64,000 bases of DNA from Minisyncoccota bacterium (GTDB taxonomy: Bacteria > Patescibacteriota > Minisyncoccia > UBA6257 > 02-FULL-45-10c). Both the position numbers and the translations under genes were made by a program. How positions within the stretch are numbered: position 1 is the stretch's first letter; each line of letters begins with the position of its first letter. Under the pieces are notes generated by a model. The model ran no database searches. It was not told the origin of the DNA and saw nothing but the letters and a program-made list of their open reading frames with translations. The stretch is taken from NCBI GenBank assembly GCA_028716745.1, contig JAQUPE010000002.1, positions 29,819 to 93,818 on the forward strand, written 5' to 3'. Of the stretch, positions 1 through 64,000 are shown in pieces.

Positions 1-282
1 AATAATAAAATAAATAAAATCGCAATAGATTATTTCGGCGGCGGAAGCCCGAAATATTATCTCGGGGACAAGGCCGTAATTTGGAATTCATCTCTTGGAA
101 ATCCAAATGAAGACGGCGTTGAATGGGTGGCAATTTCTGCAAATTCACTGCAAAGCGCAATAGCAAAAACTGCGCCTGGATTTAACCGCAATCCCCAAGA
201 CGAATATCTGTGGCTTAAAAATCCTTACCAGCCAACCGCAAAAGCCGGAACTTCAATTTTTATTTATAAATTATCTGAATAA
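1..282 (+). CDS. 3' end of an unidentified CDS that runs off the window start
   Basis: Frame 1 is open from nt 1 to TAA at 280-282. Translation ends ...GVEWVAISANSLQSAIAKTAPGFNRNPQDEYLWLKNPYQPTAKAGTSIFIYKLSE. A GC hairpin (ccgcgtttgggacgcgg, ~290-306) follows. No family recognised. Confidence 0.4.
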   Translation, partial: NNKINKIAIDYFGGGSPKYYLGDKAVIWNSSLGNPNEDGVEWVAISANSLQSAIAKTAPGFNRNPQDEYLWLKNPYQPTAKAGTSIFIYKLSE

Positions 283-515
283 AAAAATACCGCGTTTGGG
301 ACGCGGCATAAATCTTGTTTTTACCGGATGATATCCTATCTCATTGGTTTTTTATGAAATGACCTCGAGAAAAGAGATATCATAAACGAGTGAGATTCTA
401 TCGGAGTGGTTATTAGCACATTGTTTCTCCCGATATTCTCTCTTTTCGTTAGTCTTCTTTTTCTTTGTTTTAAAATCTTGCTAGCTGTTATCATACAGCG
501 CATCTCCTTTTCTAT

Positions 516-812
516 TCAGGCAGGCACTGCGTTTGATTCGGGGCTTGTCTCGCCTGCTCTTGCCGATTCCGATCCGGGAACTTCGTCTATCGGATCCGTG
601 ATGTTCATTTCCAGAATGGCGTCGGCCTTTGCGATCATCCTTCTTCTCACGCTGCGCGGCACCCTCTTTTCTCCCACCACGATGATGCCTTCCTTTTTGC
701 TCGCGATGATCTCGTAGCTTTCGCCTCCATGGTCTGTACGCAGCCTGACGCTGGAAACTTCCTCCGTCTTCTGGTCCCGGACAATCTTCACTGTTTTGAT
801 GCTGCTGCTCAT
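516..812 (-). CDS. hypothetical 98-aa protein in a locally GC-elevated stretch
   Basis: The ORF is preceded on the minus strand by GGAGGG about 8 nt before the ATG and by a ttgatt-17-tacaat promoter-like pair. The overlapping ORFs 406..717(+) and 481..909(-) lack such signals. No family recognised. Confidence 0.45.
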   Translation of the reverse strand: MSSSIKTVKIVRDQKTEEVSSVRLRTDHGGESYEIIASKKEGIIVVGEKRVPRSVRRRMIAKADAILEMNITDPIDEVPGSESARAGETSPESNAVPA

Positions 813-902
813 GTATTAACCCTCCGTACTCCTGTATTTTGAAACTTAAACAACTGGAATATATTGTATAATAAATATGAGAATAAATCAACCGGTCATT
901 TC

Positions 903-931
903 TTGACAAAATAGCAATAATATGCTATATT
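903..931 (+). promoter_or_regulatory. sigma70-like promoter (TTGACA-17 nt-TATATT) for the 1001..1330 gene, divergent from the 516..812 gene
   Basis: ttgaca at 903-908, 17-nt spacer, tatatt at 926-931. About 60 nt downstream is an AGGAG RBS and the ATG at 1001. Confidence 0.4.
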
Positions 932-1000
932 AAGAACTCAAATTCGATCTTCACAACAGAATATCCGGAAAAACAAAATATCTCAAAAAAGGAGCCCCAA

Positions 1001-1330
1001 ATGAACTGGCAAGAAAAACAAAGACAGGAATTGCACGCATTGGCGCTGGAAGCAAATGCGGCTATATACCGCAAAAACGCCAAGAAAAATTTCTGGAATG
1101 GCATCCGGGGACTCCTCTCTATTATCGGCGGATTGCTGATATTGGGAGGTCTTGAAGGGGCCATCGGAAACGATAATCCTTCCGGCCTCTGGGGCGTTGC
1201 TTTGGGAATTTTCTTTATAACCATATTCAACTGGGAAGCAATTTCCAGTTTTGTATGGTCATTTCTCAGAGAGCCCTACGAGATTCTCTGGTCCCGCTGC
1301 GTGAGAACTCTGCGCAAAAACGGCTGGTAA
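1001..1330 (+). CDS. hypothetical small membrane protein (109 aa, 2 predicted TM helices)
   Basis: AGGAG RBS 6-8 nt upstream. Hydrophobic segments LLSIIGGLLILGGL and GVALGIFFITIF. A hairpin plus T-run follows at ~1340-1385. Confidence 0.55.
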   Translation: MNWQEKQRQELHALALEANAAIYRKNAKKNFWNGIRGLLSIIGGLLILGGLEGAIGNDNPSGLWGVALGIFFITIFNWEAISSFVWSFLREPYEILWSRCVRTLRKNGW

Positions 1331-1402
1331 GCAAACCTCCCGTGCGAGAAAGGACTAGGCCCAAAGCCGATGTCCTTTTTTTTATTTAAAATTTACACTG
1401 GG

Positions 1403-1431
1403 TTGCAAAAATCGCAATATTATGGTATACT
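1403..1431 (+). promoter_or_regulatory. sigma70-like promoter of rnpB (TTGCAA-17 nt-TATACT with TG extension)
   Basis: ttgcaa at 1403-1408, 17-nt spacer, tggTATACT at 1423-1431. The predicted TSS is a few nt upstream of the P1 helix 5' strand. Confidence 0.5.
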
Positions 1432-1436
1432 ACTTT

Positions 1437-1791
1437 TGTTGACAATTTAAGATAATAGCTTCCGATATCTATCGGGAGAGGAAAGTCCGGACACTCGGCC
1501 TGATATTAATCAGGTAAAATGTAGCGGCTAACGGCCGCCGGCAGCAATGCAGAGGTGCGATCAGAAACGTTCCGAATCGAAAGTTTCGGAAAGACCTAAT
1601 CTCAAGCTAATCGGTCTAGTTCAGCTATAGAGATAAAAAAGCTGAAATGAAACGGCTAAATCCTTACAGAGTGCAAGGTTGTGCCCGCAAGGGAATACCG
1701 CTTGAGTCCGAGAGTAATCGAGGACCTAGATAAATTATTATCGTTCTAGCGCAAGTTAGAAAACAGAATCCGGCTTACTACTTGTCAACCA
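1437..1791 (+). ncRNA. rnpB: RNase P RNA (bacterial rnpB), about 355 nt
   Basis: Both universally conserved P4 strands are present: GAGGAAAGTCCGGAC (~1477-1491) and ACAGAATCCGGCTTA (~1762-1776). A P1 pairing joins 5' gttgacaa (1439-1446) with 3' ttgtcaac (1782-1789). The element has its own promoter and an intrinsic terminator and contains no ORF. Confidence 0.7.
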
Positions 1792-1793
1792 AA

Positions 1794-1824
1794 AACCCGC
1801 TGAAAGGCGGGTTTTTGTTTTATT
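1794..1824 (+). terminator. intrinsic terminator after rnpB
   Basis: aacccgc-tgaaagg-cgggttt hairpin followed by tttgtttt. Confidence 0.6.
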
Positions 1825-1833
1825 AATAAAAAA

Positions 1834-2298
1834 TCAATTATCCAGCGCCTCATTAACCAGCTTATCCGCTTCTTTATTCTGCTCTCGCGGAATATGCATA
1901 AAGGAAACTTTTTTTAAATCTAATTTTAAATTCCAGATTTCCATAAACAACTTCTGCAAGCCCTCTTCTTTTACTTTATATTCCCCATTTAATTGTTTTA
2001 CCGCCAGCTCGCTATCTAGCTTAAAATCCGCTTCGGCATTTTTAATATCTTTTTTTCCAACCAATAATTTAAGCTTTTTAAGCGCAAAAATTACCGCTGT
2101 ATATTCAGCAACATTATTAGTGGTGCTTCCAATTTTTTCTCCATATTTTTTTATTCCGGCAGATGAATTTATCACAACACCGATTGCCGCCGGACTGGGA
2201 TTTCCTCTAGCTCCGCCGTCTGTATAAATAACGTATTTGCCCTGGCCCCTGGCCGGACAAGCGGACAGGCTATTATCCCCAAAAAGAGTTTTAGACAT
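1834..2298 (-). CDS. rnhA: ribonuclease HI, with a 20-aa N-terminal extension that contains a GC-rich repeat
   Basis: YTDGGARGNP...EYTA...MHIPREQNKEADKLV, consistent with an RNase H fold. The ATG overlaps the upstream DHH gene stop (ATGTCTAA), suggesting translational coupling. Confidence 0.85.
   Translation of the reverse strand: MSKTLFGDNSLSACPARGQGKYVIYTDGGARGNPSPAAIGVVINSSAGIKKYGEKIGSTTNNVAEYTAVIFALKKLKLLVGKKDIKNAEADFKLDSELAVKQLNGEYKVKEEGLQKLFMEIWNLKLDLKKVSFMHIPREQNKEADKLVNEALDN
2239..2271. repeat. 33-nt GC-rich repeat, copy A (gccctggcccctggccggacaagcggacaggct), in frame inside rnhA
   Basis: A 17-nt exact match (ccctggcccctggccgg) plus flanking similarity to copy B at 13415..13448. It is strongly GC-rich in an AT-rich context. 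Confidence 0.6.
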
Positions 2299-3265
2299 GT
2301 TTATTTAAATATTCTACAACTTTATGCGCGGCATTTATAGCCTGATTTCTTGTTTTAAAATTGGCAGCTCCGGCAAAAATATGTCCCCCGCCAAAAAAAT
2401 CACGCTTAAGCAATTCTCCTATATTTACATGCCTTAACGGACGATTCCAAGGATTCGAACCAACATGTATGGCAAATGGCCTCTCAGAATGCCCGTGTTT
2501 TGAGATAAATACGTTATAACGGCAGGACGGATAAAGCTTATAAATCAAAAATCGCGGATCTATTAAATCCTTAGGGCTGGTATCCAAAAACACCACTTTC
2601 CCCTCCACTATATTTTCCTTTATAAAATTTACTGTTTTATCAAATTTTAATTTATAGGCCCTAATAACTTTTTTAATTTTTGGATGCCGGACTATTTGCT
2701 TCAAAGATTTTTCGGCAAACTCATTAATTAAAAATGCTTCAAAAGATCCGAAATTGCTTTCTTCAAGAAAAACATTGATTTGCATGGCAGGGTGATTTAA
2801 ATCAACCGCCTGGGAAGCAGATTTAAATTTTGCTCTGTCTATTATATCTGCCCATTTAACTAATGCCTTTAAATTTTTATTTAATTTAATTCCCAATATT
2901 TTTTCAAAGTGCTTTGCTATTAGTCCACAAGTAGAATCGCTATCCGCATCCAATAAATGAAGGTTGTCTTTTTTAAAATTGTTTTCCCACTCTTTTTTCT
3001 TAAAAGTAGATTTATGATGGTCAAACCAAATCTCTGCCCTGGGATGATACCAGAAATCCGTAACTATTATCGGATATTTTTCTTTCAAGGATTTCCATTC
3101 TTCGAAAGAAAACCCATGGCCCATAAATTTAAATTTTTTGATATTTGATCCGCAAGATTTCAGAAAATAAAGAAGAACCGCCCCCGAGGCGATTCCATCA
3201 AAATCATGATGATAATAATATGAATAATTTTTGGAAAAATTAATTTTGCTTTTCTTCTGCTGCAT
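2291..3265 (-). CDS. DHH/DHHA1 family phosphoesterase (NrnA-like nanoRNase / pAp phosphatase type)
   Basis: HHDFDGIASGAVL (DHH motif) and GGGH near the C-terminus (DHHA1). Confidence 0.75.
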   Translation of the reverse strand: MQQKKSKINFSKNYSYYYHHDFDGIASGAVLLYFLKSCGSNIKKFKFMGHGFSFEEWKSLKEKYPIIVTDFWYHPRAEIWFDHHKSTFKKKEWENNFKKDNLHLLDADSDSTCGLIAKHFEKILGIKLNKNLKALVKWADIIDRAKFKSASQAVDLNHPAMQINVFLEESNFGSFEAFLINEFAEKSLKQIVRHPKIKKVIRAYKLKFDKTVNFIKENIVEGKVVFLDTSPKDLIDPRFLIYKLYPSCRYNVFISKHGHSERPFAIHVGSNPWNRPLRHVNIGELLKRDFFGGGHIFAGAANFKTRNQAINAAHKVVEYLNKHV

Positions 3266-3269
3266 TTAT

Positions 3270-4307
3270 CTATTTTAAAGCCTTAATTCCGGGCAATTTT
3301 TTACCGGCTAAAAATTCCAGCATTGCTCCTCCGCCGGTTGAAAGAAATTTTATTTTTTTATCAAGATTTAATCCCACCAAAAAATTAGTAGTCTCTCCCC
3401 CGCCGACGATAGTAAAAGCCCCGGAATTAATAATCATCCTTGCGATAGACGCCGACCCGATGGCATATCTTTTCTTTTCATTAAAGCCAACCGGACCATT
3501 CCAAATAATAGTTTTAGCTCCCTTGATAAGCTTTCTGTATTCATTGATTGTTTTTGGACCGATATCCAAATGATTATTTCCCGATTTTGCGCTATCAACC
3601 GGCAACACTACTTTTTTCATTTTTAAATAAGGCTTTACTTCTCTGCTGCTCAAATTCAAAGCCGAGCTGCCAAGCAAGAAATATTTAGCCTGTTTGGACA
3701 AATTCCTAATAATGCCTATTTTATCGGTTATTTTGGACCCTCCCAGAATAACAACCAGCGGTTTTTTAGGCCTAAAAGCTAAAGATAAATTTTTAATTTC
3801 CTGTTCCATTAAAAGGCCCGCATAGCTCGGCAAATATTTTGTTATCGCCGCCACGGAAGTATTCGCCCGATGGCTTACCGCAAAAGCATCATTAACATAA
3901 AAATCTCCCAGGCTTGCCAATTTTTTGGCAAGAGCCGAATCATTTTCTTCCTCCTCTTTTAAAAAACGCAGATTTTCCAGCAAAAAAATCGTTCCAGGCT
4001 CAACGAGCTTTAAATACATTTTTATTCCGTTAAAATCAAAGCTTCTCAAAAAAATTACTTTCTTGCCTATTTCTCCTGACAAAGTTTCTGCCATTTGTTC
4101 CAAGCTCAAATTCTTATCAGCTCCCTTCGGCCTCCCCCGATGGCTTAAAATTAAAACTTTTGTATTTTTTTCAAGCAAAAATTTTAAAGTCGGCAAAATC
4201 GCTTTAATGCGAAAAATATCTTTTGGAGACTTTAAATTAAAATCAACCCTTAAAAGGCATGTTTTGCCCGTTAAATCTTTGCCGGCAAGTTTTTTTAAAT
4301 ATTTCAT
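3270..4307 (-). CDS. pgk: phosphoglycerate kinase
   Basis: LLRVDFN...ILSHRGRPKG...STGGGAMLEFLAGKKLPG, conserved PGK motifs. Confidence 0.9.
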   Translation of the reverse strand: MKYLKKLAGKDLTGKTCLLRVDFNLKSPKDIFRIKAILPTLKFLLEKNTKVLILSHRGRPKGADKNLSLEQMAETLSGEIGKKVIFLRSFDFNGIKMYLKLVEPGTIFLLENLRFLKEEEENDSALAKKLASLGDFYVNDAFAVSHRANTSVAAITKYLPSYAGLLMEQEIKNLSLAFRPKKPLVVILGGSKITDKIGIIRNLSKQAKYFLLGSSALNLSSREVKPYLKMKKVVLPVDSAKSGNNHLDIGPKTINEYRKLIKGAKTIIWNGPVGFNEKKRYAIGSASIARMIINSGAFTIVGGGETTNFLVGLNLDKKIKFLSTGGGAMLEFLAGKKLPGIKALK

Positions 4308-4313
4308 TTTATT

Positions 4314-5348
4314 CTAAAGAAGAAACCTGCTGATAAAAAATAGAATCAGTCCTAGCGCGCTAATAACAGCTGAGATAATCCAAAATCTCATTGTTACTTC
4401 CGTTTCCGGCCAGCCAATTGATTCAAAATGATGATGCAGAGGCGCCAAGGCAAAAACTCTTCTTCCAAAAAACTTCCTGCTAATTACCTGAATTATCACG
4501 GACAAAGATTCTATCAGCGGAATAAAAGCGAAGAAAGGCAAAAACAAAGCTGTATTTGTAAGAAGCGCAACAACTCCCATTGTTATTCCTAGCGCCATTG
4601 AACCGGTATCTCCCATAAAAAATTTCGCCGGATAAATATTAAACCACAGAAATGCCAGCAATGCCCCGATAAGCGTTCCGCAAAAAGCCGCTATATGATA
4701 TTTTCCCAAAGCAAAAGCCACTATAACCAGCGCGCCAAAACTAAAAAGCGAAACTCCCCCGAGAAGCCCGTCCAGTCCATCTGTTTCATTTGCCGAAAAA
4801 GCGCTGGCAATCATGATGAACATAAAAATCGGAATATACCACCATCCTATTTCCACATTTCCATAAAAAGGAACATATAAAGTATTAAAACCCAGCTTGA
4901 AATAAAACCACCATCCGCCGATAGCGGCAATAATCGCATAAAGAATAAGTTTTTGAGAAACCTTAAGTCCTCCGCCGTTTGCGCCAATTCTCAAGGCTCC
5001 CATTATGTCGTCAAATAAACCGAAGGCTGCCGCAAGAAACATCGCCGCTAACGGCAAATAAGTTTCGGCACGATCAATAAAATTTAAATATCCCCAAAAT
5101 CCGTCGAAAATCCAGGCCAGCAAAGCCACAACCGCGGCAATTCCAAAAACTGTCGCCCAAATAATAATCCCTCCCATCGTCAGGGTATTTTCTTTGTGCT
5201 TATGAAGATTATAAAAAACCGGAACATTGCGAATCTGTTTGTTCGCATGTATTTTTTTCAACAATTGAACGACAAAGGGCGTAATTAGCAATGCCGCCAA
5301 AAATGATATTGTCGTTAAGCTTAATATGCGTGCTGCTTGGAAAATCAT
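4314..5348 (-). CDS. mraY: phospho-N-acetylmuramoyl-pentapeptide transferase
   Basis: TMGG, NETDGLDGL, DTGSMALG and HHHFE motifs on a polytopic membrane protein. Confidence 0.85.
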   Translation of the reverse strand: MIFQAARILSLTTISFLAALLITPFVVQLLKKIHANKQIRNVPVFYNLHKHKENTLTMGGIIIWATVFGIAAVVALLAWIFDGFWGYLNFIDRAETYLPLAAMFLAAAFGLFDDIMGALRIGANGGGLKVSQKLILYAIIAAIGGWWFYFKLGFNTLYVPFYGNVEIGWWYIPIFMFIMIASAFSANETDGLDGLLGGVSLFSFGALVIVAFALGKYHIAAFCGTLIGALLAFLWFNIYPAKFFMGDTGSMALGITMGVVALLTNTALFLPFFAFIPLIESLSVIIQVISRKFFGRRVFALAPLHHHFESIGWPETEVTMRFWIISAVISALGLILFFISRFLL

Positions 5349-6226
5349 ATTTTTTTAACCCAATTTAAAACTTTTAAAGTTTCCCCAAATCTATTTTCCG
5401 ACCCCAAAACTACAATAAATAATTCCTTATCTCCATCTTTAAATATGGATATAAGATTGCCTTTAGAAGTCTCTATATACCCGGTCTTTCCTCCTAAAAA
5501 GTCATTTCTTCCGGCAAATTCATTGATACTAGAAAGCGTCTTTTTTCTGCCTCTGCTTATATCCCATAATTCTACAACATTTTGCCTGGAAACGTCCAAA
5601 ATACCGCGCTGATTTTTATATATATACTTTGCCAATCTTCCCAGATCTTCTGCCGTAGATTGATTCAAAAAAGACAAGCCTGACTCGTCAAAAAAAGTTG
5701 TTTGAAACATTTCAAGCTCGGCAGATTTTTTTTGCATTGCATCAATAAATTCTTTTTCTCCATAAAACTTTGATATGGCAGTAGCCGCATTATTGCTGGA
5801 AACCGACATCATCGCCTTTATTAAATCTCCAAGCCTGTAAACCTCTCCTTTCACCAAACTATTAAAAGCATATGAAGAATTATGGTCATCCACTACTGGA
5901 ATTTTTTCGCTGACGCCTATCTGCTCCGAAGCAATAAGGGCTGTCATTAATTTAGTCAGCGAAGCGCAGGGCCATCTCTCGTCGCCTTTTAAATTTAAAA
6001 AAATCTTGTCGCTATTTAAATCACCGACTAAAACAGACTTAGCGCTCAAATTTAAATCTATAGCATCCAAATCTTCTTGCATCACAACTGCCTCTACGGC
6101 AGCTAAGCTGGAGCTCTTTAAATTTTCTCCATAAGAAATCTCTGCGGATTTTTTGTCTCCAAACATAATCCCCCCAAAGACAAAAATGGCCAAGACTATG
6201 ACGATTGGCAAAATAAATTTTTTCAT
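5345..6226 (-). CDS. D-alanyl-D-alanine carboxypeptidase (S11 / PBP5-like low-MW PBP)
   Basis: Signal or TM anchor; SLTK (SxxK), SSNN (SxN) and KTG motifs. Overlaps the mraY start by 4 nt. Confidence 0.8.
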   Translation of the reverse strand: MKKFILPIVIVLAIFVFGGIMFGDKKSAEISYGENLKSSSLAAVEAVVMQEDLDAIDLNLSAKSVLVGDLNSDKIFLNLKGDERWPCASLTKLMTALIASEQIGVSEKIPVVDDHNSSYAFNSLVKGEVYRLGDLIKAMMSVSSNNAATAISKFYGEKEFIDAMQKKSAELEMFQTTFFDESGLSFLNQSTAEDLGRLAKYIYKNQRGILDVSRQNVVELWDISRGRKKTLSSINEFAGRNDFLGGKTGYIETSKGNLISIFKDGDKELFIVVLGSENRFGETLKVLNWVKKI

Positions 6227-6243
6227 AAATAAAATTAACTGCT

Positions 6244-6957
6244 TTACTCCGATGGATTTTCCTCTGAAATAATTTGCTTAGGTTCTTCTTGCTGGGCAGG
6301 CTGCTCTACCAAATTTTCTTCCGGAGCTTTTTGCTGAGGAGCTTCTTGCGGAATAGGCTGCGCTGCAGAACCTTCTTCAAAAACTCCCTGTTCTGGAGCC
6401 TCCGGCTTTGCGAGCTGTACCGATTCTTGGTATAGCAAATTTACCAATCCGCTATATTTCTGAAATTCCGGCACCTCCTCATTAGAAGAAATTCCCAGCC
6501 TCTTAAGCAAATCAAAAGTTATCTTATATACATAGGCATTTCCTCCCCTTGGATTGTCCTTCCTTTCTATAAGCCCTCTCATTAAAAGGCTCCTCAATAT
6601 AAAACTCGAATTGACCCCTCTTATGTACTCAATGTCGGCGCGAGTAATCATCGGCGAATAAACTATAATAGACAGAGTTTCGAGCGCCGCGGGAGTAAGC
6701 TCGTCGGTATATTCCTGCTTTATCAAAGATTCTAAAATATTGGAAAACTCCGGCTTAGTCGCCAACTGCACCTTTTCCCCGTCTTTCATCAAAGTTAAAC
6801 CTCTTTCCGCCCTGATTAATTCAGCCTCTAATGAAGCTAAGGCAACCGAAGTCTCCTCCTCCGACAGACCCAAAATCTTCCCGATTTTTTTAATCTCTAT
6901 CGGCTCGCCATATATAAATAGTAAGGCCTCTAATTTTGATAAAATATTTCCTTCCAT
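6244..6957 (-). CDS. scpB: segregation and condensation protein B, with a Pro/Gln/Glu-rich C-terminal tail
   Basis: Winged-helix ScpB N-terminal pattern (LEALLFIYGEPI...). Lies immediately downstream of scpA. Confidence 0.85.
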   Translation of the reverse strand: MEGNILSKLEALLFIYGEPIEIKKIGKILGLSEEETSVALASLEAELIRAERGLTLMKDGEKVQLATKPEFSNILESLIKQEYTDELTPAALETLSIIVYSPMITRADIEYIRGVNSSFILRSLLMRGLIERKDNPRGGNAYVYKITFDLLKRLGISSNEEVPEFQKYSGLVNLLYQESVQLAKPEAPEQGVFEEGSAAQPIPQEAPQQKAPEENLVEQPAQQEEPKQIISEENPSE

Positions 6958-7667
6958 TAGTCTTGCTTTTTGTTAATTATAATATCAGAAAACTGCCCGT
7001 CTTGTTTAGCCTCTATAATCCTGTCGCGCAATAAATGAAGAATTGCCAAAAAAATCATAATGACCTCCATTTTTGATTTTTGGCAGGACAAATCGCAAAA
7101 ATTATGATTGGCTCCCTCTGTAAATCTCAGCATCAATTCTTCCATTTTTTCTTTTACTGTAATTACAACTTTTCTGATGGACTGCTTTTCCGGAACCAGC
7201 TTCTGAAGATCGCTTACCACTTTGCAAATTGACGCTTCTAATTCCTCAATCGTTAATTTAGACGGAGGGCAAAACACCGCCGGCATATTGGACAAAAATT
7301 CTCTTGAAAAAGATTGTTTATTTTTATTCCATTCTTTTCCTATGTTTATCGATGCTATCTTATATTCTTTATAAATTTTTAATCTAGATTCCAAGTCCTT
7401 AATATCTGCTTCTTCTTCATTGCTTAATTCCAAAGACGGCAGAAGATTTTTAGATTTAATAAGCAAGAGACGCGAAGCAACAACGACAAAATCCGCAATC
7501 ACGCTCGGGTGCTTTGATTCTTCCGCCAAGGATTTCAAATAATCCAGAAAGTCGGCCGTTACCTCGGCCAAACTGATGGTGGTTATTTCCATCTTTTTTT
7601 CCTCTATCAATTCCAGCAATTTATCCAGCGGTCCGGAAAATTTATCTGTTTTTATTTCGTAAGGCAT
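6957..7667 (-). CDS. scpA: segregation and condensation protein A
   Basis: FSGPLDKLLELIEEKKMEITTISLAEVTADFL, typical of the ScpA N-terminus. Start chosen at MPYEIK (the ORF track extends to 7721); TAATG overlap with the upstream gene stop. Confidence 0.8.
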   Translation of the reverse strand: MPYEIKTDKFSGPLDKLLELIEEKKMEITTISLAEVTADFLDYLKSLAEESKHPSVIADFVVVASRLLLIKSKNLLPSLELSNEEEADIKDLESRLKIYKEYKIASINIGKEWNKNKQSFSREFLSNMPAVFCPPSKLTIEELEASICKVVSDLQKLVPEKQSIRKVVITVKEKMEELMLRFTEGANHNFCDLSCQKSKMEVIMIFLAILHLLRDRIIEAKQDGQFSDIIINKKQD

Positions 7668-8884
7668 TATAATTCTTTTACTAAAAGCGCTCCTTGAGTA
7701 TAAGTATTTGAAGGATCCCAAAGCATCCAGCCCATCGGCGTAGTCGAAGCAGCCTTCTCCGCTGCGGTTATTTGAGCTCTCACTCTTTCCGCGGTATAAG
7801 TCGCGCCCAGGTTAAAATCCTGAAGCCACGGCCTTAATTGAGGAAAACTGGTCGCCGTAGTTGAGGCAGACCACATATAATTTTTCAATCTTTTCTGCGC
7901 ATCGCTCATTGATTTATAAACAACCTCATATGGATAAAGAGCCGGATTCTGATAACCATTAAATCCTTTCGTGTAATGAGACGGATAAACCATCGGCGCA
8001 ATTGCGTCAAAATATGGGAACAAATCATCCAAATTTTGCCCGATTCCCAAATCGTCATAATTAACCGTCACCAATCCAAATAAATCAGCCGAGATCTTCG
8101 CGCCCGCTAAAGACTCGCGCAAATATTTGCTGAAATTTTTAATTACTATGTGCTTATAGGTTTTTCCGTTCCACACCGGATATTTTATATCTTTCATATT
8201 TCCGTCCGAAGCAAATCTCATATAATCAAAATTTACTTCATCAAACCCGTGCGCCAAAGCATCTTTGGCAATAGCTATGTTGTAGTCCCACACTTCCTGC
8301 GAAGACGGGTCCATCCATTCCAATCCTTTTTTATCTTCCCAGACTCTTCCCGTTGAACTGCTATGCGCGGCCAAATCCGGACGATTTTTCGCCAAAATCG
8401 GATCTTGAAATACCGCCAATCTCGCAATCACATAAATTCCCTCATCATGAAGCTCTTTAATTAAACTATTTATTTTTGGAATTTTTATTTCTTCCGCTCC
8501 ATATTTTCCAACCAAATCATAATCCATATCGTAGGCTACGGTTCCCGAATAATCTTTGATATCTATCACTATGGCATTAAGCTCCGTTTCTTTTATAAGC
8601 TTTATAAAATAATCTATTTTCTTTGCGCTGCTCGCAGACCACGCTGTCGCATAAACTGCTTTGATAACTGTTGGGGGATTTTCTAAAGGTTTTTGTATTT
8701 CTATATCCGTAACTAAATTTTTCGGTTTTTCTACTTCTGCAGATACAGCTACCACTGCCGCTTCTTTTTTGCCGATGCTATCGATATTAATTCCCGATAA
8801 ATCTATTTTATTTTGCGCTGATAACAGCAAAAAAACGCCGGCTCCGGCTATCACTAAAAGTAAGGGCTTAATTAATCTATGCAC
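7667..8884 (-). CDS. putative glycoside-hydrolase-like TIM-barrel lipoprotein/secreted protein (GHL10/DUF4015-like)
   Basis: N-terminal signal/TM; conserved pattern ...NAIVIDIKDYSGTVAYD...VIARLAVFQD...GFDEVNFDYMRF... typical of that family. Tentative family call. Confidence 0.5.
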   Translation of the reverse strand: MHRLIKPLLLVIAGAGVFLLLSAQNKIDLSGINIDSIGKKEAAVVAVSAEVEKPKNLVTDIEIQKPLENPPTVIKAVYATAWSASSAKKIDYFIKLIKETELNAIVIDIKDYSGTVAYDMDYDLVGKYGAEEIKIPKINSLIKELHDEGIYVIARLAVFQDPILAKNRPDLAAHSSSTGRVWEDKKGLEWMDPSSQEVWDYNIAIAKDALAHGFDEVNFDYMRFASDGNMKDIKYPVWNGKTYKHIVIKNFSKYLRESLAGAKISADLFGLVTVNYDDLGIGQNLDDLFPYFDAIAPMVYPSHYTKGFNGYQNPALYPYEVVYKSMSDAQKRLKNYMWSASTTATSFPQLRPWLQDFNLGATYTAERVRAQITAAEKAASTTPMGWMLWDPSNTYTQGALLVKEL

Positions 8885-8942
8885 GTATGTATTCTACTTA
8901 AAAATAAGCGTATTTTCAACCTTTTATTTCCAGCCATTATAG

Positions 8943-10061
8943 ATGTATAATTTGAAAATGTTAGCTATCTACAGAAAATATCGCCCGAAAACTTTAGGAG
9001 AATTATTGGGGCAAGAACACGTCGTAGAAATACTTAAAAACGGCGCTGCGCAGGGAAAATTCGCCCATGCTTATCTTTTTTACGGCCCGAAAGGTTCGGG
9101 AAAAACTACCGCCGCCCGCTTGCTGGCAAAGCTCGCTAATTGCGAAACCAGGCAAAACGACAAAACTTTCCGCGAAAAAGGAGAGCCCTGCAATAAATGT
9201 TCCGCCTGTTCCCAGATTGATACCGGCCAAGCCCTGGATGTCGTAGAAATAGATGCCGCTTCCAACCGCGGCATAGACGAAATCCGCAATCTCAAAGAAG
9301 GGATCAAGCTATCCCCTTCTTTTCTCCATTACAAAATTTTTATAATCGACGAAATTCACATGCTTACCCGCGACGCCTTCAACGCGCTTCTTAAAACTCT
9401 GGAAGAGCCTCCGGCGCATGCGATTTTAATTATGGCCACTACCGAATATGAAAAGATTCCGGCAACAATTTCTTCCCGCGCCCAGCGTTTCCATTTCCAA
9501 AAACTTTCTCTGATAAAAATACTTGAAAAGCTCAACCGCGTTATAAAAGAAGAAAAAATAAAAATATCTCCTGAAGCCCTGGAGTTAATCGCCTCCTTAG
9601 CTGAAGGCAGCTTGCGCGACGCCGAATCTCTTTTGGATCAAATAGCGTCATTAGACCAGGATATAAATATAAAAGATGTTGAAAATATTGCCGGAAAAAT
9701 CGGACATAAAAAAACTTCAGCAATGGCCGAATATCTTATTAAAAACAACTTGCCTGGCGCTTTGAATTATTTAAACGAAATAGACCGCGGCGGCTCCAAT
9801 CTGGTTGAACTGAATAAAGATTTGATCCATTATCTCCGCCGAGCTTTGACCCTGAAAATGAATCCTCAAATGGAAGAATTATATAAAAAAGAATTGATAA
9901 AAGACGAGCTAACCGCTTTAAAAAATCACTCTGTCCTCATCAACGATCAAAAAATAATTTCGATAATAAAATCTCTCATCCGCGCCTACGGCGAAATGCG
10001 CTATTCTCCGTTTCCAATCGCTCCTCTGGAAGTTGCAATCATAGAAAACCTCAAATCCTGA
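8943..10061 (+). CDS. dnaX: DNA polymerase III subunit gamma/tau, short form (domains I-III only; possible true start at 8958, MLAIYRKYRP)
   Basis: YRKYRPKT...GPKGSGKTT (Walker A)...CNKCSACSQI (zinc module)...IDEIHML (Walker B)...SRAQRF (sensor). Confidence 0.85.
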   Translation: MYNLKMLAIYRKYRPKTLGELLGQEHVVEILKNGAAQGKFAHAYLFYGPKGSGKTTAARLLAKLANCETRQNDKTFREKGEPCNKCSACSQIDTGQALDVVEIDAASNRGIDEIRNLKEGIKLSPSFLHYKIFIIDEIHMLTRDAFNALLKTLEEPPAHAILIMATTEYEKIPATISSRAQRFHFQKLSLIKILEKLNRVIKEEKIKISPEALELIASLAEGSLRDAESLLDQIASLDQDINIKDVENIAGKIGHKKTSAMAEYLIKNNLPGALNYLNEIDRGGSNLVELNKDLIHYLRRALTLKMNPQMEELYKKELIKDELTALKNHSVLINDQKIISIIKSLIRAYGEMRYSPFPIAPLEVAIIENLKS

Positions 10062-10185
10062 CAGCCCAGCCAGGAAATTGCATCGAAAGATTTAAAATCT
10101 TAACCAAAAAACCTAAAAACCAACCTGTATATTATATGATAATTGTAACATATGATGTACAACTGTTTTTGGGGAATTAAAAAAT

Positions 10186-10227
10186 AAAAAACCCACCTTA
10201 TCGGTGGGTCCTGCCTTGTTGGGCAGT
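10186..10227 (-). terminator. tandem hairpins ending the REC-paralog operon (also closes dnaX on the + strand)
   Basis: cccacc-ttatc-ggtggg read on the minus strand is followed by a T-run. A second hairpin is ctgcc-ttgttg-ggcag. Confidence 0.55.
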
Positions 10228-10238
10228 TGTTTGTTGCT

Positions 10239-10664
10239 CTATGAAAGATCAGGCAGTGTGGCGAGAAAGTCGATCAGGCAGTTCTTGCTTACGCAATAGT
10301 TGCCTCCGGCTTTCATCAGCATGTCCTGTGCCTCCGGGTCGCAGGAAGTCACGATGATTGGTCCGAGAAATTTCGGGTCTTCTTCCCTGAACTTCTCGGC
10401 CAGATGCGCAAGCATATCTTTTATTTCGATGATGTGCTTGATGTTCTTCACACCATCCCTTTTCTCGCGCTCTTCGATGTTCAGGTATCCGCAAAATGCG
10501 ATCGCCCCGAGATCATTGAAGTTTTCTTTGTACTGCTTTTCCGCCTCTGCTACGCTCCAGGCAAACAGAAGTTTCATCTTCTGTCCCGCCCCCAGCAGCT
10601 TGACTCGCCTTTCGTATTGGCGAGTCAATTCAGGGGTGTTTTCAAGTATTAAGACTTTTTTCAA
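10239..10664 (-). CDS. degenerate receiver-like (pseudo-REC) protein, paralog of the next two genes
   Basis: Shares the C-terminal AG..YC.SK motif with its neighbours. The N-terminus VLILENTPE replaces the acidic DD pocket and there is no Asp at the phospho-acceptor position. GC-elevated. Confidence 0.45.
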   Translation of the reverse strand: MKKVLILENTPELTRQYERRVKLLGAGQKMKLLFAWSVAEAEKQYKENFNDLGAIAFCGYLNIEEREKRDGVKNIKHIIEIKDMLAHLAEKFREEDPKFLGPIIVTSCDPEAQDMLMKAGGNYCVSKNCLIDFLATLPDLS

Positions 10665-11034
10665 GTTCTGCCTCCCGTTCTGCGAAGATTTTCTCGATCA
10701 GCTCTCCCAACTGGAAGAACTTTTCTTTCGAACACTGATAGGCACAACCCGCCTCTGCAAGCTTCTCCCGCCCCTCTTTGCTGTTTGAAATGGCGATGAC
10801 AACGATCTTGCGCGCCGCGAGAAATTCCTGGGTCAGAAGGAATGTGTTTCCTCCGCCCTTCATATTGTAATCCATCAGGACTACGGATATGTCCGGAAGA
10901 TCTCCGAATGTATTCCTCGCTTTTTCCGCGTTCTCGGCGTAGTACGCCGATATTCCCGAAACCTCGATGTACTCCAGAAATTCGTCCGCGAACTCCCTGT
11001 CGTCGTCAACCAGCAGCATTTCTTTTTTTATCAT
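10642..11034 (-). CDS. stand-alone response-regulator receiver (CheY-like) domain protein
   Basis: LLVDDD (beta1 acidic pocket), VVLMDYNMKGG (phospho-acceptor Asp), IVVIAISNS (Ser/Thr), ...AGCAYQCSK (Lys). Confidence 0.65.
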   Translation of the reverse strand: MIKKEMLLVDDDREFADEFLEYIEVSGISAYYAENAEKARNTFGDLPDISVVLMDYNMKGGGNTFLLTQEFLAARKIVVIAISNSKEGREKLAEAGCAYQCSKEKFFQLGELIEKIFAEREAELEKSLNT

Positions 11035-11410
11035 CAGCCTCTTCCTCCTTTTGGAAAACTTCCGCGAGTATGACCATCAGATCGATAATCCCGCTTTGAA
11101 CACACCCGTACACGCAGCCAGCCCCTAAGAGCTTTTCTCTTTCCACGAAATCGTCCGAGATCGCAACGATCTTGGTTTTCTTCCGCAGATCGACAAAACT
11201 CTTTGCCAGCTCCAACGTGTTTACTCCGTCACCGAGGTCATAGTTCATAAGAACCACGGTGATGTTCGGATTGTTTACAAACACGCCGAACGCGTTGTCC
11301 TTGTCCGAGGCATGAGTCACCTCAATGCCCGGAGACTCGAAGTAGTGCTTCATCATCCACGCGAACTTCTCGTCTTTGCCCACTATCAGCATGCCTATTT
11401 TATCTCTCAT
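11006..11410 (-). CDS. receiver-like paralog with Asn at the phospho-acceptor position (pseudo-receiver)
   Basis: VVLMNYDLGDG aligns to VVLMDYNMKGG of the neighbouring gene with N for D. MLIVGKDEK replaces LLVDDD. Confidence 0.55.
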   Translation of the reverse strand: MRDKIGMLIVGKDEKFAWMMKHYFESPGIEVTHASDKDNAFGVFVNNPNITVVLMNYDLGDGVNTLELAKSFVDLRKKTKIVAISDDFVEREKLLGAGCVYGCVQSGIIDLMVILAEVFQKEEEADDKKRNAAG

Positions 11411-11507
11411 ATTTCTCTCTCCTTTTTAAAAGTACTTCCCTGTCTGAATTTACTGAATTTTTGATAATATATTATATAACAATATTAGCTTAATGTCAAT
11501 TTAGCGC

Positions 11508-11536
11508 CTAGACTAAAATATACTTATCTGATATAA
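11508..11536 (+). promoter_or_regulatory. candidate sigma70-like promoter for typA (TAGACT-17-TATAAT)
   Basis: A consensus -10 lies 14 nt upstream of the ATG, leaving a very short leader. Confidence 0.35.
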
Positions 11537-11549
11537 TTTATCTTCAAAT

Positions 11550-13361
11550 ATGAAAATTAGAAATGTTTCTATAATCGCCCACGTTGACCACGGCAAAACG
11601 ACTTTGGTTGACGCGCTTTTAAAACAGTCTGATACCGACTTGGGAAAGCTTGGCGACCAAAAAGAATTAATAATGGATTTCAACGATCTTGAAAAAGAGC
11701 GCGGAATTACCATATTTTCTAAAAACGCTTCGGTCCAATACGGCGACACGAAGATCAATATAATAGATACTCCAGGACACGCCGACTTCGGCGGCGAAGT
11801 GGAGCGCGTGTTAAACCTTGCCGACGGTTCCCTACTTTTAATCGACGCGCAGGAAGGCCCGATGCCTCAAACCAGATTTGTTTTGAAAAAAGCGCTTTCA
11901 ATGGGCCACAAAATAATCTTGGTTATGAATAAAATAGATAAGCCAAACGCCAGAATAAATTACGCTTTGGATAAAGTTATCGAGCTTTTTATAGAACTCG
12001 GAGCAACTAATGACCAATTGAACTTCCCGATAATTTACGCATCCGGAAGAGACGGCGTTGCCGGACTAACTCCGGAATTGGAAAAAATGACGGATATTAA
12101 GCCGATTTTTGACGACATTATAAAATATATTCCCGAGCCAAAAGCCAATGCCAGCGGTCCGCTGCAAATGATGATTGTTTCCATTTCTTACGACAATTAC
12201 ATGGGCAGAATCGGCATAGGCAGGATTTACAGCGGAAAAATAAAAAATGGCCAAGCCATTTCCCATATTTCCCGCGAGGGCAAAACTGTAAAATCAAAAA
12301 TAACTTCTTTAATGACCTTTTCCGGACTTACCAAAAAAGAAACTGCCGAGCTTGAAGCCGGAGACATAGCCGCCGTCAGCGGAATAGACAATATAAATAT
12401 CGGCGACACTATCGCGGAAGAAATAGATCCAATCGCTCTCCCGCCGATTAAAATCGAGGAGCCGACCGTCAAAATGATTTTCAGCGTAAACAACTCCCCC
12501 TTTGCCGGAAAAGAAGGAAAGTATTGCACTTCAAGAAATTTAAAAGAACGCTTGGAAAAAGAATTGGATAACGATGTAGCGCTCCGCGTTAATCCCGGAA
12601 AATCTCCGGATGAATTTATCGTCTGCGGACGCGGCGAGCTTCATCTTTCTATTTTAATTGAAACAATGCGCCGTGAAGGATATGAAATGCAGGTCTCCCG
12701 CCCCGAAGTTATTATGAAAGAAGAAAACGGAAAAATTACCGAACCGACCGAAGATGCCTGGCTTGAAGTACCAGAAAAATATTCCGGAATGGTTATTGAA
12801 AAAATGGGACTCAGAAAAGGCACGCTTAAAAATATGAGCGTGGAAAACGGCATCGCTATTTTCCATTTCTATATTCCAACCCGCGGACTTATCGGATTCA
12901 GAAATGAATTCATGATTGAAACCAAAGGAACAGGAACTATCAATTCCCTTTTCGCCGGCTATGCGCCGAAATTTGATAATATTCAAACCAACCCGCATGG
13001 ATCAATTATTGTCCATGAAGCCGGAGCCTCCACCGCCTACGCTCTTTTGAAAATTCAGGAACGCGGAGAAATGTTTATCGGTCCTGGCGTTAAAGTTTAT
13101 GAAGGACAAGTTGTGGGAGAAAATGCCAAAGCCGAAGATATAATTTCAAATGTCTGCAAAGCAAAACAGCTTACAAACTTCAGAGCTAAAACCGACGCCG
13201 TCACCGACGACTTGGTTCCGCCCCGCGAAATGTCTCTTGAGCAAGCTATTGAATATGTTGGCGACGATGAACTTGTTGAAATTACTCCTATCAGCATCCG
13301 ATTAAGAAAAAGAGTTTTAAGCGGTACCCTCAGAGGCTCTCAAAAACGCCAAAATTCCTAA
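11550..13361 (+). CDS. typA: translational GTPase TypA/BipA
   Basis: IRNVSIIAHVDHGKTTLVD...DTPGHADF...NKIDK; 603 aa. Confidence 0.9.
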   Translation: MKIRNVSIIAHVDHGKTTLVDALLKQSDTDLGKLGDQKELIMDFNDLEKERGITIFSKNASVQYGDTKINIIDTPGHADFGGEVERVLNLADGSLLLIDAQEGPMPQTRFVLKKALSMGHKIILVMNKIDKPNARINYALDKVIELFIELGATNDQLNFPIIYASGRDGVAGLTPELEKMTDIKPIFDDIIKYIPEPKANASGPLQMMIVSISYDNYMGRIGIGRIYSGKIKNGQAISHISREGKTVKSKITSLMTFSGLTKKETAELEAGDIAAVSGIDNINIGDTIAEEIDPIALPPIKIEEPTVKMIFSVNNSPFAGKEGKYCTSRNLKERLEKELDNDVALRVNPGKSPDEFIVCGRGELHLSILIETMRREGYEMQVSRPEVIMKEENGKITEPTEDAWLEVPEKYSGMVIEKMGLRKGTLKNMSVENGIAIFHFYIPTRGLIGFRNEFMIETKGTGTINSLFAGYAPKFDNIQTNPHGSIIVHEAGASTAYALLKIQERGEMFIGPGVKVYEGQVVGENAKAEDIISNVCKAKQLTNFRAKTDAVTDDLVPPREMSLEQAIEYVGDDELVEITPISIRLRKRVLSGTLRGSQKRQNS

Positions 13362-13402
13362 TTGGAAATTTATCAATAATGTTGATAAAATAAGCTCAGT
13401 TT

Positions 13403-13479
13403 ATTGGGAGATCGTCCCTGGCCCCTGGCCGGGCTAGGCGGGCAGGCTCAACAAACAAAATAAAAATTGGGAGATCGTC
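13403..13479. repeat. 14-nt direct repeat (attgggagatcgtc at 13403-13416 and 13466-13479) flanking a 49-nt insertion at the 5' end of tRNA-Gln
   Basis: The second repeat copy forms the tRNA 5' acceptor/D-stem. The insert is GC-rich repeat copy B followed by caacaaacaaaataaaa. Confidence 0.6.
13415..13448. repeat. 33-nt GC-rich repeat, copy B (tccctggcccctggccgggctaggcgggcaggct)
   Basis: 17-nt exact identity to 2240-2256 plus flanking similarity. Intergenic location. Confidence 0.6.
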
Positions 13480-13538
13480 TAATGGTAGGACACCGCCCTT
13501 TGGAGGCGGGTATCGGGGTTCGAGTCCCTGTCTCCCAG
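13468..13538 (+). tRNA. tRNA-Gln (anticodon TTG); CCA not encoded
   Basis: Acceptor stem tgggaga/tctccca, D-arm gtct-aatggtag-gaca, anticodon stem ccgcc/ggcgg with loop CTTTGGA, T-arm cgggg-TTCGAGT-ccctg, discriminator G. Confidence 0.8.
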
Positions 13539-13578
13539 CATTTCGGCAAACTTAAAAATAAATAGAAATAATTTAAAG

Positions 13579-14388
13579 ATGAGTTTAAAAGAATTTAACA
13601 AGATTTTTGGAATAAAAAACGATCCCCAAGAAGAAGAGGTGCGGTTTGTAAATCGTATTAATCAAACCATGTTTCGTGCAATACGCCATAATCCACACCC
13701 CGATGATTATGAGTCACTCATCAGAAGTATCTGCTACAAACTTGGTATAAATCCAAATGATTTCATTAAGGTAGATAAATATGCTGATCGTATCAACATC
13801 GCTGATTTGGGCAGCCTTTCTAAAAATGATTTTAGAGAAACCTTAAAAATTATTGTTTTATTATACGAAACCGTAAGCTCTAATAATACAAAAGAATTAA
13901 TTAATAGGTATGTTGAACTTGCACTTGCCGCTGCGACTATTGAGCTTGGCATTAGATGGAAAGATGGAATGTTTTATAGAAGCGGCGCAAAAGAATTAGA
14001 TAAAAAATTAATAAACGACAACTTAGACTGGCTACATATTTGCTCCGATGCAAGAACCCTATTTGGTACCGCCCTTGAACACTTTAACAAATCTATAACT
14101 GATGATACTGCACGTAAAGATACAATTACAAATAGCTATTCTTCAATAGAAGCTCTGGCACAAAAAGTTTTAAATAATAAAAAAACTTTTGAAAATAATT
14201 TAAACGACTTAATGTCATTTTTAGATCTTCCTAGAGAGTACAGCAATATTTTTAATGGATATAAACAAATTGCACATGGATTTAGTAGTCGACACCCAGG
14301 ATCTATACCATCACATATAGAAACAGAAGCATTTATTTATATGACTGGACTTTTGATGCGACTTATCAGTGAAAAATATAATAAATAA
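13579..14388 (+). CDS. hypothetical 269-aa largely alpha-helical cytoplasmic protein next to the tRNA (possibly accessory)
   Basis: ATG is preceded by an A-rich region. No TM segment and no recognised motif except C-terminal SSRHPGSIPSH. Overlaps the next ORF. Confidence 0.5.
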   Translation: MSLKEFNKIFGIKNDPQEEEVRFVNRINQTMFRAIRHNPHPDDYESLIRSICYKLGINPNDFIKVDKYADRINIADLGSLSKNDFRETLKIIVLLYETVSSNNTKELINRYVELALAAATIELGIRWKDGMFYRSGAKELDKKLINDNLDWLHICSDARTLFGTALEHFNKSITDDTARKDTITNSYSSIEALAQKVLNNKKTFENNLNDLMSFLDLPREYSNIFNGYKQIAHGFSSRHPGSIPSHIETEAFIYMTGLLMRLISEKYNK

Positions 14389-14410
14389 ATTATTTTTCAA
14401 AATCCTATAC

Positions 14411-14857
14411 ATGAACGAAATAACTCTTCGCAATCAATGGGTCGTTAAAGCCCCCATAAATGATGTATTCAAAATAATGACCAACTTCGAAAAATTTCCG
14501 GAGCATTTTCCAAAAGTTGCCGAATCAATACAGATTAATAAACGGGAAGGAAATTATTTAGAAATGGACGCAACCGCAAAATCATTCGGTAAAAAATTTC
14601 AGGTGAAGATGAAGACTCAAATTCTACCGGGAAAAGGCTTCATTTCGGATAATAACAGTTATCAGTTTGGGACTTCCGGACATGAAGAGATGTTGCTTTC
14701 CGAACACGCCGAAGGAACTCTAATTGACTATACCTATCAAGTCGCCATTCATAAAAAATGGCTAGGCATAATCGCCATACCTCTGCTGCGCTGGTATTCA
14801 ATGAAATACTGGGAAAAAGCAGTTATTGATCAGCTTAAAAAGATCCTTGAGAAATAA
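14411..14857 (+). CDS. SRPBCC (START/Bet v1-like, polyketide-cyclase-type) family protein
   Basis: MNEITLRNQWVVKAPINDVFKIMTNFEKFPEHFPKV matches the N-terminal pattern of that fold family. Start taken at the internal Met (the ORF track begins at 14369). Confidence 0.55.
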   Translation: MNEITLRNQWVVKAPINDVFKIMTNFEKFPEHFPKVAESIQINKREGNYLEMDATAKSFGKKFQVKMKTQILPGKGFISDNNSYQFGTSGHEEMLLSEHAEGTLIDYTYQVAIHKKWLGIIAIPLLRWYSMKYWEKAVIDQLKKILEK

Positions 14858-14894
14858 TGGCTCTAACATTATCCAAAACTTCCAGCAAAATTTA

Positions 14895-14925
14895 AAAACC
14901 GGGCAAGTCCCGGTTTTTATTTTTT
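14895..14925. terminator. bidirectional intrinsic terminator between the convergent SRPBCC and S4 genes
   Basis: ccggg-caagt-cccgg hairpin flanked by A-run and T-run. Confidence 0.6.
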
Positions 14926-15183
14926 CCCAACTATATTCAAAAAATCTTTCGGTTTTCCCCGGAAATTAACTTCCACGCTATCTGTTTTTTGGACCTTATC
15001 GCCCAGGACGGCTAATTTATTATTAATAAAAACTTTCCCCTCTTTAATGAGTTTATCCGCCTCTCTTCTGTTTTTAGAATGTTTATTCAGAGCGAGATAC
15101 CTGTTTATCCGCATCGGAAAAACTATCTCGTCTTCATACTCTTCATAATCCTCATCTTCTTCCATATATACGCATATTAGCAC
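14917..15183 (-). CDS. S4 RNA-binding domain protein (Hsp15/YabO-like) with an acidic N-terminal stretch; start uncertain (possibly Met24 at 15114)
   Basis: MRINRYLALNKHSKNRREADKLIKEGKVFINNKLAVLGDKVQKTDSVEV is a canonical S4 domain. Confidence 0.6.
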   Translation of the reverse strand: MLICVYMEEDEDYEEYEDEIVFPMRINRYLALNKHSKNRREADKLIKEGKVFINNKLAVLGDKVQKTDSVEVNFRGKPKDFLNIVGKK

Positions 15184-15219
15184 TAATTTGGCGGGATTTG
15201 ACCCCTGCCGGCTACCCCC

Positions 15220-15248
15220 TAGACAAAAGAATAAAGATATGTTATATT
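15220..15248 (+). promoter_or_regulatory. sigma70-like promoter of the cold-shock gene (TAGACA-17-TATATT) with a ~60-nt 5' UTR
   Basis: tagaca at 15220-15225, 17-nt spacer, tatatt at 15243-15248. Confidence 0.45.
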
Positions 15249-15309
15249 AAGGGGGTGTTAAGGCACAGGAACTAATGTCGATCGTTTCAAATAACAATTA
15301 ACCAAACTA

Positions 15310-15507
15310 ATGACAGGTAAAATTAAAACTCTTACTGAGAAAGGATTTGGATTCATCTCTCGCGAAGGCGAGACGAAGGATTTATTCTTTCACTCTAAGG
15401 AACTTGTTGGAGTTATGTTTGATGAGCTTCATGTTGGCGATACCGTCACTTTTGAAGTCATCGATACCGAGAAAGGACCAGCAGCTACAAAGGTCTCTCG
15501 CGCATAA
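15310..15507 (+). CDS. cold-shock protein (CspA family)
   Basis: KGFGFI (RNP1) and DLFFH (RNP2) motifs; 65 aa. Confidence 0.9.
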   Translation: MTGKIKTLTEKGFGFISREGETKDLFFHSKELVGVMFDELHVGDTVTFEVIDTEKGPAATKVSRA

Positions 15508-15519
15508 ATCTGACTAAAC

Positions 15520-15548
15520 AAAAACACCCCTTTCGGGGTGTTTTTGTT
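15520..15548. terminator. bidirectional intrinsic terminator (csp on +, ABC-F on -)
   Basis: acacccc-tttc-ggggtgt hairpin followed by ttttgtttg. Confidence 0.65.
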
Positions 15549-15558
15549 TGTAAAAAAT

Positions 15559-17028
15559 TTATAATTTCTCTAAATCCAAAGTCATATTAACCTTAATCTG
15601 TTTTACGAATTCCGGAACGTGGCTTACGAGAATCATCGTGCCCGTATATTTATCCAAGGCAGCGGCAATAACAGGAATATGCCTGAAATTAATATGGTTT
15701 GTCGGCTCGTCAAGAATTAATAATCCGGGCTTCAAAAGCACAAGGCGGGCAAACGCCACCAATCCTTTCTGGCCCTCAGACAAACTGCCGATCTTCGTTC
15801 TTAATATATGTTCGTTAATTAAAAATCCGGATGCGATAGAGCGAAGCTTTTGTTCCGTCATAGACATATCGGGATCGTCTTTTACCGCCGATTTCAAAGC
15901 TTCATATACGGTGTCTTCAAAATTAAGCGTAGAAAAATCCTGTCTGTAATAGCCTATTTTTATGCCCTTTGTAATATGCTCCCCTTTCAAATCTCCATGC
16001 GCCAATTTTTCCAGCAAAGTAGTTTTTCCAATTCCATTCGGGCCTTTCAAAAGCAAACGCTCGCCTTTTTTCAAAATAACGCTGACTTTTTTGGCTGTAA
16101 ATTTATGATTTTTCACAACCGAAACGGATTTCAATTCCAATACCTGGCCGGTTATATCTTCCTGACAAGGAATAAAGAAATCCCTGATTGTTTTGTCTTC
16201 ATGCCTCTCATCGACAACCTCTTCTTCCAGCTCTTCAATTTTTTCATTCATTTTCCGCGCCACATCGCGCATATGGCCTCCTTTCTGTCCGAAAAAATTC
16301 GCCTGCTCTTTGCGGTGAATAATATCTTTCGCGAGACGCGCGTTCTTTTTCCTTTCCCTTTCCAAACGCAATTTTATTTCTTCAACAACGTCAAAATAAT
16401 TTCCGACATACTGCTCTACTTTTTTGGTGAATATATCAAGATAAAACACGCCCTGAGTGAAAGCGTTAAGAAAATCGGCATCGTGAGAAATGACAATGCA
16501 TGTCTTTTTATATTCCTGAAGAAACTTTGTTAAATGCTCAATGCCGTCTTTATCCAAATTATTGGTCGGCTCGTCTAAAAGCAATAAATCGGGGTTTTGA
16601 ATAAGCGCCGAAGCAAGAAGAAGACGCGCCTGCTGGCCTCCGGAAAAAGACTTGATAATCCTGTCGTGCGGAGCGTTTAAATTTACAACTTCGCAAACAT
16701 CGTCAATCCGCGGATCAATATTATATATTTTTTTGGAAAAACATTTTTCAAAAAATTCGCGCACAGTTAAATCCATCTGATTGCGCGGAATTACCTGCTT
16801 GGCAGTAGCAACGGTTACGTCATCGGCAATATTAATCGTTCCGGAGTCCGGTTTTAATACTCCCGTAATAAGATTAAAAATTGTGCTTTTTCCGGAACCG
16901 TTTTGACCCATTAAAGTAATTTTTGATCCGCGGCGAATTGAAAAATCCGCCTCATTTAAAATGGGTTTATTATGTCCGTATTCAAACGAGACTTTGTTAA
17001 ATCTCGCAATTACTTCATTTTGCGCCAT
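15559..17028 (-). CDS. ABC-F family ATPase (two ABC cassettes, no TMD; EttA/Uup-like)
   Basis: Two Walker A motifs (GQNGSGKST, GPNGIGKTT), two LSGGQ-like signatures and a charged inter-domain linker. Confidence 0.85.
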   Translation of the reverse strand: MAQNEVIARFNKVSFEYGHNKPILNEADFSIRRGSKITLMGQNGSGKSTIFNLITGVLKPDSGTINIADDVTVATAKQVIPRNQMDLTVREFFEKCFSKKIYNIDPRIDDVCEVVNLNAPHDRIIKSFSGGQQARLLLASALIQNPDLLLLDEPTNNLDKDGIEHLTKFLQEYKKTCIVISHDADFLNAFTQGVFYLDIFTKKVEQYVGNYFDVVEEIKLRLERERKKNARLAKDIIHRKEQANFFGQKGGHMRDVARKMNEKIEELEEEVVDERHEDKTIRDFFIPCQEDITGQVLELKSVSVVKNHKFTAKKVSVILKKGERLLLKGPNGIGKTTLLEKLAHGDLKGEHITKGIKIGYYRQDFSTLNFEDTVYEALKSAVKDDPDMSMTEQKLRSIASGFLINEHILRTKIGSLSEGQKGLVAFARLVLLKPGLLILDEPTNHINFRHIPVIAAALDKYTGTMILVSHVPEFVKQIKVNMTLDLEKL

Positions 17029-17357
17029 GATAAGAACCTATCTCAATAATAATTCCTAACGCGATATACGCTAATTTTCTTTAGTACTAGGCACGAGGGT
17101 GAAGGTGTATAAATATACTCCAAACCCGAGTAACGCAGAAATAAAGAAAATTAGCTATATCCCGAAGGGTTGCGTTCTTTATAAGTGATTTATTCGTTGC
17201 TCCTCCTCAATGTGGTATAACCACAATTTCGTCGTCGCGCCTCTAACTCACCTATAAATATTCGCAACGCGTTTTGGGATTATTGTTGAAATAGGTTCTA
17301 CTATGATAGTCCAAATCTAGAAATTTTTCTAGACTTAGATAAAATTTTCTAAAAAAA

Positions 17358-18053
17358 TTATCTCGCCAGACTTTTTAGCCTTTCAACTTCCAAAGGCGAA
17401 AGAATTCTAAATTTTCCCGGAGTTAATCCCCTGGAATCAATATTTCCTATTCTCAAACGTTTTAATTTCACTACGGTAAGATAAACCGCCGTTGTCATTC
17501 TTCTAATCTGATGCTTTCTTCCTTCTTTTAAAATAATTCTGAATTTATTGCTATCCATAATTTTTACTTTTGCGGGCAATGTCTTTTTCCCGTCCAGCTC
17601 AATTCCCTCCTCCATTTTTTTCGCTTTTCCATCGGAAATAGTTTCTCTTGTAAAAACTTCGTATTCTTTTTCAATCAAATGCTCCTTTCCGGTAATAGCT
17701 GAAGTCACAACTCCGTCATTGGATAAAAGCAACAATCCCTCGCTGTCTTTATCCAGCCTTCCTACTACATTTAAGTCCTTAAATTGAGGAAAAACATCAA
17801 AAACAGTCGTTCCTTCAAACTCGCTTTTGGAACAAACAACCTCGCGCGGCTTGTAAATCGCCACCGTAATTTTTTTCGCCGCTTCTTGCTTGCCCGCTCC
17901 GGAAACTTCAACTTTGTCTTTTTCGGGATCAATCTGCGTTCCAAGCTCGCGGACTATTTTCCCATTAACTTTAATAAGCCCCTTAAGGATAAAAGCTTCC
18001 GTTTCTCTCCTGGACAGCACTCCTTTTTGCGACAAATATTTCTGTATTCGCAT
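17358..18053 (-). CDS. pseudouridine synthase, RsuA/RluB family (N-terminal S4 domain)
   Basis: MRIQKYLSQKGVLSRRE (S4) and VVGRLDKDSEGLLLLSNDG (catalytic Asp motif). Confidence 0.85.
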   Translation of the reverse strand: MRIQKYLSQKGVLSRRETEAFILKGLIKVNGKIVRELGTQIDPEKDKVEVSGAGKQEAAKKITVAIYKPREVVCSKSEFEGTTVFDVFPQFKDLNVVGRLDKDSEGLLLLSNDGVVTSAITGKEHLIEKEYEVFTRETISDGKAKKMEEGIELDGKKTLPAKVKIMDSNKFRIILKEGRKHQIRRMTTAVYLTVVKLKRLRIGNIDSRGLTPGKFRILSPLEVERLKSLAR

Positions 18054-18097
18054 GTTTTGCTTTATAATATAGTATAAACTTTATTAATTCCAATATT

Positions 18098-18823
18098 ATG
18101 GTTGAATCATCGGTTGTTATCAGAACTAAAAATCAAGGCAAATGGCTCGGAGAGTGTCTTAAAAGATTATCCGAACAGACATATAAAAATTTTGAAATTG
18201 TCATCGTTGATTCCGGCTCCACCGACAACACTTTGGAAATTGCCAAAAAATACGGGGCTAAAATTTTTGAAATAAAACAGGAACAATTTTCTTTCCCCTT
18301 CGCGTTAAATTACGGATGCGAACGGGCATCTGCCGAAAAATATTTTATTTTTATGAGCGGACATTGTTGGCCGATTTCCAAAACCTGGATTGAAGACGGA
18401 ATGAAGGATTTTAGCCTTGCCGAAAATATTATGGGAGTATATGGCCCGGTTTGGGCGCTTCCGGACGGAAGTTTTTGGGAAAAAATAATCTTCAATAAAT
18501 ATATCAGCATTATTAAGATGCTATTCAGAAAAAAAAGAATTGTCAGAAAAGACGAAATGGGCGCCGTGGGATTTACCAACGCCATAATTAAAAGAAAACT
18601 ATGGGACGAATATCATTTTAATGAAGCTTTTGGATTCGGCGGAGAAGACAGCGACTGGGTCCGCCATTGGTTCAATAATGGAATGATAGCCGTAAAAGAC
18701 ATAAAATTTTCCATTTATCATTCTCATGGATTAGGGCTTAAAAAATTGCTCGAACAGCATAAATATTGGGGCTCCGTACAGACTCCCCAGCCGTTCAGAG
18801 AACTAACTCATAGAAAAAAATAA
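18098..18823 (+). CDS. family 2 glycosyltransferase
   Basis: VVIRTKN...IVIVDSGSTDNT...GGED pattern. Confidence 0.75.
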   Translation: MVESSVVIRTKNQGKWLGECLKRLSEQTYKNFEIVIVDSGSTDNTLEIAKKYGAKIFEIKQEQFSFPFALNYGCERASAEKYFIFMSGHCWPISKTWIEDGMKDFSLAENIMGVYGPVWALPDGSFWEKIIFNKYISIIKMLFRKKRIVRKDEMGAVGFTNAIIKRKLWDEYHFNEAFGFGGEDSDWVRHWFNNGMIAVKDIKFSIYHSHGLGLKKLLEQHKYWGSVQTPQPFRELTHRKK

Positions 18824-18826
18824 ATT

Positions 18827-19588
18827 ATGGATTATTTTAAAACAGAAGAAGACTTCAAAAAATTGTGCGGTTATGATATCGACGGCAAGTGGTATCCGCG
18901 CGTTACGAAAATCGTGGAAATAAAATCCAAGCCGGCGCTTTATATGTTTTACGGCGGAATGCCCAGCTACTCCGCCGCCAAAGCCATGACTGCCAAGTCT
19001 GCCACCGAAGGAACATTAATACACGAAACAGTGGAAAAATTTATGATCGGCGAAAAACCGGAAATTGCCGCTGAAATAAAACCGGCCGTTGACGCCTTTC
19101 TTAATTTTTTTGAAATGAACAACATTCAAATAGACAAAGATTTTGTAGAAAAAAGAATTTGCCACCCAGAGCACAGATATGCCGGAACAATCGATACGCT
19201 GGCGCTCATTGACGGAAAATTCGGCGTGCTGGATATAAAAACTTCGCAGGCAATTTACCGGGATTATAATCTGCAGACCTCGGCATATATTGAAGCGCTT
19301 ACATCGGAATTTCCAAACCTGGAAACGCGCTGGATTTTGCGGATTGACCAAACCAGAGACTGCTTGCGCTGCGGCGCAACTCTCCGCCCGAAAGGAGGAA
19401 CCAATAAAATACGCAAAGGAAGGCTTCCTCTCTGCCACGACGGCCAGCACGAGTGGACGGATCTCACCGGAAAAATAGAATTGAAAGAATTTCCTTTTTG
19501 GAAACAAGATTTTCAGGCATTTTTAGGAGCTAAAAAATTATGGGAATGGGAAAACGAACTTTGGCTCCAAAAAATCGGCTATTTATAG
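18827..19588 (+). CDS. PD-(D/E)xK nuclease-superfamily protein with an inserted Cys3-His zinc-ribbon-like segment
   Basis: GTIDTLALIDGKFGVLDIKTS (D...D/E-x-K core) and CLRCG...CHDGQHEW. Confidence 0.5.
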   Translation: MDYFKTEEDFKKLCGYDIDGKWYPRVTKIVEIKSKPALYMFYGGMPSYSAAKAMTAKSATEGTLIHETVEKFMIGEKPEIAAEIKPAVDAFLNFFEMNNIQIDKDFVEKRICHPEHRYAGTIDTLALIDGKFGVLDIKTSQAIYRDYNLQTSAYIEALTSEFPNLETRWILRIDQTRDCLRCGATLRPKGGTNKIRKGRLPLCHDGQHEWTDLTGKIELKEFPFWKQDFQAFLGAKKLWEWENELWLQKIGYL

Positions 19589-19748
19589 TAAAAAATAATT
19601 TGCAGATGCTAAATTAATGATATTTAGCACCAAATTTTCCATACTTTAACGCTTAATTTGCTCCGCCTATTATTTGAATTTTTTTTATTCACATTTTCCC
19701 TTATTTTTTGAGATTATATACATATAAGTATGTTATAATAATCTTTAT

Positions 19749-22700
19749 ATGAAAGTCGGGCACGTCTCGCGTAAAAATTTTGCTCTGACATTTTTTATTG
19801 CTGTTTTTATTTTCGGCTTTTTAGGCCTCATCAATACATCTCTCGCCTGGACTAGCCCCACACAGACCCCTCCCAATGGGAATGGGGTTGTTTCCGCATC
19901 CAGCGGATTTCTTGGAGTCGGCGGAATAACTGCTCCCGCCCAATCTCTTCAAATAAAAGCTTCTGCCGACAACGGAGTTTATCCTCTCGACATTACTCTT
20001 CCCAATGGAAACAGAAGGGCAGCGTTTTATTTAGCCAACGGAAACGGTTCATTTTATCTTTACGATTCTGCTAACGCCACCAAAGTACTTTTAACATCTT
20101 ACATGAACGATCCGAGCTATTTTAATATTACAAACGGAAATTTCGGACTTGGAACAACTGTGCCGACAGAAAAATTTGACGTCAGAGGAACTTCATACTT
20201 CGGAGGAAATACTGATATCTACGGACACATAACTATTAATAACAGCGGCGGCGTAGTAAAAATACAACCCGGGACAGTCACTTCTCCGGGAATTCAAATT
20301 GCCGGCGATCCCAATACCGGAGTCTATAGCCCCGACGCGGACAGAATATCATTTGTCACTGCCGGAACAGAAAGAATATCTATTCTCGCAAATGGAAATG
20401 TCGGAATCGGAACAACCAACCCCACTCAGCCTTTCAGCGCAAAATCTGGAAGCACAGTGCTTAATTTTTCAGGCAGCGGAGAATTTTTAACTAACGCAGT
20501 ATTTTCACAATTGGGAGCAACCAGCTATCTTGGAAATACAATTACCAACTACAGCACCGTCGATGATTTAAAAATAGAACCGCGAACAAATACAAAAAAT
20601 CTTTTATTGGCAACCGGAACAGGAAATGTCGGAATTGGAACAACCGCGCCGATGGGAAAAATTGATTTGGGAACTACGGGAGATTTTATTTTTGGAACGA
20701 CAACAGAAAAAATAAATTTAAGCGGAAATTATTTAAGACTTAAGGCACGAGGAAGCTCTGTTGCTTCACAAGAAATAACTATAAGCAGGCACGATGATAC
20801 CTATGATTATTTAAAACTTGACACTGATTCAATTATTTTTACTTGGAGAAAAGCGGCCGATATTAATGGAAACACAAATATTTATGGCTACTACAATATG
20901 TCCGGCGGAACATATCTTAATATGGGAGGCAGCCCAATTTACGGCAACACCACAGCCTCCGGAAATCTTACTCTCCACTCAACATCGCATGCCACAAAAG
21001 GAATTGTCCGTATTAATCCTTCTGGAGGAAACGTCGGCGTAGGAACCACTGCCCCTTCAGCCGCATTTGCAGTAAGCGGATCTATCTATACCTCCGGCGG
21101 ATATGTATTTCCCGATGGAATATTATTTACAGGAACCGGAACTTTCGGACAATGGTCTAAAACCGGCGCAAACATTTATCTGACTAACAGCTCTGATAAT
21201 GTTGGAATATCAACTACTACTCCAAATCAAAAACTGCGGATTGATTCCGGAAATATTAAATTAAGCGGCGGTTCAGGATTTGCCTGGAAGGGAATATCCG
21301 GATCAGACTCTTTTTCTTCTATGACAAACGGGCTATTTAAATTGTATTACGGCAACGACAACGATGGCTCATTGGTTTTAAATACCAACGCTAGCTCTCT
21401 TACAGAAATTTATGCCACTGGCGCATCCACCGGCTTAACCCTTGGAGTTAATAGCGCGGAAAAAATAAGAATCTCCCCCGCCGGAAATGTCGGTATCGGT
21501 TCAACCGGACCGACAGCCGAACTTGATGCAAGCGGACGCGGAAGATTTTCTCAAGGAATACAAATTACAGGAAATACATCTTTCCCCGCCGACACAGGAT
21601 TAGTTTTAAGAAGCTACGCGGGCTACAAAGAAATTCAATCTTTTAATAGCTCTCCTATCGCTCTCAATCCTGTCGGCAATAATGTCGGAGTTGGAACAAC
21701 CACTCCATATAATACTTTTGCTGTTTCTTCTGCAGGATCCGATCAAACACTTTTTAGATCTACCGGAACTTCCTATGGAACAGTAAATATAGATGTCGGG
21801 GGAACAGGAATTCCTAATTTGCAATTCAGGCAAGCCGGAGTCGCAAAAGCCGCAATCGGAGTTGATGCTGCGGGAAAATTATTATTTGGAATACCAAATA
21901 CCTCCAGCGCAAAAATGCTCATCGATACAAACGGAAATGTTGGAATTGGAATAGCAACGCCAACCGCGCAGCTGCATATTCCATCAAAAATACCGACAGC
22001 AGCAACCGGAGTAGCAACAACTTCAGATAAGCCAATTTCTCTAACTGTCCAGGGAAGATATGCCTATGTAGGAACCGAGGATCTTTCTAATTTTCAAATT
22101 TTTGATATTTCAAACCCTACCGCGCCCTTACTTATGGGGTCCACCGGACTTGGAGCTTATGATGTAATACTCTCTCCCCGTGTTCAGGGAAGTTATGCTT
22201 ACGTATTAAACAATACTGACGCGCTTCTTTATGTCGTTAATGTTTCCAATCCAATAACCCCTGTAATTGTGGGAAGCGTAGCAACTGGAGCATCTCCTTA
22301 CGATCTTTATGTCTCAGGAAAATATGCATACGTAGCAAACTACACTCCAAAAACTCTTCAGATATTTGATATTTCTAATCCGCACTCGCCAATCAGCGTA
22401 GGCAGCGTCGCCACAACGGACAATCCTCAAACTGTTTATGTTCAAGGAAGATATGCATACGTTGCGGGCGCCGATCTTCAAATTTTTGATATTTCAAACC
22501 CTGCATCTCCCGTAAGCGTTGGAAGCTATGCAACAATGGGAAGCACTCAGACCGTAGTAGTTCAAGGAAGATATGCTTATATGGGCAGTTCCGGATCGCA
22601 AGTGCTTGAAGTTCTTGATGTTGCAAATCCCGCAGCCCCATCAAGCGTAACTTGGATTAGCACAGGAGTAAGCACAAGAGTTTATTCTGTTCAAGGAAAA

Positions 22701-24020
22701 TATTTATATGCCGCTAACGGAACTCAATCTACTTTTCAAATTTTTGATATTTCAAACCCTGCATCGCCGACAAGCATGGGAACTGTTTCCACGGAAACCA
22801 CTCCTCAGTATGTCTGCGTCCAAGGAAGATATGCATATATAGTAAATTTTAATTCAGACTCTCTCCAAGTTTTTGACCTCAGCGGATCATACATACAACA
22901 ATTAGAAGCAGGCGGAATAGAAACAGGAACTTTATCTGTTAGAACAAATGCAATTATCAATAATGATTTGGATGTAAGAGGAGGTTTGCAGATAGGAGGC
23001 GGACTGGCAGCATACGGAGCTTCTTCATTCTTCAGTACCAGCACTGACAATATTCTTTCTGTTGCAAGAAAAGGAGGAACTTATCCTACTGTATTTAAAG
23101 AAGGCACAGACGGAGCCTTTATTTTGAATAATAATAATGTTGATGTTTTAACATTAAAATCAGGCAATGTAGGAATAGGAACCACCGCCCCAAGCGCATC
23201 ATATGGAACACTGACCGTCGCCGGTACGGGAGTAACTATTTCAGACGATGGCAATGCCAAATTACAGCTTGGACGATACAGCGGGGCCGCTGACTATTCC
23301 TATATTAAAGCTTCCGCTGCATCGCAAGGATTTAAATTTTCAAATGCCTTGGACACTGCAGATTTGGTTATTATAAAAAATGCCGGTAATGTAGGCATCG
23401 GCGTTGATCCGGGAAGCTATAAACTTAATGTTAACGGACCGCTTAATGCCACAGCTCTATGGGAAAATAGCAGCAGCAAACCAACCGATAACTATGCACT
23501 AAGAGGAACATGGACTGATCTCGGCAGCTACCCTTCCGCCTGCAGCGGTTATAATATGGCAACCGGAATTGGAGATACCCTAACATGCGGATTCAACGCA
23601 TACCCTGTTTACGCAAGCGAAACAACTGCCAATCAACGCATTCAAACCGATACAAATACAAACGTTTATGTTTATCTGGATGAAGTAAGAGATCCTCAGG
23701 GCAGATGGAATTCCGATTATTATTATTCCTGCCCGGTAACCGGCTATTACCAAGTCTCCGCCGGATTTATGGCATCTGATGTAGAAGCCGGCAAATGGGC
23801 TGAAGCCATTATCGCTGTAAGCGGATCGGCAAGATGCGTTCAATCTAAATCTCAATATGGAGTAGGTGGATGGGAAGTTTGGCAAACTTCTTGTAAGGTT
23901 TATTGCACGTCAAGCCAATCCATTTCCTTAATGACTAAAAGCGCCGATCCAGATTACTATATTAGATATGAGCCTGGCATCGGCTATGCCTATATTTCAA
24001 TTTATCTTGCCGGATTATAA
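19749..24020 (+). CDS. giant secreted paralog 1 (1423 aa): signal peptide, GNVGIGTT-type fibre-like repeats, 7 LVIVD-type repeats, conserved connector, divergent Cys-containing C-terminal tip
   Basis: N-terminal hydrophobic segment ending SLA|WTSP. Repeated G-N-V-G-I-G-T-T-x-P units from about aa 30-760. Seven units of G[RK]YAY...LQIFDISNP.SP (LVIVD-like, PF08309-type) at ~22044-22975. Then YIQQLEAGGIETGTLS..., then C-terminal ...YPSACSGY..GIGDTLTCGF.... Confidence 0.8.
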   Translation: MKVGHVSRKNFALTFFIAVFIFGFLGLINTSLAWTSPTQTPPNGNGVVSASSGFLGVGGITAPAQSLQIKASADNGVYPLDITLPNGNRRAAFYLANGNGSFYLYDSANATKVLLTSYMNDPSYFNITNGNFGLGTTVPTEKFDVRGTSYFGGNTDIYGHITINNSGGVVKIQPGTVTSPGIQIAGDPNTGVYSPDADRISFVTAGTERISILANGNVGIGTTNPTQPFSAKSGSTVLNFSGSGEFLTNAVFSQLGATSYLGNTITNYSTVDDLKIEPRTNTKNLLLATGTGNVGIGTTAPMGKIDLGTTGDFIFGTTTEKINLSGNYLRLKARGSSVASQEITISRHDDTYDYLKLDTDSIIFTWRKAADINGNTNIYGYYNMSGGTYLNMGGSPIYGNTTASGNLTLHSTSHATKGIVRINPSGGNVGVGTTAPSAAFAVSGSIYTSGGYVFPDGILFTGTGTFGQWSKTGANIYLTNSSDNVGISTTTPNQKLRIDSGNIKLSGGSGFAWKGISGSDSFSSMTNGLFKLYYGNDNDGSLVLNTNASSLTEIYATGASTGLTLGVNSAEKIRISPAGNVGIGSTGPTAELDASGRGRFSQGIQITGNTSFPADTGLVLRSYAGYKEIQSFNSSPIALNPVGNNVGVGTTTPYNTFAVSSAGSDQTLFRSTGTSYGTVNIDVGGTGIPNLQFRQAGVAKAAIGVDAAGKLLFGIPNTSSAKMLIDTNGNVGIGIATPTAQLHIPSKIPTAATGVATTSDKPISLTVQGRYAYVGTEDLSNFQIFDISNPTAPLLMGSTGLGAYDVILSPRVQGSYAYVLNNTDALLYVVNVSNPITPVIVGSVATGASPYDLYVSGKYAYVANYTPKTLQIFDISNPHSPISVGSVATTDNPQTVYVQGRYAYVAGADLQIFDISNPASPVSVGSYATMGSTQTVVVQGRYAYMGSSGSQVLEVLDVANPAAPSSVTWISTGVSTRVYSVQGKYLYAANGTQSTFQIFDISNPASPTSMGTVSTETTPQYVCVQGRYAYIVNFNSDSLQVFDLSGSYIQQLEAGGIETGTLSVRTNAIINNDLDVRGGLQIGGGLAAYGASSFFSTSTDNILSVARKGGTYPTVFKEGTDGAFILNNNNVDVLTLKSGNVGIGTTAPSASYGTLTVAGTGVTISDDGNAKLQLGRYSGAADYSYIKASAASQGFKFSNALDTADLVIIKNAGNVGIGVDPGSYKLNVNGPLNATALWENSSSKPTDNYALRGTWTDLGSYPSACSGYNMATGIGDTLTCGFNAYPVYASETTANQRIQTDTNTNVYVYLDEVRDPQGRWNSDYYYSCPVTGYYQVSAGFMASDVEAGKWAEAIIAVSGSARCVQSKSQYGVGGWEVWQTSCKVYCTSSQSISLMTKSADPDYYIRYEPGIGYAYISIYLAGL

Positions 24021-24034
24021 ATAAAATATAATTT

Positions 24035-27000
24035 ATGGAAAAAATTAATCAAAAAATAAAATTTATAATCATCGGCGCCGTTTCTATTGCGGGAGCTTTT
24101 GCTTTTTCACAATCGGCTTTTGCCTGGTCAAATCCTGCCCAATCCCCTCCCGCCGAAATAGGATCTCTTAAATTTACCAGCGGCTTTCTCGGCATAGGCG
24201 GAATTGTAACTCCTTCTCAATCTCTCCAAATAAAATCTGCTTCTATTAATGGGGTCTATCCTCTTGATTTATTAAATAATTCTTCCGGCAGAAGGGCGGC
24301 GTTTTATATAGCTAACGAAAATGGCTCGATATATTTTTATGATTCCGCGGGAGCTGAAAAAATATTACTTACTTCTTACTGGGGCAATCCAAGCTACATT
24401 AATACCAGCGGAGGAAATTTTGGAATAGGAACAACAGATCCGCAATATAAATTGGATGTAAAAGGAAGCGTCCGCGCAACCAGCAACATCTGGGTATATG
24501 GCAGCATAATAATGAGCAAGAGCGACGGAGTTATTCAAATGAGGGCCGGGACTGCTGCTCTTCCGGGTATTGTAATCAGCGGTGATGAAAATACCGGAAT
24601 ATTTAGTTCTGGCGCCGATAAATTATCATTTTCCGCTGGCGGCACAGAAAGAATTACTATGCTGGACAATGGAAATGTAGGAATTGGAACAGCTACTCCG
24701 GATTCCGCATTTACTGCTATGGGCGGCACTTTTAAATTACAGGTAAAATCTGGGGAAATATTTACCAGCGGATTTTATGCCCAACCGGGAGGAACAACCT
24801 ATCTCGGCAATACTATATATAATTATGCGACCGATGCCGATTTAACGGTAAATCCCCGCACAACTTCAAAAAATCTTCTATTAGCAACCGGAACCGGAAA
24901 TGTCGGAATTGGAACAACCGCTCCATTAGGAAAACTAGATATTGGGTCAACCGGAACCTTGGCTTTTGGAGCAGCTACCGAAAAAATAGAAAGCATAGGG
25001 CACTCCAGCGGAAAATACATTACTATCACCGCCAGAGGAGGCGCCACTTCGGCAAGATCTATTTGGATGGGAAGAAGAGGAGATGACTATAACTATCTAT
25101 GGATGGATACCGACGCCACTAAATTCTCATTCCAAAAAGGAATGCAGATTGTCGGAGGAAGCAATATTTATGGAAATCTTGTTTTTGGCGGAAGCACATA
25201 TCTTCTCGGCATGGGAGGCAGTCCGATTTACGGAAATAATACATCTTCCGGCAACCTTATTCTTGATTCAACATCAAGCGGAACAAAAGGATTCGTTCTT
25301 ATTAATCCTTCAGGAGGAAATGTAGGCGTGGCCACCACTTCTCCAGGAGCCGTATTCGCGGTTAATGGAACTATTTATTCCAACACAGGATATAAATTCC
25401 CGGATGGAGCGCTTATAACTAATGGCGCAGGGTTAAATTCTTGGACAAGAGCGAATCCAAACACCTACCCAACTACCATCGGCAATAATATCGGCATAGG
25501 AACCTCTTCCCCTGACGAAAAATTGCATGTAGCAGGAAATATTAAATTATCCGGAACAGGAAAATTAATTTGGGGAATGAATTCCTGGATTAATTCTTCT
25601 GATGGATTATTTACTCTCAATGCTCCTTCCAATTCATTAAAACTAGACGTAAATCCAAGCGGCGTTTCTCAAATCCTTACTTCTGGCGCCTCCAGTCTTA
25701 CTCTTGGCGCTAGCAGCACAGAAAGAATTAGAATTTCCGCCGCTGGAAACGTTGGAATAAATTCAACAGACCCAGGCGTTGAATTTGATGTTACCGGACG
25801 AGGAAGATTTTCTCAGGGAATGCAAATTACCGGATGGCAAACATTCCCCTCAGGAACGGGACTTATCATGCGCGATGCCGGCACCTACAAAGAAATACAA
25901 TCTTTTAATTCCACTCCCCTTGCGCTAAATCCTGCAGGAAATAACGTCGGAATTGGAACCACCGATCCAATCGCCACATTTACCGCACAAGGAGCTGTCT
26001 CCGACATAGCCTTATTCAAATCTACCGGCTCATCTTATGGAACAGTAAATATAGATGTCGGAGGAACAGGAATTCCTAATTTGCAATTTAAACAGGCTGG
26101 AACAGCAAAAGCTGCAATCGGAGTTGATTCTCTAGGAAAATTAATATTCGGATTAGCCGATACTTCCGCCATAAAGATGACTATTGATACAAATGGAAAT
26201 GTCGGAATAGGAACAACTACTCCGTTGGCGCAATTATACGTAGCCGGAAGAACAACTCCTGTCCAAACTGGTTCCGTAGGATCAAGTTCGAATATTTATA
26301 ATACTTACATGGCCATTCAAGGAAATTATGCCTATCAAGTAGATGCTGAGGATTCTTCCGTTCTTCAAGTTATTGATATTTCCAACCCGGCCTCTCCAGA
26401 AATTATTTCGTCAACAAATCTTGGTGCTATATCTTTGGATATAGCCGTCCAAGGAAAATACGCATATATTACCGGCCCAGATTTGAAAGTTTTTGATATT
26501 TCCAATCCGAAAGCTCCGGTGAATATTTCTACGCTAGGCATAGTCGGAGATAAAATTTATGTCCAAGGAAAATATGCGTATGTGGCAACAAACGTAAATT
26601 ATGGCGCTCAAACTTTAAAAATTGTTGATATTTCAAATCCATTTGTTTTAACTACTGCCGGCTCCGTTGCAGCAACAAATATACCTACCGATATCTTTGT
26701 CCAAGGAAGATATGCCTACATAGCCGGCTATGACGCAAATTGCAAAATAGCTGATATTTCTAATCCGGCCTCGCCTGTAATAGTCAGTTCTTTTTCGACT
26801 ACCGATGCGGCAACTTCTATTTATGTCCAAGGAAGATATGCCTATATTTCTACAAGCCCGATGAACTCCGGCAATTTATTGGTGTATGACATTTCTAATC
26901 CCGCCGCTCCATCAAATATAGCAACACTAGGTCTGGGCAATGATGTTAAATCTATTTATGCCCAAGGAAGATATGTTTATGCAGGAGTAAGACTTTCTAA

Positions 27001-28291
27001 TAGTGTTCAGGTAATAGATGTTTCCAATCCTGCCACTCCCGTACTCTTCGGATCCGTTGGCGTAACTGCTCCATGGACTGTTTCAGTAAGAGGAAGATAT
27101 GCATATGTAGGAAATGGAAATAGCTTAACGGTCATCGACCTCGGCGGAGCCTACATACAGCAATTGGAAGCAGGCGGAATAGAAACAGGAACTTTGTCTA
27201 TAAGGACAAATGCTTCAATCAATAATGATTTGGATATAAGAGGAGGCTTGCAGATAGGAGGCGGACTGGCGGCATACGGAGCTTCTTCATTCTTCAGCAC
27301 CAGCACTGACAGCGTCCTTACTGTTGCGAGAAAAGGAGCGACATATCCTACTATATTCAAGCAAGGTACGGATGGAGCTTTTGTCTTAAATAATAATAAT
27401 GCCGATGTTATGACGTTAAAATCCAGCAAGATTGGTATTGGAACTACCACTCCTAGCTTGTCTTATGGAACTCTTACTGTTGGAGGTACAGGACTGACTA
27501 TTTCTGACGATGGCAATGCTAAATTGCAGATTGGAAGATATAGCGCGGCTGGAGGCAACGACTATTCATATATAAAGCCGTCAACTGTATCTCAAGGAAT
27601 AAGATTTTCAAACTCTGCCGATACGGATTGGGTTACTATTAAAAACAACGGCAACGTCGGAATCGGAACAACTGATCCGGGCATCTATAAACTCAGCGTA
27701 AGCGGATCGCTTGATTCTACGGGAATATATGAAAACGGGACTACTTTGAATAATACTTATGTAAATAAAAGCACATGGACAACGCACGACAATTATCCTT
27801 CCGCTTGCGGATCTGGATTCGCATCTGGGATTGGAGACTCGCTGACTTGCGGATTTAATACATACACCACTTACGCCACAAAATCAGGCGCCGAACAAAG
27901 AATTCAATCTTATGGCTATGCCGATATTACTATTGATAGACAGGCAGACACGGACCCTAATGGATTATGGACCTCCAATTATTATTACGATTGCCCCGTA
28001 GATGGCTATTATCAAGTAGAAGGCGGATTTATGGCCTCGGACATACAAGCATATTCTCCGACTTCAATCGCCGTTGCGGTAAACGGAACTATTAAGTGCT
28101 TTAATAAAAAACCTCAGCTATCAGGGGCAGGATATTGGGAGTCTTGGAATGTTTCCTGCATTGTTTATTGCACAACAAGCACGCATCAATATATAACCCT
28201 GCAAGCCCAAAGCGACGATGGAGATTTTAAAATCCAGAATGCCGTCGGTGCCGCATATACTTTCATTTCAGTTAACCTTGTAAGCAAATAA
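24035..28291 (+). CDS. giant secreted paralog 2 (1418 aa), same architecture
   Basis: Signal peptide ...SAFA|WSNP. Same repeat architecture, with 7 LVIVD-like units at ~26335-27150. The gap to paralog 1 is 14 nt. Confidence 0.8.
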   Translation: MEKINQKIKFIIIGAVSIAGAFAFSQSAFAWSNPAQSPPAEIGSLKFTSGFLGIGGIVTPSQSLQIKSASINGVYPLDLLNNSSGRRAAFYIANENGSIYFYDSAGAEKILLTSYWGNPSYINTSGGNFGIGTTDPQYKLDVKGSVRATSNIWVYGSIIMSKSDGVIQMRAGTAALPGIVISGDENTGIFSSGADKLSFSAGGTERITMLDNGNVGIGTATPDSAFTAMGGTFKLQVKSGEIFTSGFYAQPGGTTYLGNTIYNYATDADLTVNPRTTSKNLLLATGTGNVGIGTTAPLGKLDIGSTGTLAFGAATEKIESIGHSSGKYITITARGGATSARSIWMGRRGDDYNYLWMDTDATKFSFQKGMQIVGGSNIYGNLVFGGSTYLLGMGGSPIYGNNTSSGNLILDSTSSGTKGFVLINPSGGNVGVATTSPGAVFAVNGTIYSNTGYKFPDGALITNGAGLNSWTRANPNTYPTTIGNNIGIGTSSPDEKLHVAGNIKLSGTGKLIWGMNSWINSSDGLFTLNAPSNSLKLDVNPSGVSQILTSGASSLTLGASSTERIRISAAGNVGINSTDPGVEFDVTGRGRFSQGMQITGWQTFPSGTGLIMRDAGTYKEIQSFNSTPLALNPAGNNVGIGTTDPIATFTAQGAVSDIALFKSTGSSYGTVNIDVGGTGIPNLQFKQAGTAKAAIGVDSLGKLIFGLADTSAIKMTIDTNGNVGIGTTTPLAQLYVAGRTTPVQTGSVGSSSNIYNTYMAIQGNYAYQVDAEDSSVLQVIDISNPASPEIISSTNLGAISLDIAVQGKYAYITGPDLKVFDISNPKAPVNISTLGIVGDKIYVQGKYAYVATNVNYGAQTLKIVDISNPFVLTTAGSVAATNIPTDIFVQGRYAYIAGYDANCKIADISNPASPVIVSSFSTTDAATSIYVQGRYAYISTSPMNSGNLLVYDISNPAAPSNIATLGLGNDVKSIYAQGRYVYAGVRLSNSVQVIDVSNPATPVLFGSVGVTAPWTVSVRGRYAYVGNGNSLTVIDLGGAYIQQLEAGGIETGTLSIRTNASINNDLDIRGGLQIGGGLAAYGASSFFSTSTDSVLTVARKGATYPTIFKQGTDGAFVLNNNNADVMTLKSSKIGIGTTTPSLSYGTLTVGGTGLTISDDGNAKLQIGRYSAAGGNDYSYIKPSTVSQGIRFSNSADTDWVTIKNNGNVGIGTTDPGIYKLSVSGSLDSTGIYENGTTLNNTYVNKSTWTTHDNYPSACGSGFASGIGDSLTCGFNTYTTYATKSGAEQRIQSYGYADITIDRQADTDPNGLWTSNYYYDCPVDGYYQVEGGFMASDIQAYSPTSIAVAVNGTIKCFNKKPQLSGAGYWESWNVSCIVYCTTSTHQYITLQAQSDDGDFKIQNAVGAAYTFISVNLVSK
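27136..27559 (+). repeat. 424-nt tract about 98% identical to 31451..31874 (paralog 2 vs paralog 3 connector region)
   Basis: Direct comparison shows a handful of mismatches over about 424 nt. The identical shadow ORFs 27151..27450 and 31466..31765 in the track reflect the same tract. Confidence 0.85.
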
Positions 28292-28307
28292 ATAGAAATT
28301 ATAAAAT

Positions 28308-31300
28308 ATGAACAATAAATTTAAAAATAAAAATATGATTAAGTCTATAATTCTATTTTTGGGAATAATTATTTCTTCAACGGCCTTTGCATGGACTAAT
28401 CCCTCGGCCAATCCGACTCAAGTTACCGGAGCAATTTCAATCAGCGGCGGAAATCTTGGAGTGGGCGGCGTAACTTCCCCATCCCAATCTCTTCAAATAA
28501 AATCTTCCGCCGACAACGGAACTTATCCTTTGGACATTACCGATTCTTCCGGCAACAGAAGAGCCGCTATTTACATGGCTAACGGAAATCCCGAATTAAA
28601 TCTTTTTGATTCCGGCGGCACTCTTCGGGTAAAAATTTCTCCTTATGCCAATAACCCTAGCTATATAAACGTAAGCGGAGGAAATTTAGGAATAGGAACA
28701 ACCGCACCGGAATATAAACTACACATAGCCGGGACCGCTTATTTCGCCGGCGATACTACTGTATATGGAAACTTAGCCATAGATACCTCTGGAGGACAAA
28801 TAAAAATGAGAACCGGCACAGTCAGCGCTCCTGGCCTTCAAATTAATGGCGATCCAAATACCGGAGTCTATAGCGCCGCCGCCGATACTTTAAATGTATC
28901 AACCGCAGGCGCAAATCATATTACCGTGTTACCGTCTGGAAACGTAGGTTTTGGTTCCGGAGCTACCGCCCCAGACGGATCGTTCTATGTTAGAAATGCC
29001 GCAGGCGGCGTATTTAAATTCATGACCAGCGGAGAATTATATGTAGGCGGAACCATAGCCCAGCAAGGCGCCGAGAGCTACATGGGAAGCACTATAGTAA
29101 ATTACAGCTCCAATACTGACCTCACAGTTCAGCCTCGTACCACCTCTAAAAATTTAATACTGGCGACTGGAACTGGAAACGTAGGAATCGGAACTACTTC
29201 TCCTAAAGGAAAACTTGATGTGGGAGCAACAGGAAATATTATTTTTGGAAATGCAACAGAAAAAATAGATCTCAATGGAAATTATGTGAGATTATCCGGC
29301 AGAGGACTTGCCACTTCCGCCAGATCTATTTGGTTTGGCAGATTAAGCGATGCCAGCGACAGCCTGGCCATAGATACCGATGCTGTTATATTTGAATGGA
29401 GAAAAGGTATTGAAATGGTTGGCGATGTAACCCTCAATGGCCAGTTTTCTTTCAGCGGCAGCGGCTACTATCTTATGCTTCAAGGAAAAACAATTTACGG
29501 CGCAACTACAACCTCCGGAAATCTTACTCTTAATTCAACGTCTAATGCTACAAAAGGATTTGTCTTTCTTAATCCTTCTGGAGGAAGCGTGGGCGTAGCC
29601 ACCACTTCTCCAGGAGCCACATTCGCAGTTAACGGAGCTATTTATACAAATACCGGATTTAGATTCCCCGACGGAAGCATGCTGACAAATGGCGCCGGCT
29701 TAGGAGCGTGGTCTAAGTCAGGAAATTATTTATATCTGACCACCAGCTCCGACAATGTAGGCATCGGCACCTCTAGTCCGACAGAAAAACTTTATGTTGA
29801 TTCTGGAAATATCGGAGTAGATGAAGGATATAGCATGCTTTGGGGAGGAGCGGCTATATCAACACTTAATTATAATAATGGTTTGTATAAATTATATTAT
29901 AACGGCGATAACGATGGGTCCTTAGGAATTAATTTGGGAAGCAATATAATAAATATTTATTCTACTGGAAACTCATCTAATTTAACTTTTGGAGCAAACG
30001 ATTATAGCAGAAGAATAGTGATTACTCCTGCCGGAAATATCGGTATCAGTTCGACAGACCCAGGAACAGAATTAGACGTAACGGGAAGAGCCAGATTTTC
30101 TCAGGGAATACAGATAACCGGAGTAACCACATTCCCCGCCGGAACAGGAATTATTTTAAGAGACCAAACAAATTATAAAGAAATCCAATCATTTGATGTC
30201 TCTCCCCTCGCCTTAAACCCCGCCGGCAATAATGTCGGTATAGGAACAACCGCCCCAACTGCCCTATTTATGGTTTCTTCCTCAGGAACCGATCAAGCAG
30301 TCTTTAGATCTACCGATACTTCTTATGGAACCATGGGCGTTGATGTTGGAGGCACCGGCATTCCTAATGTCCAATTTAAACAAGCCGGAACTTCTAAGGC
30401 AGCGATTGGAGTTAATAACGCCGGACAATTAATATTTGGAATAACAAACACCACTGGCCCGAAAATGATTATTGGTTCAAACGGAAATGTTGGTGTTGGA
30501 TCAACAACGCCTATGGCCCAATTGCATGTAGCAGGAAATATACCAAGCGCAGCAGCAGGATCAACTTCTACGGGCAGTACGCCTGGCTCAGTCTTTATCC
30601 AAGGAAGATATGCCTATGTATTAAATTCAGTCGACAGAACCTTGCAGATTTTTGATGTTTCTAATCCTTCCGCTCCAATAAGCAAAGGAACAGCTACTAC
30701 AATAGGAGCATCTCAAGATCGTCCTCAAAATTTATATGTCCAAGGGAAATACGCATACTTAGCAGTTGATCATAATTATGGAAGCGAGCCGGGAACCATT
30801 CAGATTTTTGATGTTTCTAATCCTACTGCGCCAACAAATATAAGCATGGTAACAGCCGGCGATATTCCGGTTTCCGTATACGTCCAAGATAAATATGCAT
30901 ATGTTGTAAATTATGGAACAACAGATACGTTTAAAATTTTCGATATTTCCAATCCTTTCCAACCCACTCAAATAGGAACTATAAATACAACCTATTATGA
31001 TCCTACTTCTGTGTTTGTTCAGGGAAGATATGCTTACATTGTTTATGAAAACTCTTCCAGGCTTGAGATATTCGATATTTCTAATCCCGCAACGCCCATT
31101 AGTACAGGCTCTGTGAATACCGGCGCAAACGGCGCAACGGCAGTCTATGTTCAAGGAAGATATGCGTATATAGCAATGGATGGAAATTTTAAAATCGTTG
31201 ATATTTCCAATCCTGCCGCGCCCGCCAATAAAGGATCATTAAGCATCGTAGGATTTGAAATTGTTGTTCAAGGAAAATATGCATATCTGGCAGATGCAAG

Positions 31301-32555
31301 ATCTAATGTTATTAGAGTTATAGATGTTTCCAATGTTGACTCGCCCGTATTGATAGGATCTATGGGCACAGGAGGCTGGCCAGGATCTTTGGCCGTCCAA
31401 GGAAGATATGCGTATGTAGTAAATGGCACGTCTAATACTCTTCAAGTCTTCGACCTCGGCGGAGCCTACATACAGCAATTGGAAGCAGGCGGAATAGAAA
31501 CAGGAACTTTGTCTATAAGGACAAATGCTTCAATCAATAATGATTTGGATATAAGAGGAGGCTTGCAGATAGGAGGCGGACTGGCAGCATATGGAGCTTC
31601 TTCATTCTTCAGCACCAGTACTGACAGCGTCTTTACTGTTGGGAGAAAAGGAGCGACATATCCTACTGTATTCAAACAAGGTACGGATGGAGCTTTTGTC
31701 TTAAATAATAATAATGCCGATGTTATGACGTTAAAATCCAGCAAGATTGGTATTGGAACTACCACTCCTAGCTTGTCTTATGGAACTCTTACTGTTGGAG
31801 GCACAGGACTGACTATTTCTGACGATGGCAATGCTAAATTGCAGATTGGAAGATATAGCGCGGCCAACGATTATTCTTATTTCAAACTTACCCCGGGATC
31901 ATTTGGATTTAAATTTTCAAGTGCCAACGATTCTTCCGACTTGGTTATTATAGATTCTAATGGAGTAGATCTTGGAACGTCTGATGCTGATAGCCATAAA
32001 CTTGATGTTAATGGAACGCTTAACGCCACAAGCCTTTATGAAAATGGAACGGCTCTCTCCGCTTCTTATGTAGCAAGAAATAATTGGGCAACCCACGACA
32101 GCTATCCATCCGCTTGCGCCGCCGGCACTTTCTTAACCGGAATTGGAGATACCCTAACATGCGGATTCAGCAAAACTCCTTTCTTCTCCGCTAAAACAAG
32201 CTCTCAAGCAGTTTCTCCAAGCCAAACCACATGGACAACCGTTACTGTTCCCGCGGGCAACTATTCATGCAATACCGGATACTACAATGTTTCAGTCAGC
32301 TGGACAGCAGGTTTTGAGAGCGACATAACACAAGGAAGCTGGGCAGAAGCTGCCGTTGGAGTAGACGGATCTCCTAGATGCGTCAATTCTAAACCGTATT
32401 TTTCCTCAAAAGGTAATGAAACTTGGGCAATTTCATGCATGGTTTATTGTTCTGGAGCGCAAACGATTTCTATGATGATGAGGAGCAACGATACCGGCTT
32501 TACCATTCAATCTGGCGCCGGATCTTATCTCTCTGTAGTCTTTGTAAGCTATTAA
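28308..32555 (+). CDS. giant secreted paralog 3 (1415 aa), same architecture
   Basis: Signal peptide ...TAFA|WTNP. 7 LVIVD-like units at ~30603-31470. The gap to paralog 2 is 16 nt. A terminator follows. Confidence 0.8.
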   Translation: MNNKFKNKNMIKSIILFLGIIISSTAFAWTNPSANPTQVTGAISISGGNLGVGGVTSPSQSLQIKSSADNGTYPLDITDSSGNRRAAIYMANGNPELNLFDSGGTLRVKISPYANNPSYINVSGGNLGIGTTAPEYKLHIAGTAYFAGDTTVYGNLAIDTSGGQIKMRTGTVSAPGLQINGDPNTGVYSAAADTLNVSTAGANHITVLPSGNVGFGSGATAPDGSFYVRNAAGGVFKFMTSGELYVGGTIAQQGAESYMGSTIVNYSSNTDLTVQPRTTSKNLILATGTGNVGIGTTSPKGKLDVGATGNIIFGNATEKIDLNGNYVRLSGRGLATSARSIWFGRLSDASDSLAIDTDAVIFEWRKGIEMVGDVTLNGQFSFSGSGYYLMLQGKTIYGATTTSGNLTLNSTSNATKGFVFLNPSGGSVGVATTSPGATFAVNGAIYTNTGFRFPDGSMLTNGAGLGAWSKSGNYLYLTTSSDNVGIGTSSPTEKLYVDSGNIGVDEGYSMLWGGAAISTLNYNNGLYKLYYNGDNDGSLGINLGSNIINIYSTGNSSNLTFGANDYSRRIVITPAGNIGISSTDPGTELDVTGRARFSQGIQITGVTTFPAGTGIILRDQTNYKEIQSFDVSPLALNPAGNNVGIGTTAPTALFMVSSSGTDQAVFRSTDTSYGTMGVDVGGTGIPNVQFKQAGTSKAAIGVNNAGQLIFGITNTTGPKMIIGSNGNVGVGSTTPMAQLHVAGNIPSAAAGSTSTGSTPGSVFIQGRYAYVLNSVDRTLQIFDVSNPSAPISKGTATTIGASQDRPQNLYVQGKYAYLAVDHNYGSEPGTIQIFDVSNPTAPTNISMVTAGDIPVSVYVQDKYAYVVNYGTTDTFKIFDISNPFQPTQIGTINTTYYDPTSVFVQGRYAYIVYENSSRLEIFDISNPATPISTGSVNTGANGATAVYVQGRYAYIAMDGNFKIVDISNPAAPANKGSLSIVGFEIVVQGKYAYLADARSNVIRVIDVSNVDSPVLIGSMGTGGWPGSLAVQGRYAYVVNGTSNTLQVFDLGGAYIQQLEAGGIETGTLSIRTNASINNDLDIRGGLQIGGGLAAYGASSFFSTSTDSVFTVGRKGATYPTVFKQGTDGAFVLNNNNADVMTLKSSKIGIGTTTPSLSYGTLTVGGTGLTISDDGNAKLQIGRYSAANDYSYFKLTPGSFGFKFSSANDSSDLVIIDSNGVDLGTSDADSHKLDVNGTLNATSLYENGTALSASYVARNNWATHDSYPSACAAGTFLTGIGDTLTCGFSKTPFFSAKTSSQAVSPSQTTWTTVTVPAGNYSCNTGYYNVSVSWTAGFESDITQGSWAEAAVGVDGSPRCVNSKPYFSSKGNETWAISCMVYCSGAQTISMMMRSNDTGFTIQSGAGSYLSVVFVSY
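31451..31874 (+). repeat. partner copy of the 27136..27559 near-identical tract
   Basis: See the 27136..27559 entry. Confidence 0.85.
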
Positions 32556-32574
32556 TACCTAAACTAATAAAAAA

Positions 32575-32600
32575 CACCGCTTATCGCGGTGTTTTTTTGC
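32575..32600 (+). terminator. intrinsic terminator after the giant-gene triplet
   Basis: caccgc-ttat-cgcggtg hairpin followed by ttttttt. Confidence 0.65.
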
Positions 32601-32842
32601 TTATTTTTTGTTATCAAAAAATCTTATAAAGTGAAGGAAGTTGAAAAACAATAGATAATTCCAAGGATTATATATTCCCATAAACCCTAAAAAACCGAGA
32701 AATCCCAAAAAACCCATCCACTTGCTTTTTCCTATATTTTTTAAAAACATTGATTTTTAATTACATTAATTTCTAATTACTTCAACCTGCTAACCTCTGA
32801 TTTAATTATAATCTATAGAATCGATAAAACAAAACACATCTA

Positions 32843-33259
32843 TTATATCTTTTTTATCTCTTCTAATAAAACGCTGACCGAATCAACTATTTTTACTTTC
32901 GGATAAAAGAAAAAAATATTTGTATGCAAATGCTTATTTCCTACTACAAAAATCTTCTTATTTTCCGCTAAAGCAATGCCAAACTCGGCATGCATGCCTG
33001 TTCCTGCCCTATCGGTAATTAAAACAAAAACATCGCACTTTTTTATTCCGGCCAAAGCCAGCTTAGCGATTCTCGTTGCCCGTCTTGGATCTTTATCGCA
33101 AGGCTGGCCTATTAGTTGCTCAGTCCAATCAAAAGTCGTGGAATGGCCGGATTTCCTCAATTTTTCGGATAATCGCCTGACTAAACCCGCCCTTTTTGTT
33201 CTTGAAGCTATATAAAATTTCATTTGATAATAATTTTTTAGATAAACCCCCGCTTGCAA
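32843..33259 (-). CDS. nucleoside 2-deoxyribosyltransferase-like family protein (probable start at MKFYIASR, 33223)
   Basis: MKFYIAS...CDVFVLITD...GTGMHAEFGIALAENKKIFVV resembles the PF05014-type Rossmann-like pattern. Tentative. Confidence 0.4.
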   Translation of the reverse strand: MQAGVYLKNYYQMKFYIASRTKRAGLVRRLSEKLRKSGHSTTFDWTEQLIGQPCDKDPRRATRIAKLALAGIKKCDVFVLITDRAGTGMHAEFGIALAENKKIFVVGNKHLHTNIFFFYPKVKIVDSVSVLLEEIKKI

Positions 33260-33513
33260 TCCATTCTGGCCAATCTGCGAGATTGTTTATTTGTCATAAT
33301 TCCAAGCACTTCCGCATGCGCCATTATCCATCCAATCCATCTGCCCGCTTTAACCGAATCATCAAATTTTTGCATCTCTTTCATCATCCAAAGAAGATAT
33401 GCGGGCATATTTTCCTGACTTTCGTTTGGCTTGGCTTTCGGAAACTTCTTTTTTAATCTGACGGAAATAAAACCTATTACATTCGGGTAATATTTTATGC
33501 GCTTATTTACCAT
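33238..33513 (-). CDS. hypothetical small protein overlapping the secA stop and the downstream gene start
   Basis: ORF 33238..33570. The internal Met (MVNKRIKYY) at 33513 would abut the secA stop. No family recognised; could be spurious. Confidence 0.3.
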   Translation of the reverse strand: MVNKRIKYYPNVIGFISVRLKKKFPKAKPNESQENMPAYLLWMMKEMQKFDDSVKAGRWIGWIMAHAEVLGIMTNKQSRRLARMDCKRGFI

Positions 33514-35848
33514 GGCATTTTTTGAATTTTTTCCCGCTTCCGCACGGACATAAATCATTACGGCTAACATTTTTATAATCCCCCGCCAAATCTATTTTCT
33601 TTTCCGCCGGTTTTTTACCGGAATCTTTCGCGCTTGATTGAGAAAGCAAAACCTCTTTATTTTGTTCAAGCCATTTTTCAAATTCCTCGTTCATTCTCTT
33701 AAATAACATGCTCCCTTCACGGCGATATTCCACCAGCGGATCATGCTGCCCATAAGCTCTTAAACGAACCGATTCCCTCAAAGATTCCATATCTTCCAAA
33801 TGATTCATCCAATAAAAATCCAAAACAGCCAGTACTTGCGGATGTTTTATATTTTTTTCTTCTCCTGAAACTAAAATTTTAATGCCCGAATTTAATATAT
33901 CCCTTCTCTTTTTATAAATTGCCAAACGCTGCTTGTTTAATACATCATCATATTCCAAAAGATTTTTTCTGGCGTCAAAATTGAACCCTTCAACTTTTGC
34001 CTGCGCCTGAGAAACCGCCCTTGAAATAAATCCGGATTCTATCGGAACATCATCGGGAATATTCAAATTTTCCATCATGCTTTTTATTTTTCCCCCGCCG
34101 AAAATTCTTAACAAATCATCTTCTAAAGATAAAAAGAATGCTGATGAACCGGGATCTCCCTGTCTGCCGGAACGTCCGCGAAGCTGATTGTCTATGCGCC
34201 TAGCTTCATGCCTTTCTGTCCCAATAACGTGCAAACCGCCCAAATTTTTAACCTTTTCGGCTTCTGCCGGACTTGGCGGATTTCCGCCCAAAATTATATC
34301 TACGCCTCGTCCCGCCATGTTGGTAGCAATAGTTACGGCGCCCAAACGTCCCGCCTGTGCTACAATCGCGCCCTCGCGTTCATTATTCTTGGCATTTAAC
34401 ATTTCAAACCTGACGCCAGCCCGTCCCAATCTGTCAGCTAGTGCCTCATTTTTTTCTATAGAAATTGTTCCAACCAATACCGGCTGGCCTTTTTCCTGCC
34501 TTTCTTTAATATCCTTAGCCACTGCTTCAAACTTCGCTTCTTCATTTTTATAAATTAAATCGGGAAGATTTTTCCTGGCTATCGGCTTATTAGTAGGAAT
34601 ACTAACTACTTTTAACCCGTAAACTTTATCAAATTCCTCTGCAGATGTCTGTGCAGTACCGGTCATCCCCGCTAATTTTTCATAAAGACGGAAATAATTT
34701 TGAATCGTTATTTGCGCGTAAGTTCTCGATTCATTTTGAACAAAAACCCCCTCTTTTGCTTCTATTGCCTGATGCAATCCGCCTGAATATCTCCTACCCT
34801 GCATCAAACGGCCCGTAAATTGATCGACGATGATTATTTCTCCATTCTTCACAACATAATCTTTATCTTTTTTAAAAAGCCCATAAGCCTTTAACATTTC
34901 CTGCAAATAGTGAGTCAGGCGTAAATTTTCCGAAGAAAATAATTCTTTAATGCGTAAAGCTTTCTCTACCTTATCAATTCCCTCTTGAGTTATATCCGCC
35001 GATCTCGTTTTTTCATCAACAATATAGTCTTCATCTTTATTTAAAGAAGCCACCACTCTGGCAAATGTTTTGTAATAACCGCTCGATTCTTCATCGGGCG
35101 CAGAAATAATAAGCGGTGTACGCGCCTCATCGATTAAAATGCTGTCTATTTCATCAATGACCGCAAAATAATGCTCTCTCTGAACTTGTTCTCCGGAAGA
35201 ATAAACTAAGTTGTCTCTTAAATAATCAAAACCAAATTCATGATTTGTTCCATAAGTAATGTCCGCCGCATAAGCTTCTTTTCTGGTAATGGGCCTAAGA
35301 TATTCCTGCTGGACCAAAAAGTTTCCTTTTGTGTCTCTTTCTTTATCCAATAAATTATCGGCATTTTTTGAGATATGCAAAGGGTCATAAATAAGAGCCC
35401 CCTCATGGATCAAACAGGCTACTTTTAGGCCTAAAAAGTGAAAAATTTGCCCCATCCAGACCGCATCTCTCTTGGCTAGGTATTCATTAACAGTTACCAC
35501 ATGAACGCCTCTCCCAGACAAAGCGTTCAAATATATCGGCGCTGTTGAAGCCAGCGTTTTTCCTTCGCCGGTGGCCATCTCTGCAATTTTTCCTTCATGC
35601 AAAACTATTCCTCCTATCAGCTGAACATCGAAATGTCTTTGGCTTAAAGTTCTCTTCGCCGCTTCGCGAACCAGAGCAAAAGCTCTTATCATTTTTTCTT
35701 CTCCATCAGGAAAATCTTTAAGCTTTTTGCTTTCAGCCAAAATTTCCCCATCTTTTAAATCGGAAATTTCTTTTTCTAGTCCGTTGATTTTTTCTACCGC
35801 CGGTTTAAGTTTCCTGACGGGATCAAAAAATAATGATAATAATCCCAT
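33503..35848 (-). CDS. secA: preprotein translocase ATPase SecA
   Basis: MATGEGKTL (Walker A), DEAD-like motifs, C-terminal CPCGSGKKFKKCHG zinc-binding tail; 781 aa. Confidence 0.92.
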   Translation of the reverse strand: MGLLSLFFDPVRKLKPAVEKINGLEKEISDLKDGEILAESKKLKDFPDGEEKMIRAFALVREAAKRTLSQRHFDVQLIGGIVLHEGKIAEMATGEGKTLASTAPIYLNALSGRGVHVVTVNEYLAKRDAVWMGQIFHFLGLKVACLIHEGALIYDPLHISKNADNLLDKERDTKGNFLVQQEYLRPITRKEAYAADITYGTNHEFGFDYLRDNLVYSSGEQVQREHYFAVIDEIDSILIDEARTPLIISAPDEESSGYYKTFARVVASLNKDEDYIVDEKTRSADITQEGIDKVEKALRIKELFSSENLRLTHYLQEMLKAYGLFKKDKDYVVKNGEIIIVDQFTGRLMQGRRYSGGLHQAIEAKEGVFVQNESRTYAQITIQNYFRLYEKLAGMTGTAQTSAEEFDKVYGLKVVSIPTNKPIARKNLPDLIYKNEEAKFEAVAKDIKERQEKGQPVLVGTISIEKNEALADRLGRAGVRFEMLNAKNNEREGAIVAQAGRLGAVTIATNMAGRGVDIILGGNPPSPAEAEKVKNLGGLHVIGTERHEARRIDNQLRGRSGRQGDPGSSAFFLSLEDDLLRIFGGGKIKSMMENLNIPDDVPIESGFISRAVSQAQAKVEGFNFDARKNLLEYDDVLNKQRLAIYKKRRDILNSGIKILVSGEEKNIKHPQVLAVLDFYWMNHLEDMESLRESVRLRAYGQHDPLVEYRREGSMLFKRMNEEFEKWLEQNKEVLLSQSSAKDSGKKPAEKKIDLAGDYKNVSRNDLCPCGSGKKFKKCHGK

Positions 35849-35867
35849 AAAAATTAACTCGGCCTAA

Positions 35868-36206
35868 TTATTTATGGCCGAATTTTTCCAAAGAAGATGT
35901 TTTTTCCTTAAAACTGACTGCTTCTTTTTTAATTTTGTCCTTCACTTTATCTATCACCCCATGGACATCGTCTCCCTCGCATTCCGCTCTCAACAACTTT
36001 CCCCCCACCGTTAAATTTACCTCCGCATAATAAACATCGCCTTTATGATGATGATTGGTAGACCTAGAAAGTTCAAACCTGGCCAAAACCGAACCCTCTT
36101 CTTCCCATTTTTTAAGAATACTGCCCAATGGCAAAATTTTATCTTCTATATATTCCTTTATTGAAGGAGTGGAGTCTAAATTTTCTAATTCTATTTTTAA
36201 TTCCAT
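35868..36206 (-). CDS. hpf: ribosome hibernation promoting factor (RaiA/HPF family, short form)
   Basis: Ribosomal subunit interface protein pattern ...KEYIEDKI..L......A.V.L.....KGDVYYAEVNL.V.GK.L.AE; 112 aa. Confidence 0.85.
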   Translation of the reverse strand: MELKIELENLDSTPSIKEYIEDKILPLGSILKKWEEEGSVLARFELSRSTNHHHKGDVYYAEVNLTVGGKLLRAECEGDDVHGVIDKVKDKIKKEAVSFKEKTSSLEKFGHK

Positions 36207-36366
36207 AAATTTTTAATTTTAATTAATTACTCGGCCGCTCATCTATAACCGCAAAAAAATTACGGGTATAAATGAGCGGTAGAGGTGACCTCCAATTCTA
36301 TTTGTATTTAGTGAGTGCGCTACTACCGCTCAAGATAATTATATGGAAAAACGGGCAAATTAACAA
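36207..36366 (-). promoter_or_regulatory. hpf promoter (TTGTTA-17-TATAAT on the minus strand, + coordinates 36338-36366) and a ~125-nt structured leader with mutually exclusive inverted repeats
   Basis: In the minus-strand RNA, GAGCGGUAG (seg1) can pair with CUACCGCUC (seg2), or seg2 (CCGCUCAU) can pair with AUGAGCGG (seg3) about 25 nt upstream of the ATG. There is no Shine-Dalgarno sequence before the ATG. Confidence 0.35.
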
Positions 36367-36522
36367 ATAAGCCCCTTAAATACTTAAAGACCCCTTGCGG
36401 GGTCTTTAAGCTACAAATAGAGAAGGGCAATCCTTAATTGATATAATCACCTAAGGAGTGCTCACACTCACTGACAGTAGTGTATCACACTATCGTAAAA
36501 AAAGCAAGGGGGTCGCCTATAT

Positions 36523-37122
36523 TTATCGTTTAAAAACAATAAATTTAGCTCCAACAAAGTTCCAAAACATTCCAACAAAGCTGGCGGTTATGCCCCCTAT
36601 ATTGGCCCAAATCTTTAAGGAAATCCCCTCGGGCGCCCCTATAAAATTGACCAAAAACGAGGCTGTAGCGACGTTTATTCCAAATCCTATGGAATAGACT
36701 ATCAAGTACTTAATCATGTCGCCCTTCCCCTTACTTTGATTTGCTCCAAAAGTCCATAATTTATTCATCCAGAAACTGCTGTTAACAGCAGTCAAAAACG
36801 AGACTGCTTTAAAAACCGAATACCATCCGCCGGAAACAACTCCTGTTAAGAAAATCAGAAGGTTTAAAACTCCCAAATCAAGCAAGGCATTAAATCCGCC
36901 GACAATAGCAAACTTAGCAAATTGAAGAACTACAGGAATCCATCGCGATATAAAAGAAGCAAAAACATATCCTATTGATGTTAGCGCTCCCATTCCCGCA
37001 ATAGCCAAAACAATGTTTCTGGCAATTAAAGATATGCCAACATTGCTAAGAACCGGCAAAAGCAAAGCTCCCGCTAAAAGTCCTATAATCCCGCTAACCT
37101 TAATGTCTTTTCCGTTAATCAT
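36523..37122 (-). CDS. GtrA-family membrane protein
   Basis: FAKFAIVGGFNALLDLGVLNLL and C-terminal WNFVGAKFIVFK, typical of GtrA; 4-5 TM segments. Confidence 0.65.
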   Translation of the reverse strand: MINGKDIKVSGIIGLLAGALLLPVLSNVGISLIARNIVLAIAGMGALTSIGYVFASFISRWIPVVLQFAKFAIVGGFNALLDLGVLNLLIFLTGVVSGGWYSVFKAVSFLTAVNSSFWMNKLWTFGANQSKGKGDMIKYLIVYSIGFGINVATASFLVNFIGAPEGISLKIWANIGGITASFVGMFWNFVGAKFIVFKR

Positions 37123-37127
37123 TAATT

Positions 37128-37886
37128 TTATTTTATTTCGTAAACCACAGAAACATTAACTGTTATTTCTTGGCTTCCCGCTTCTATTCTAGGCGCGGCA
37201 TCCATCGCTGCTTCGCCCATTCCTAAAGCAGTTTTATAAACCGGATAAGGATAATATCCGTTTTGCGATTCAGAAAAAGTTACTACTTTTTTAATTTTTA
37301 CTCCGTTCTGCTTTGCCATCTCTTTCGCTTTAGCCATAGCTTTTTCAAAAGCCTGCTTTCTTGCTTGGTTCAAATATTCATCCTGCTCATCAACGTCGAA
37401 GCTTAATGTTCCAATATCGTTAATTCCCAATTCGGGAAGTCTTCCCAAAATTTTTCCTATTTTGGAAAAATCCCTAATCTTTATCTGAACTGTCTGAGTA
37501 ATCGTATATCCGCTGATATAAGATGTTCTCCTGTCTTTATCATATTCATAATTTGGAGATAAATTATATCCTGTTGTTTTTATGTCCTTAACATCAATTC
37601 CTTCGCCTTTTACATAATCAATAGCCGCATTCATTTTCTTAATATTTTCGTCCGATATTTTTTCCGGGCTGGATCCTCTTGTTAAAACCGAGAAAGAAAC
37701 CTGAGCTATATCCGGAATTGCCACCGCCTTGCCTTCTCCGCTTACGGTTATAGTCCTGGCTGGCGCCAAAGAATTGCCGTATTGAATTAACGGCTTTATC
37801 GCATAAGCTGTCCAAATCGCGCAAACCGCCAAAAAAACACTGATCCAGAACCAAAATGACTTTTTAAAACATTCTATATTGCACAT
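37128..37886 (-). CDS. SIMPL-domain (DUF541) protein, membrane-anchored
   Basis: N-terminal TM followed by the pattern ...ITVSGEG...PDIAQVSFSV...GY.ITQTV.IKIRD...IEAGSQEITV.V.VVYEI. Confidence 0.7.
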   Translation of the reverse strand: MCNIECFKKSFWFWISVFLAVCAIWTAYAIKPLIQYGNSLAPARTITVSGEGKAVAIPDIAQVSFSVLTRGSSPEKISDENIKKMNAAIDYVKGEGIDVKDIKTTGYNLSPNYEYDKDRRTSYISGYTITQTVQIKIRDFSKIGKILGRLPELGINDIGTLSFDVDEQDEYLNQARKQAFEKAMAKAKEMAKQNGVKIKKVVTFSESQNGYYPYPVYKTALGMGEAAMDAAPRIEAGSQEITVNVSVVYEIK

Positions 37887-37933
37887 AATTTTTATTTTTT
37901 ATTTTTAATTAATAAAGTTCGACTTGACCGCCA

Positions 37934-38662
37934 TTAATTGATTAAGGCAGCCATTTTTTCTACCTCTTCCTTTTTTAAACTAGCTCCTCCGACTAAGGCG
38001 CCATTTATTGATTCATATTTCAAAAAATCTCCCAGATTTTGAGATGTAACCGATCCTCCATACAGAGCCATTACATTCAATCCATAATTTATAGATATAA
38101 AATCTTTAATAAATTTTGAAGTTTCTGCCGCGCCTTCCGGAGTCTGAGGATTTCCCGTGCCTATGGCCCAAACCGGCTCATACGCGATAATCAGGTTGTT
38201 TTCATTTAATTTTCCGTCTGTTTTTGCCAAAAATAATCCTCCCTCAATCTGTCTGCGCAAAACTTCTTCGGTTTTCATACTCTCTTTTTCTTGAGCCGTT
38301 TCCCCTATGCACAAAACCGCAACCAATCCCTCTTTAATAGCTGTTAAAACTTTTTTAGCTGTCATTTCGTCCGTCTCTCCCATTTTATGGCGCCGTTCCG
38401 AATGGCCGATTATGGCGTAAGAAACTCCCGCACCTTTAATCTGTCCGGCAGAAATCTCGCCCGTAAAAGCCCCCTTCTCTTCCCAATATAAATCTTGCGC
38501 GCCCAATTTGGCATTTTTTAAAATCTTTCCAATTTCTCCTAAAAATAAAAACGGCGGCGCTACAACCACATTTTTATAATCGCTAGATCCAGCCAAATCA
38601 ACCGCCTCATTAACAGATACGGGATTCATTTTCCAATTTAATATCAAAAGTTTTTTATCCAT
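37934..38662 (-). CDS. tpiA: triosephosphate isomerase
   Basis: LNWKMN, GHSERR, IAYEPVWAIGTG. Confidence 0.9.
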   Translation of the reverse strand: MDKKLLILNWKMNPVSVNEAVDLAGSSDYKNVVVAPPFLFLGEIGKILKNAKLGAQDLYWEEKGAFTGEISAGQIKGAGVSYAIIGHSERRHKMGETDEMTAKKVLTAIKEGLVAVLCIGETAQEKESMKTEEVLRRQIEGGLFLAKTDGKLNENNLIIAYEPVWAIGTGNPQTPEGAAETSKFIKDFISINYGLNVMALYGGSVTSQNLGDFLKYESINGALVGGASLKKEEVEKMAALIN

Positions 38663-39266
38663 TTTTCTTCAAATGCCTGTATAAATACCAGATAAACGCG
38701 GAAACAATTATTAATACAATAATTATATCAAATTTTTGGAAATAATTATGCAGAATATTCCAATTCTGTCCCATCTTAATTCCGACTTCCGCCAAAACAA
38801 AATTCCATGGCAAGGCGCCTAAAACCGTATAAAAAACAAACTTCCAAATGTTCATTTTAGCTATGCCGGCCGGCAAAGAGATAAAAGTCCTTACCACCGG
38901 AAGCAATCTGCCAAAAAATATTATTTTGGAACCATATCTCTCAAACCACCTATCGCCCGTATCCAAATCGCTCTTTCTGATTAGAATGTATTTTCCATAT
39001 TTTTCTAAAATCCACCTTCCTCCCCGCCTGCCAATTTCAAACAATATCAATGATCCGAAAAGATTAGCTGCAGTAGCAACTAAAACAACGCCCAAAAGAG
39101 AAAATCTTCCTTCCATTGTCAGAAATCCGGAAAAAGGCACCACTATCTCCGAAGGAATAGGAATTCCCGCGCTTTCCAAAGCGGAAAGAATAAAAACGCC
39201 TAAATAGCCTGTATTATTAATTACGCCAAGAGGCCAAGAGGCCAAAACAGATAATAAATTAAACAT
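38655..39266 (-). CDS. DedA-family membrane protein
   Basis: LESAGIPIPSE...FFGRLLPVVRTFISLPAGIAKM, the DedA/SNARE-associated signature. Confidence 0.8.
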   Translation of the reverse strand: MFNLLSVLASWPLGVINNTGYLGVFILSALESAGIPIPSEIVVPFSGFLTMEGRFSLLGVVLVATAANLFGSLILFEIGRRGGRWILEKYGKYILIRKSDLDTGDRWFERYGSKIIFFGRLLPVVRTFISLPAGIAKMNIWKFVFYTVLGALPWNFVLAEVGIKMGQNWNILHNYFQKFDIIIVLIIVSAFIWYLYRHLKKNG

Positions 39267-39267
39267 T

Positions 39268-40260
39268 TTAATTCTTCTTTAAAATTTTCGCAGCCTCGTC
39301 CGGATCCACCGTATTAATTTCAATCCCCGTGCTCAGCTCAAAACCGGCATCAATATTTGTCTTTGGAATAACTTCTATATGCCAATGATAATGATGGTAT
39401 TTCTTTTTATTTTTAATCGGCGCCGTATGAATAAAAAAGTTAAGGTCAGGATCTTTCATATTTTTAGCGATTTTTTTAAGAGAAAAATATAATGCCTTAA
39501 TAACATCTTTTAAAACCGCTTCCGACGTTTCTTCAAAATAAGGAATATGTTTTTTAGGAAATATTCTCAGCTCAAAAGGCTCTTTTGAAACAAAAGGCGC
39601 AAAAGCAACAGCATTCTTATTCTGAAAAACAATTCTATTTTTTTCCTTAATTTCCTCTTTTATCATCACGCAATGGACGCATTTTTTATTTTTTTCAAAA
39701 AATCTTACCGAGCCGTCAAGCGAGTGTTCTACATCAGGCGGAACCACAGGAATGGCAATCATCTGATAATGAGGATGATAAATAGAGGCTCCGGCCTTAG
39801 GACCCCAATTATGAAAAATAGAAACATATGAAACACAAGGATCATTTAAATGCATCTCATAACGATCTTTAAACGCCCTAAATACCAATTCGGCCTCTGC
39901 CAATGGAAGCTGGTCAAATCTTTTGTTATGATCGCGGGTTAATACCAAATCATGATGCCCAACAGCTTCAGCCACAGAATAAGGCCCTTTTTTAAAAATA
40001 TAGGCACAGCCTTTCACATCCTTGAACGCCGGATATTTATTTTCCAAAACTTGCACTCTCCATTTTCCTATCTCTGGATAAATCAAAATCGGCAGCTTAT
40101 TGCCGCTTCTCTGAGGATCCTCAAAAGGACAGCTTGATCTAGGCACGATAATTCTCTTTTCTTTCTTAGCAAATTGATGTTTTCTTTTACTTCGGCTTTC
40201 GGAAATAACTATCCAATCGCCGGATACTAAATCCCTGCGTAATTCCGATTTTTTATCCAT
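39268..40260 (-). CDS. galT: galactose-1-phosphate uridylyltransferase family (GalT/HIT-like) protein
   Basis: CPF...HPHYQ (HxHxQ nucleotidyl-His motif) and second half-domain HHYHWHIE. Confidence 0.7.
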   Translation of the reverse strand: MDKKSELRRDLVSGDWIVISESRSKRKHQFAKKEKRIIVPRSSCPFEDPQRSGNKLPILIYPEIGKWRVQVLENKYPAFKDVKGCAYIFKKGPYSVAEAVGHHDLVLTRDHNKRFDQLPLAEAELVFRAFKDRYEMHLNDPCVSYVSIFHNWGPKAGASIYHPHYQMIAIPVVPPDVEHSLDGSVRFFEKNKKCVHCVMIKEEIKEKNRIVFQNKNAVAFAPFVSKEPFELRIFPKKHIPYFEETSEAVLKDVIKALYFSLKKIAKNMKDPDLNFFIHTAPIKNKKKYHHYHWHIEVIPKTNIDAGFELSTGIEINTVDPDEAAKILKKN

Positions 40261-40266
40261 GGTCTT

Positions 40267-42105
40267 CTAAAAATTCGTTAATCTATTGTAATAATACCAT
40301 CCCAAAACATCTTTAGCGACCGGCAAAGCATTTAAATTGCCTTCTTTAGCGTCTTCTATCAGGACCAAAATGGCAATTTTAGGATTATCTTCAGGCATAT
40401 AGCCCACAAAAAAGGCGTTGAATTTCGTGTTTCCTGTTGTTTGAGCGCTTCCGGTTTTTCCGGCAGCAGGAGCCGGCAATCCGCCCAACGAATTAGCGGT
40501 TCCATAATATTTGGCCACCACATCGCGCATTCCTATTTTTACTTCTTTTATATAAGGCTCTAAATCAGAAAAATTTATCAAGACTTCCGGTTCTTCATCT
40601 TTTAAAAGATGAGGCTTATAAAATTTACCGCCATTGGCAATTGAAGAAATCTGGCTGATTAATTGAATTGGCGTAACCAATAAATCTCCCTGTCCGATGC
40701 TCACGTTATATGTATCTCCAATTCTCCAAATATCATTTTTCTTTTTTTCTTTTTCTTCCGGATCGGGCAATGACCCAATCTCCTCGCCTGGCAAATCTAT
40801 TCCGGTTTTTGCTCCAAATCCGAATTTTTTCCAATATTCTTTAAGCTTATTTATTCCTAAGCCTTTTACATCTTCCCATCCTCCCCCTAAAGCATAAAAA
40901 TAAATATTGCATGATCGGGCTATAGCAGAATAAAGATTAACCCATCCATTCGACCTCCAATCCAAAAATACGCTTGGCTTGTCCGGATTATAAGGATTGG
41001 GAATTTCTATGGAGCCGCTTGAAAAAATCTCTTTCTTTGTATCAATAATTCCCTCTTTTAAAGCCGCCAAGCTGACCATCGGCTTAACAGTTGATCCCGG
41101 CATATAAAGCCCGGAAACCGCCCTATTAAATAAAGCGCTATGTTTAGAGCTTAAAAGCTTATTCCTTTCGGAGTTAGCTCCTCCCTGAGAAAAAATATTA
41201 TTGTCAAAGCTCGGAAAACTGATTAAAGACAAAACTTCTCCTGTTTGCGGATTAATGGCAATTCCTACCCCGGAAGTCCTCCCCAGTGCAGCAAGATTTC
41301 TTTCCATGCTTCCGTAAAAATATTTCTGCAAATCATAATCGATAGTGGTATTTAAATTATTTCCCTGCTCAGCCAGCTTGATTGTCTTTTTATCCATGGT
41401 CTCCCCTTTTGCATTTTTAAAAACAAGAGTTTCTCCATCGGCTCCTTTTAAAATATCGTCATAATAAAGTTCCAATCCTGACTTTCCTACAAAATTATTG
41501 CTATTGCCGAATCCCGTATAGCCAATGATTGAGGAAAACATGTTGCCGTCATAATAATTTCTTTTATAATCGCTGATTGCTTCCACGCCCGGCAAGCTTA
41601 ATGACTTCAATTTTATTGTTTTTTCCAAATCAACACCCTTAGCCACCACAAAAACGGACTCCTTTTCCTTGTTAAGGCCTTTTAATCTTCCTCTTATTTC
41701 TTCTTCAGGAATTTCCAGAGTCTGGCTTAATTCTTTCAAAATTAAATCTGTAGATCCTGCCTTAAATAATTCTTTTAGATCAACTGTTACGCTGAAAGAA
41801 GAAATGCTGTCTGCCAGAATTTTTCCATAGCGATCATAAATAATTCCGCGAGGAGCCGGTTCGTATATTCCCTTTCCGACATTAGAATCAGCCCTTGCCC
41901 TATAGGCATCGCCCATCCAAAAACCTAAAAATAATATTCTTAAAATAGCGACTACTCCGAAAAAAATTACAAAAAGAAAAACCAGAGTAAATGTCTGGCG
42001 CGATAATGGAAGCTCTAAAGAGCCCAATTTATTGTTTTTGGAAAAACTGTCAAAAGTTGTCTCCTCTAGATGAAAATCTTCGTTGTAAAAATTTCGTTTT
42101 TTCAT
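40267..42105 (-). CDS. mrdA: penicillin-binding protein 2 (elongasome transpeptidase), last gene of the mreBCD-pbp2 cluster
   Basis: N-terminal TM, STVK (SxxK), SCN (SxN), KTG. Confidence 0.8.
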   Translation of the reverse strand: MKKRNFYNEDFHLEETTFDSFSKNNKLGSLELPLSRQTFTLVFLFVIFFGVVAILRILFLGFWMGDAYRARADSNVGKGIYEPAPRGIIYDRYGKILADSISSFSVTVDLKELFKAGSTDLILKELSQTLEIPEEEIRGRLKGLNKEKESVFVVAKGVDLEKTIKLKSLSLPGVEAISDYKRNYYDGNMFSSIIGYTGFGNSNNFVGKSGLELYYDDILKGADGETLVFKNAKGETMDKKTIKLAEQGNNLNTTIDYDLQKYFYGSMERNLAALGRTSGVGIAINPQTGEVLSLISFPSFDNNIFSQGGANSERNKLLSSKHSALFNRAVSGLYMPGSTVKPMVSLAALKEGIIDTKKEIFSSGSIEIPNPYNPDKPSVFLDWRSNGWVNLYSAIARSCNIYFYALGGGWEDVKGLGINKLKEYWKKFGFGAKTGIDLPGEEIGSLPDPEEKEKKKNDIWRIGDTYNVSIGQGDLLVTPIQLISQISSIANGGKFYKPHLLKDEEPEVLINFSDLEPYIKEVKIGMRDVVAKYYGTANSLGGLPAPAAGKTGSAQTTGNTKFNAFFVGYMPEDNPKIAILVLIEDAKEGNLNALPVAKDVLGWYYYNRLTNF

Positions 42106-42544
42106 ATATGAAATCAGCTATTAAATAGACTGCCGATCCGATGAAAATATTATAAATGGTTTCCAGGATGAATAAAAATGGGGTTTTAACGATAAAGCTT
42201 GCGTCTGCAACCAGGTAAAAAATCAGCGTAAAAACTCCGATAAGCAAGACTATATTAAGCAAAGAACGCCTAATCATTATCTTTTTTGAATAAAAAGCCA
42301 ATATCGGCAAAAAAAGCATTAATAGGCTTTCTTTATTAATAGCAGGATTAAATTTTAAAATAATAACTCCTAAAAAAGACAAAATTAAATAATTCCAAAA
42401 ATTATCAACAAAAACCACCAGCGCCAAAAGAACAGCTAAAACAAAATTAGGTTTTATTCCATAAAATTCCACCAGATAAGTATTTTGTAAAATAGCCGCT
42501 ATTAATACCAATGCTACGGCTAAAACTTTGGCTGCTTTTAACAT
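42050..42544 (-). CDS. mreD: rod-shape protein MreD (by position and hydrophobicity)
   Basis: Polytopic 164-aa protein between mreC and pbp2. Overlaps the pbp2 start. Confidence 0.5.
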   Translation of the reverse strand: MLKAAKVLAVALVLIAAILQNTYLVEFYGIKPNFVLAVLLALVVFVDNFWNYLILSFLGVIILKFNPAINKESLLMLFLPILAFYSKKIMIRRSLLNIVLLIGVFTLIFYLVADASFIVKTPFLFILETIYNIFIGSAVYLIADFIYEKTKFLQRRFSSRGDNF

Positions 42545-42547
42545 ATT

Positions 42548-43237
42548 TTACTTTGCCGGAGCCTTATAATTAGTTATCACAAAAACTTCCCTTATTTCAT
42601 TTAGATTATAATTAACTCCTACAGATGCCTTGTTAAACACCCCCTCTTTATTGCTGTTTAAAATCTCTTTTATTTCTCCTATTTTCATCCCATAAGGAAA
42701 ATCCGCAGAGGCGGAATAAACCGCGTCCGAAACCTTAATCTCTTTGCCCTTTTTAACCATGCTTGCCACGGGCTCGTTGCCCCCCTCAAACAAAGCATCT
42801 ACTCCGTAATCGCCTATTCTAACAGCTGTTTTAAAATTTGAATCAAAAATAGATTTAACAATGCTTATGTTCGGATAAACCTCCATGATTTGCCCCATCA
42901 AAATTCCCGGCGCCGCAGCTACGCCCATGTATCTTTCTGCTCCGTCATTAGATCCAAAATTTATCGTAAAAAGATTGCGATGAGAAAAAGGATATGTCAG
43001 ATGGGCATAAGCTGTCTTATAAATTATTCCATTTTCTTTAACCGTCTTGCTCTGCAGCGATTCCAGCTCTAAAATCTTTGCCCTCAAACTTTCGTTCTCT
43101 AATAATAATTGTTCTTTATTGCTTCCATCTTTTATAAAAATTCCAAAAAGCTTGTCTTTTGTGTCAATAAAATAATTTCCATAAAAAATATAAGCCGCAA
43201 ATACAGAAGCTAAAATTAAACAAATAATGTATTTCAT
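42548..43237 (-). CDS. mreC: rod-shape protein MreC
   Basis: N-terminal TM, coiled coil (LLLENESLRAKILELESLQ), beta-rich C-terminal domain. Confidence 0.75.
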   Translation of the reverse strand: MKYIICLILASVFAAYIFYGNYFIDTKDKLFGIFIKDGSNKEQLLLENESLRAKILELESLQSKTVKENGIIYKTAYAHLTYPFSHRNLFTINFGSNDGAERYMGVAAAPGILMGQIMEVYPNISIVKSIFDSNFKTAVRIGDYGVDALFEGGNEPVASMVKKGKEIKVSDAVYSASADFPYGMKIGEIKEILNSNKEGVFNKASVGVNYNLNEIREVFVITNYKAPAK

Positions 43238-43243
43238 TATTTT

Positions 43244-44287
43244 TTATTCTCTTATATCTTTCGGCTTTGGAGATACATTGAACAAATGAGAATATTTATC
43301 GAAATTCTCGGAAATCACTCCGAGTCCCCTGGCAACGCAGGATAACGGATCGTCCACTACCACGGTAGCAACGGCCAATTCTTTCTCCATCAATTTATCC
43401 AAGCCCTTCAGCAAACTTCCGCCTCCGCATAAAAATATACCTCTTCTCAAAATATCGCCCACCAATTCCGGCGGAGCCGATTCAATAACCTCCTTTATCG
43501 CCTCAACAACAAGCTTCAAAGACTTGGCCGTAGCCGCCCTTACGTGGCTGTCCTTTATTACAATCTCCTTCGGCAAACCGGTTGCCATATCGCGTCCGCG
43601 AATAGGCAAATCAAGCTTCTGATCAACCAAAAGGGCAGAACCGGCAACAATTTTTAATTCCTCGGCAGTCGGTTCTCCGATAGTCAAACGAAATTCGTCT
43701 CTGATAAATTTTATTATATCGTCGTTTAATTTATCGCCCGCAATTTTAATGCTTTTAGAAGTAACTATTCCTCCCATTGAGATAATGGCTATTTCCGTAG
43801 TTCCTCCCCCCATATCGATAATCATGTTTGAGGTCGGTTCATTTACCGGCAATCTGGCGCCAATAGCCGCAGCCATCGGCTCCTCTACTATGTAAGCGCC
43901 TGTCGCTCCTGCGCCAATAATCGCGTCTTCAACGGACTTTCTCTCCACCTCCGTCAAATTACTGGGCACTCCGACAACTGCCCTCTTAAAACTTAAAAGT
44001 TTGTTTCCGCTGATTTTTTTAAGAAAATAACGGAGTATTTCCTGAGTCATTTCAAAATCGGAAATTACGCCGTTGGTAAGCGGTCTTATAACCGAAATAT
44101 GAGCGGGAGTTCTGCCAATCATTTTTCTTGCCTCCTCGCCAATCGCTAAAACTTGTCCGCTTTTATTATTTATCGCCACGACGGACGGTTCATTTATAAC
44201 TATCCCTCTGTCAGCAACATAAACCAGCGAATTCGCTGTTCCTAAATCTACGCCTATATTTTTTGAAAAATAATTCCACAACGCCAT
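43244..44287 (-). CDS. mreB: actin-like rod-shape protein MreB
   Basis: IGVDLGTANSLVYV...DMGGGTTE...; 347 aa. Confidence 0.9.
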   Translation of the reverse strand: MALWNYFSKNIGVDLGTANSLVYVADRGIVINEPSVVAINNKSGQVLAIGEEARKMIGRTPAHISVIRPLTNGVISDFEMTQEILRYFLKKISGNKLLSFKRAVVGVPSNLTEVERKSVEDAIIGAGATGAYIVEEPMAAAIGARLPVNEPTSNMIIDMGGGTTEIAIISMGGIVTSKSIKIAGDKLNDDIIKFIRDEFRLTIGEPTAEELKIVAGSALLVDQKLDLPIRGRDMATGLPKEIVIKDSHVRAATAKSLKLVVEAIKEVIESAPPELVGDILRRGIFLCGGGSLLKGLDKLMEKELAVATVVVDDPLSCVARGLGVISENFDKYSHLFNVSPKPKDIRE

Positions 44288-44410
44288 TTTTTTGTTTAAA
44301 TTTTGCTAATTTCGTTGTCGTAATATAGTACTTCTTTTCCAGCTGCTTGTAAATCCTAATGTATTATTTTACTAGATTTCTACTCCTATCTGCAACTATT
44401 TCTATAGTGA

Positions 44411-44439
44411 TTGACAAAGATGCCTAAATGTGATATATT
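44411..44439 (+). promoter_or_regulatory. consensus sigma70 promoter (TTGACA-17-TATATT) for the small membrane-protein gene
   Basis: ttgaca at 44411-16, 17-nt spacer, tatatt at 44434-39. About 60 nt downstream is AGGAGGA and then the ATG. Confidence 0.5.
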
Positions 44440-44501
44440 ATTAATATCGAAAACAGTCCTCGGGAAAAACCCGACCTGAAAATTCAATAGAGGAGGACAA
44501 A

Positions 44502-44762
44502 ATGAATTACAAGCTAATGATGTTAGTAATAATGTCGAGCTTCTTCTTTGCACTGCTGCTCATGTTTCCAATGGCAGGAGCTATCTGGCTCGGCATCGGC
44601 CTGGGCATCGGCGCAGCCATAACAACATCGCCGCTGTATTTGATATTAATACTCGCGGCATATGCCCTGCTGTCCGTTGCTATCTTCGACGGATTGATTT
44701 ATCTGATCATCAGAAAATCTCTGCCGAAGAGCTACAAAGAGAGTTTCACGAGGAACGGCTAG
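44502..44762 (+). CDS. hypothetical 86-aa two-TM membrane protein, locally GC-elevated
   Basis: Strong RBS AGGAGGA; hydrophobic MLVIMSSFFFALLLMF and LYLILILAAYALLSVAIF; terminator hairpin plus T-run follows. Confidence 0.5.
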   Translation: MNYKLMMLVIMSSFFFALLLMFPMAGAIWLGIGLGIGAAITTSPLYLILILAAYALLSVAIFDGLIYLIIRKSLPKSYKESFTRNG

Positions 44763-44789
44763 AATCAACGGTTGGCAACCAGCTCGCCC

Positions 44790-44826
44790 CCCACTTTGAA
44801 AGGTGGGTTTTTTATTTTTTAAAACA
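44790..44826 (+). terminator. intrinsic terminator after the small membrane-protein gene
   Basis: cccac...gtggg hairpin followed by ttttttatttttt. Confidence 0.55.
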
Positions 44827-45856
44827 GCCCGAAAACATCCTTTACCGTCACTATAGCCATAAAAAGCACTATTACTAAAAGGCCCACATTATTAATAATC
44901 ATCTCAAACTGCGGTTTAAAATATTTTCCTAAAACTTTTCTCAAAAAAGAAAACAAAAGCCAGGAGCCGTCCAGTCCAGGAATCGGAAAGATATTTATTA
45001 CGGACAAATTAAACGAAACCATGGCAAAAATATAAATAAATTGATTCAGCCCCATTTTCATCGCTTCTGTTCCGAAACTAACAATCCCCACCGGCCCCAT
45101 AAAGCTCTCAACTAAGCCCCTTTTACCGCCAAAAATATCAGAAAATAACCCTATTATCCCTAAAAATGTTCCCTTAACTATTTCCCAAGATTTTAATAAA
45201 CCTTCTTTAAAACCGCCCAAAAATCCTTTTTGTGAAAATCCGGACTCGATTAAAACAATTCCCAAATTTCCTTCTTCTTTCGGAAACTCTACGCGAGGAA
45301 CAACTTTTATCGGAATAGTCTCTCCTTTTCTTTTAATATCAAGCGTAATTTCCTTGCCTTTATTATCCGCTATAAAAGCGACCAGCTCGTCTACTGTTTT
45401 AAAATTTGCCACCTCATCGTTGGGTTTAATTCCAGCCGTTGCGGCTATTCCTCCCGCTTTAACATCAGCAATAAAAACCGACTGCGGAACTCCTTTAATA
45501 AAAAGCAAAGATATTAAAACCCAGCCAATTAAAAAATTACTTAAAATCCCGCTGGTTATGAAAAATATCTTTTTTAAAATTCCCTTATGATAAAAACTGC
45601 GCTCAACCGGAATATCGGAGTTTTCGCCGTCCGAACCCCCCATGCCCACTATTTTTACAAACCCTCCGAAAAGGATCCAATTTATACTATAAGTAGTTTC
45701 CCCTATTTTTTTCCCGAAAATTCTCGGGGGGAAACCGAACCCAAGCTCCTCCACGCAAATCCCGCAAATTTTTGCGGACAAAAAATGACCGACTTCATGA
45801 AGAAATACCAACAAAGAAAAACTGGCTATTGCCGCTAATACATAAATTATTATCAT
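44819..45856 (-). CDS. rseP: site-2 protease RseP (M50 zinc metalloprotease with PDZ)
   Basis: HEVGHF (HExxH), internal PDZ-like segment, membrane-embedded LDGS-type motif. Confidence 0.85.
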   Translation of the reverse strand: MIIIYVLAAIASFSLLVFLHEVGHFLSAKICGICVEELGFGFPPRIFGKKIGETTYSINWILFGGFVKIVGMGGSDGENSDIPVERSFYHKGILKKIFFITSGILSNFLIGWVLISLLFIKGVPQSVFIADVKAGGIAATAGIKPNDEVANFKTVDELVAFIADNKGKEITLDIKRKGETIPIKVVPRVEFPKEEGNLGIVLIESGFSQKGFLGGFKEGLLKSWEIVKGTFLGIIGLFSDIFGGKRGLVESFMGPVGIVSFGTEAMKMGLNQFIYIFAMVSFNLSVINIFPIPGLDGSWLLFSFLRKVLGKYFKPQFEMIINNVGLLVIVLFMAIVTVKDVFGLF

Positions 45857-45863
45857 TTAAAAT

Positions 45864-46409
45864 TTAACTTAAAATATCCTTAATCTTTCCCTCCAATAAA
45901 TCGTCTATTTCTTTATTGGCCCTATCTACGATTTTTTGCACTTCTTCTTTTTTTCTGAAAGCCACATCCTCAGACAAAGCTCCGCCCTCTTCCGACATCT
46001 TAATTTCCCTGTTTATTTCGTCTCTCATGCCCCTAACTCTTATTTTTGTCTCCTCCGTAATTTTACGAATAACTTTTTCAAATTCTTTTTTTCTTTCATC
46101 AGTCAAAGAAGGCAAATTAATTCTTATTAAATTTCCTTCAACATTGGCAACAACTTTCAAATTAGAAGATTCCACAGCCTTGGCAACCGCGCTAACAGCC
46201 TCTCTGTCCCAGACATTTATATCTATTTCCCTTGGAAGAACAATGGAAATGGAACCAAGCGCCTTAATCGGCATTCTTTGTCCATAACAATCCACTTCTA
46301 TATCCTCCACCATTATTGGAGACGGACGGCTCCCCCGAATTGATTGAAATTCGGTTTTTAGAGACCCCGAAAGACCCTTTAATTTTGCTTCTAATTCTTT
46401 AGCTTCCAT
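45864..46409 (-). CDS. frr: ribosome recycling factor
   Basis: 181 aa with a typical RRF charged helical pattern (...IRVRGMRDEINREIK...). Confidence 0.9.
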   Translation of the reverse strand: MEAKELEAKLKGLSGSLKTEFQSIRGSRPSPIMVEDIEVDCYGQRMPIKALGSISIVLPREIDINVWDREAVSAVAKAVESSNLKVVANVEGNLIRINLPSLTDERKKEFEKVIRKITEETKIRVRGMRDEINREIKMSEEGGALSEDVAFRKKEEVQKIVDRANKEIDDLLEGKIKDILS

Positions 46410-46505
46410 AAACTAAAATTTAAGCGTGCAAACAAGCGGCAAAAAATGGACCACTATGGCCGCAAAAATCACCATTAATATTATCGAAAAGACCTTATCC
46501 ATAAT

Positions 46506-47339
46506 TTATATAATAGCCTCTATTTGAAGCCTCTTATTAGTATTATAACTCTTTATTAAAAATAATCTATTAAGGCACGATTTTAACATATCTAAATTCT
46601 TAATCGGATCCTTTCTTAGGCCGATTATCACAAATTCAAAGAAATAATCCAAAAATTTCGGATTTTCCTTCTGAATTTCAACTAAATCCTTTATAAATCT
46701 TGAACGGCCCGGGCTCTGAACATCCAAAAATTTTTCTGCGGATTTTTTAGCCTCAGCCATTAATGCATTTTCCAGCAAATCAACCGCCCTCCCCGCTCTG
46801 CCGCAAGAATCACCTGCCGCCTCGGCCGCTTTTTTCGCCCCCACGCCTCGGCTTTCAATTAAAAATTTTGCTATTTCTTCTTCGGAAGTTCGGCTAAAAT
46901 ATATTTTTTGCAAACGGGATAAAAGAGGCGGCAACAAATTTGCCGGCTGACTGGTAATTAAAATTATCAAAGCTCCCATGGGAGGCTCTTCGGCGATTTT
47001 TAAAATAGCGTTCTGCGCCTCCGGAGTTAATTTGTCTGCCTCATCAATAATTGCCATCCTCTTTGAAGAAAGCGCCGGTCTTTGCGATAAAAAAATCTTT
47101 GCCATTCTGGCAAGATCTATTCCTCCTCCTTCCCTATTTTTTTCGTTAATGGCTAATGAATCGCTTAAAATTCTTTCCGGCAAATCAAACTTTTTATTCT
47201 CCAAAAAATTAGCCAGGCTTCTGGCAAAAGTAAATTTTCCCACCTGCGGCTCTCCAAAAAAAATATAGCCGTGGGCCAGCTTTCCGCCCTCAGCCAATTT
47301 CTTAAAGTCTTCAATTAAATGCTGATTACCGATAAACAT
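46506..47339 (-). CDS. holB: DNA polymerase III delta-prime (clamp-loader AAA+ subunit)
   Basis: HGYIFFGEPQVGKFTFARSLA (P-loop-like), IIDEADKL (Walker B), SRP.LLPPLLSR. Confidence 0.7.
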   Translation of the reverse strand: MFIGNQHLIEDFKKLAEGGKLAHGYIFFGEPQVGKFTFARSLANFLENKKFDLPERILSDSLAINEKNREGGGIDLARMAKIFLSQRPALSSKRMAIIDEADKLTPEAQNAILKIAEEPPMGALIILITSQPANLLPPLLSRLQKIYFSRTSEEEIAKFLIESRGVGAKKAAEAAGDSCGRAGRAVDLLENALMAEAKKSAEKFLDVQSPGRSRFIKDLVEIQKENPKFLDYFFEFVIIGLRKDPIKNLDMLKSCLNRLFLIKSYNTNKRLQIEAII

Positions 47340-47359
47340 ACTATCAGTATATGGCCCAA

Positions 47360-48415
47360 CTATCTTTTATTCAAAAGAGTCCTCTTATAAACGTCTAAGT
47401 GGCTCAAAATCAAACCTGCCCCCTTGGCTACGCAAAAAAGCGGCTCTTCGGCTATATAAGTCTCCACGCCGGTTACTCTCCTGAAAAATTCATCTATGTC
47501 TCTAAGCTGCGCTCCTCCGCCGGAAACAATAATTCCCTTCTCCATTATGTCAGCCACGAGCTCTGGAGGTGTTTTATTAAAAACATCCTGAACCGAACTG
47601 GCAATATCCATAAGCAAGGGATTTAAAGCCTCGGCAACCTCATTAGAATTAACAATAATATCTTTAGGAAGCCCCGAAACTAAATCTCTACCCCTGATTC
47701 TGAATTCCAATTTTTCTTTTGAAGGCAGAGCCGCGCCAATTTCTATTTTTACTGTTTCTGCCATCTGCTCTCCGATAACGAGAGAATATTTTCTTTTCAT
47801 ATAATCCATCACGGCCTGGTCAAACTTATTTCCCGCTACCCGCAAGCTGGACCAAGAAACAATTCCTCCCAAGGAAACTACAGCCACCTCAGAGGTTCCG
47901 CCGCCGATATTTATAATCATATTTCCAGAATAAGCATTTATCGGTATACCCGCTCCTAAAGCAGCTAAAATTGGCTCCTTTACGATATAAGCCTCCTTTG
48001 CGCCGGCCTCTCTGGCTGCATTAACAACCGCGCGCCTTTCGGTTTGGGTAATTCCTGCCGGAACGGAAATAACTACGTCCGGTTTAAAAATATTAAAACG
48101 GCTATTGGCTTTTGAAATAAAATATTTCAGCATCGCCTTTGTAATATAATAATCGGCGATAACTCCATCCTTCAGCGGACGATAAGCCATGATGTCATCA
48201 GGGGTTCGTCCAATCATTTCTTTTGCCTCTCTGCCTACCGCCAAAACTTCATTGCCGGGCAAACTCAAAGCAACGATTGTCGGCTCGTTGATAATAAATC
48301 CCTTACCCGGAACAAAAACTATTGTATTGGCTGTTCCTAAATCAATGCCTATCTTTTTAGTAAACATGGTATTTAAACTTCCACTAATTTTATACATTTT
48401 TAGAGCGAGTGTCAA
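47360..48415 (-). CDS. second MreB/Mbl-like actin homologue (possible start at internal MFTKKIGIDLG, 48367)
   Basis: IGIDLGTANTIVFV...NIGGGTSE. Confidence 0.85.
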   Translation of the reverse strand: MTLALKMYKISGSLNTMFTKKIGIDLGTANTIVFVPGKGFIINEPTIVALSLPGNEVLAVGREAKEMIGRTPDDIMAYRPLKDGVIADYYITKAMLKYFISKANSRFNIFKPDVVISVPAGITQTERRAVVNAAREAGAKEAYIVKEPILAALGAGIPINAYSGNMIINIGGGTSEVAVVSLGGIVSWSSLRVAGNKFDQAVMDYMKRKYSLVIGEQMAETVKIEIGAALPSKEKLEFRIRGRDLVSGLPKDIIVNSNEVAEALNPLLMDIASSVQDVFNKTPPELVADIMEKGIIVSGGGAQLRDIDEFFRRVTGVETYIAEEPLFCVAKGAGLILSHLDVYKRTLLNKR

Positions 48416-48489
48416 AAATCGGCATTAAAGCAAAAACTGCCCTAAAAACTCCATTTGATAATAAATCTCTTTTAAATTATAAATAAGCT

Positions 48490-49830
48490 ATGACTATAAA
48501 AGTGCGAAAAATGCTCCTTTCACTATTTGTAATTCTTTTCTTGATTTTAGGAGGAGTTCTTATTTTATATTCCAATGGATGGATTTTTGATTTTGGGACT
48601 TTAAAATTCAGCCGCCTTGGAGCTGTTTATATTGAAACAGAAACCGATAATTTTCAGATGAAAATCGGAAAAAACGAGATAAATATAAACCCGGGACTTT
48701 TTCAAAACGGCGTTCTCGTTGCCAATCTTGTTCCAAAAAATTACAGGCTGGAAATCACAAAAGAAAATTATCAAAGCTGGACTAAAGATATAAGAGTAAA
48801 ACCTTCGCTGGTCGTCAGAACTTATCCAATCGTTCTTTTCCCTAACAAATGGGTACCGGAAGAAATATATAAAAATACTTCCGATTTTAATATAGGCTCT
48901 AGATATATATTCAGAAAAACATTGTCCGGAAAATTAATGATTAATAATACGGCTTCCAACGGCGATGAGTTTATTGATTGGCTTTATGGAGGAAGTCTTG
49001 CCCTAACCAAAGATACGGCTAAAAACGTTTATTTTGTAATAAATCCTAAACAAAAAAACACCGCTCTTAATATAAATCTCATTTTTAATAACTTAAAAGA
49101 AGGTATTTCTATGCGCGACTCCGACAATAATCCTAAAATAATCCCTCACCCCTATGACGGGAACAAGCTGATAGTAAGCACCATTAACCGCATCTATATG
49201 ATAGATATAGCCAGATTTACTATTCAAACTATCTCTAAAGAACCGGGCTCTATTATCTTGGCAAAGAATAAAAAGCTGTTTTTAATGAAAAAATCGGGAA
49301 TTTATTCGCTGGATCTTTCTTCAAAAACCGAAAAGCTTATTACTGCCGAAATAGCCGAAAAACCGGAATTAGCCGACCTTTCTCCAGATTCAGAAACTCT
49401 GGCATTATTGGCCGGGAAAAAATTGTTCTTAATAAATCTTGCCGAACCTAAAGTGAGCCAAGCCGCCTCCTCGGTATCCTATTTTAAATTTTCTCCAGAC
49501 GGAGAAAAGATCGCCTTTCTAGAAAATAATAATCTTATAAAAATATTATTCTTAAAAGACCAGGCAAAAGTAGTCCCTCAAAAATCAGGAGCCATTTGCT
49601 CTCTTGGGGCATATTCTTTGGAGCAAGATCATCCGTTCGAATGGTATCATAATTCTGCTTATTTGCTGACAAAACATTCAAACAAACTTCATCTTTTAGA
49701 AATTGACGATAGATCGCTGATAAATCAGCAAGATATAAATATAGATCTCGGAAAATATTTTTATGATGACGAAGATAATTACGTTTATTTCATCTCTTCC
49801 GGAAGCTTAAATAAAATCCAGTTTGATTAA
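48490..49830 (+). CDS. hypothetical membrane-anchored protein with a PEGA-like beta-sandwich segment and a beta-rich C-terminal region
   Basis: N-terminal TM; segment AVYIETETDNFQMKIGKNEI...NYRLEITKENYQSWTKDIRV resembles the PEGA pattern. Tentative. Confidence 0.45.
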   Translation: MTIKVRKMLLSLFVILFLILGGVLILYSNGWIFDFGTLKFSRLGAVYIETETDNFQMKIGKNEININPGLFQNGVLVANLVPKNYRLEITKENYQSWTKDIRVKPSLVVRTYPIVLFPNKWVPEEIYKNTSDFNIGSRYIFRKTLSGKLMINNTASNGDEFIDWLYGGSLALTKDTAKNVYFVINPKQKNTALNINLIFNNLKEGISMRDSDNNPKIIPHPYDGNKLIVSTINRIYMIDIARFTIQTISKEPGSIILAKNKKLFLMKKSGIYSLDLSSKTEKLITAEIAEKPELADLSPDSETLALLAGKKLFLINLAEPKVSQAASSVSYFKFSPDGEKIAFLENNNLIKILFLKDQAKVVPQKSGAICSLGAYSLEQDHPFEWYHNSAYLLTKHSNKLHLLEIDDRSLINQQDINIDLGKYFYDDEDNYVYFISSGSLNKIQFD

Positions 49831-49835
49831 AAATA

Positions 49836-49866
49836 AAATGCCACGGATATAATCCGTGGCATTTTT
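49836..49866. terminator. bidirectional intrinsic terminator
   Basis: atgccacggat-ataa-tccgtggcat hairpin flanked by A-run and T-run. Confidence 0.65.
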
Positions 49867-49899
49867 CTTTATTCTCCAAAAATGAGGTTATATTGTTTT

Positions 49900-49995
49900 C
49901 GATAACCCGTGAGTCGTTTCGGCATGGTGTCCGACTGCGGTCGGACCGAAACGACGAGCAATAGCGAGCGAATCGCTGGATTCGCGAAGCGGGTT
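49900..49995. other. GC-rich nested-hairpin element downstream of rpsI (possible 3' UTR structure or small ncRNA)
   Basis: gtcgtttcgg...ccgaaacgac (10 bp) encloses gtccgac-tgcg-gtcggac (7 bp). A further stem is cgaatc-gctg-gattcg. Markedly GC-rich in an AT-rich context. Confidence 0.3.
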
Positions 49996-50015
49996 GAGAA
50001 AATAATGTAACCGAA

Positions 50016-50474
50016 TTACCTTTTGGCCCATTGAGGAGCACGGCGCGCTTTTCTCAAGCCGTACTTCTTTCTTTCAACCATTCTGGAATCGCGGGTCAAA
50101 TAACCCATCTTTCTCAAGCGCTTTCTTAATTCTTCATCAAACTTAACCAACGCCCTGGCCATTCCCATGCGTATTGCGCCTGCCTGTCCGGATAATCCTC
50201 CGCCATTAACCATTACGGTAACGCCGAATTTTTCCGCTCCCTTGGCAACATCCAAAGAAGACAAAACTATTTCCTGCTCCTTTTGGCCTTTAAAATATTC
50301 CTTAAAATCCTTTCCGTTTATGGTAAATCCGGTATGTCCGGCTGTTATTCTTACCCTGGCGGTAGAAGTTTTTCTGCGTCCTATTCCTTCAATATATCTT
50401 TTCTTTGACTGATCTTTTTTATCTTTGGAAGCTGGGCTCGCTGCGCCTACGGCTTCTTTTTTGGTCTTTGGCAT
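50016..50474 (-). CDS. rpsI: 30S ribosomal protein S9 with a ~25-aa Lys-rich N-terminal extension
   Basis: ...GRRKTSTARV...KKYGLRKARRAPQWAKR. Confidence 0.9.
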   Translation of the reverse strand: MPKTKKEAVGAASPASKDKKDQSKKRYIEGIGRRKTSTARVRITAGHTGFTINGKDFKEYFKGQKEQEIVLSSLDVAKGAEKFGVTVMVNGGGLSGQAGAIRMGMARALVKFDEELRKRLRKMGYLTRDSRMVERKKYGLRKARRAPQWAKR

Positions 50475-50478
50475 AATT

Positions 50479-50820
50479 TTATTTTTCTATTATTAATCTC
50501 CTCATTCTTTTCGCCCTTAAAAAATTCTTAGGAAGCATCCTCTCAACGGCCAGCTGCAAAACCTTTGCCGGAGATTTCTCAAACATTTCCTTAAGCTTTG
50601 TTTCCTTTAAATGGCCCATATATCCCGTATGCCTATAATAAATCTTTTTGGTTTCCTTTCCTCCGGAAAACTGAAGCTGATCAACATTTTTCACAGTCAC
50701 AGTGCCCTCTCCGGCTAATCTCGGATTATAATGAGGATTTTTCTTCCCCTGCAAAATAACCGCTATTTCAGAGGCTACTCTTCCCAGTCTTTTGCTTTTA
50801 GCGTCGATTATATAATCCAT
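50479..50820 (-). CDS. rplM: 50S ribosomal protein L13
   Basis: Typical L13 N-terminal pattern (IDA...LGRVAS.IA..L.GK). Confidence 0.9.
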   Translation of the reverse strand: MDYIIDAKSKRLGRVASEIAVILQGKKNPHYNPRLAGEGTVTVKNVDQLQFSGGKETKKIYYRHTGYMGHLKETKLKEMFEKSPAKVLQLAVERMLPKNFLRAKRMRRLIIEK

Positions 50821-50824
50821 AAAT

Positions 50825-51157
50825 CTATACGAATTCTATTAATGCTTTTTTCGCAGCATCGCGCTTGCGAACTCCAAAAATCTTGATGACTCTAAGCTGA
50901 CCGGAGCTTCTCTCTTTGTATTTAGGACCGATAGTATAAAAAAGCTTATTAGCCGCATCTTTTGGCAAACGAGCAAGCAATGTCCTATGAGCCGCAAGAG
51001 TATTTTTTCTGGCAACAGAAACAAGCTTTTCAAGAAAAGATTTTAATTCCTTTGCCCTGGCCTCCGTAGTCACAACTTTCTCTTTCATTATTAAATTGTG
51101 GGCCATGACTTTCATAAAAGACTTTCTCGGCCCTTTCGTTCTGTGAAACTTTCTCAT
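50825..51157 (-). CDS. rplQ: 50S ribosomal protein L17
   Basis: MRKFHRTKGPRKSFMKVMAHNL, the L17 signature. Confidence 0.9.
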   Translation of the reverse strand: MRKFHRTKGPRKSFMKVMAHNLIMKEKVVTTEARAKELKSFLEKLVSVARKNTLAAHRTLLARLPKDAANKLFYTIGPKYKERSSGQLRVIKIFGVRKRDAAKKALIEFV

Positions 51158-51159
51158 TT

Positions 51160-51924
51160 TTATTTCTTTGTTTTCTTTTTGGTTTTTGTTTTAGCAGCCT
51201 TCTTTTCTTCTTCTGGCGCTGCAATTTCTTTAACTTCTACTTTAGAAATTTTCTCAAAATGATCATATAAAATATGGCTGGACTTGTGCAAGGCATGAGA
51301 CGGCGTAATGCTTCCGTCTGTTTTTATTTCCAATTTCAAACGATTGTAATCGGTCCTGTCTCCTACGCGCATATTTTCCACCGAAAAATTAACTTTTATA
51401 ACGGGAGAGAAAAATGCGTCAAGCGCAACAGTTCCTATAGATAATTTTTCCGATTTTCTTTCTTCTACCGGAACATATCCCAAGCCGGTTTCCACCTTAA
51501 ATTCCATATCTAATTCCGCTCCTTTAGTCGTCAAAGTAGCGATATGAACATCAGGAGTAATTACTTCAATCTCCGCATTAGTTTCTATATCGGCGGCCGT
51601 AACCTCTCTTTCTCCCTTAACTTTCAGGGTTAAAGTCTGCGCCTCCTTAGAATGAATTCTAAATCTTATTTTCTTTAAATTAAGGCTGATTTCCACTACG
51701 TCCTCCATAACATCCGGCACTGTAGAAAATTCATGATTGATACCCTTAATTTTAAACTGAGTAATAACCGCTCCAGGCAAAGAAGAAAGCAATGTTCTCC
51801 TTAAAGCATTTCCGACGGTTAATCCATAACCGCTGTAAAGTCCTTCTATTTCAAAAACGCCGTCTGTTTCGGTTTCTGAAACTTTTTTAATTCCTACTGA
51901 CTCACTTAAATAAGCAAATTCCAT
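51160..51924 (-). CDS. rpoA: RNA polymerase alpha subunit: N-terminal domain only, with a Lys-rich tail instead of the alpha-CTD
   Basis: GNALRRTLLSS motif and alpha-NTD length. The protein is 254 aa ending KKAAKTKTKKKTKK. The typical ~330-aa alpha carries an additional ~80-aa CTD that is not seen here. Confidence 0.85.
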   Translation of the reverse strand: MEFAYLSESVGIKKVSETETDGVFEIEGLYSGYGLTVGNALRRTLLSSLPGAVITQFKIKGINHEFSTVPDVMEDVVEISLNLKKIRFRIHSKEAQTLTLKVKGEREVTAADIETNAEIEVITPDVHIATLTTKGAELDMEFKVETGLGYVPVEERKSEKLSIGTVALDAFFSPVIKVNFSVENMRVGDRTDYNRLKLEIKTDGSITPSHALHKSSHILYDHFEKISKVEVKEIAAPEEEKKAAKTKTKKKTKK

Positions 51925-51949
51925 ATTTTTTATTTAAATTAATTTAATT

Positions 51950-52567
51950 TTATTGTTTTGAATAATAATCGACGACCATATTAATATCGAAAGGCATTTC
52001 AAATTCTTTAGGCAAATCAACAATTTTGCCTTCAAATTTGTCATTATCAAGAAGAATCCATACCGGAGTTTCTTGCTTCTTCATTGTAGCATTTAAATCC
52101 TTAAAAACCGGATTATCTTTAGATTGAGGCCTTATAGAAATTTTATCTCCTACTTTAACGGAAAAAGACGGTATAGTTACCTTCTTTCCGTTTACCATAA
52201 TATGGCCATGGCCAACCAGCTGTCTTGCAACAGACCTGGACGAAGCCAAACCGAGACGAAATACCACGTTGTCCAATCTTCTTTCTAACAGCTGCAAAAT
52301 AACATCTCCCGTTACGCCAGGATTTTTGGAAGCCTCCCAAAATAACCTCTTCATCTGAGATTCTCTTAAGCCGTAGCTAAATCTTATTTTTTGTTTTTCA
52401 GCCAATTGCTGGCCATATTCGGAAAGAGTCCTTCTCCTTCCCTTCCCATGCTGGCCTGGACGCTGCGGACGCCTGATGGTAACGCATTTCGGAGAATTAC
52501 AACGAGTGCCCTTCAAAAAAAGCTTTACTCCTAATGATCTTTCTTTTTTTTCTCTTGTATCAAACAT
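51950..52567 (-). CDS. rpsD: 30S ribosomal protein S4
   Basis: Zn-ribbon-like N-terminus, an S4 domain and a GQHG.GRR stretch. Confidence 0.9.
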   Translation of the reverse strand: MFDTREKKERSLGVKLFLKGTRCNSPKCVTIRRPQRPGQHGKGRRRTLSEYGQQLAEKQKIRFSYGLRESQMKRLFWEASKNPGVTGDVILQLLERRLDNVVFRLGLASSRSVARQLVGHGHIMVNGKKVTIPSFSVKVGDKISIRPQSKDNPVFKDLNATMKKQETPVWILLDNDKFEGKIVDLPKEFEMPFDINMVVDYYSKQ

Positions 52568-52573
52568 AAAAAA

Positions 52574-53005
52574 TTAAACTCTTCTTATTTTTTTAGGCTT
52601 CGGACCATTATGAGGAATCGGCGTAATGTCGCTGACTGATAAAATATTAAATCCCTGATTAGCCAAAGAACGGATGGCCGAATCTCTGCCGCTGCTCACG
52701 CCATTTACATAAACATCGATATCCATCGGTCCGGTTTTCTTTAATTTTTCCGCTAAAGCCGTAACTACCTTTGAGGCTGCAAAAGGAGTCGCCTTTTTAG
52801 GTCCGGCGAATCCAAGAGATCCCGCCGAAGCCCAAGCAACCAAATTACCCTTATCATCAGTTACCGAAATAAGCGTATTGTTATACGAAGATTTGATATA
52901 AACTCTTCCTTTATCTATTCTCTTTGCAGACTTGGAAGATTTGGCCGGAGCAGCCTCTTTCAAATTTTCGTCTTGAGTTTTTTGCGCTACTTTTACTTTT
53001 CCCAT
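52574..53005 (-). CDS. rpsK: 30S ribosomal protein S11 with an N-terminal extension
   Basis: ...NNTLISVTD..GN...W.SAG..GF.G.KK.TPFAA.... Confidence 0.9.
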   Translation of the reverse strand: MGKVKVAQKTQDENLKEAAPAKSSKSAKRIDKGRVYIKSSYNNTLISVTDDKGNLVAWASAGSLGFAGPKKATPFAASKVVTALAEKLKKTGPMDIDVYVNGVSSGRDSAIRSLANQGFNILSVSDITPIPHNGPKPKKIRRV

Positions 53006-53009
53006 AATT

Positions 53010-53393
53010 TTATTTCAATTCAGTTTTTCTCTTACCGCTTCCGGCTGTCTTTCTGACGTTGCCGCGAATAGTTCTAGAATTAGTTTTGGTTCTCTGACCG
53101 CGAACCGGCAAACGCCTCATATGGCGATTACCCCTATATGTCTGCATGTCCTTTAATAAATTGATGTTCTGTTTTATTATCTGCCTCAATTCTCCTTCCA
53201 CTTTATAATTTTTTTCTATAAACTCTTTCAATTTTCCAATTTCATCCTGAGTCAGCTGGCTGGCTTTTTTTCCCAAATCTATTCCTGTTTTTATTAAAAT
53301 GTGGCGCGCCAAAGACGGGCCTACTCCGTAGATATATCTTAAGGATACGTCTATCCTTTTATTGTCCGGTATGTTTATTCCTACGATTCTCAT
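53010..53393 (-). CDS. rpsM: 30S ribosomal protein S13
   Basis: MRIVGINIPDNKRIDVSLRYIYGVG. Confidence 0.9.
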   Translation of the reverse strand: MRIVGINIPDNKRIDVSLRYIYGVGPSLARHILIKTGIDLGKKASQLTQDEIGKLKEFIEKNYKVEGELRQIIKQNINLLKDMQTYRGNRHMRRLPVRGQRTKTNSRTIRGNVRKTAGSGKRKTELK

Positions 53394-53395
53394 TT

Positions 53396-53509
53396 TTAGC
53401 CTTGCCTTTGTTTATGTTTAATTATTTTACAAATAATATAAAGCCGTCCTTTTCTTCTGACGACTTTACAATTTTTACAAATTTTTTTAACTGAAGATCT
53501 TACTTTCAT
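53396..53509 (-). CDS. rpmJ: 50S ribosomal protein L36 (37 aa), absent from the ORF track
   Basis: Manual minus-strand translation gives [37 protein letters not shown]. This carries the C-x2-C...C...H zinc ribbon and lies in the canonical slot between infA and rpsM. Confidence 0.85.
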
Positions 53510-53569
53510 TTTCTTAAATGACTATTAAGAGTAGCAAAACTTGCGCCTAAGCGCAAATTTCAAAAAATC

Positions 53570-53779
53570 CTACAATCTCCTGATTATCCTGCCTTTAGTT
53601 TCATCATAAGAACTGACTTCCATAGTAACTCTGTCTCCTGGCAAAATCTTTATATAATGCATCCTCATTTTGCCAGCAAGATGAGCCAAAACGGTTTTGT
53701 CTCCGCATTTAACCCTAAAAGTTGTTCCCGGAAGAGCTTCTTCAACTATTCCTTCCACCTTCTTAACCGATTCATTCAT
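53570..53779 (-). CDS. infA: translation initiation factor IF-1
   Basis: 69-aa S1-like OB fold: G.V.E.LP...FRV.......LAH..GKMR...I.ILPGD.V..E.S.YD...GRI..R. Confidence 0.9.
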
Positions 53780-53818
53780 AAAAATAGGATAAGTAAAAAT
53801 ATAACATAGCTCCCCAGC

Positions 53819-55459
53819 CTAGTCAATCGTAATATCTATCTTTTTCTCGTTCAACGGCACCTTGCTTACCCACACCGGCCATAAGTTAATAGTCATATTT
53901 TCAAGGCCCGGCAAGGAAAGAATCGCCTCCTTAAGCTTGGCCTGGGACTGGCCGACAATCTTCTCGCGCAATTGTTCAACATCGATCTTTTTTCTAAGCA
54001 CGGATTTAAAATCAACCGGGAAGCTCATTCTTCCGGCGGCAAAGTCCCCTCTCACTAATCCATATTCCAAACTTGATTCTTTAATTTCATATTCCTGTCC
54101 TTTTTCTTTCAATGCTCTCTCTATCAATAAACTTTTCAAGTCTTCTTCTTTAAAAACTATCGCTGTCATCTGAGCCTCTTCAAAAACAGAAAAATTATTA
54201 TCTTTATCGGCTTCTTCTTTTACGGTTTGATTCAAAACGCTGAAATTGACCGCGCCATCCAAAATTTTAAAATCTGGAGGAATCTGAGAATAAACCTCTG
54301 TCTTTAATTCGCTCTCGAGCATCTGGCTTAATTTATCTTTTGCGCTCTTAATATCAGCAGCCGTCGGATAAGAAACTTCTCCGACAAATCCTCCGCTCAT
54401 TGCCTCTTTTGATTCCCCATAAAATGCTTGGTACTTTGCAGTGCCTTTAAATCCAGGAATAGTAAAAAGTTTTGCGGGACCAATATTATAATCAACTCCG
54501 GCTTTCTCCGCGACAACATCTATTTCTAAGCTGGAAGGAACAATTTTCCCCTCAACTATATCCGCGCCCGGAACCGTCACGCTCTTCACAGAAAAAAATA
54601 TTTTTCCTTCCGGAGAAGCGAACCTTGTTTCTTTTATCAGCGGCTGAGCCTTCGTGCTATAGCCGTTATAAACAATTATTTTACCCTTTGCTTTATTCTC
54701 AACCTGTTTCTTTCCCGTAGCCTGAGCCTTTATTTCAAAATTTTTCTTCTGGGTAAATGTTTGCCCTGGAATAGCCACTTCCGACGATCCGGTTCTTGCC
54801 ACTTTTTCCACAATAACAGAATTATTATAGGCCCAGCTGGTTTTTGCGGTTAACAGCTTAATCTCGGCATGAGGCAATACCCTGAAAGCCAAAAAATAAA
54901 CCACTCCCAGCACCAAAACTGCCGTTATAAGCTTTAAAACCGTCCTGACGGTAGACATAAAAAACCCTTCCCGGTTTTCCGATTCATTTTCATCTTCGTC
55001 ATCGTCTTCTTCCTCCTCCTCTTCTTTTTCTTCTTCAATTTCAATAATCGGTTTTATTTCTATCGGCTCTCTCTTTGCTTCTTTTTTATTTTTTTTCTTA
55101 AACTTTTTTGTTTCCGGCTCTTCCCGATCGGCTTCTTTAGAAAACTCCGGCATAAAAGGATTTATTGCTTCCAGCCCGCTGGCTTTTGCATATTCAATAG
55201 ATTTATTATCAACTGTTTCTACTAAAACTTTTTTGTTTAAAATATCAGCCTCTCTTTTCAGCAAGCGAAAGTTGCTCGCTGATTCTCCAAAGTGGGAAAA
55301 ACGAGGAATTATTAAAGTAATCTCTTGGCAATCCGCGTCAATAATTTTTTCTATGACTACCGCAATCTCTTCGTCCTTGCCTACATTTATTTTTCTCGGT
55401 TCGTGCATATATATAAATTGTATCTTAAATTTAACAAACAAAAAAGCGGCTGTGGACAA
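53819..55459 (-). CDS. hypothetical single-pass membrane protein with an N-terminal cytoplasmic domain, a long acidic low-complexity linker and an extracytoplasmic beta-rich domain (start possibly MHEPRK, 55408)
   Basis: EEEKEEEEEEDDDEDENESE stretch followed by TM segment VLKLITAVLVLGVVYFLAF. No family recognised. Confidence 0.5.
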   Translation of the reverse strand: MSTAAFLFVKFKIQFIYMHEPRKINVGKDEEIAVVIEKIIDADCQEITLIIPRFSHFGESASNFRLLKREADILNKKVLVETVDNKSIEYAKASGLEAINPFMPEFSKEADREEPETKKFKKKNKKEAKREPIEIKPIIEIEEEKEEEEEEDDDEDENESENREGFFMSTVRTVLKLITAVLVLGVVYFLAFRVLPHAEIKLLTAKTSWAYNNSVIVEKVARTGSSEVAIPGQTFTQKKNFEIKAQATGKKQVENKAKGKIIVYNGYSTKAQPLIKETRFASPEGKIFFSVKSVTVPGADIVEGKIVPSSLEIDVVAEKAGVDYNIGPAKLFTIPGFKGTAKYQAFYGESKEAMSGGFVGEVSYPTAADIKSAKDKLSQMLESELKTEVYSQIPPDFKILDGAVNFSVLNQTVKEEADKDNNFSVFEEAQMTAIVFKEEDLKSLLIERALKEKGQEYEIKESSLEYGLVRGDFAAGRMSFPVDFKSVLRKKIDVEQLREKIVGQSQAKLKEAILSLPGLENMTINLWPVWVSKVPLNEKKIDITID

Positions 55460-55496
55460 CCCTGCCGCCTTTTATAATCCATTATTTCCCTCCTAC

Positions 55497-57230
55497 CTAC
55501 TCAACTGTGTATTTTATCCTTCTGGCTCCCGCGCCCACCGCCTCCTGCTTTAAAATCTTAAACTTCCCTATCTTCAAAGTATTATCAACATGCGGGCCGC
55601 CGCAAAATTCAACGCTAAACGGATGCTTTTCGTCGCCGATAAAATAAACTCTGACTATTTCGGGATATTTCTGCTTAAAAAAAGCCAAAGCTCCGGCCAT
55701 TTTGGCCTGTTCTTGGGGCATTTCTTTAAAATAAACCGGCAAATCTTTTTCTATAGCCTCATTTACTATTCCGCCAATCTTCGCTAATTCTTCTTCGGTT
55801 AATTTCCTGCTAAAAGAAAAATCGAATCTGGCACGCTCGGCATTTATATCCGAGCCCATCTGATGGACCTCCGGTCCAAGAACGTCTCTGAGGGCTTTTT
55901 GAAGCAAATGAGTCGTTGTATGAAGCCTGACAACCTTGTCCATTTCCTCTTCTGAGCCCGCTTTAAGCTCTCCCGTATCCATTAATAAACCGTGGCCGCC
56001 GAATTTCTTTTCAACGCCGGCACGGGAAATTTCCTGATGTTTTTTAAACTCATCGTCAAAATCCGCTTTATTTATATTTTTAATTTTCGCCGGCACTAAT
56101 TCCTCCAATAATTCAAACGGCAATCCAAATGTTTCATATATATAGAAGGCGTCTTTGGCGGTAATTTCTTTATAATTCTCAATTTCTTTCAATCCGTTAG
56201 CTAGCGCTTTTTCAAACTTGCTTTTCTCTTCAAGCCAAACATTTAATATTTCTTTTGTATTTTTTACTTCCGGATAGCTCTTGCCGAATTTATCGCTAAT
56301 TTCTTCAACAGCCAAAGTAAATAAGTCTGCATGAATATCATATTTTATTCCGTAAACTAAAATCCGGCGGAGCAATCTCCTCAAAACATATCCTGCTTCT
56401 TTATTTAACGGCCTTACACCGTCGGCAATTATAAAAATACTGGCTCGCAAATGATCCGCTAAAATTCTTACAACTTTAGTTTCCAAGCTTCCGCTGGATT
56501 CCCTAATTTTAGAAATTAAAGAATGAAACAAATCAGTTTCATATACATCCGGCACTCCCTGCAACATCACGGTCAATCTTTCAAAACCCATCCCCGTATC
56601 AATTCCCTGAACTTTTAATTTTTCCAATGATTTATCAGATTTTTGATAGTATTCGTTAAAAACAATATTCCACACTTCAACTCCGTCTACATAAATTTCC
56701 GTCGTCGGTCCGCAAGGACCTTCGTTGCCGGTCGGTCCCCAAAAATTGTCTTTTCTTCCAGCCTTTTTTATTTTATCTACCGGAATACCAATTTCTTTGT
56801 GCCAAATTTCAAAAGATTCTTTATCTTCAGGAACTCCTTTTTCCCCCTCAAATATAGAAACCGTAATCCTGTCTGGATTAATCCCTAAAATTTCAACAAT
56901 GAATTCATATCCCCAATGAATTGCCTCCTTCTTCCAATATCCACCGAAAGAAAAATTACCCAGCATTTCAAAAAATGTCAGATGTGTTGCATCGCCCACC
57001 TCGTCAATGTCCGATGTCCTTACACATTTCTGGACAGAGGTTGCGTTTTTAGAGCCAAAATCCTTTATCGGATCGGCTTTGCCCGTATAATACGGCTTAA
57101 ATTGCTGCATTCCGGCTGTAGTAAAAAGCACCGACGGATCATCGGGAACTAAGGACGAAGACGGCACAATCGCGTGCCCCTTCTCCTTAAAAAACTCTAA
57201 AAACTTTTTACGAATTTCTTCTGATTTCAT
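55497..57230 (-). CDS. alaS: alanine--tRNA ligase, compact 577-aa form (catalytic + editing domains, no C-terminal C-Ala region)
   Basis: N-terminal VPSSSLVPDDPSVLFTTAGMQQFKPYYTG (class II AlaRS) and editing-domain HTTTHLL...CGGPHV. Confidence 0.85.
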   Translation of the reverse strand: MKSEEIRKKFLEFFKEKGHAIVPSSSLVPDDPSVLFTTAGMQQFKPYYTGKADPIKDFGSKNATSVQKCVRTSDIDEVGDATHLTFFEMLGNFSFGGYWKKEAIHWGYEFIVEILGINPDRITVSIFEGEKGVPEDKESFEIWHKEIGIPVDKIKKAGRKDNFWGPTGNEGPCGPTTEIYVDGVEVWNIVFNEYYQKSDKSLEKLKVQGIDTGMGFERLTVMLQGVPDVYETDLFHSLISKIRESSGSLETKVVRILADHLRASIFIIADGVRPLNKEAGYVLRRLLRRILVYGIKYDIHADLFTLAVEEISDKFGKSYPEVKNTKEILNVWLEEKSKFEKALANGLKEIENYKEITAKDAFYIYETFGLPFELLEELVPAKIKNINKADFDDEFKKHQEISRAGVEKKFGGHGLLMDTGELKAGSEEEMDKVVRLHTTTHLLQKALRDVLGPEVHQMGSDINAERARFDFSFSRKLTEEELAKIGGIVNEAIEKDLPVYFKEMPQEQAKMAGALAFFKQKYPEIVRVYFIGDEKHPFSVEFCGGPHVDNTLKIGKFKILKQEAVGAGARRIKYTVE

Positions 57231-57231
57231 A

Positions 57232-58278
57232 TTATTCTTTTTCTTCCACTATTTCCGGCGCGGCTAAAATTTGCGGCTCTATGCCCGCGGCCCTGCCCGT
57301 TATTTTTAATACATCTTTATCTATCTTGGCAAATTCTTTATAGGCATGATTATACATACTCACGGTAGTTCCCAAATTTTTTCCCATCCTTTCCATATAA
57401 TCTTCGTAGCTTCCTAAATGCTTTCCTAAATTTTCAACCTGTTTGATAATCTCTTTCGCCTGCTCCGAAATCTTCTGATTTTTCAGCCCCTGTAAAACCG
57501 TCTGCAAATAAGCCAAAAAAGAAGTCGGCGAAACAACAATTACTTTTTTCTGTCCAGCATAATTTATCAGATTTCTTGTATCATCGGTCACCGCCCCGAT
57601 TTTATTTATAAGCAAATCATAATAAACCGCCTCGGATGGAATAAACATAAAAGCGAAATCCATCGTATCTTCTTCCGGTTTAACATATTTAGAAGTTTCA
57701 TCTATGCGGTTTTTCAAATCCCCCACAAAAGCTTTTTCATATCTTTCTTTTTCCGCCGGCTCGCGCGCCTCCAGAATCCTGTTATAGTTTTCCAAGCTGA
57801 ATTTTGAATCTATAGGAATTATTCTTTTATCAATCTTAACTACTGCATCGACAATAACTCCATTTTTAAAAGGATATTGCATTTCATAAGAGCCCGGAGG
57901 CAAAACATTTTTTAAAACGGTTTCTAAATAATATTCCCCTAAAATTCCCCTCTGTTTCGGATTTTTAAGAATATCCTGAAGATTTTTTAATTGATCGGCG
58001 AAATTAACAACTTGCCTATTTGTCTCGTCCAACTTAGTTAATTTTTCCGTAACATCACGGACAATTTTCACGCTCTCGCCGAATTGCTTCTGAATCGCCT
58101 GTGTCATCTCTCCCTTGCTGGAATCCAAGCTCCTGGTTATTTCGTGAAGCTGATTTTGTAAAAGCATCATCGCTGAATCATCGGCTGGCTTTTTCTCATT
58201 CTGAGTCTTCAAATACCAAAAAATACCGGCAAATCCGGCAACCATAGCCACTAAAATAACGATTAAAAGAGTCGTCAT
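57232..58278 (-). CDS. rmuC: DNA recombination protein RmuC
   Basis: N-terminal TM and coiled coil, with a C-terminal RmuC-type pattern (...FMFIPSEAVY...VIVVSPTS...). Confidence 0.8.
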   Translation of the reverse strand: MTTLLIVILVAMVAGFAGIFWYLKTQNEKKPADDSAMMLLQNQLHEITRSLDSSKGEMTQAIQKQFGESVKIVRDVTEKLTKLDETNRQVVNFADQLKNLQDILKNPKQRGILGEYYLETVLKNVLPPGSYEMQYPFKNGVIVDAVVKIDKRIIPIDSKFSLENYNRILEAREPAEKERYEKAFVGDLKNRIDETSKYVKPEEDTMDFAFMFIPSEAVYYDLLINKIGAVTDDTRNLINYAGQKKVIVVSPTSFLAYLQTVLQGLKNQKISEQAKEIIKQVENLGKHLGSYEDYMERMGKNLGTTVSMYNHAYKEFAKIDKDVLKITGRAAGIEPQILAAPEIVEEKE

Positions 58279-58307
58279 ACTGAAATTATATCAGAAACTT
58301 TCTCAAT

Positions 58308-58889
58308 TTACTTCTTCCCCGCCTCTCTCATATTTATCATCAGCTCAGCTTTGCCCATATTCAATTCCTTGCCGGTATTTATTCCCAAGCCTTTAATAAA
58401 GCTTCTTATTTCTTCCTTAATTCCGAATATTGCCGAATCCGATCCGGCGATATAATTGCTTTGCACTTCCAAAAACAATCCCAAATCTTTTACGTCCTCA
58501 AAAACAATTTCATATTTATCTGTTTTAAAAACATGCTTTTCGCTATCCACTACAATCAGCTGTTTGAGGCCTAAATGCTTGATTGTCTCAAGCGCCATCT
58601 TATAATCCGACGCCTCATATTCATATTCGTCCGAATAAAGCCAGGTATCGGTATTGGCCACAAAATGGTCTACCTTATAAGTAATAAGCGCTTTGTCGCC
58701 TTTTCTCCTGGCCCTGAAACATTCATTAAGCCGGTTTAAATGATCGGGCTTTAAATTATTTCTTACCGGATCATAAAAATAAGTATCAACAACTTTTTCA
58801 ACTCCAACAAAGAAAAACTTCTTAAGCGCCTGCAATGCGCTCTTCTTGCTGTCTAAAACCGGAACTAAAACTTCTATTTCTTTTGCCAT
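58308..58889 (-). CDS. CYTH-domain protein (class IV adenylyl cyclase / triphosphate-tunnel family)
   Basis: N-terminal EIE motif (MAKEIEVLV), conserved basic residues, about 190 aa. Confidence 0.6.
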   Translation of the reverse strand: MAKEIEVLVPVLDSKKSALQALKKFFFVGVEKVVDTYFYDPVRNNLKPDHLNRLNECFRARRKGDKALITYKVDHFVANTDTWLYSDEYEYEASDYKMALETIKHLGLKQLIVVDSEKHVFKTDKYEIVFEDVKDLGLFLEVQSNYIAGSDSAIFGIKEEIRSFIKGLGINTGKELNMGKAELMINMREAGKK

Positions 58890-58896
58890 TAAATTA

Positions 58897-59580
58897 TTAT
58901 TCCAATTCCGTTAACGCTTTTTTGGCCGCCTCTACTTCGGCGTCCTGTTTTGATTCCCCTCTGCCTTCGGCAATAAGCTTATCTTTTAAATAAACGCCTA
59001 CTGTAAAAACCTTGCTGTGATCAGGGCCTGTTTCGGCCAAAGTTTTATAAATCGGCGTTACTTTCATTTCTTCCTGTGTTTTTTCCTGAAGCAGACTTTT
59101 TGCGTCTCTATATAACTTTTTTTCTATAACCTCTTTAAGTTTCGGCATTATGAACTTATCAATAAATTTCTTAGCCGCATCATATCCGCCATCCAAATAA
59201 ATCGCGCCGATCAGCGCCTCGCAGGCATTAGCCAAAATAACATCGCGCGCTCTGCCTTTATCTTTAGCCTCTCCCCTGGAAAGCAATAAATATTTTTCCA
59301 AACCGATATCTTTCGCCACCACGGACATCATCAAATAATTCACCAACGCCGCTCGGTATGTGGTCAAAGTTCCCTCTTCAAAATTAGGAAAGTTTAAAAA
59401 TAAGTTTTCTGTTGTCGCCAATTCTAAAACCGCATCCCCTAAAAATTCCATGCGCTCATTATTAGACACCTTCCATTTAGGGTTCTCATTAAGATAAGAA
59501 CGGTGAGTCAGCGCTTCTTTCAATAAATTTCCGTTCTTAAATTTATAACTGATTTTATTTTCTAATTTTTCGGTTTCCAT
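58897..59580 (-). CDS. rnc: ribonuclease III
   Basis: ERMEFLGDAVLELA signature plus a C-terminal dsRBD. Confidence 0.9.
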   Translation of the reverse strand: METEKLENKISYKFKNGNLLKEALTHRSYLNENPKWKVSNNERMEFLGDAVLELATTENLFLNFPNFEEGTLTTYRAALVNYLMMSVVAKDIGLEKYLLLSRGEAKDKGRARDVILANACEALIGAIYLDGGYDAAKKFIDKFIMPKLKEVIEKKLYRDAKSLLQEKTQEEMKVTPIYKTLAETGPDHSKVFTVGVYLKDKLIAEGRGESKQDAEVEAAKKALTELE

Positions 59581-60074
59581 TATTCCTTTTTCTTATCTTC
59601 CGATTCTTTTTCCTTATCTTCGTTCTTTTTTTCTTTCGGCTTATCGTCTTTTCCCGGCTCGCCCAATTCTCTGTAAATAGTTCCCAAAACTCCGTTAATA
59701 AACTTGCCTGAATTTATTCCTCCATAATTTTTTGCAATTTCTATAGCTTCATTAATCGCAACCTTCGGAGGCACTTCCGCACGATCCGCATACAAAAGCT
59801 CATAAAGCCCGATACGCAAAGCGTTCCTATCTACTATAGAAATCTGTTCCAGCGGCCACTCCGGAGCAGCCTTCCTTATAACATTATCTATATCCTCTTT
59901 ATGCTCAATTATCCCCTTAACCAATTTCCACGCAAATTCAGGCTCGTCTATTCCCGGCCCGAACTCCTGTAAGTTGCGCTCAACAATTTTAGCCAAATCC
60001 GCCTTTTGGTTTTGAAAGTCCCATTCATATAAGGACTGAAGGATTATAGATCTGACCAATTGTCGAGTAGCCAT
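59580..60074 (-). CDS. nusB: transcription antitermination factor NusB with a Lys/Glu-rich C-terminal tail
   Basis: [11 protein letters not shown]...[11 protein letters not shown] pattern. Confidence 0.85.
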
Positions 60075-60077
60075 AGT

Positions 60078-60236
60078 TTATTTCTTATAAGTCTTGCATT
60101 TTCCGCAAGCCCTATGCGATAAAACTGGAGCTTTGCAATTTGAGCAAACAGAAAGCTTTACTTTCTTTAAGGCCAAATGCGAACGGCTCCGTCCTACCTT
60201 GGATTTTGAACGATGTTTTACTGGTACTCCACCCAT
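60078..60236 (-). CDS. rpmF: 50S ribosomal protein L32 (52 aa), absent from the ORF track
   Basis: Manual translation gives MGGVPVKHRSKSKVGRSRSHLALKKVKLSVCSNCKAPVLSHRACGKCKTYKK. L32 N-terminal basic motif plus C-x2-C...C-x2-C zinc ribbon. The stop lies 3 nt before the nusB ATG. Confidence 0.8.
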   Translation of the reverse strand: MGGVPVKHRSKSKVGRSRSHLALKKVKLSVCSNCKAPVLSHRACGKCKTYKK

Positions 60237-60267
60237 AGTTTTTAATGTTAATTCAATTAGAAGAATA

Positions 60268-60855
60268 TCATAAATTTTTCAGAAAGGTCAAACGATGAAT
60301 TTTTAAAGGACCATGTTTCTTGATTATCTTAATATGATGCTTGGTTCCATATCCCTTATGCATATCAAACCCGTATTTTTTAAACTTTTCGGCATATTTT
60401 TCTAATAAGCCGTCTCTATCGACTTTGGCCGCTATCGAAGCCAGTTTTATCGCTGTTATTTTTTCATCTCCTTTTATAATTGTCCGAGCCTTATATTTTT
60501 CCGAAACAAATAATCCTCCGTCAAGCAAAACTCTGCATTTTTTATAATTTAATTTATATGTGCCGAAAAGTTTTTCGAGAGACCGGTTTGCCGCCAAATT
60601 CGCCGCCTGTGAAATATTTATCTTATCTATAATATTCGGATAAACCCTTGAAACCGCGTAAAAAATTTGCGGGCATTTTTTAATATATTCCAGCCACTCT
60701 TCTCTTTGCTTAGCCGATAATTTTTTAGAATCTTTAAGACCGGTTTTTTTTATTTTTAAACCTTCCGGCAAAGCTAATGCGCAAACCGCCACCGGGCCCG
60801 CAAGCGGTCCTCTTCCAACCTCATCTATGCCGATAATATATTTTTTTGAAGACAT
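60268..60855 (-). CDS. rnhB: ribonuclease HII
   Basis: IIGIDEVGRGPLAGPVAV...LKDSKKLS.... Confidence 0.9.
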   Translation of the reverse strand: MSSKKYIIGIDEVGRGPLAGPVAVCALALPEGLKIKKTGLKDSKKLSAKQREEWLEYIKKCPQIFYAVSRVYPNIIDKINISQAANLAANRSLEKLFGTYKLNYKKCRVLLDGGLFVSEKYKARTIIKGDEKITAIKLASIAAKVDRDGLLEKYAEKFKKYGFDMHKGYGTKHHIKIIKKHGPLKIHRLTFLKNL

Positions 60856-60916
60856 ATCTAATTTTAGCTTATTAAATCAAAAAGCTATTAATAAAAAGAA
60901 GTCTAAAAACAAAAAA

Positions 60917-61411
60917 TTAGTCCAGGGCCCTGGAGCTTACGGTTGTCTGAATATTGATAACCGGATTATTAAACTCAGGCGCGTTTGGCACTCCGATTTG
61001 CATAAAAATAGTTATCTTGGCCGGCGGAGCAGCCACTAAATTAAATTCCATTTTTTTAACCACGACATCCTCGGCGGTTATCTGCGCATCGTTTCTTTCT
61101 ATAAAATCTCCGTCCTGCTTATAGGTAACGCTCTCCCCGAAAGAATTGGTAAAGCTGATCTCTTGCGGATTTGCCGAAGAAAAACCGTAGCCCGTCCTCA
61201 TTTCGCGCGACATCTGCTCTATCGCCAGCTCCGCATTATTATCAGCCGCAATCAAAGCCGTGGTTACCCGCTGACTGCGCAAAGATCTGACAAAAACACC
61301 CGAAACAACGCTTATTACGGACAAAAACAAGGTAATTGCCACCAGCGTTTCCACCATGGTAAAACCTCCTCGCTTCAATAAAACTTTTTTATTTTTTAAA
61401 ATTTTATTCAT
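60917..61411 (-). CDS. type IV pilin-like protein (minor pilin/pseudopilin) with a class III signal peptide
   Basis: KRGGF|TMVETLVAITLFLSV prepilin cleavage/methylation motif. Confidence 0.65.
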   Translation of the reverse strand: MNKILKNKKVLLKRGGFTMVETLVAITLFLSVISVVSGVFVRSLRSQRVTTALIAADNNAELAIEQMSREMRTGYGFSSANPQEISFTNSFGESVTYKQDGDFIERNDAQITAEDVVVKKMEFNLVAAPPAKITIFMQIGVPNAPEFNNPVINIQTTVSSRALD

Positions 61412-61916
61412 ATCGCCATCTGAAAAAATGATCTTCTAAAACGACCGAGAGCTTGTCCGATGCCGAGCCCCCTCTGCCAATCCAGCTGACCGTTGAAACA
61501 ACTTTTATTTCATCAACGCTGACATTTTCAATAGTAATTTTCCTGTCATATTTAGTCGGCTCTCCGTCGCTATAGTTATATCCCTCGTCTCCCGAAAACA
61601 TTAAAGTTCCGTTTCCGTTATATTCGTTTCCCGCTAAAGATTCGTCTTTATAATCTATTTTATAATCATCGTCTTCTATACCCTCGTTCCACGGACGGCT
61701 ATTAACTATATTTTTATCAACTAAATTTTTTATCAGCTCAATTCCTTCCGAAGATAAATTTGCGGCGATATATTTATCGGAAACAAAAACATTCAAACTC
61801 AAAGATTTTGAAACAAGAGAAAATACTCCGAGCAAGCCGACAATCGCAACTGTTAAGGCCACCATAGCCTCTATAATCACCTGTCCTTTTTGATTTTTAA
61901 AATTTATATTTTTCAT
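61404..61916 (-). CDS. type IV pilin-like protein (minor pilin)
   Basis: KGQ|VIIEAMVALTVAIVGLLGV prepilin-like N-terminus. Confidence 0.6.
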   Translation of the reverse strand: MKNINFKNQKGQVIIEAMVALTVAIVGLLGVFSLVSKSLSLNVFVSDKYIAANLSSEGIELIKNLVDKNIVNSRPWNEGIEDDDYKIDYKDESLAGNEYNGNGTLMFSGDEGYNYSDGEPTKYDRKITIENVSVDEIKVVSTVSWIGRGGSASDKLSVVLEDHFFRWRYE

Positions 61917-62449
61917 CTTGAAGTGCTTACCTGGCCCGCGCTATTAATTTTAACTATAACCGGCGAAGATAATCCATCCTTGGTGTTAACTTCTATTTTC
62001 CTTGTATTTTCCCCGGGCTGATCAAAAACAGTTGTTGAATAAGGGAAAGTAAATACCACCTCATTTAATTCCAGCAAAGAAAACTTTGCTCTTTCATCCA
62101 ATTGATCTTCTTTAAAAGTAATCTCCTGCGCCGAATCGAATGGCGCAACGCAATCCTTGGTTTTGAAAATAATGAAGGTTCCGTTATCTTCGTCAAATTT
62201 TACCCCGTAACCGCAATATTTTTCGGCGCCATCAATAATTCCTAGTCCCTGAATCGACAATGCCTTAGCTCGCAGCACTGCATTAACTATTTTTGCCTGC
62301 TCCTTAATCAGAATAAGCTGCTTCTCTCCGCCGCGATTATAAACAATCAAAATAGCGGATAAGGCCATCAATACTCCTGCCGTCACCAATGTTTCAATCA
62401 AAGTAAATCCTTTTTCTCGGTTATTTTTAAACATTTGTCTTACCTTCAT
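61913..62449 (-). CDS. type IV pilin-like protein (minor pilin)
   Basis: KG|FTLIETLVTAGVLMALSAI. Confidence 0.65.
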   Translation of the reverse strand: MKVRQMFKNNREKGFTLIETLVTAGVLMALSAILIVYNRGGEKQLILIKEQAKIVNAVLRAKALSIQGLGIIDGAEKYCGYGVKFDEDNGTFIIFKTKDCVAPFDSAQEITFKEDQLDERAKFSLLELNEVVFTFPYSTTVFDQPGENTRKIEVNTKDGLSSPVIVKINSAGQVSTSR

Positions 62450-62502
62450 TATAGTAAAAAATACGCCGCATTAAAACGGCGCTCTATGAAATGTAAAAAC
62501 AT

Positions 62503-63378
62503 TTAAAAAATATTGAAAATTCTGAAATACCCGCCCAAAATCGTCTGGCCGAAAAATATAACCAATAATGACCCGGAAACCAATAATGGACCGAAAGGCA
62601 CCGCTTCCTTTATCCCCTTTATTCCCCTGATTATCAAAAATATTCCCAAAATTGCGCCTAAAATAAAGGCGAAAATTAAAACAAATAGAATGTCCGGCCA
62701 GCCGAAAATAAGTCCAAGAGCTAACACAAGCTTTAGATCGCCCATTCCCATTCCTCGTCCGCGAGTCAAAAGAATAATCAATCCGACAATAACTAAAGCT
62801 ACTGCAACACCAAATAAATGATTAATCCAGATATTTTCCCTAAAACCGAAAAGCATTGCATAATTTTTTATGAAAGAGCCCATCATTGTTCCAAATTGAT
62901 GAAAATGATACTCAACATAAGTTAAAGCCGCTCCGAGAATTCCCAAAAAAACATTCAGCTCGTCCGGTATGATATAAAAACGATAATCAATAAGCCAAAC
63001 CAACAGCAAAGAAAGCATTATTAAAATCCAAAGCCCTCCGGCAAGCCAGACAAAAGTTGCCGGGATAAAAACGCTTTTAATAAAAATAGCCGGAAAAACA
63101 AATATTAGTCCGCTAGCAAGTTCCACCAAAAAATATTGCCAAGAAAGCTTTACGGCGCACCCCCTGCATTTTCTTTTTTGAATTACAAAACTTAATAATG
63201 GGATTAATTCATACCATTTCAATTGCTTCTGGCAAGACATGCATTTTGATCGTCCCCTAAGCCTTTTGAGGCAAAATAAATTTTCCTCAGGCGAATAGCG
63301 AAAAATTACAACATTTAAAAAACTTCCGATTATTAATCCGAAAACAAACAGGATTACATATAACAAAGTCGTAGACAT
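62503..63378 (-). CDS. pilD: prepilin peptidase (A24 family)
   Basis: Polytopic membrane protein. N-terminal zinc-binding CMSC...CRGC pairs and catalytic Asp-containing loops. Confidence 0.85.
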   Translation of the reverse strand: MSTTLLYVILFVFGLIIGSFLNVVIFRYSPEENLFCLKRLRGRSKCMSCQKQLKWYELIPLLSFVIQKRKCRGCAVKLSWQYFLVELASGLIFVFPAIFIKSVFIPATFVWLAGGLWILIMLSLLLVWLIDYRFYIIPDELNVFLGILGAALTYVEYHFHQFGTMMGSFIKNYAMLFGFRENIWINHLFGVAVALVIVGLIILLTRGRGMGMGDLKLVLALGLIFGWPDILFVLIFAFILGAILGIFLIIRGIKGIKEAVPFGPLLVSGSLLVIFFGQTILGGYFRIFNIF

Positions 63379-63400
63379 TATTTAGTGATTTAATTCTGAA

Positions 63401-63856
63401 TTACAAAGAAACGCAAAAATTCGGGGCAGTACACGGAGCATAGGCCGCGCATTTCGGAGTCGTCTCACTGTCATTAAAAAGCGGATCATTGGCATCAGTA
63501 GTATCAAGCGTTGCCCTTAAGGTATAGCTCTGTTCGCTGTCACAAGCTATGTAATCATAGGCAGTTTCAGTTTTTGGATCCATAGGTACCTTGCTTATGC
63601 CCAGTCCCGCATCAGCTCCCGCAAGAATGGCATATCCCTCAACGGTCGTCGGATAAGAATTGTTTTTTGAATAATAAAGCTCCAAACCGTTTTGAATAGA
63701 CTTTAAATCCGCCACCCTTCTGGAATCTCTTCCTCGCGCTCTGAATCCGCTCAAACCGACTAAAAACACCGAAGCAAGCAATCCTATAATAGAAACAACT
63801 ACCAAGACTTCGATTAATGTGAATCCCTTCTGGCTTTTTAATGATTGTTTATGCAT
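63401..63856 (-). CDS. type IV pilin (candidate major pilin)
   Basis: KG|FTLIEVLVVVSIIGLLASV followed by a C-terminal domain with Cys pairs. Confidence 0.75.
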   Translation of the reverse strand: MHKQSLKSQKGFTLIEVLVVVSIIGLLASVFLVGLSGFRARGRDSRRVADLKSIQNGLELYYSKNNSYPTTVEGYAILAGADAGLGISKVPMDPKTETAYDYIACDSEQSYTLRATLDTTDANDPLFNDSETTPKCAAYAPCTAPNFCVSL

Positions 63857-63909
63857 ATTTATTAGAATTAAACCCGAACGACTTTTTACAATTAATAAAA
63901 TTATAACAT

Positions 63910-64000
63910 ATTAGAATTTCTGGACCAAGCTGTAAATTGGTAATAAGACTGCGGCAAACAATAATCCGACGCCGACGCCGATAATTACCATTAATATAGG
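63910..64000 (-). CDS. pilC: 3' end of a PilC/GspF-family platform protein gene running off the window end
   Basis: The C-terminal translation ...IGVGVGLLFAAVLLPIYSLVQKF* matches the conserved end of T2SS-F domains (LLP[IM]F/Y). Confidence 0.45.

Follow-up and report, generated by a model that had tools for sequence, protein, structure and literature searches.

A 415-nt tract of near-identity between two diverged tandem paralogs points to domain-limited gene conversion in a Patescibacteria genome

A tandem array of three genes for large fibre-like proteins

Three long open reading frames follow one another in the same orientation on the forward strand of the 64-kb window (the whole stretch of DNA that was analysed), namely g1 (19749-24020, 1423 aa), g2 (24035-28291, 1418 aa), and g3 (28308-32555, 1415 aa). 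Gaps of only 14 and 16 nt separate them, and a strong, bidirectional terminator-like hairpin with a 12-bp stem, assigned to no strand, lies directly 3' of g3 (32569-32597). Because of the short gaps and the hairpin past g3, the sequence implies that the array forms a single putative operon. The g2 product corresponds to the NCBI protein PHN74_01190, from a 'Candidatus Pacebacteria bacterium' MAG with locus tags PHN74_01185-01195, and the proteins of all three genes are known from one contig only, of 124.7 kb. The source is an uncultured, ultra-small bacterium of the Patescibacteria (CPR), of Paceibacteria type and presumed to be host-dependent.

The g1 protein comprises a Sec-type signal peptide, a stalk of ~750 aa with repeated GIGTTxP motifs, a seven-blade LVIVD propeller, a connector, and a Cys-containing C-terminal head, and g2 and g3 share this layout. 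LVIVD (PF08309) was identified in all three proteins with E-values of 7e-40 to 8e-44 (134-147 bits, against a Pfam gathering cut-off of 20.2), and a motif map places seven QG[RK]YAY blades in each. Matches to PHROG tail-fibre families are confined to the N-terminal stalk, while the Pfam search found no Peptidase_S74 domain (PF13884) in any of the three proteins, even at E<=10. The variable tip of g2, its C-terminal head, is encoded at 27767-28288 (+), and its equivalents in g1 and g3 have diverged from it. Neither PDB nor Pfam returned a match when searched with the C-terminal region, and the head has no sequence relatives beyond the three paralogs. AF2 models its last ~110 aa with moderate confidence as a TNF/C1q-like jelly roll (pLDDT 70-79), for which the best Foldseek matches are EDA-A1, C1QL2, and the Caprin-2 C1q domain (TM 0.6-0.69, 12-17% identity); a C1q/TNF-like fold is probable. 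In the AF2 prediction of connector plus head, the connector has a pLDDT of ~30, which is uninformative for the module of interest here.

Over whole genes, pairwise identity is 62-63% at the nucleotide and 54-56% at the amino acid level. Three-way informative sites and dS values show that, outside the tract described below, the three genes are star-like and roughly equidistant, with dS saturated. The array is best explained by an ancient triplication of genes whose products are large, secreted, and fibre-like.

Searches of the protein database, GTDB genomes, and JGI metagenomes revealed no orthologous array; public assemblies queried for exact matches to g2 returned no records, a scan of genome contigs with the full-length alignment no relatives, and an exact 29-mer from the tract no matches in metagenome contigs. 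Degenerate scans recovered distant relatives only, the best sharing 30-71% amino acid identity over the first ~40-210 connector residues. The homologues with genomic context (P0005, P0013, and P0004) are single genes rather than arrays; a 253-aa ORF upstream of the array was considered as a counterpart of the ORF upstream of P0004 and rejected, as the two are not homologous. As in g1-g3, the 'tail fiber domain-containing' LVIVD giants of Patescibacteria and other uncultured bacteria have LVIVD blades followed by a D[LV]GG[AS]YIQQLEAGG junction, and GIGTTxP stalk repeats recur in LVIVD giant surface proteins. Most of these relatives consist of one giant gene in which 2-7 propeller-junction units are combined with a Peptidase_S74 C-terminus, unlike the present array of three one-unit genes, which end in an orphan, probably TNF/C1q-like head and lack PF13884. 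Several LVIVD giants also carry near-identical internal repeats, and internal direct repeats (at least 200 nt at 94% identity or more) occur in 8 of 123 related loci.

A sharply bounded tract shared by g2 and g3

With g2 and g3 compared at a constant offset of 4315 nt, the maximal high-identity segment places the tract at 27135-27549 in g2 (codons 1034-1172) and 31450-31864 in g3, both on the + strand. The two copies are 98.1% identical over 415 nt, against a background of ~60%, and are bounded by diverged sequence on both sides. The tract corresponds to the junction/stalk module that links the final LVIVD blade to the head (translated in g2 as DLGGAYIQQLEAGGIETGTLS...KIGIGTTTPSLSYGTLTV...GRYSAA). 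An initial annotation had described 424 nt at ~98% identity (27136-27559 and 31451-31874); its identity value holds, whereas the real length is 415 nt, the earlier 3' edge having run ~10 nt too far into diverged bases beside a 2-codon indel. Both edges are sharp: the left one falls where the final LVIVD blade ends, and the right one adjoins the indel.

In sliding windows, g2/g3 identity is 0.94-1.00 within the tract and 0.40-0.72 around it, with flank values of 40-68% in 90-nt windows; it is high in the tract only and neither uniformly high nor uniformly low along the genes, in agreement with the earlier description of the propeller and tip flanks as diverged. Informative sites at which g2 equals g3 are likewise dominant in 27134-27550 only. 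In each of the three paralog pairs, conservation peaks in the tract, which is situated between variable regions and contains the longest exact nucleotide runs; those shared by g2 and g3 measure 136 and 125 nt. Further full or partial copies of the tract are absent from the 64-kb window.

The eight g2/g3 mismatches fall at 27271, 27277, 27304, 27317, 27327, 27353, 27361, and 27487 (G/A, C/T, C/T, C/T, C/G, A/G, G/A, and T/C), and divide the tract into three sub-segments on the + strand with divergences of 0%, 7.7%, and 0.5%. The first (27135-27270, 136 nt) is identical in g2 and g3 and 88% identical to g1. The second (27271-27361, 91 nt, 92.3% identity) holds seven of the eight mismatches, a clustering with P=0.003 in simulation; it reflects either patchy repair of a heteroduplex or a layer of greater age. 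The third (27362-27549, 188 nt) has a single mismatch, and its synonymous identity to g1 is at background.

The homologous connector of g1 (22873-23287, +) shares ~82% identity with each of the other two copies; the value of ~85% given previously was somewhat high, as 82.3% was measured over 22875-23287. A feature of this copy that the initial annotation overlooked is that synonymous identity is in excess across the tract's 5' half. Among codons compared between g1 and g2 or g3, the same-codon fraction is 0.82-0.85 in the first sub-segment, compared with 0.53-0.56 in the flanks (p ~1e-4 to 9e-4), and returns to baseline in the third. This pattern suggests an older homogenisation that may have involved the 5' ~225 nt of the g1 connector. 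In principle, the codon excess in the first sub-segment could also reflect an unrecognised constraint at the nucleotide level.

Outside the tract, three short patches on the + strand are individually significant. A 40-nt candidate micro-conversion patch between g2 and g1 (26044-26083, equivalent to 21782-21821) has one mismatch among 15 polymorphic sites (global P=0.001), a candidate patch is shared by g2 and g3 at 25043-25066 and 29310-29333 (global P=0.0005), and g3 and g1 are identical over 35 nt of the head domain encoding TGIGDTLTCGF (32135-32169, equivalent to 23561-23595; P=0.016).

Probable gene conversion and the alternatives

The homogenisation of the tract extends to synonymous sites. 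By the Nei-Gojobori method, g2/g3 dS is 0.051 in the tract compared to 1.4-2.0 in the flanks, and dN is 0.013 compared to 0.41-0.50. Five synonymous differences were observed where ~66 were expected, and if the 101 synonymous sites had evolved at the rate of the flanks, five or fewer would arise with a probability of 1e-38. Codons for identical amino acids are the same in 96% of cases within the tract and in 51% of cases in the flanks (Fisher p=7e-27). In a GENECONV-like permutation test, the fragment scored 61.5, whereas none of 2000 site permutations exceeded 12.2 (P<0.0005). The proposal of recent conversion or recombination between g2 and g3 is thus borne out by informative sites, dS and dN, codon identity, and permutation alike, and we regard the tract as very probably left behind when these two genes recently underwent interlocus (ectopic) gene conversion.

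In the mechanism that we propose, purifying selection on the junction/stalk module would have preserved DNA identity in runs of 23-29 nt, and along these runs misaligned copies, on sister molecules or within one chromosome, could undergo homologous pairing of the RecA type. Non-crossover repair could then have copied the sequence of one paralog into the other, with heteroduplex extension halting once similarity is lost, on the left where the final LVIVD blade ends and on the right at the 2-codon indel. Neither recA nor other recombination genes were seen within the 64-kb window, which covers part of the 124.7-kb contig. Conversion may have been recurrent, as the 225-nt excess at the 5' end of the g1 connector, the layered g2/g3 tract, and the three short patches would indicate. 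Specifically, because of the g1 codon excess towards the 5' side of the tract and the confinement of seven of eight mismatches to 91 nt, we infer from these sequence patterns that the connector was probably homogenised repeatedly rather than by one event. The outcome would be concerted evolution of the connector, with the propeller and the probably C1q/TNF-like head left to diverge freely.

A quite improbable alternative is an assembly artefact, in which the connector copies were collapsed or polished to a common consensus that was placed in both genes. The source is a MAG contig, with a single assembly of the locus, and exact repeats of 136 and 125 nt are near typical maximum k-mer sizes. Against this, eight copy-specific differences remain, and we conclude from their retention that the copies were resolved separately in assembly; moreover, both copies are in frame within intact ORFs of 1415-1418 aa and have unique flanks. 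Even the least identical sub-segment, at 92%, is far above the level of the flanks, so conversion would be inferred even under partial collapse. An analogous tract is also present in the Saccharibacteria record OY970151.1, titled 'chromosome: 1', in which adjacent giant paralogs share 783 nt at 97.8% amid nucleotide identity of at most 68%.

Very unlikely, in our estimation, is an origin without recombination, with identity maintained by purifying selection acting on the protein or by a functional element at the nucleotide level, such as an RNA structure, an antisense gene, or an internal signal. The connector is indeed the most constrained module of the family (dN of 0.09 vs g1, against 0.41-0.50 elsewhere), and conservation of the junction motif extends across phyla; the synonymous excess of g1 in the first sub-segment and an antisense ORF in both tract copies are also compatible with such constraint. 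However, a dS of 0.05 in the tract against 1.4-2.0 in the flanks means that protein-level constraint cannot explain the identity, and five synonymous differences in place of ~66 are beyond the reach of protein selection. The g1 copy, under equal protein constraint, nonetheless has a tract dS of 0.75-0.78 from g2 and g3, a contrast that largely refutes this explanation. As to an RNA element, the tract folds no better than shuffled sequence (z=-0.02) and matches no Rfam family at gathering score, and we rejected this candidate. The 99-aa antisense 'shadow' ORF (27151-27450, - strand, with its twin at 31466-31765) was correctly taken in the initial annotation as a by-product of the identical DNA: it is present in both copies, yet is split differently in g1, and we reject it as a real gene because it is not preserved there.

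We give similarly little credence to a recent duplication or unequal crossover that made one of the genes and left the tract as a remnant. Such an event is possible in principle in a tandem array of equal-sized genes, but near-identity should then run through at least one flank. Instead, both flanks of both copies are saturated and the genes are equidistant outside the tract, which excludes a simple unequal crossover or recent duplication.

Least credible is programmed variation, either by a DGR template/variable repeat pair or by transfer from pilE/pilS-like donor cassettes to an expression site, even though these are surface proteins with a variable head in a presumed host-dependent organism of the CPR, a group in which DGRs are common. 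The mismatches show no specificity for adenine, identity is concentrated in the conserved module rather than the variable one, and all three genes are full-length within one putative operon, with extra copies absent from the window. The Pfam-scanned ORFs (~2.3-55.5 kb of the window) yielded neither a reverse transcriptase nor a recombinase, and a DGR was rejected on the mismatch spectrum and these neighbouring ORFs. As for the cassette-like diversification of the flanks suggested earlier, what the sequence displays is homogenisation of a conserved module, and the window contains no silent cassettes.

Comparison with known systems and implications

Gene conversion between g2 and g3 has clear precedents, and the tract is a genuine yet ordinary case that calls for no new mechanism. 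The tufA and tufB genes of Salmonella and rRNA operons undergo RecA-dependent non-reciprocal homogenisation within one chromosome. Synonymous divergence is lost there as in the g2/g3 tract, although whole genes are identical in those systems, whereas here only a 415-nt module is homogenised in otherwise saturated paralogs. The array also resembles the lpl cluster of Staphylococcus aureus, likewise a set of tandem paralogs for host-interaction surface proteins with a conserved block between variable regions. Each lpl ORF contains a conserved nucleotide block with variable 5' and 3' flanks, the block was proposed as a site of homologous recombination between paralogs, and crossovers that reshuffle the variable regions and alter copy number became evident when many strains were compared (Tsuru & Kobayashi 2008, PMC2568036). 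In contrast, our evidence comes from one genome and concerns two-sided non-crossover conversion that homogenises the block, and the proteins are unrelated. Among eukaryotic tandem paralogs, TLR1/TLR6 (PMC2077338) and the HMA4 model (bioRxiv 10.1101/2025.10.29.685298) are reported as cases of conversion confined to one region, where it curbs divergence while other domains diverge. Both systems differ from g1-g3 in being eukaryotic, in involving meiotic or mitotic conversion, and in having population data.

A more speculative reading, which we consider unlikely, is that g1, g2, and g3, equal in size and probably co-transcribed, each supply one chain of a heterotrimeric surface fibre, comparable to the tandem C1qA/C/B genes. 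If so, recurrent conversion and selection would hold the shared connector and stalk in register, while the diverging propellers and C1q/TNF-like heads would provide a composite binding surface. The single-copy homologues in other genomes argue for homotrimers as the default. In a milder variant, the connector might be a standing recombination hotspot through which a host-dependent bacterium reassorts propeller and head modules.

More generally, this CPR/Patescibacteria genome offers, in the tract, a clean and statistically unambiguous instance of concerted evolution limited to one domain. To our knowledge, paralog recombination and the evolution of large, presumed host-attachment surface proteins are little documented in Patescibacteria. 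On the practical side, phylogenies or domain trees built from the junction/stalk module will mislead, and the short exact repeat in the tract can break or confuse MAG assemblies. For the biology of these organisms, the tract indicates that the module behind the LVIVD propeller is both a structurally constrained part and a recombination substrate, and that homologous recombination acts at sub-gene scale on streamlined Patescibacteria genomes.

Extent and origin of the near-identical connector tract

The three tandem paralogs encoding large secreted fibre-like LVIVD proteins, g1 (19749-24020, + strand, 1423 aa), g2 (24035-28291, +, 1418 aa) and g3 (28308-32555, +, 1415 aa), show 62-63% nucleotide and 54-56% amino acid identity overall in every pair (codon-aware alignment). 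Within the connector between the LVIVD propeller and the C-terminal head, g2 and g3 share a tract of 415 nt with 8 mismatches (98.1% identity; 27135-27549 and 31450-31864, both +, at a fixed offset of 4315 nt). Identity between g2 and g3 in 90-nt windows is 0.94-1.00 within the tract versus 0.40-0.72 nearly everywhere else, including the LVIVD and tip regions that the initial annotation had rightly described as diverged; the profile is neither uniformly high nor uniformly low, and its peak is confined to the tract. The left edge falls at the exact end of the last blade, between …V[IF]D and LGGAYIQQLEAGGIETGTLS…, from where the tract runs via one GIGTTxP stalk unit to …GRYSAA. A near-identical interval of 424 nt had been proposed earlier, and the tract itself holds, but that 3' edge lay about 10 diverged bases too far, beside a two-codon indel. 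The g1 counterpart (22875-23287) is indeed less similar, at 82.3% rather than the roughly 85% first estimated.

This identity exceeds chance and protein constraint. Three-way informative sites are star-like along the whole genes (g1=g2, g1=g3 and g2=g3 about equal) except at 27134-27550, where g2=g3 sites outnumber the other patterns by about 10:1. By the Nei-Gojobori method, g2/g3 dS is 0.051 in the tract (5 synonymous differences in 101 sites) versus 1.4-2.0 in the flanks, and dN is 0.013 versus 0.41-0.50; the binomial probability of 5 or fewer synonymous differences is 1e-38 at the flank rate and 1e-21 at the rate against g1. When only codons with an unchanged amino acid are compared, so that conservation and codon bias are accounted for, the g2/g3 tract has a same-codon fraction of 0.96 versus 0.51-0.56 in the flanks of every pair (Fisher p=7e-27). 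The breakpoint check, a GENECONV-like scan of 2097 polymorphic sites, flagged a fragment with boundaries 27136-27559 / 31451-31868 and a score of 61.5, versus at most 12.2 across 2000 permutations. Informative sites, dS, same-codon and permutation tests thus agree with the initial proposal of recent conversion or recombination between paralogs 2 and 3: the tract is a real feature, its core reading as conversion was correct, and the process is very probably domain-limited interlocus gene conversion.

The main residual doubt is mis-assembly, which we consider improbable: each copy still sits between its own intact, unique flanks, the two keep 8 private differences, and the sub-segment of lowest identity also lies far above background. 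A nucleotide-level element in the tract is unsupported: the predicted RNA fold is no better than that of shuffled sequences (z=-0.02), Rfam gives no match at gathering score in the tract, and the 99-aa antisense ORFs (27151-27450 and 31466-31765) are broken up in another way in g1, in keeping with their earlier dismissal as by-products. Neither a diversity-generating retroelement (DGR) nor a set of silent cassettes finds support, the g2/g3 mismatch spectrum being without adenine specificity, the scanned neighbouring ORFs without a reverse transcriptase, and the window without a further copy of the tract. No other module of the family is as constrained as the tract (dN 0.09 even against g1), but protein-level constraint fails to explain a tract whose synonymous sites are also near-identical.

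Because divergence is saturated on either side of each copy, the pattern needs a two-sided, non-crossover replacement, i.e. gene conversion; a recent duplication or single unequal crossover, which we rejected, would carry identity into one flank. Mechanistically, constraint on the connector module may have preserved the minimal identity for homologous pairing, which would be of RecA type between paralog copies. The longest exact matches of the non-converted pairs (29, 26 and 23 nt, g1 versus g2 or g3) also lie inside the tract and fit such preservation. Heteroduplex limits would then set the tract edges; similarity collapses at both, on the left where the last blade ends and on the right at the indel. 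No recombination genes were found in the window.

Conversion also appears to have been repeated. Seven of the eight g2/g3 mismatches lie within 27271-27361 (92.3% identity); this segment is preceded by 136 nt without any mismatch and followed by 188 nt with a single one. Clustering this tight arose in 0.3% of simulations. Compared with g1, the same-codon fraction falls from 0.82-0.85 over the 5'-most 136 nt to 0.77-0.80 over the following 91 nt and to the baseline of 0.53-0.55 over the final 188 nt; given this 5' excess, the 5' half of the tract seems to have undergone an earlier homogenisation with g1. Three further short patches are individually significant under global permutation: g1/g2 (21782-21821 = 26044-26083), g2/g3 (25043-25066 = 29310-29333) and g1/g3 (23561-23595 = 32135-32169), the last a perfect 35 nt in the otherwise diverged head. 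Together with the layered tract, these patches point to a history of small exchanges in the array, for which the connector has been the main hotspot.

Setting of the array and architecture of its proteins

The three genes probably form one operon, since the gaps of 14 nt (g1-g2) and 16 nt (g2-g3) both lack a terminator and a bidirectional terminator with a 12-bp stem follows g3 (32569-32597). NCBI protein PHN74_01190, from a 'Candidatus Pacebacteria bacterium' MAG, is identical to g2, and PHN74_01185 and PHN74_01195, which flank it on the same 124,704-bp contig, match g1 and g3. The neighbourhood is ordinary core chromosome (BipA, SecA, TIM, PGK, ScpA/B, MreB/C, PBP2), with a bacterial class A RNase P RNA (1438-1793, +; 102.2 bits, barely over the gathering threshold of 100) and tRNA-Gln(TTG) (13468-13539, +); no mobile-element, reverse-transcriptase or recombinase genes occur among the window ORFs scanned with Pfam. 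Two full-length MreB paralogs (43244-44287 and 47360-48415, both -) lie less than 4 kb apart beside MreC and PBP2, a pairing found here in a small-genome CPR bacterium. A 253-aa ORF (18827-19588, +), 160 nt 5' of g1, matches phage exonuclease PHROGs (phrog_298, E=3e-22) and, weakly, Cas4/PD-(D/E)XK families (Pfam PDDEXK_1, E=0.09; NCBIfam cas4, E=0.016); it has no homology to the ORF upstream of the homologous protein P0004, and the adjacency of a recombination-type nuclease to an array with conversion tracts may be coincidence.

Each protein begins with a Sec-type signal peptide (ending …AFA before W), followed by a stalk of about 750 aa with GIGTTxP motifs at intervals that matches phage tail-fibre PHROGs, seven LVIVD blades (Pfam E about 1e-40), the connector and a Cys-containing C-terminal head (27767-28288 in g2, with equivalents in g1 and g3). 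Of the 1510 relatives that an exhaustive HMMER search recovered for g2 residues 1030-1418, every one aligns within the connector/stalk (roughly the initial 250-300 residues) and not one to the final ~90-140; among 1.84 billion representatives, the head is without sequence relatives beyond g1, g2 and g3. AlphaFold models of the connector were uninformative (pLDDT ~30), while the last ~110 aa were modelled with moderate confidence (pLDDT 70-79) and matched TNF/C1q-type jelly rolls in Foldseek, namely EDA-A1, C1QL2, Caprin-2 C1q, the N-domain of the BC2L-C lectin and the knob of a phage spike (TM 0.6-0.69). The modelled head is therefore a probable C1q/TNF-like binding domain, as a fold-level lead rather than a family membership, whereas relatives elsewhere usually finish in Peptidase_S74.

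Related loci in other assemblies

The junction motif recurs at 40-70% amino acid identity downstream of LVIVD propellers in many further assemblies (Saccharibacteria, Nealsonbacteria, Kaiserbacteria, Peribacteria and some Babeliales, Verrucomicrobia and Chlamydiae MAGs), and a single giant gene often has 2-7 copies of it. Beyond Patescibacteria, the post-propeller motif GG[AS]YIQQLEAGG occurs in MAGs that were placed in several further phyla and that often represent symbiont or parasite lineages: Babeliales (loci L007, L009), Verrucomicrobia (L008, L020, L034, L042), Chlamydiae (L036) and Gammaproteobacteria (L019, L052). No orthologous g1-g2-g3 array was found in any collection searched, and the nearest homologues examined are single genes, not arrays.

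An independent analogue of the g2/g3 tract, putative promoter included, is present in OY970151.1 (Saccharibacteria, titled 'chromosome: 1'; ~212.4-230.5 kb), where adjacent giant LVIVD paralogs of 3447 and 2253 aa (L030 and L028) share 783 nt at 97.8% identity, spanning the sequence upstream plus ~650 nt at the start of the coding region, versus at most 68% nucleotide and 41-51% amino acid identity outside it. Direct repeats of at least 200 nt at 94% identity or more occur in 8 of the 123 fetched loci, and in the four whose ORFs were checked (L016, L048, L053, L060) they lie within a single giant gene. Four loci carry direct repeats of 0.5-1.1 kb that are 98-100% identical: L016 (8663-9159 / 11777-12273; 497 nt, 99.8%), L048 (807-1282 / 3081-3557), L060 (992-1659 / 3287-3954) and L040 (3275-4404 / 5264-6393). 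The other repeat units of these loci are below 80% identity, a contrast that points to conversion within the gene or to a very recent duplication of modules. In locus L001, a small gene (8405-8815, -) with 23S_rRNA_IVP and faint bAvd matches, a family that includes DGR accessory proteins, lies ~1.2 kb upstream of the homologue P0005 on the opposite strand, with no reverse transcriptase in the fetched stretch.

Known systems and a possible role

Interlocus gene conversion is well known in bacteria, for example in tuf and rRNA genes. The closest described analogue of the array is the tandem lpl paralog cluster of S. aureus, in which a conserved block in each ORF is the proposed recombination site between variable halves (PMC2568036); g1, g2 and g3 likewise carry such a block, but lpl has strain-level shuffling, whereas the present array is known from one genome. 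Domain-limited conversion is also well known in eukaryotic tandem paralogs (PMC2077338; bioRxiv 10.1101/2025.10.29.685298). As to function, we offer as an unlikely but specific idea that the three co-transcribed paralogs might assemble into a C1q-like heterotrimeric fibre, in which conversion would keep the common stalk matched.
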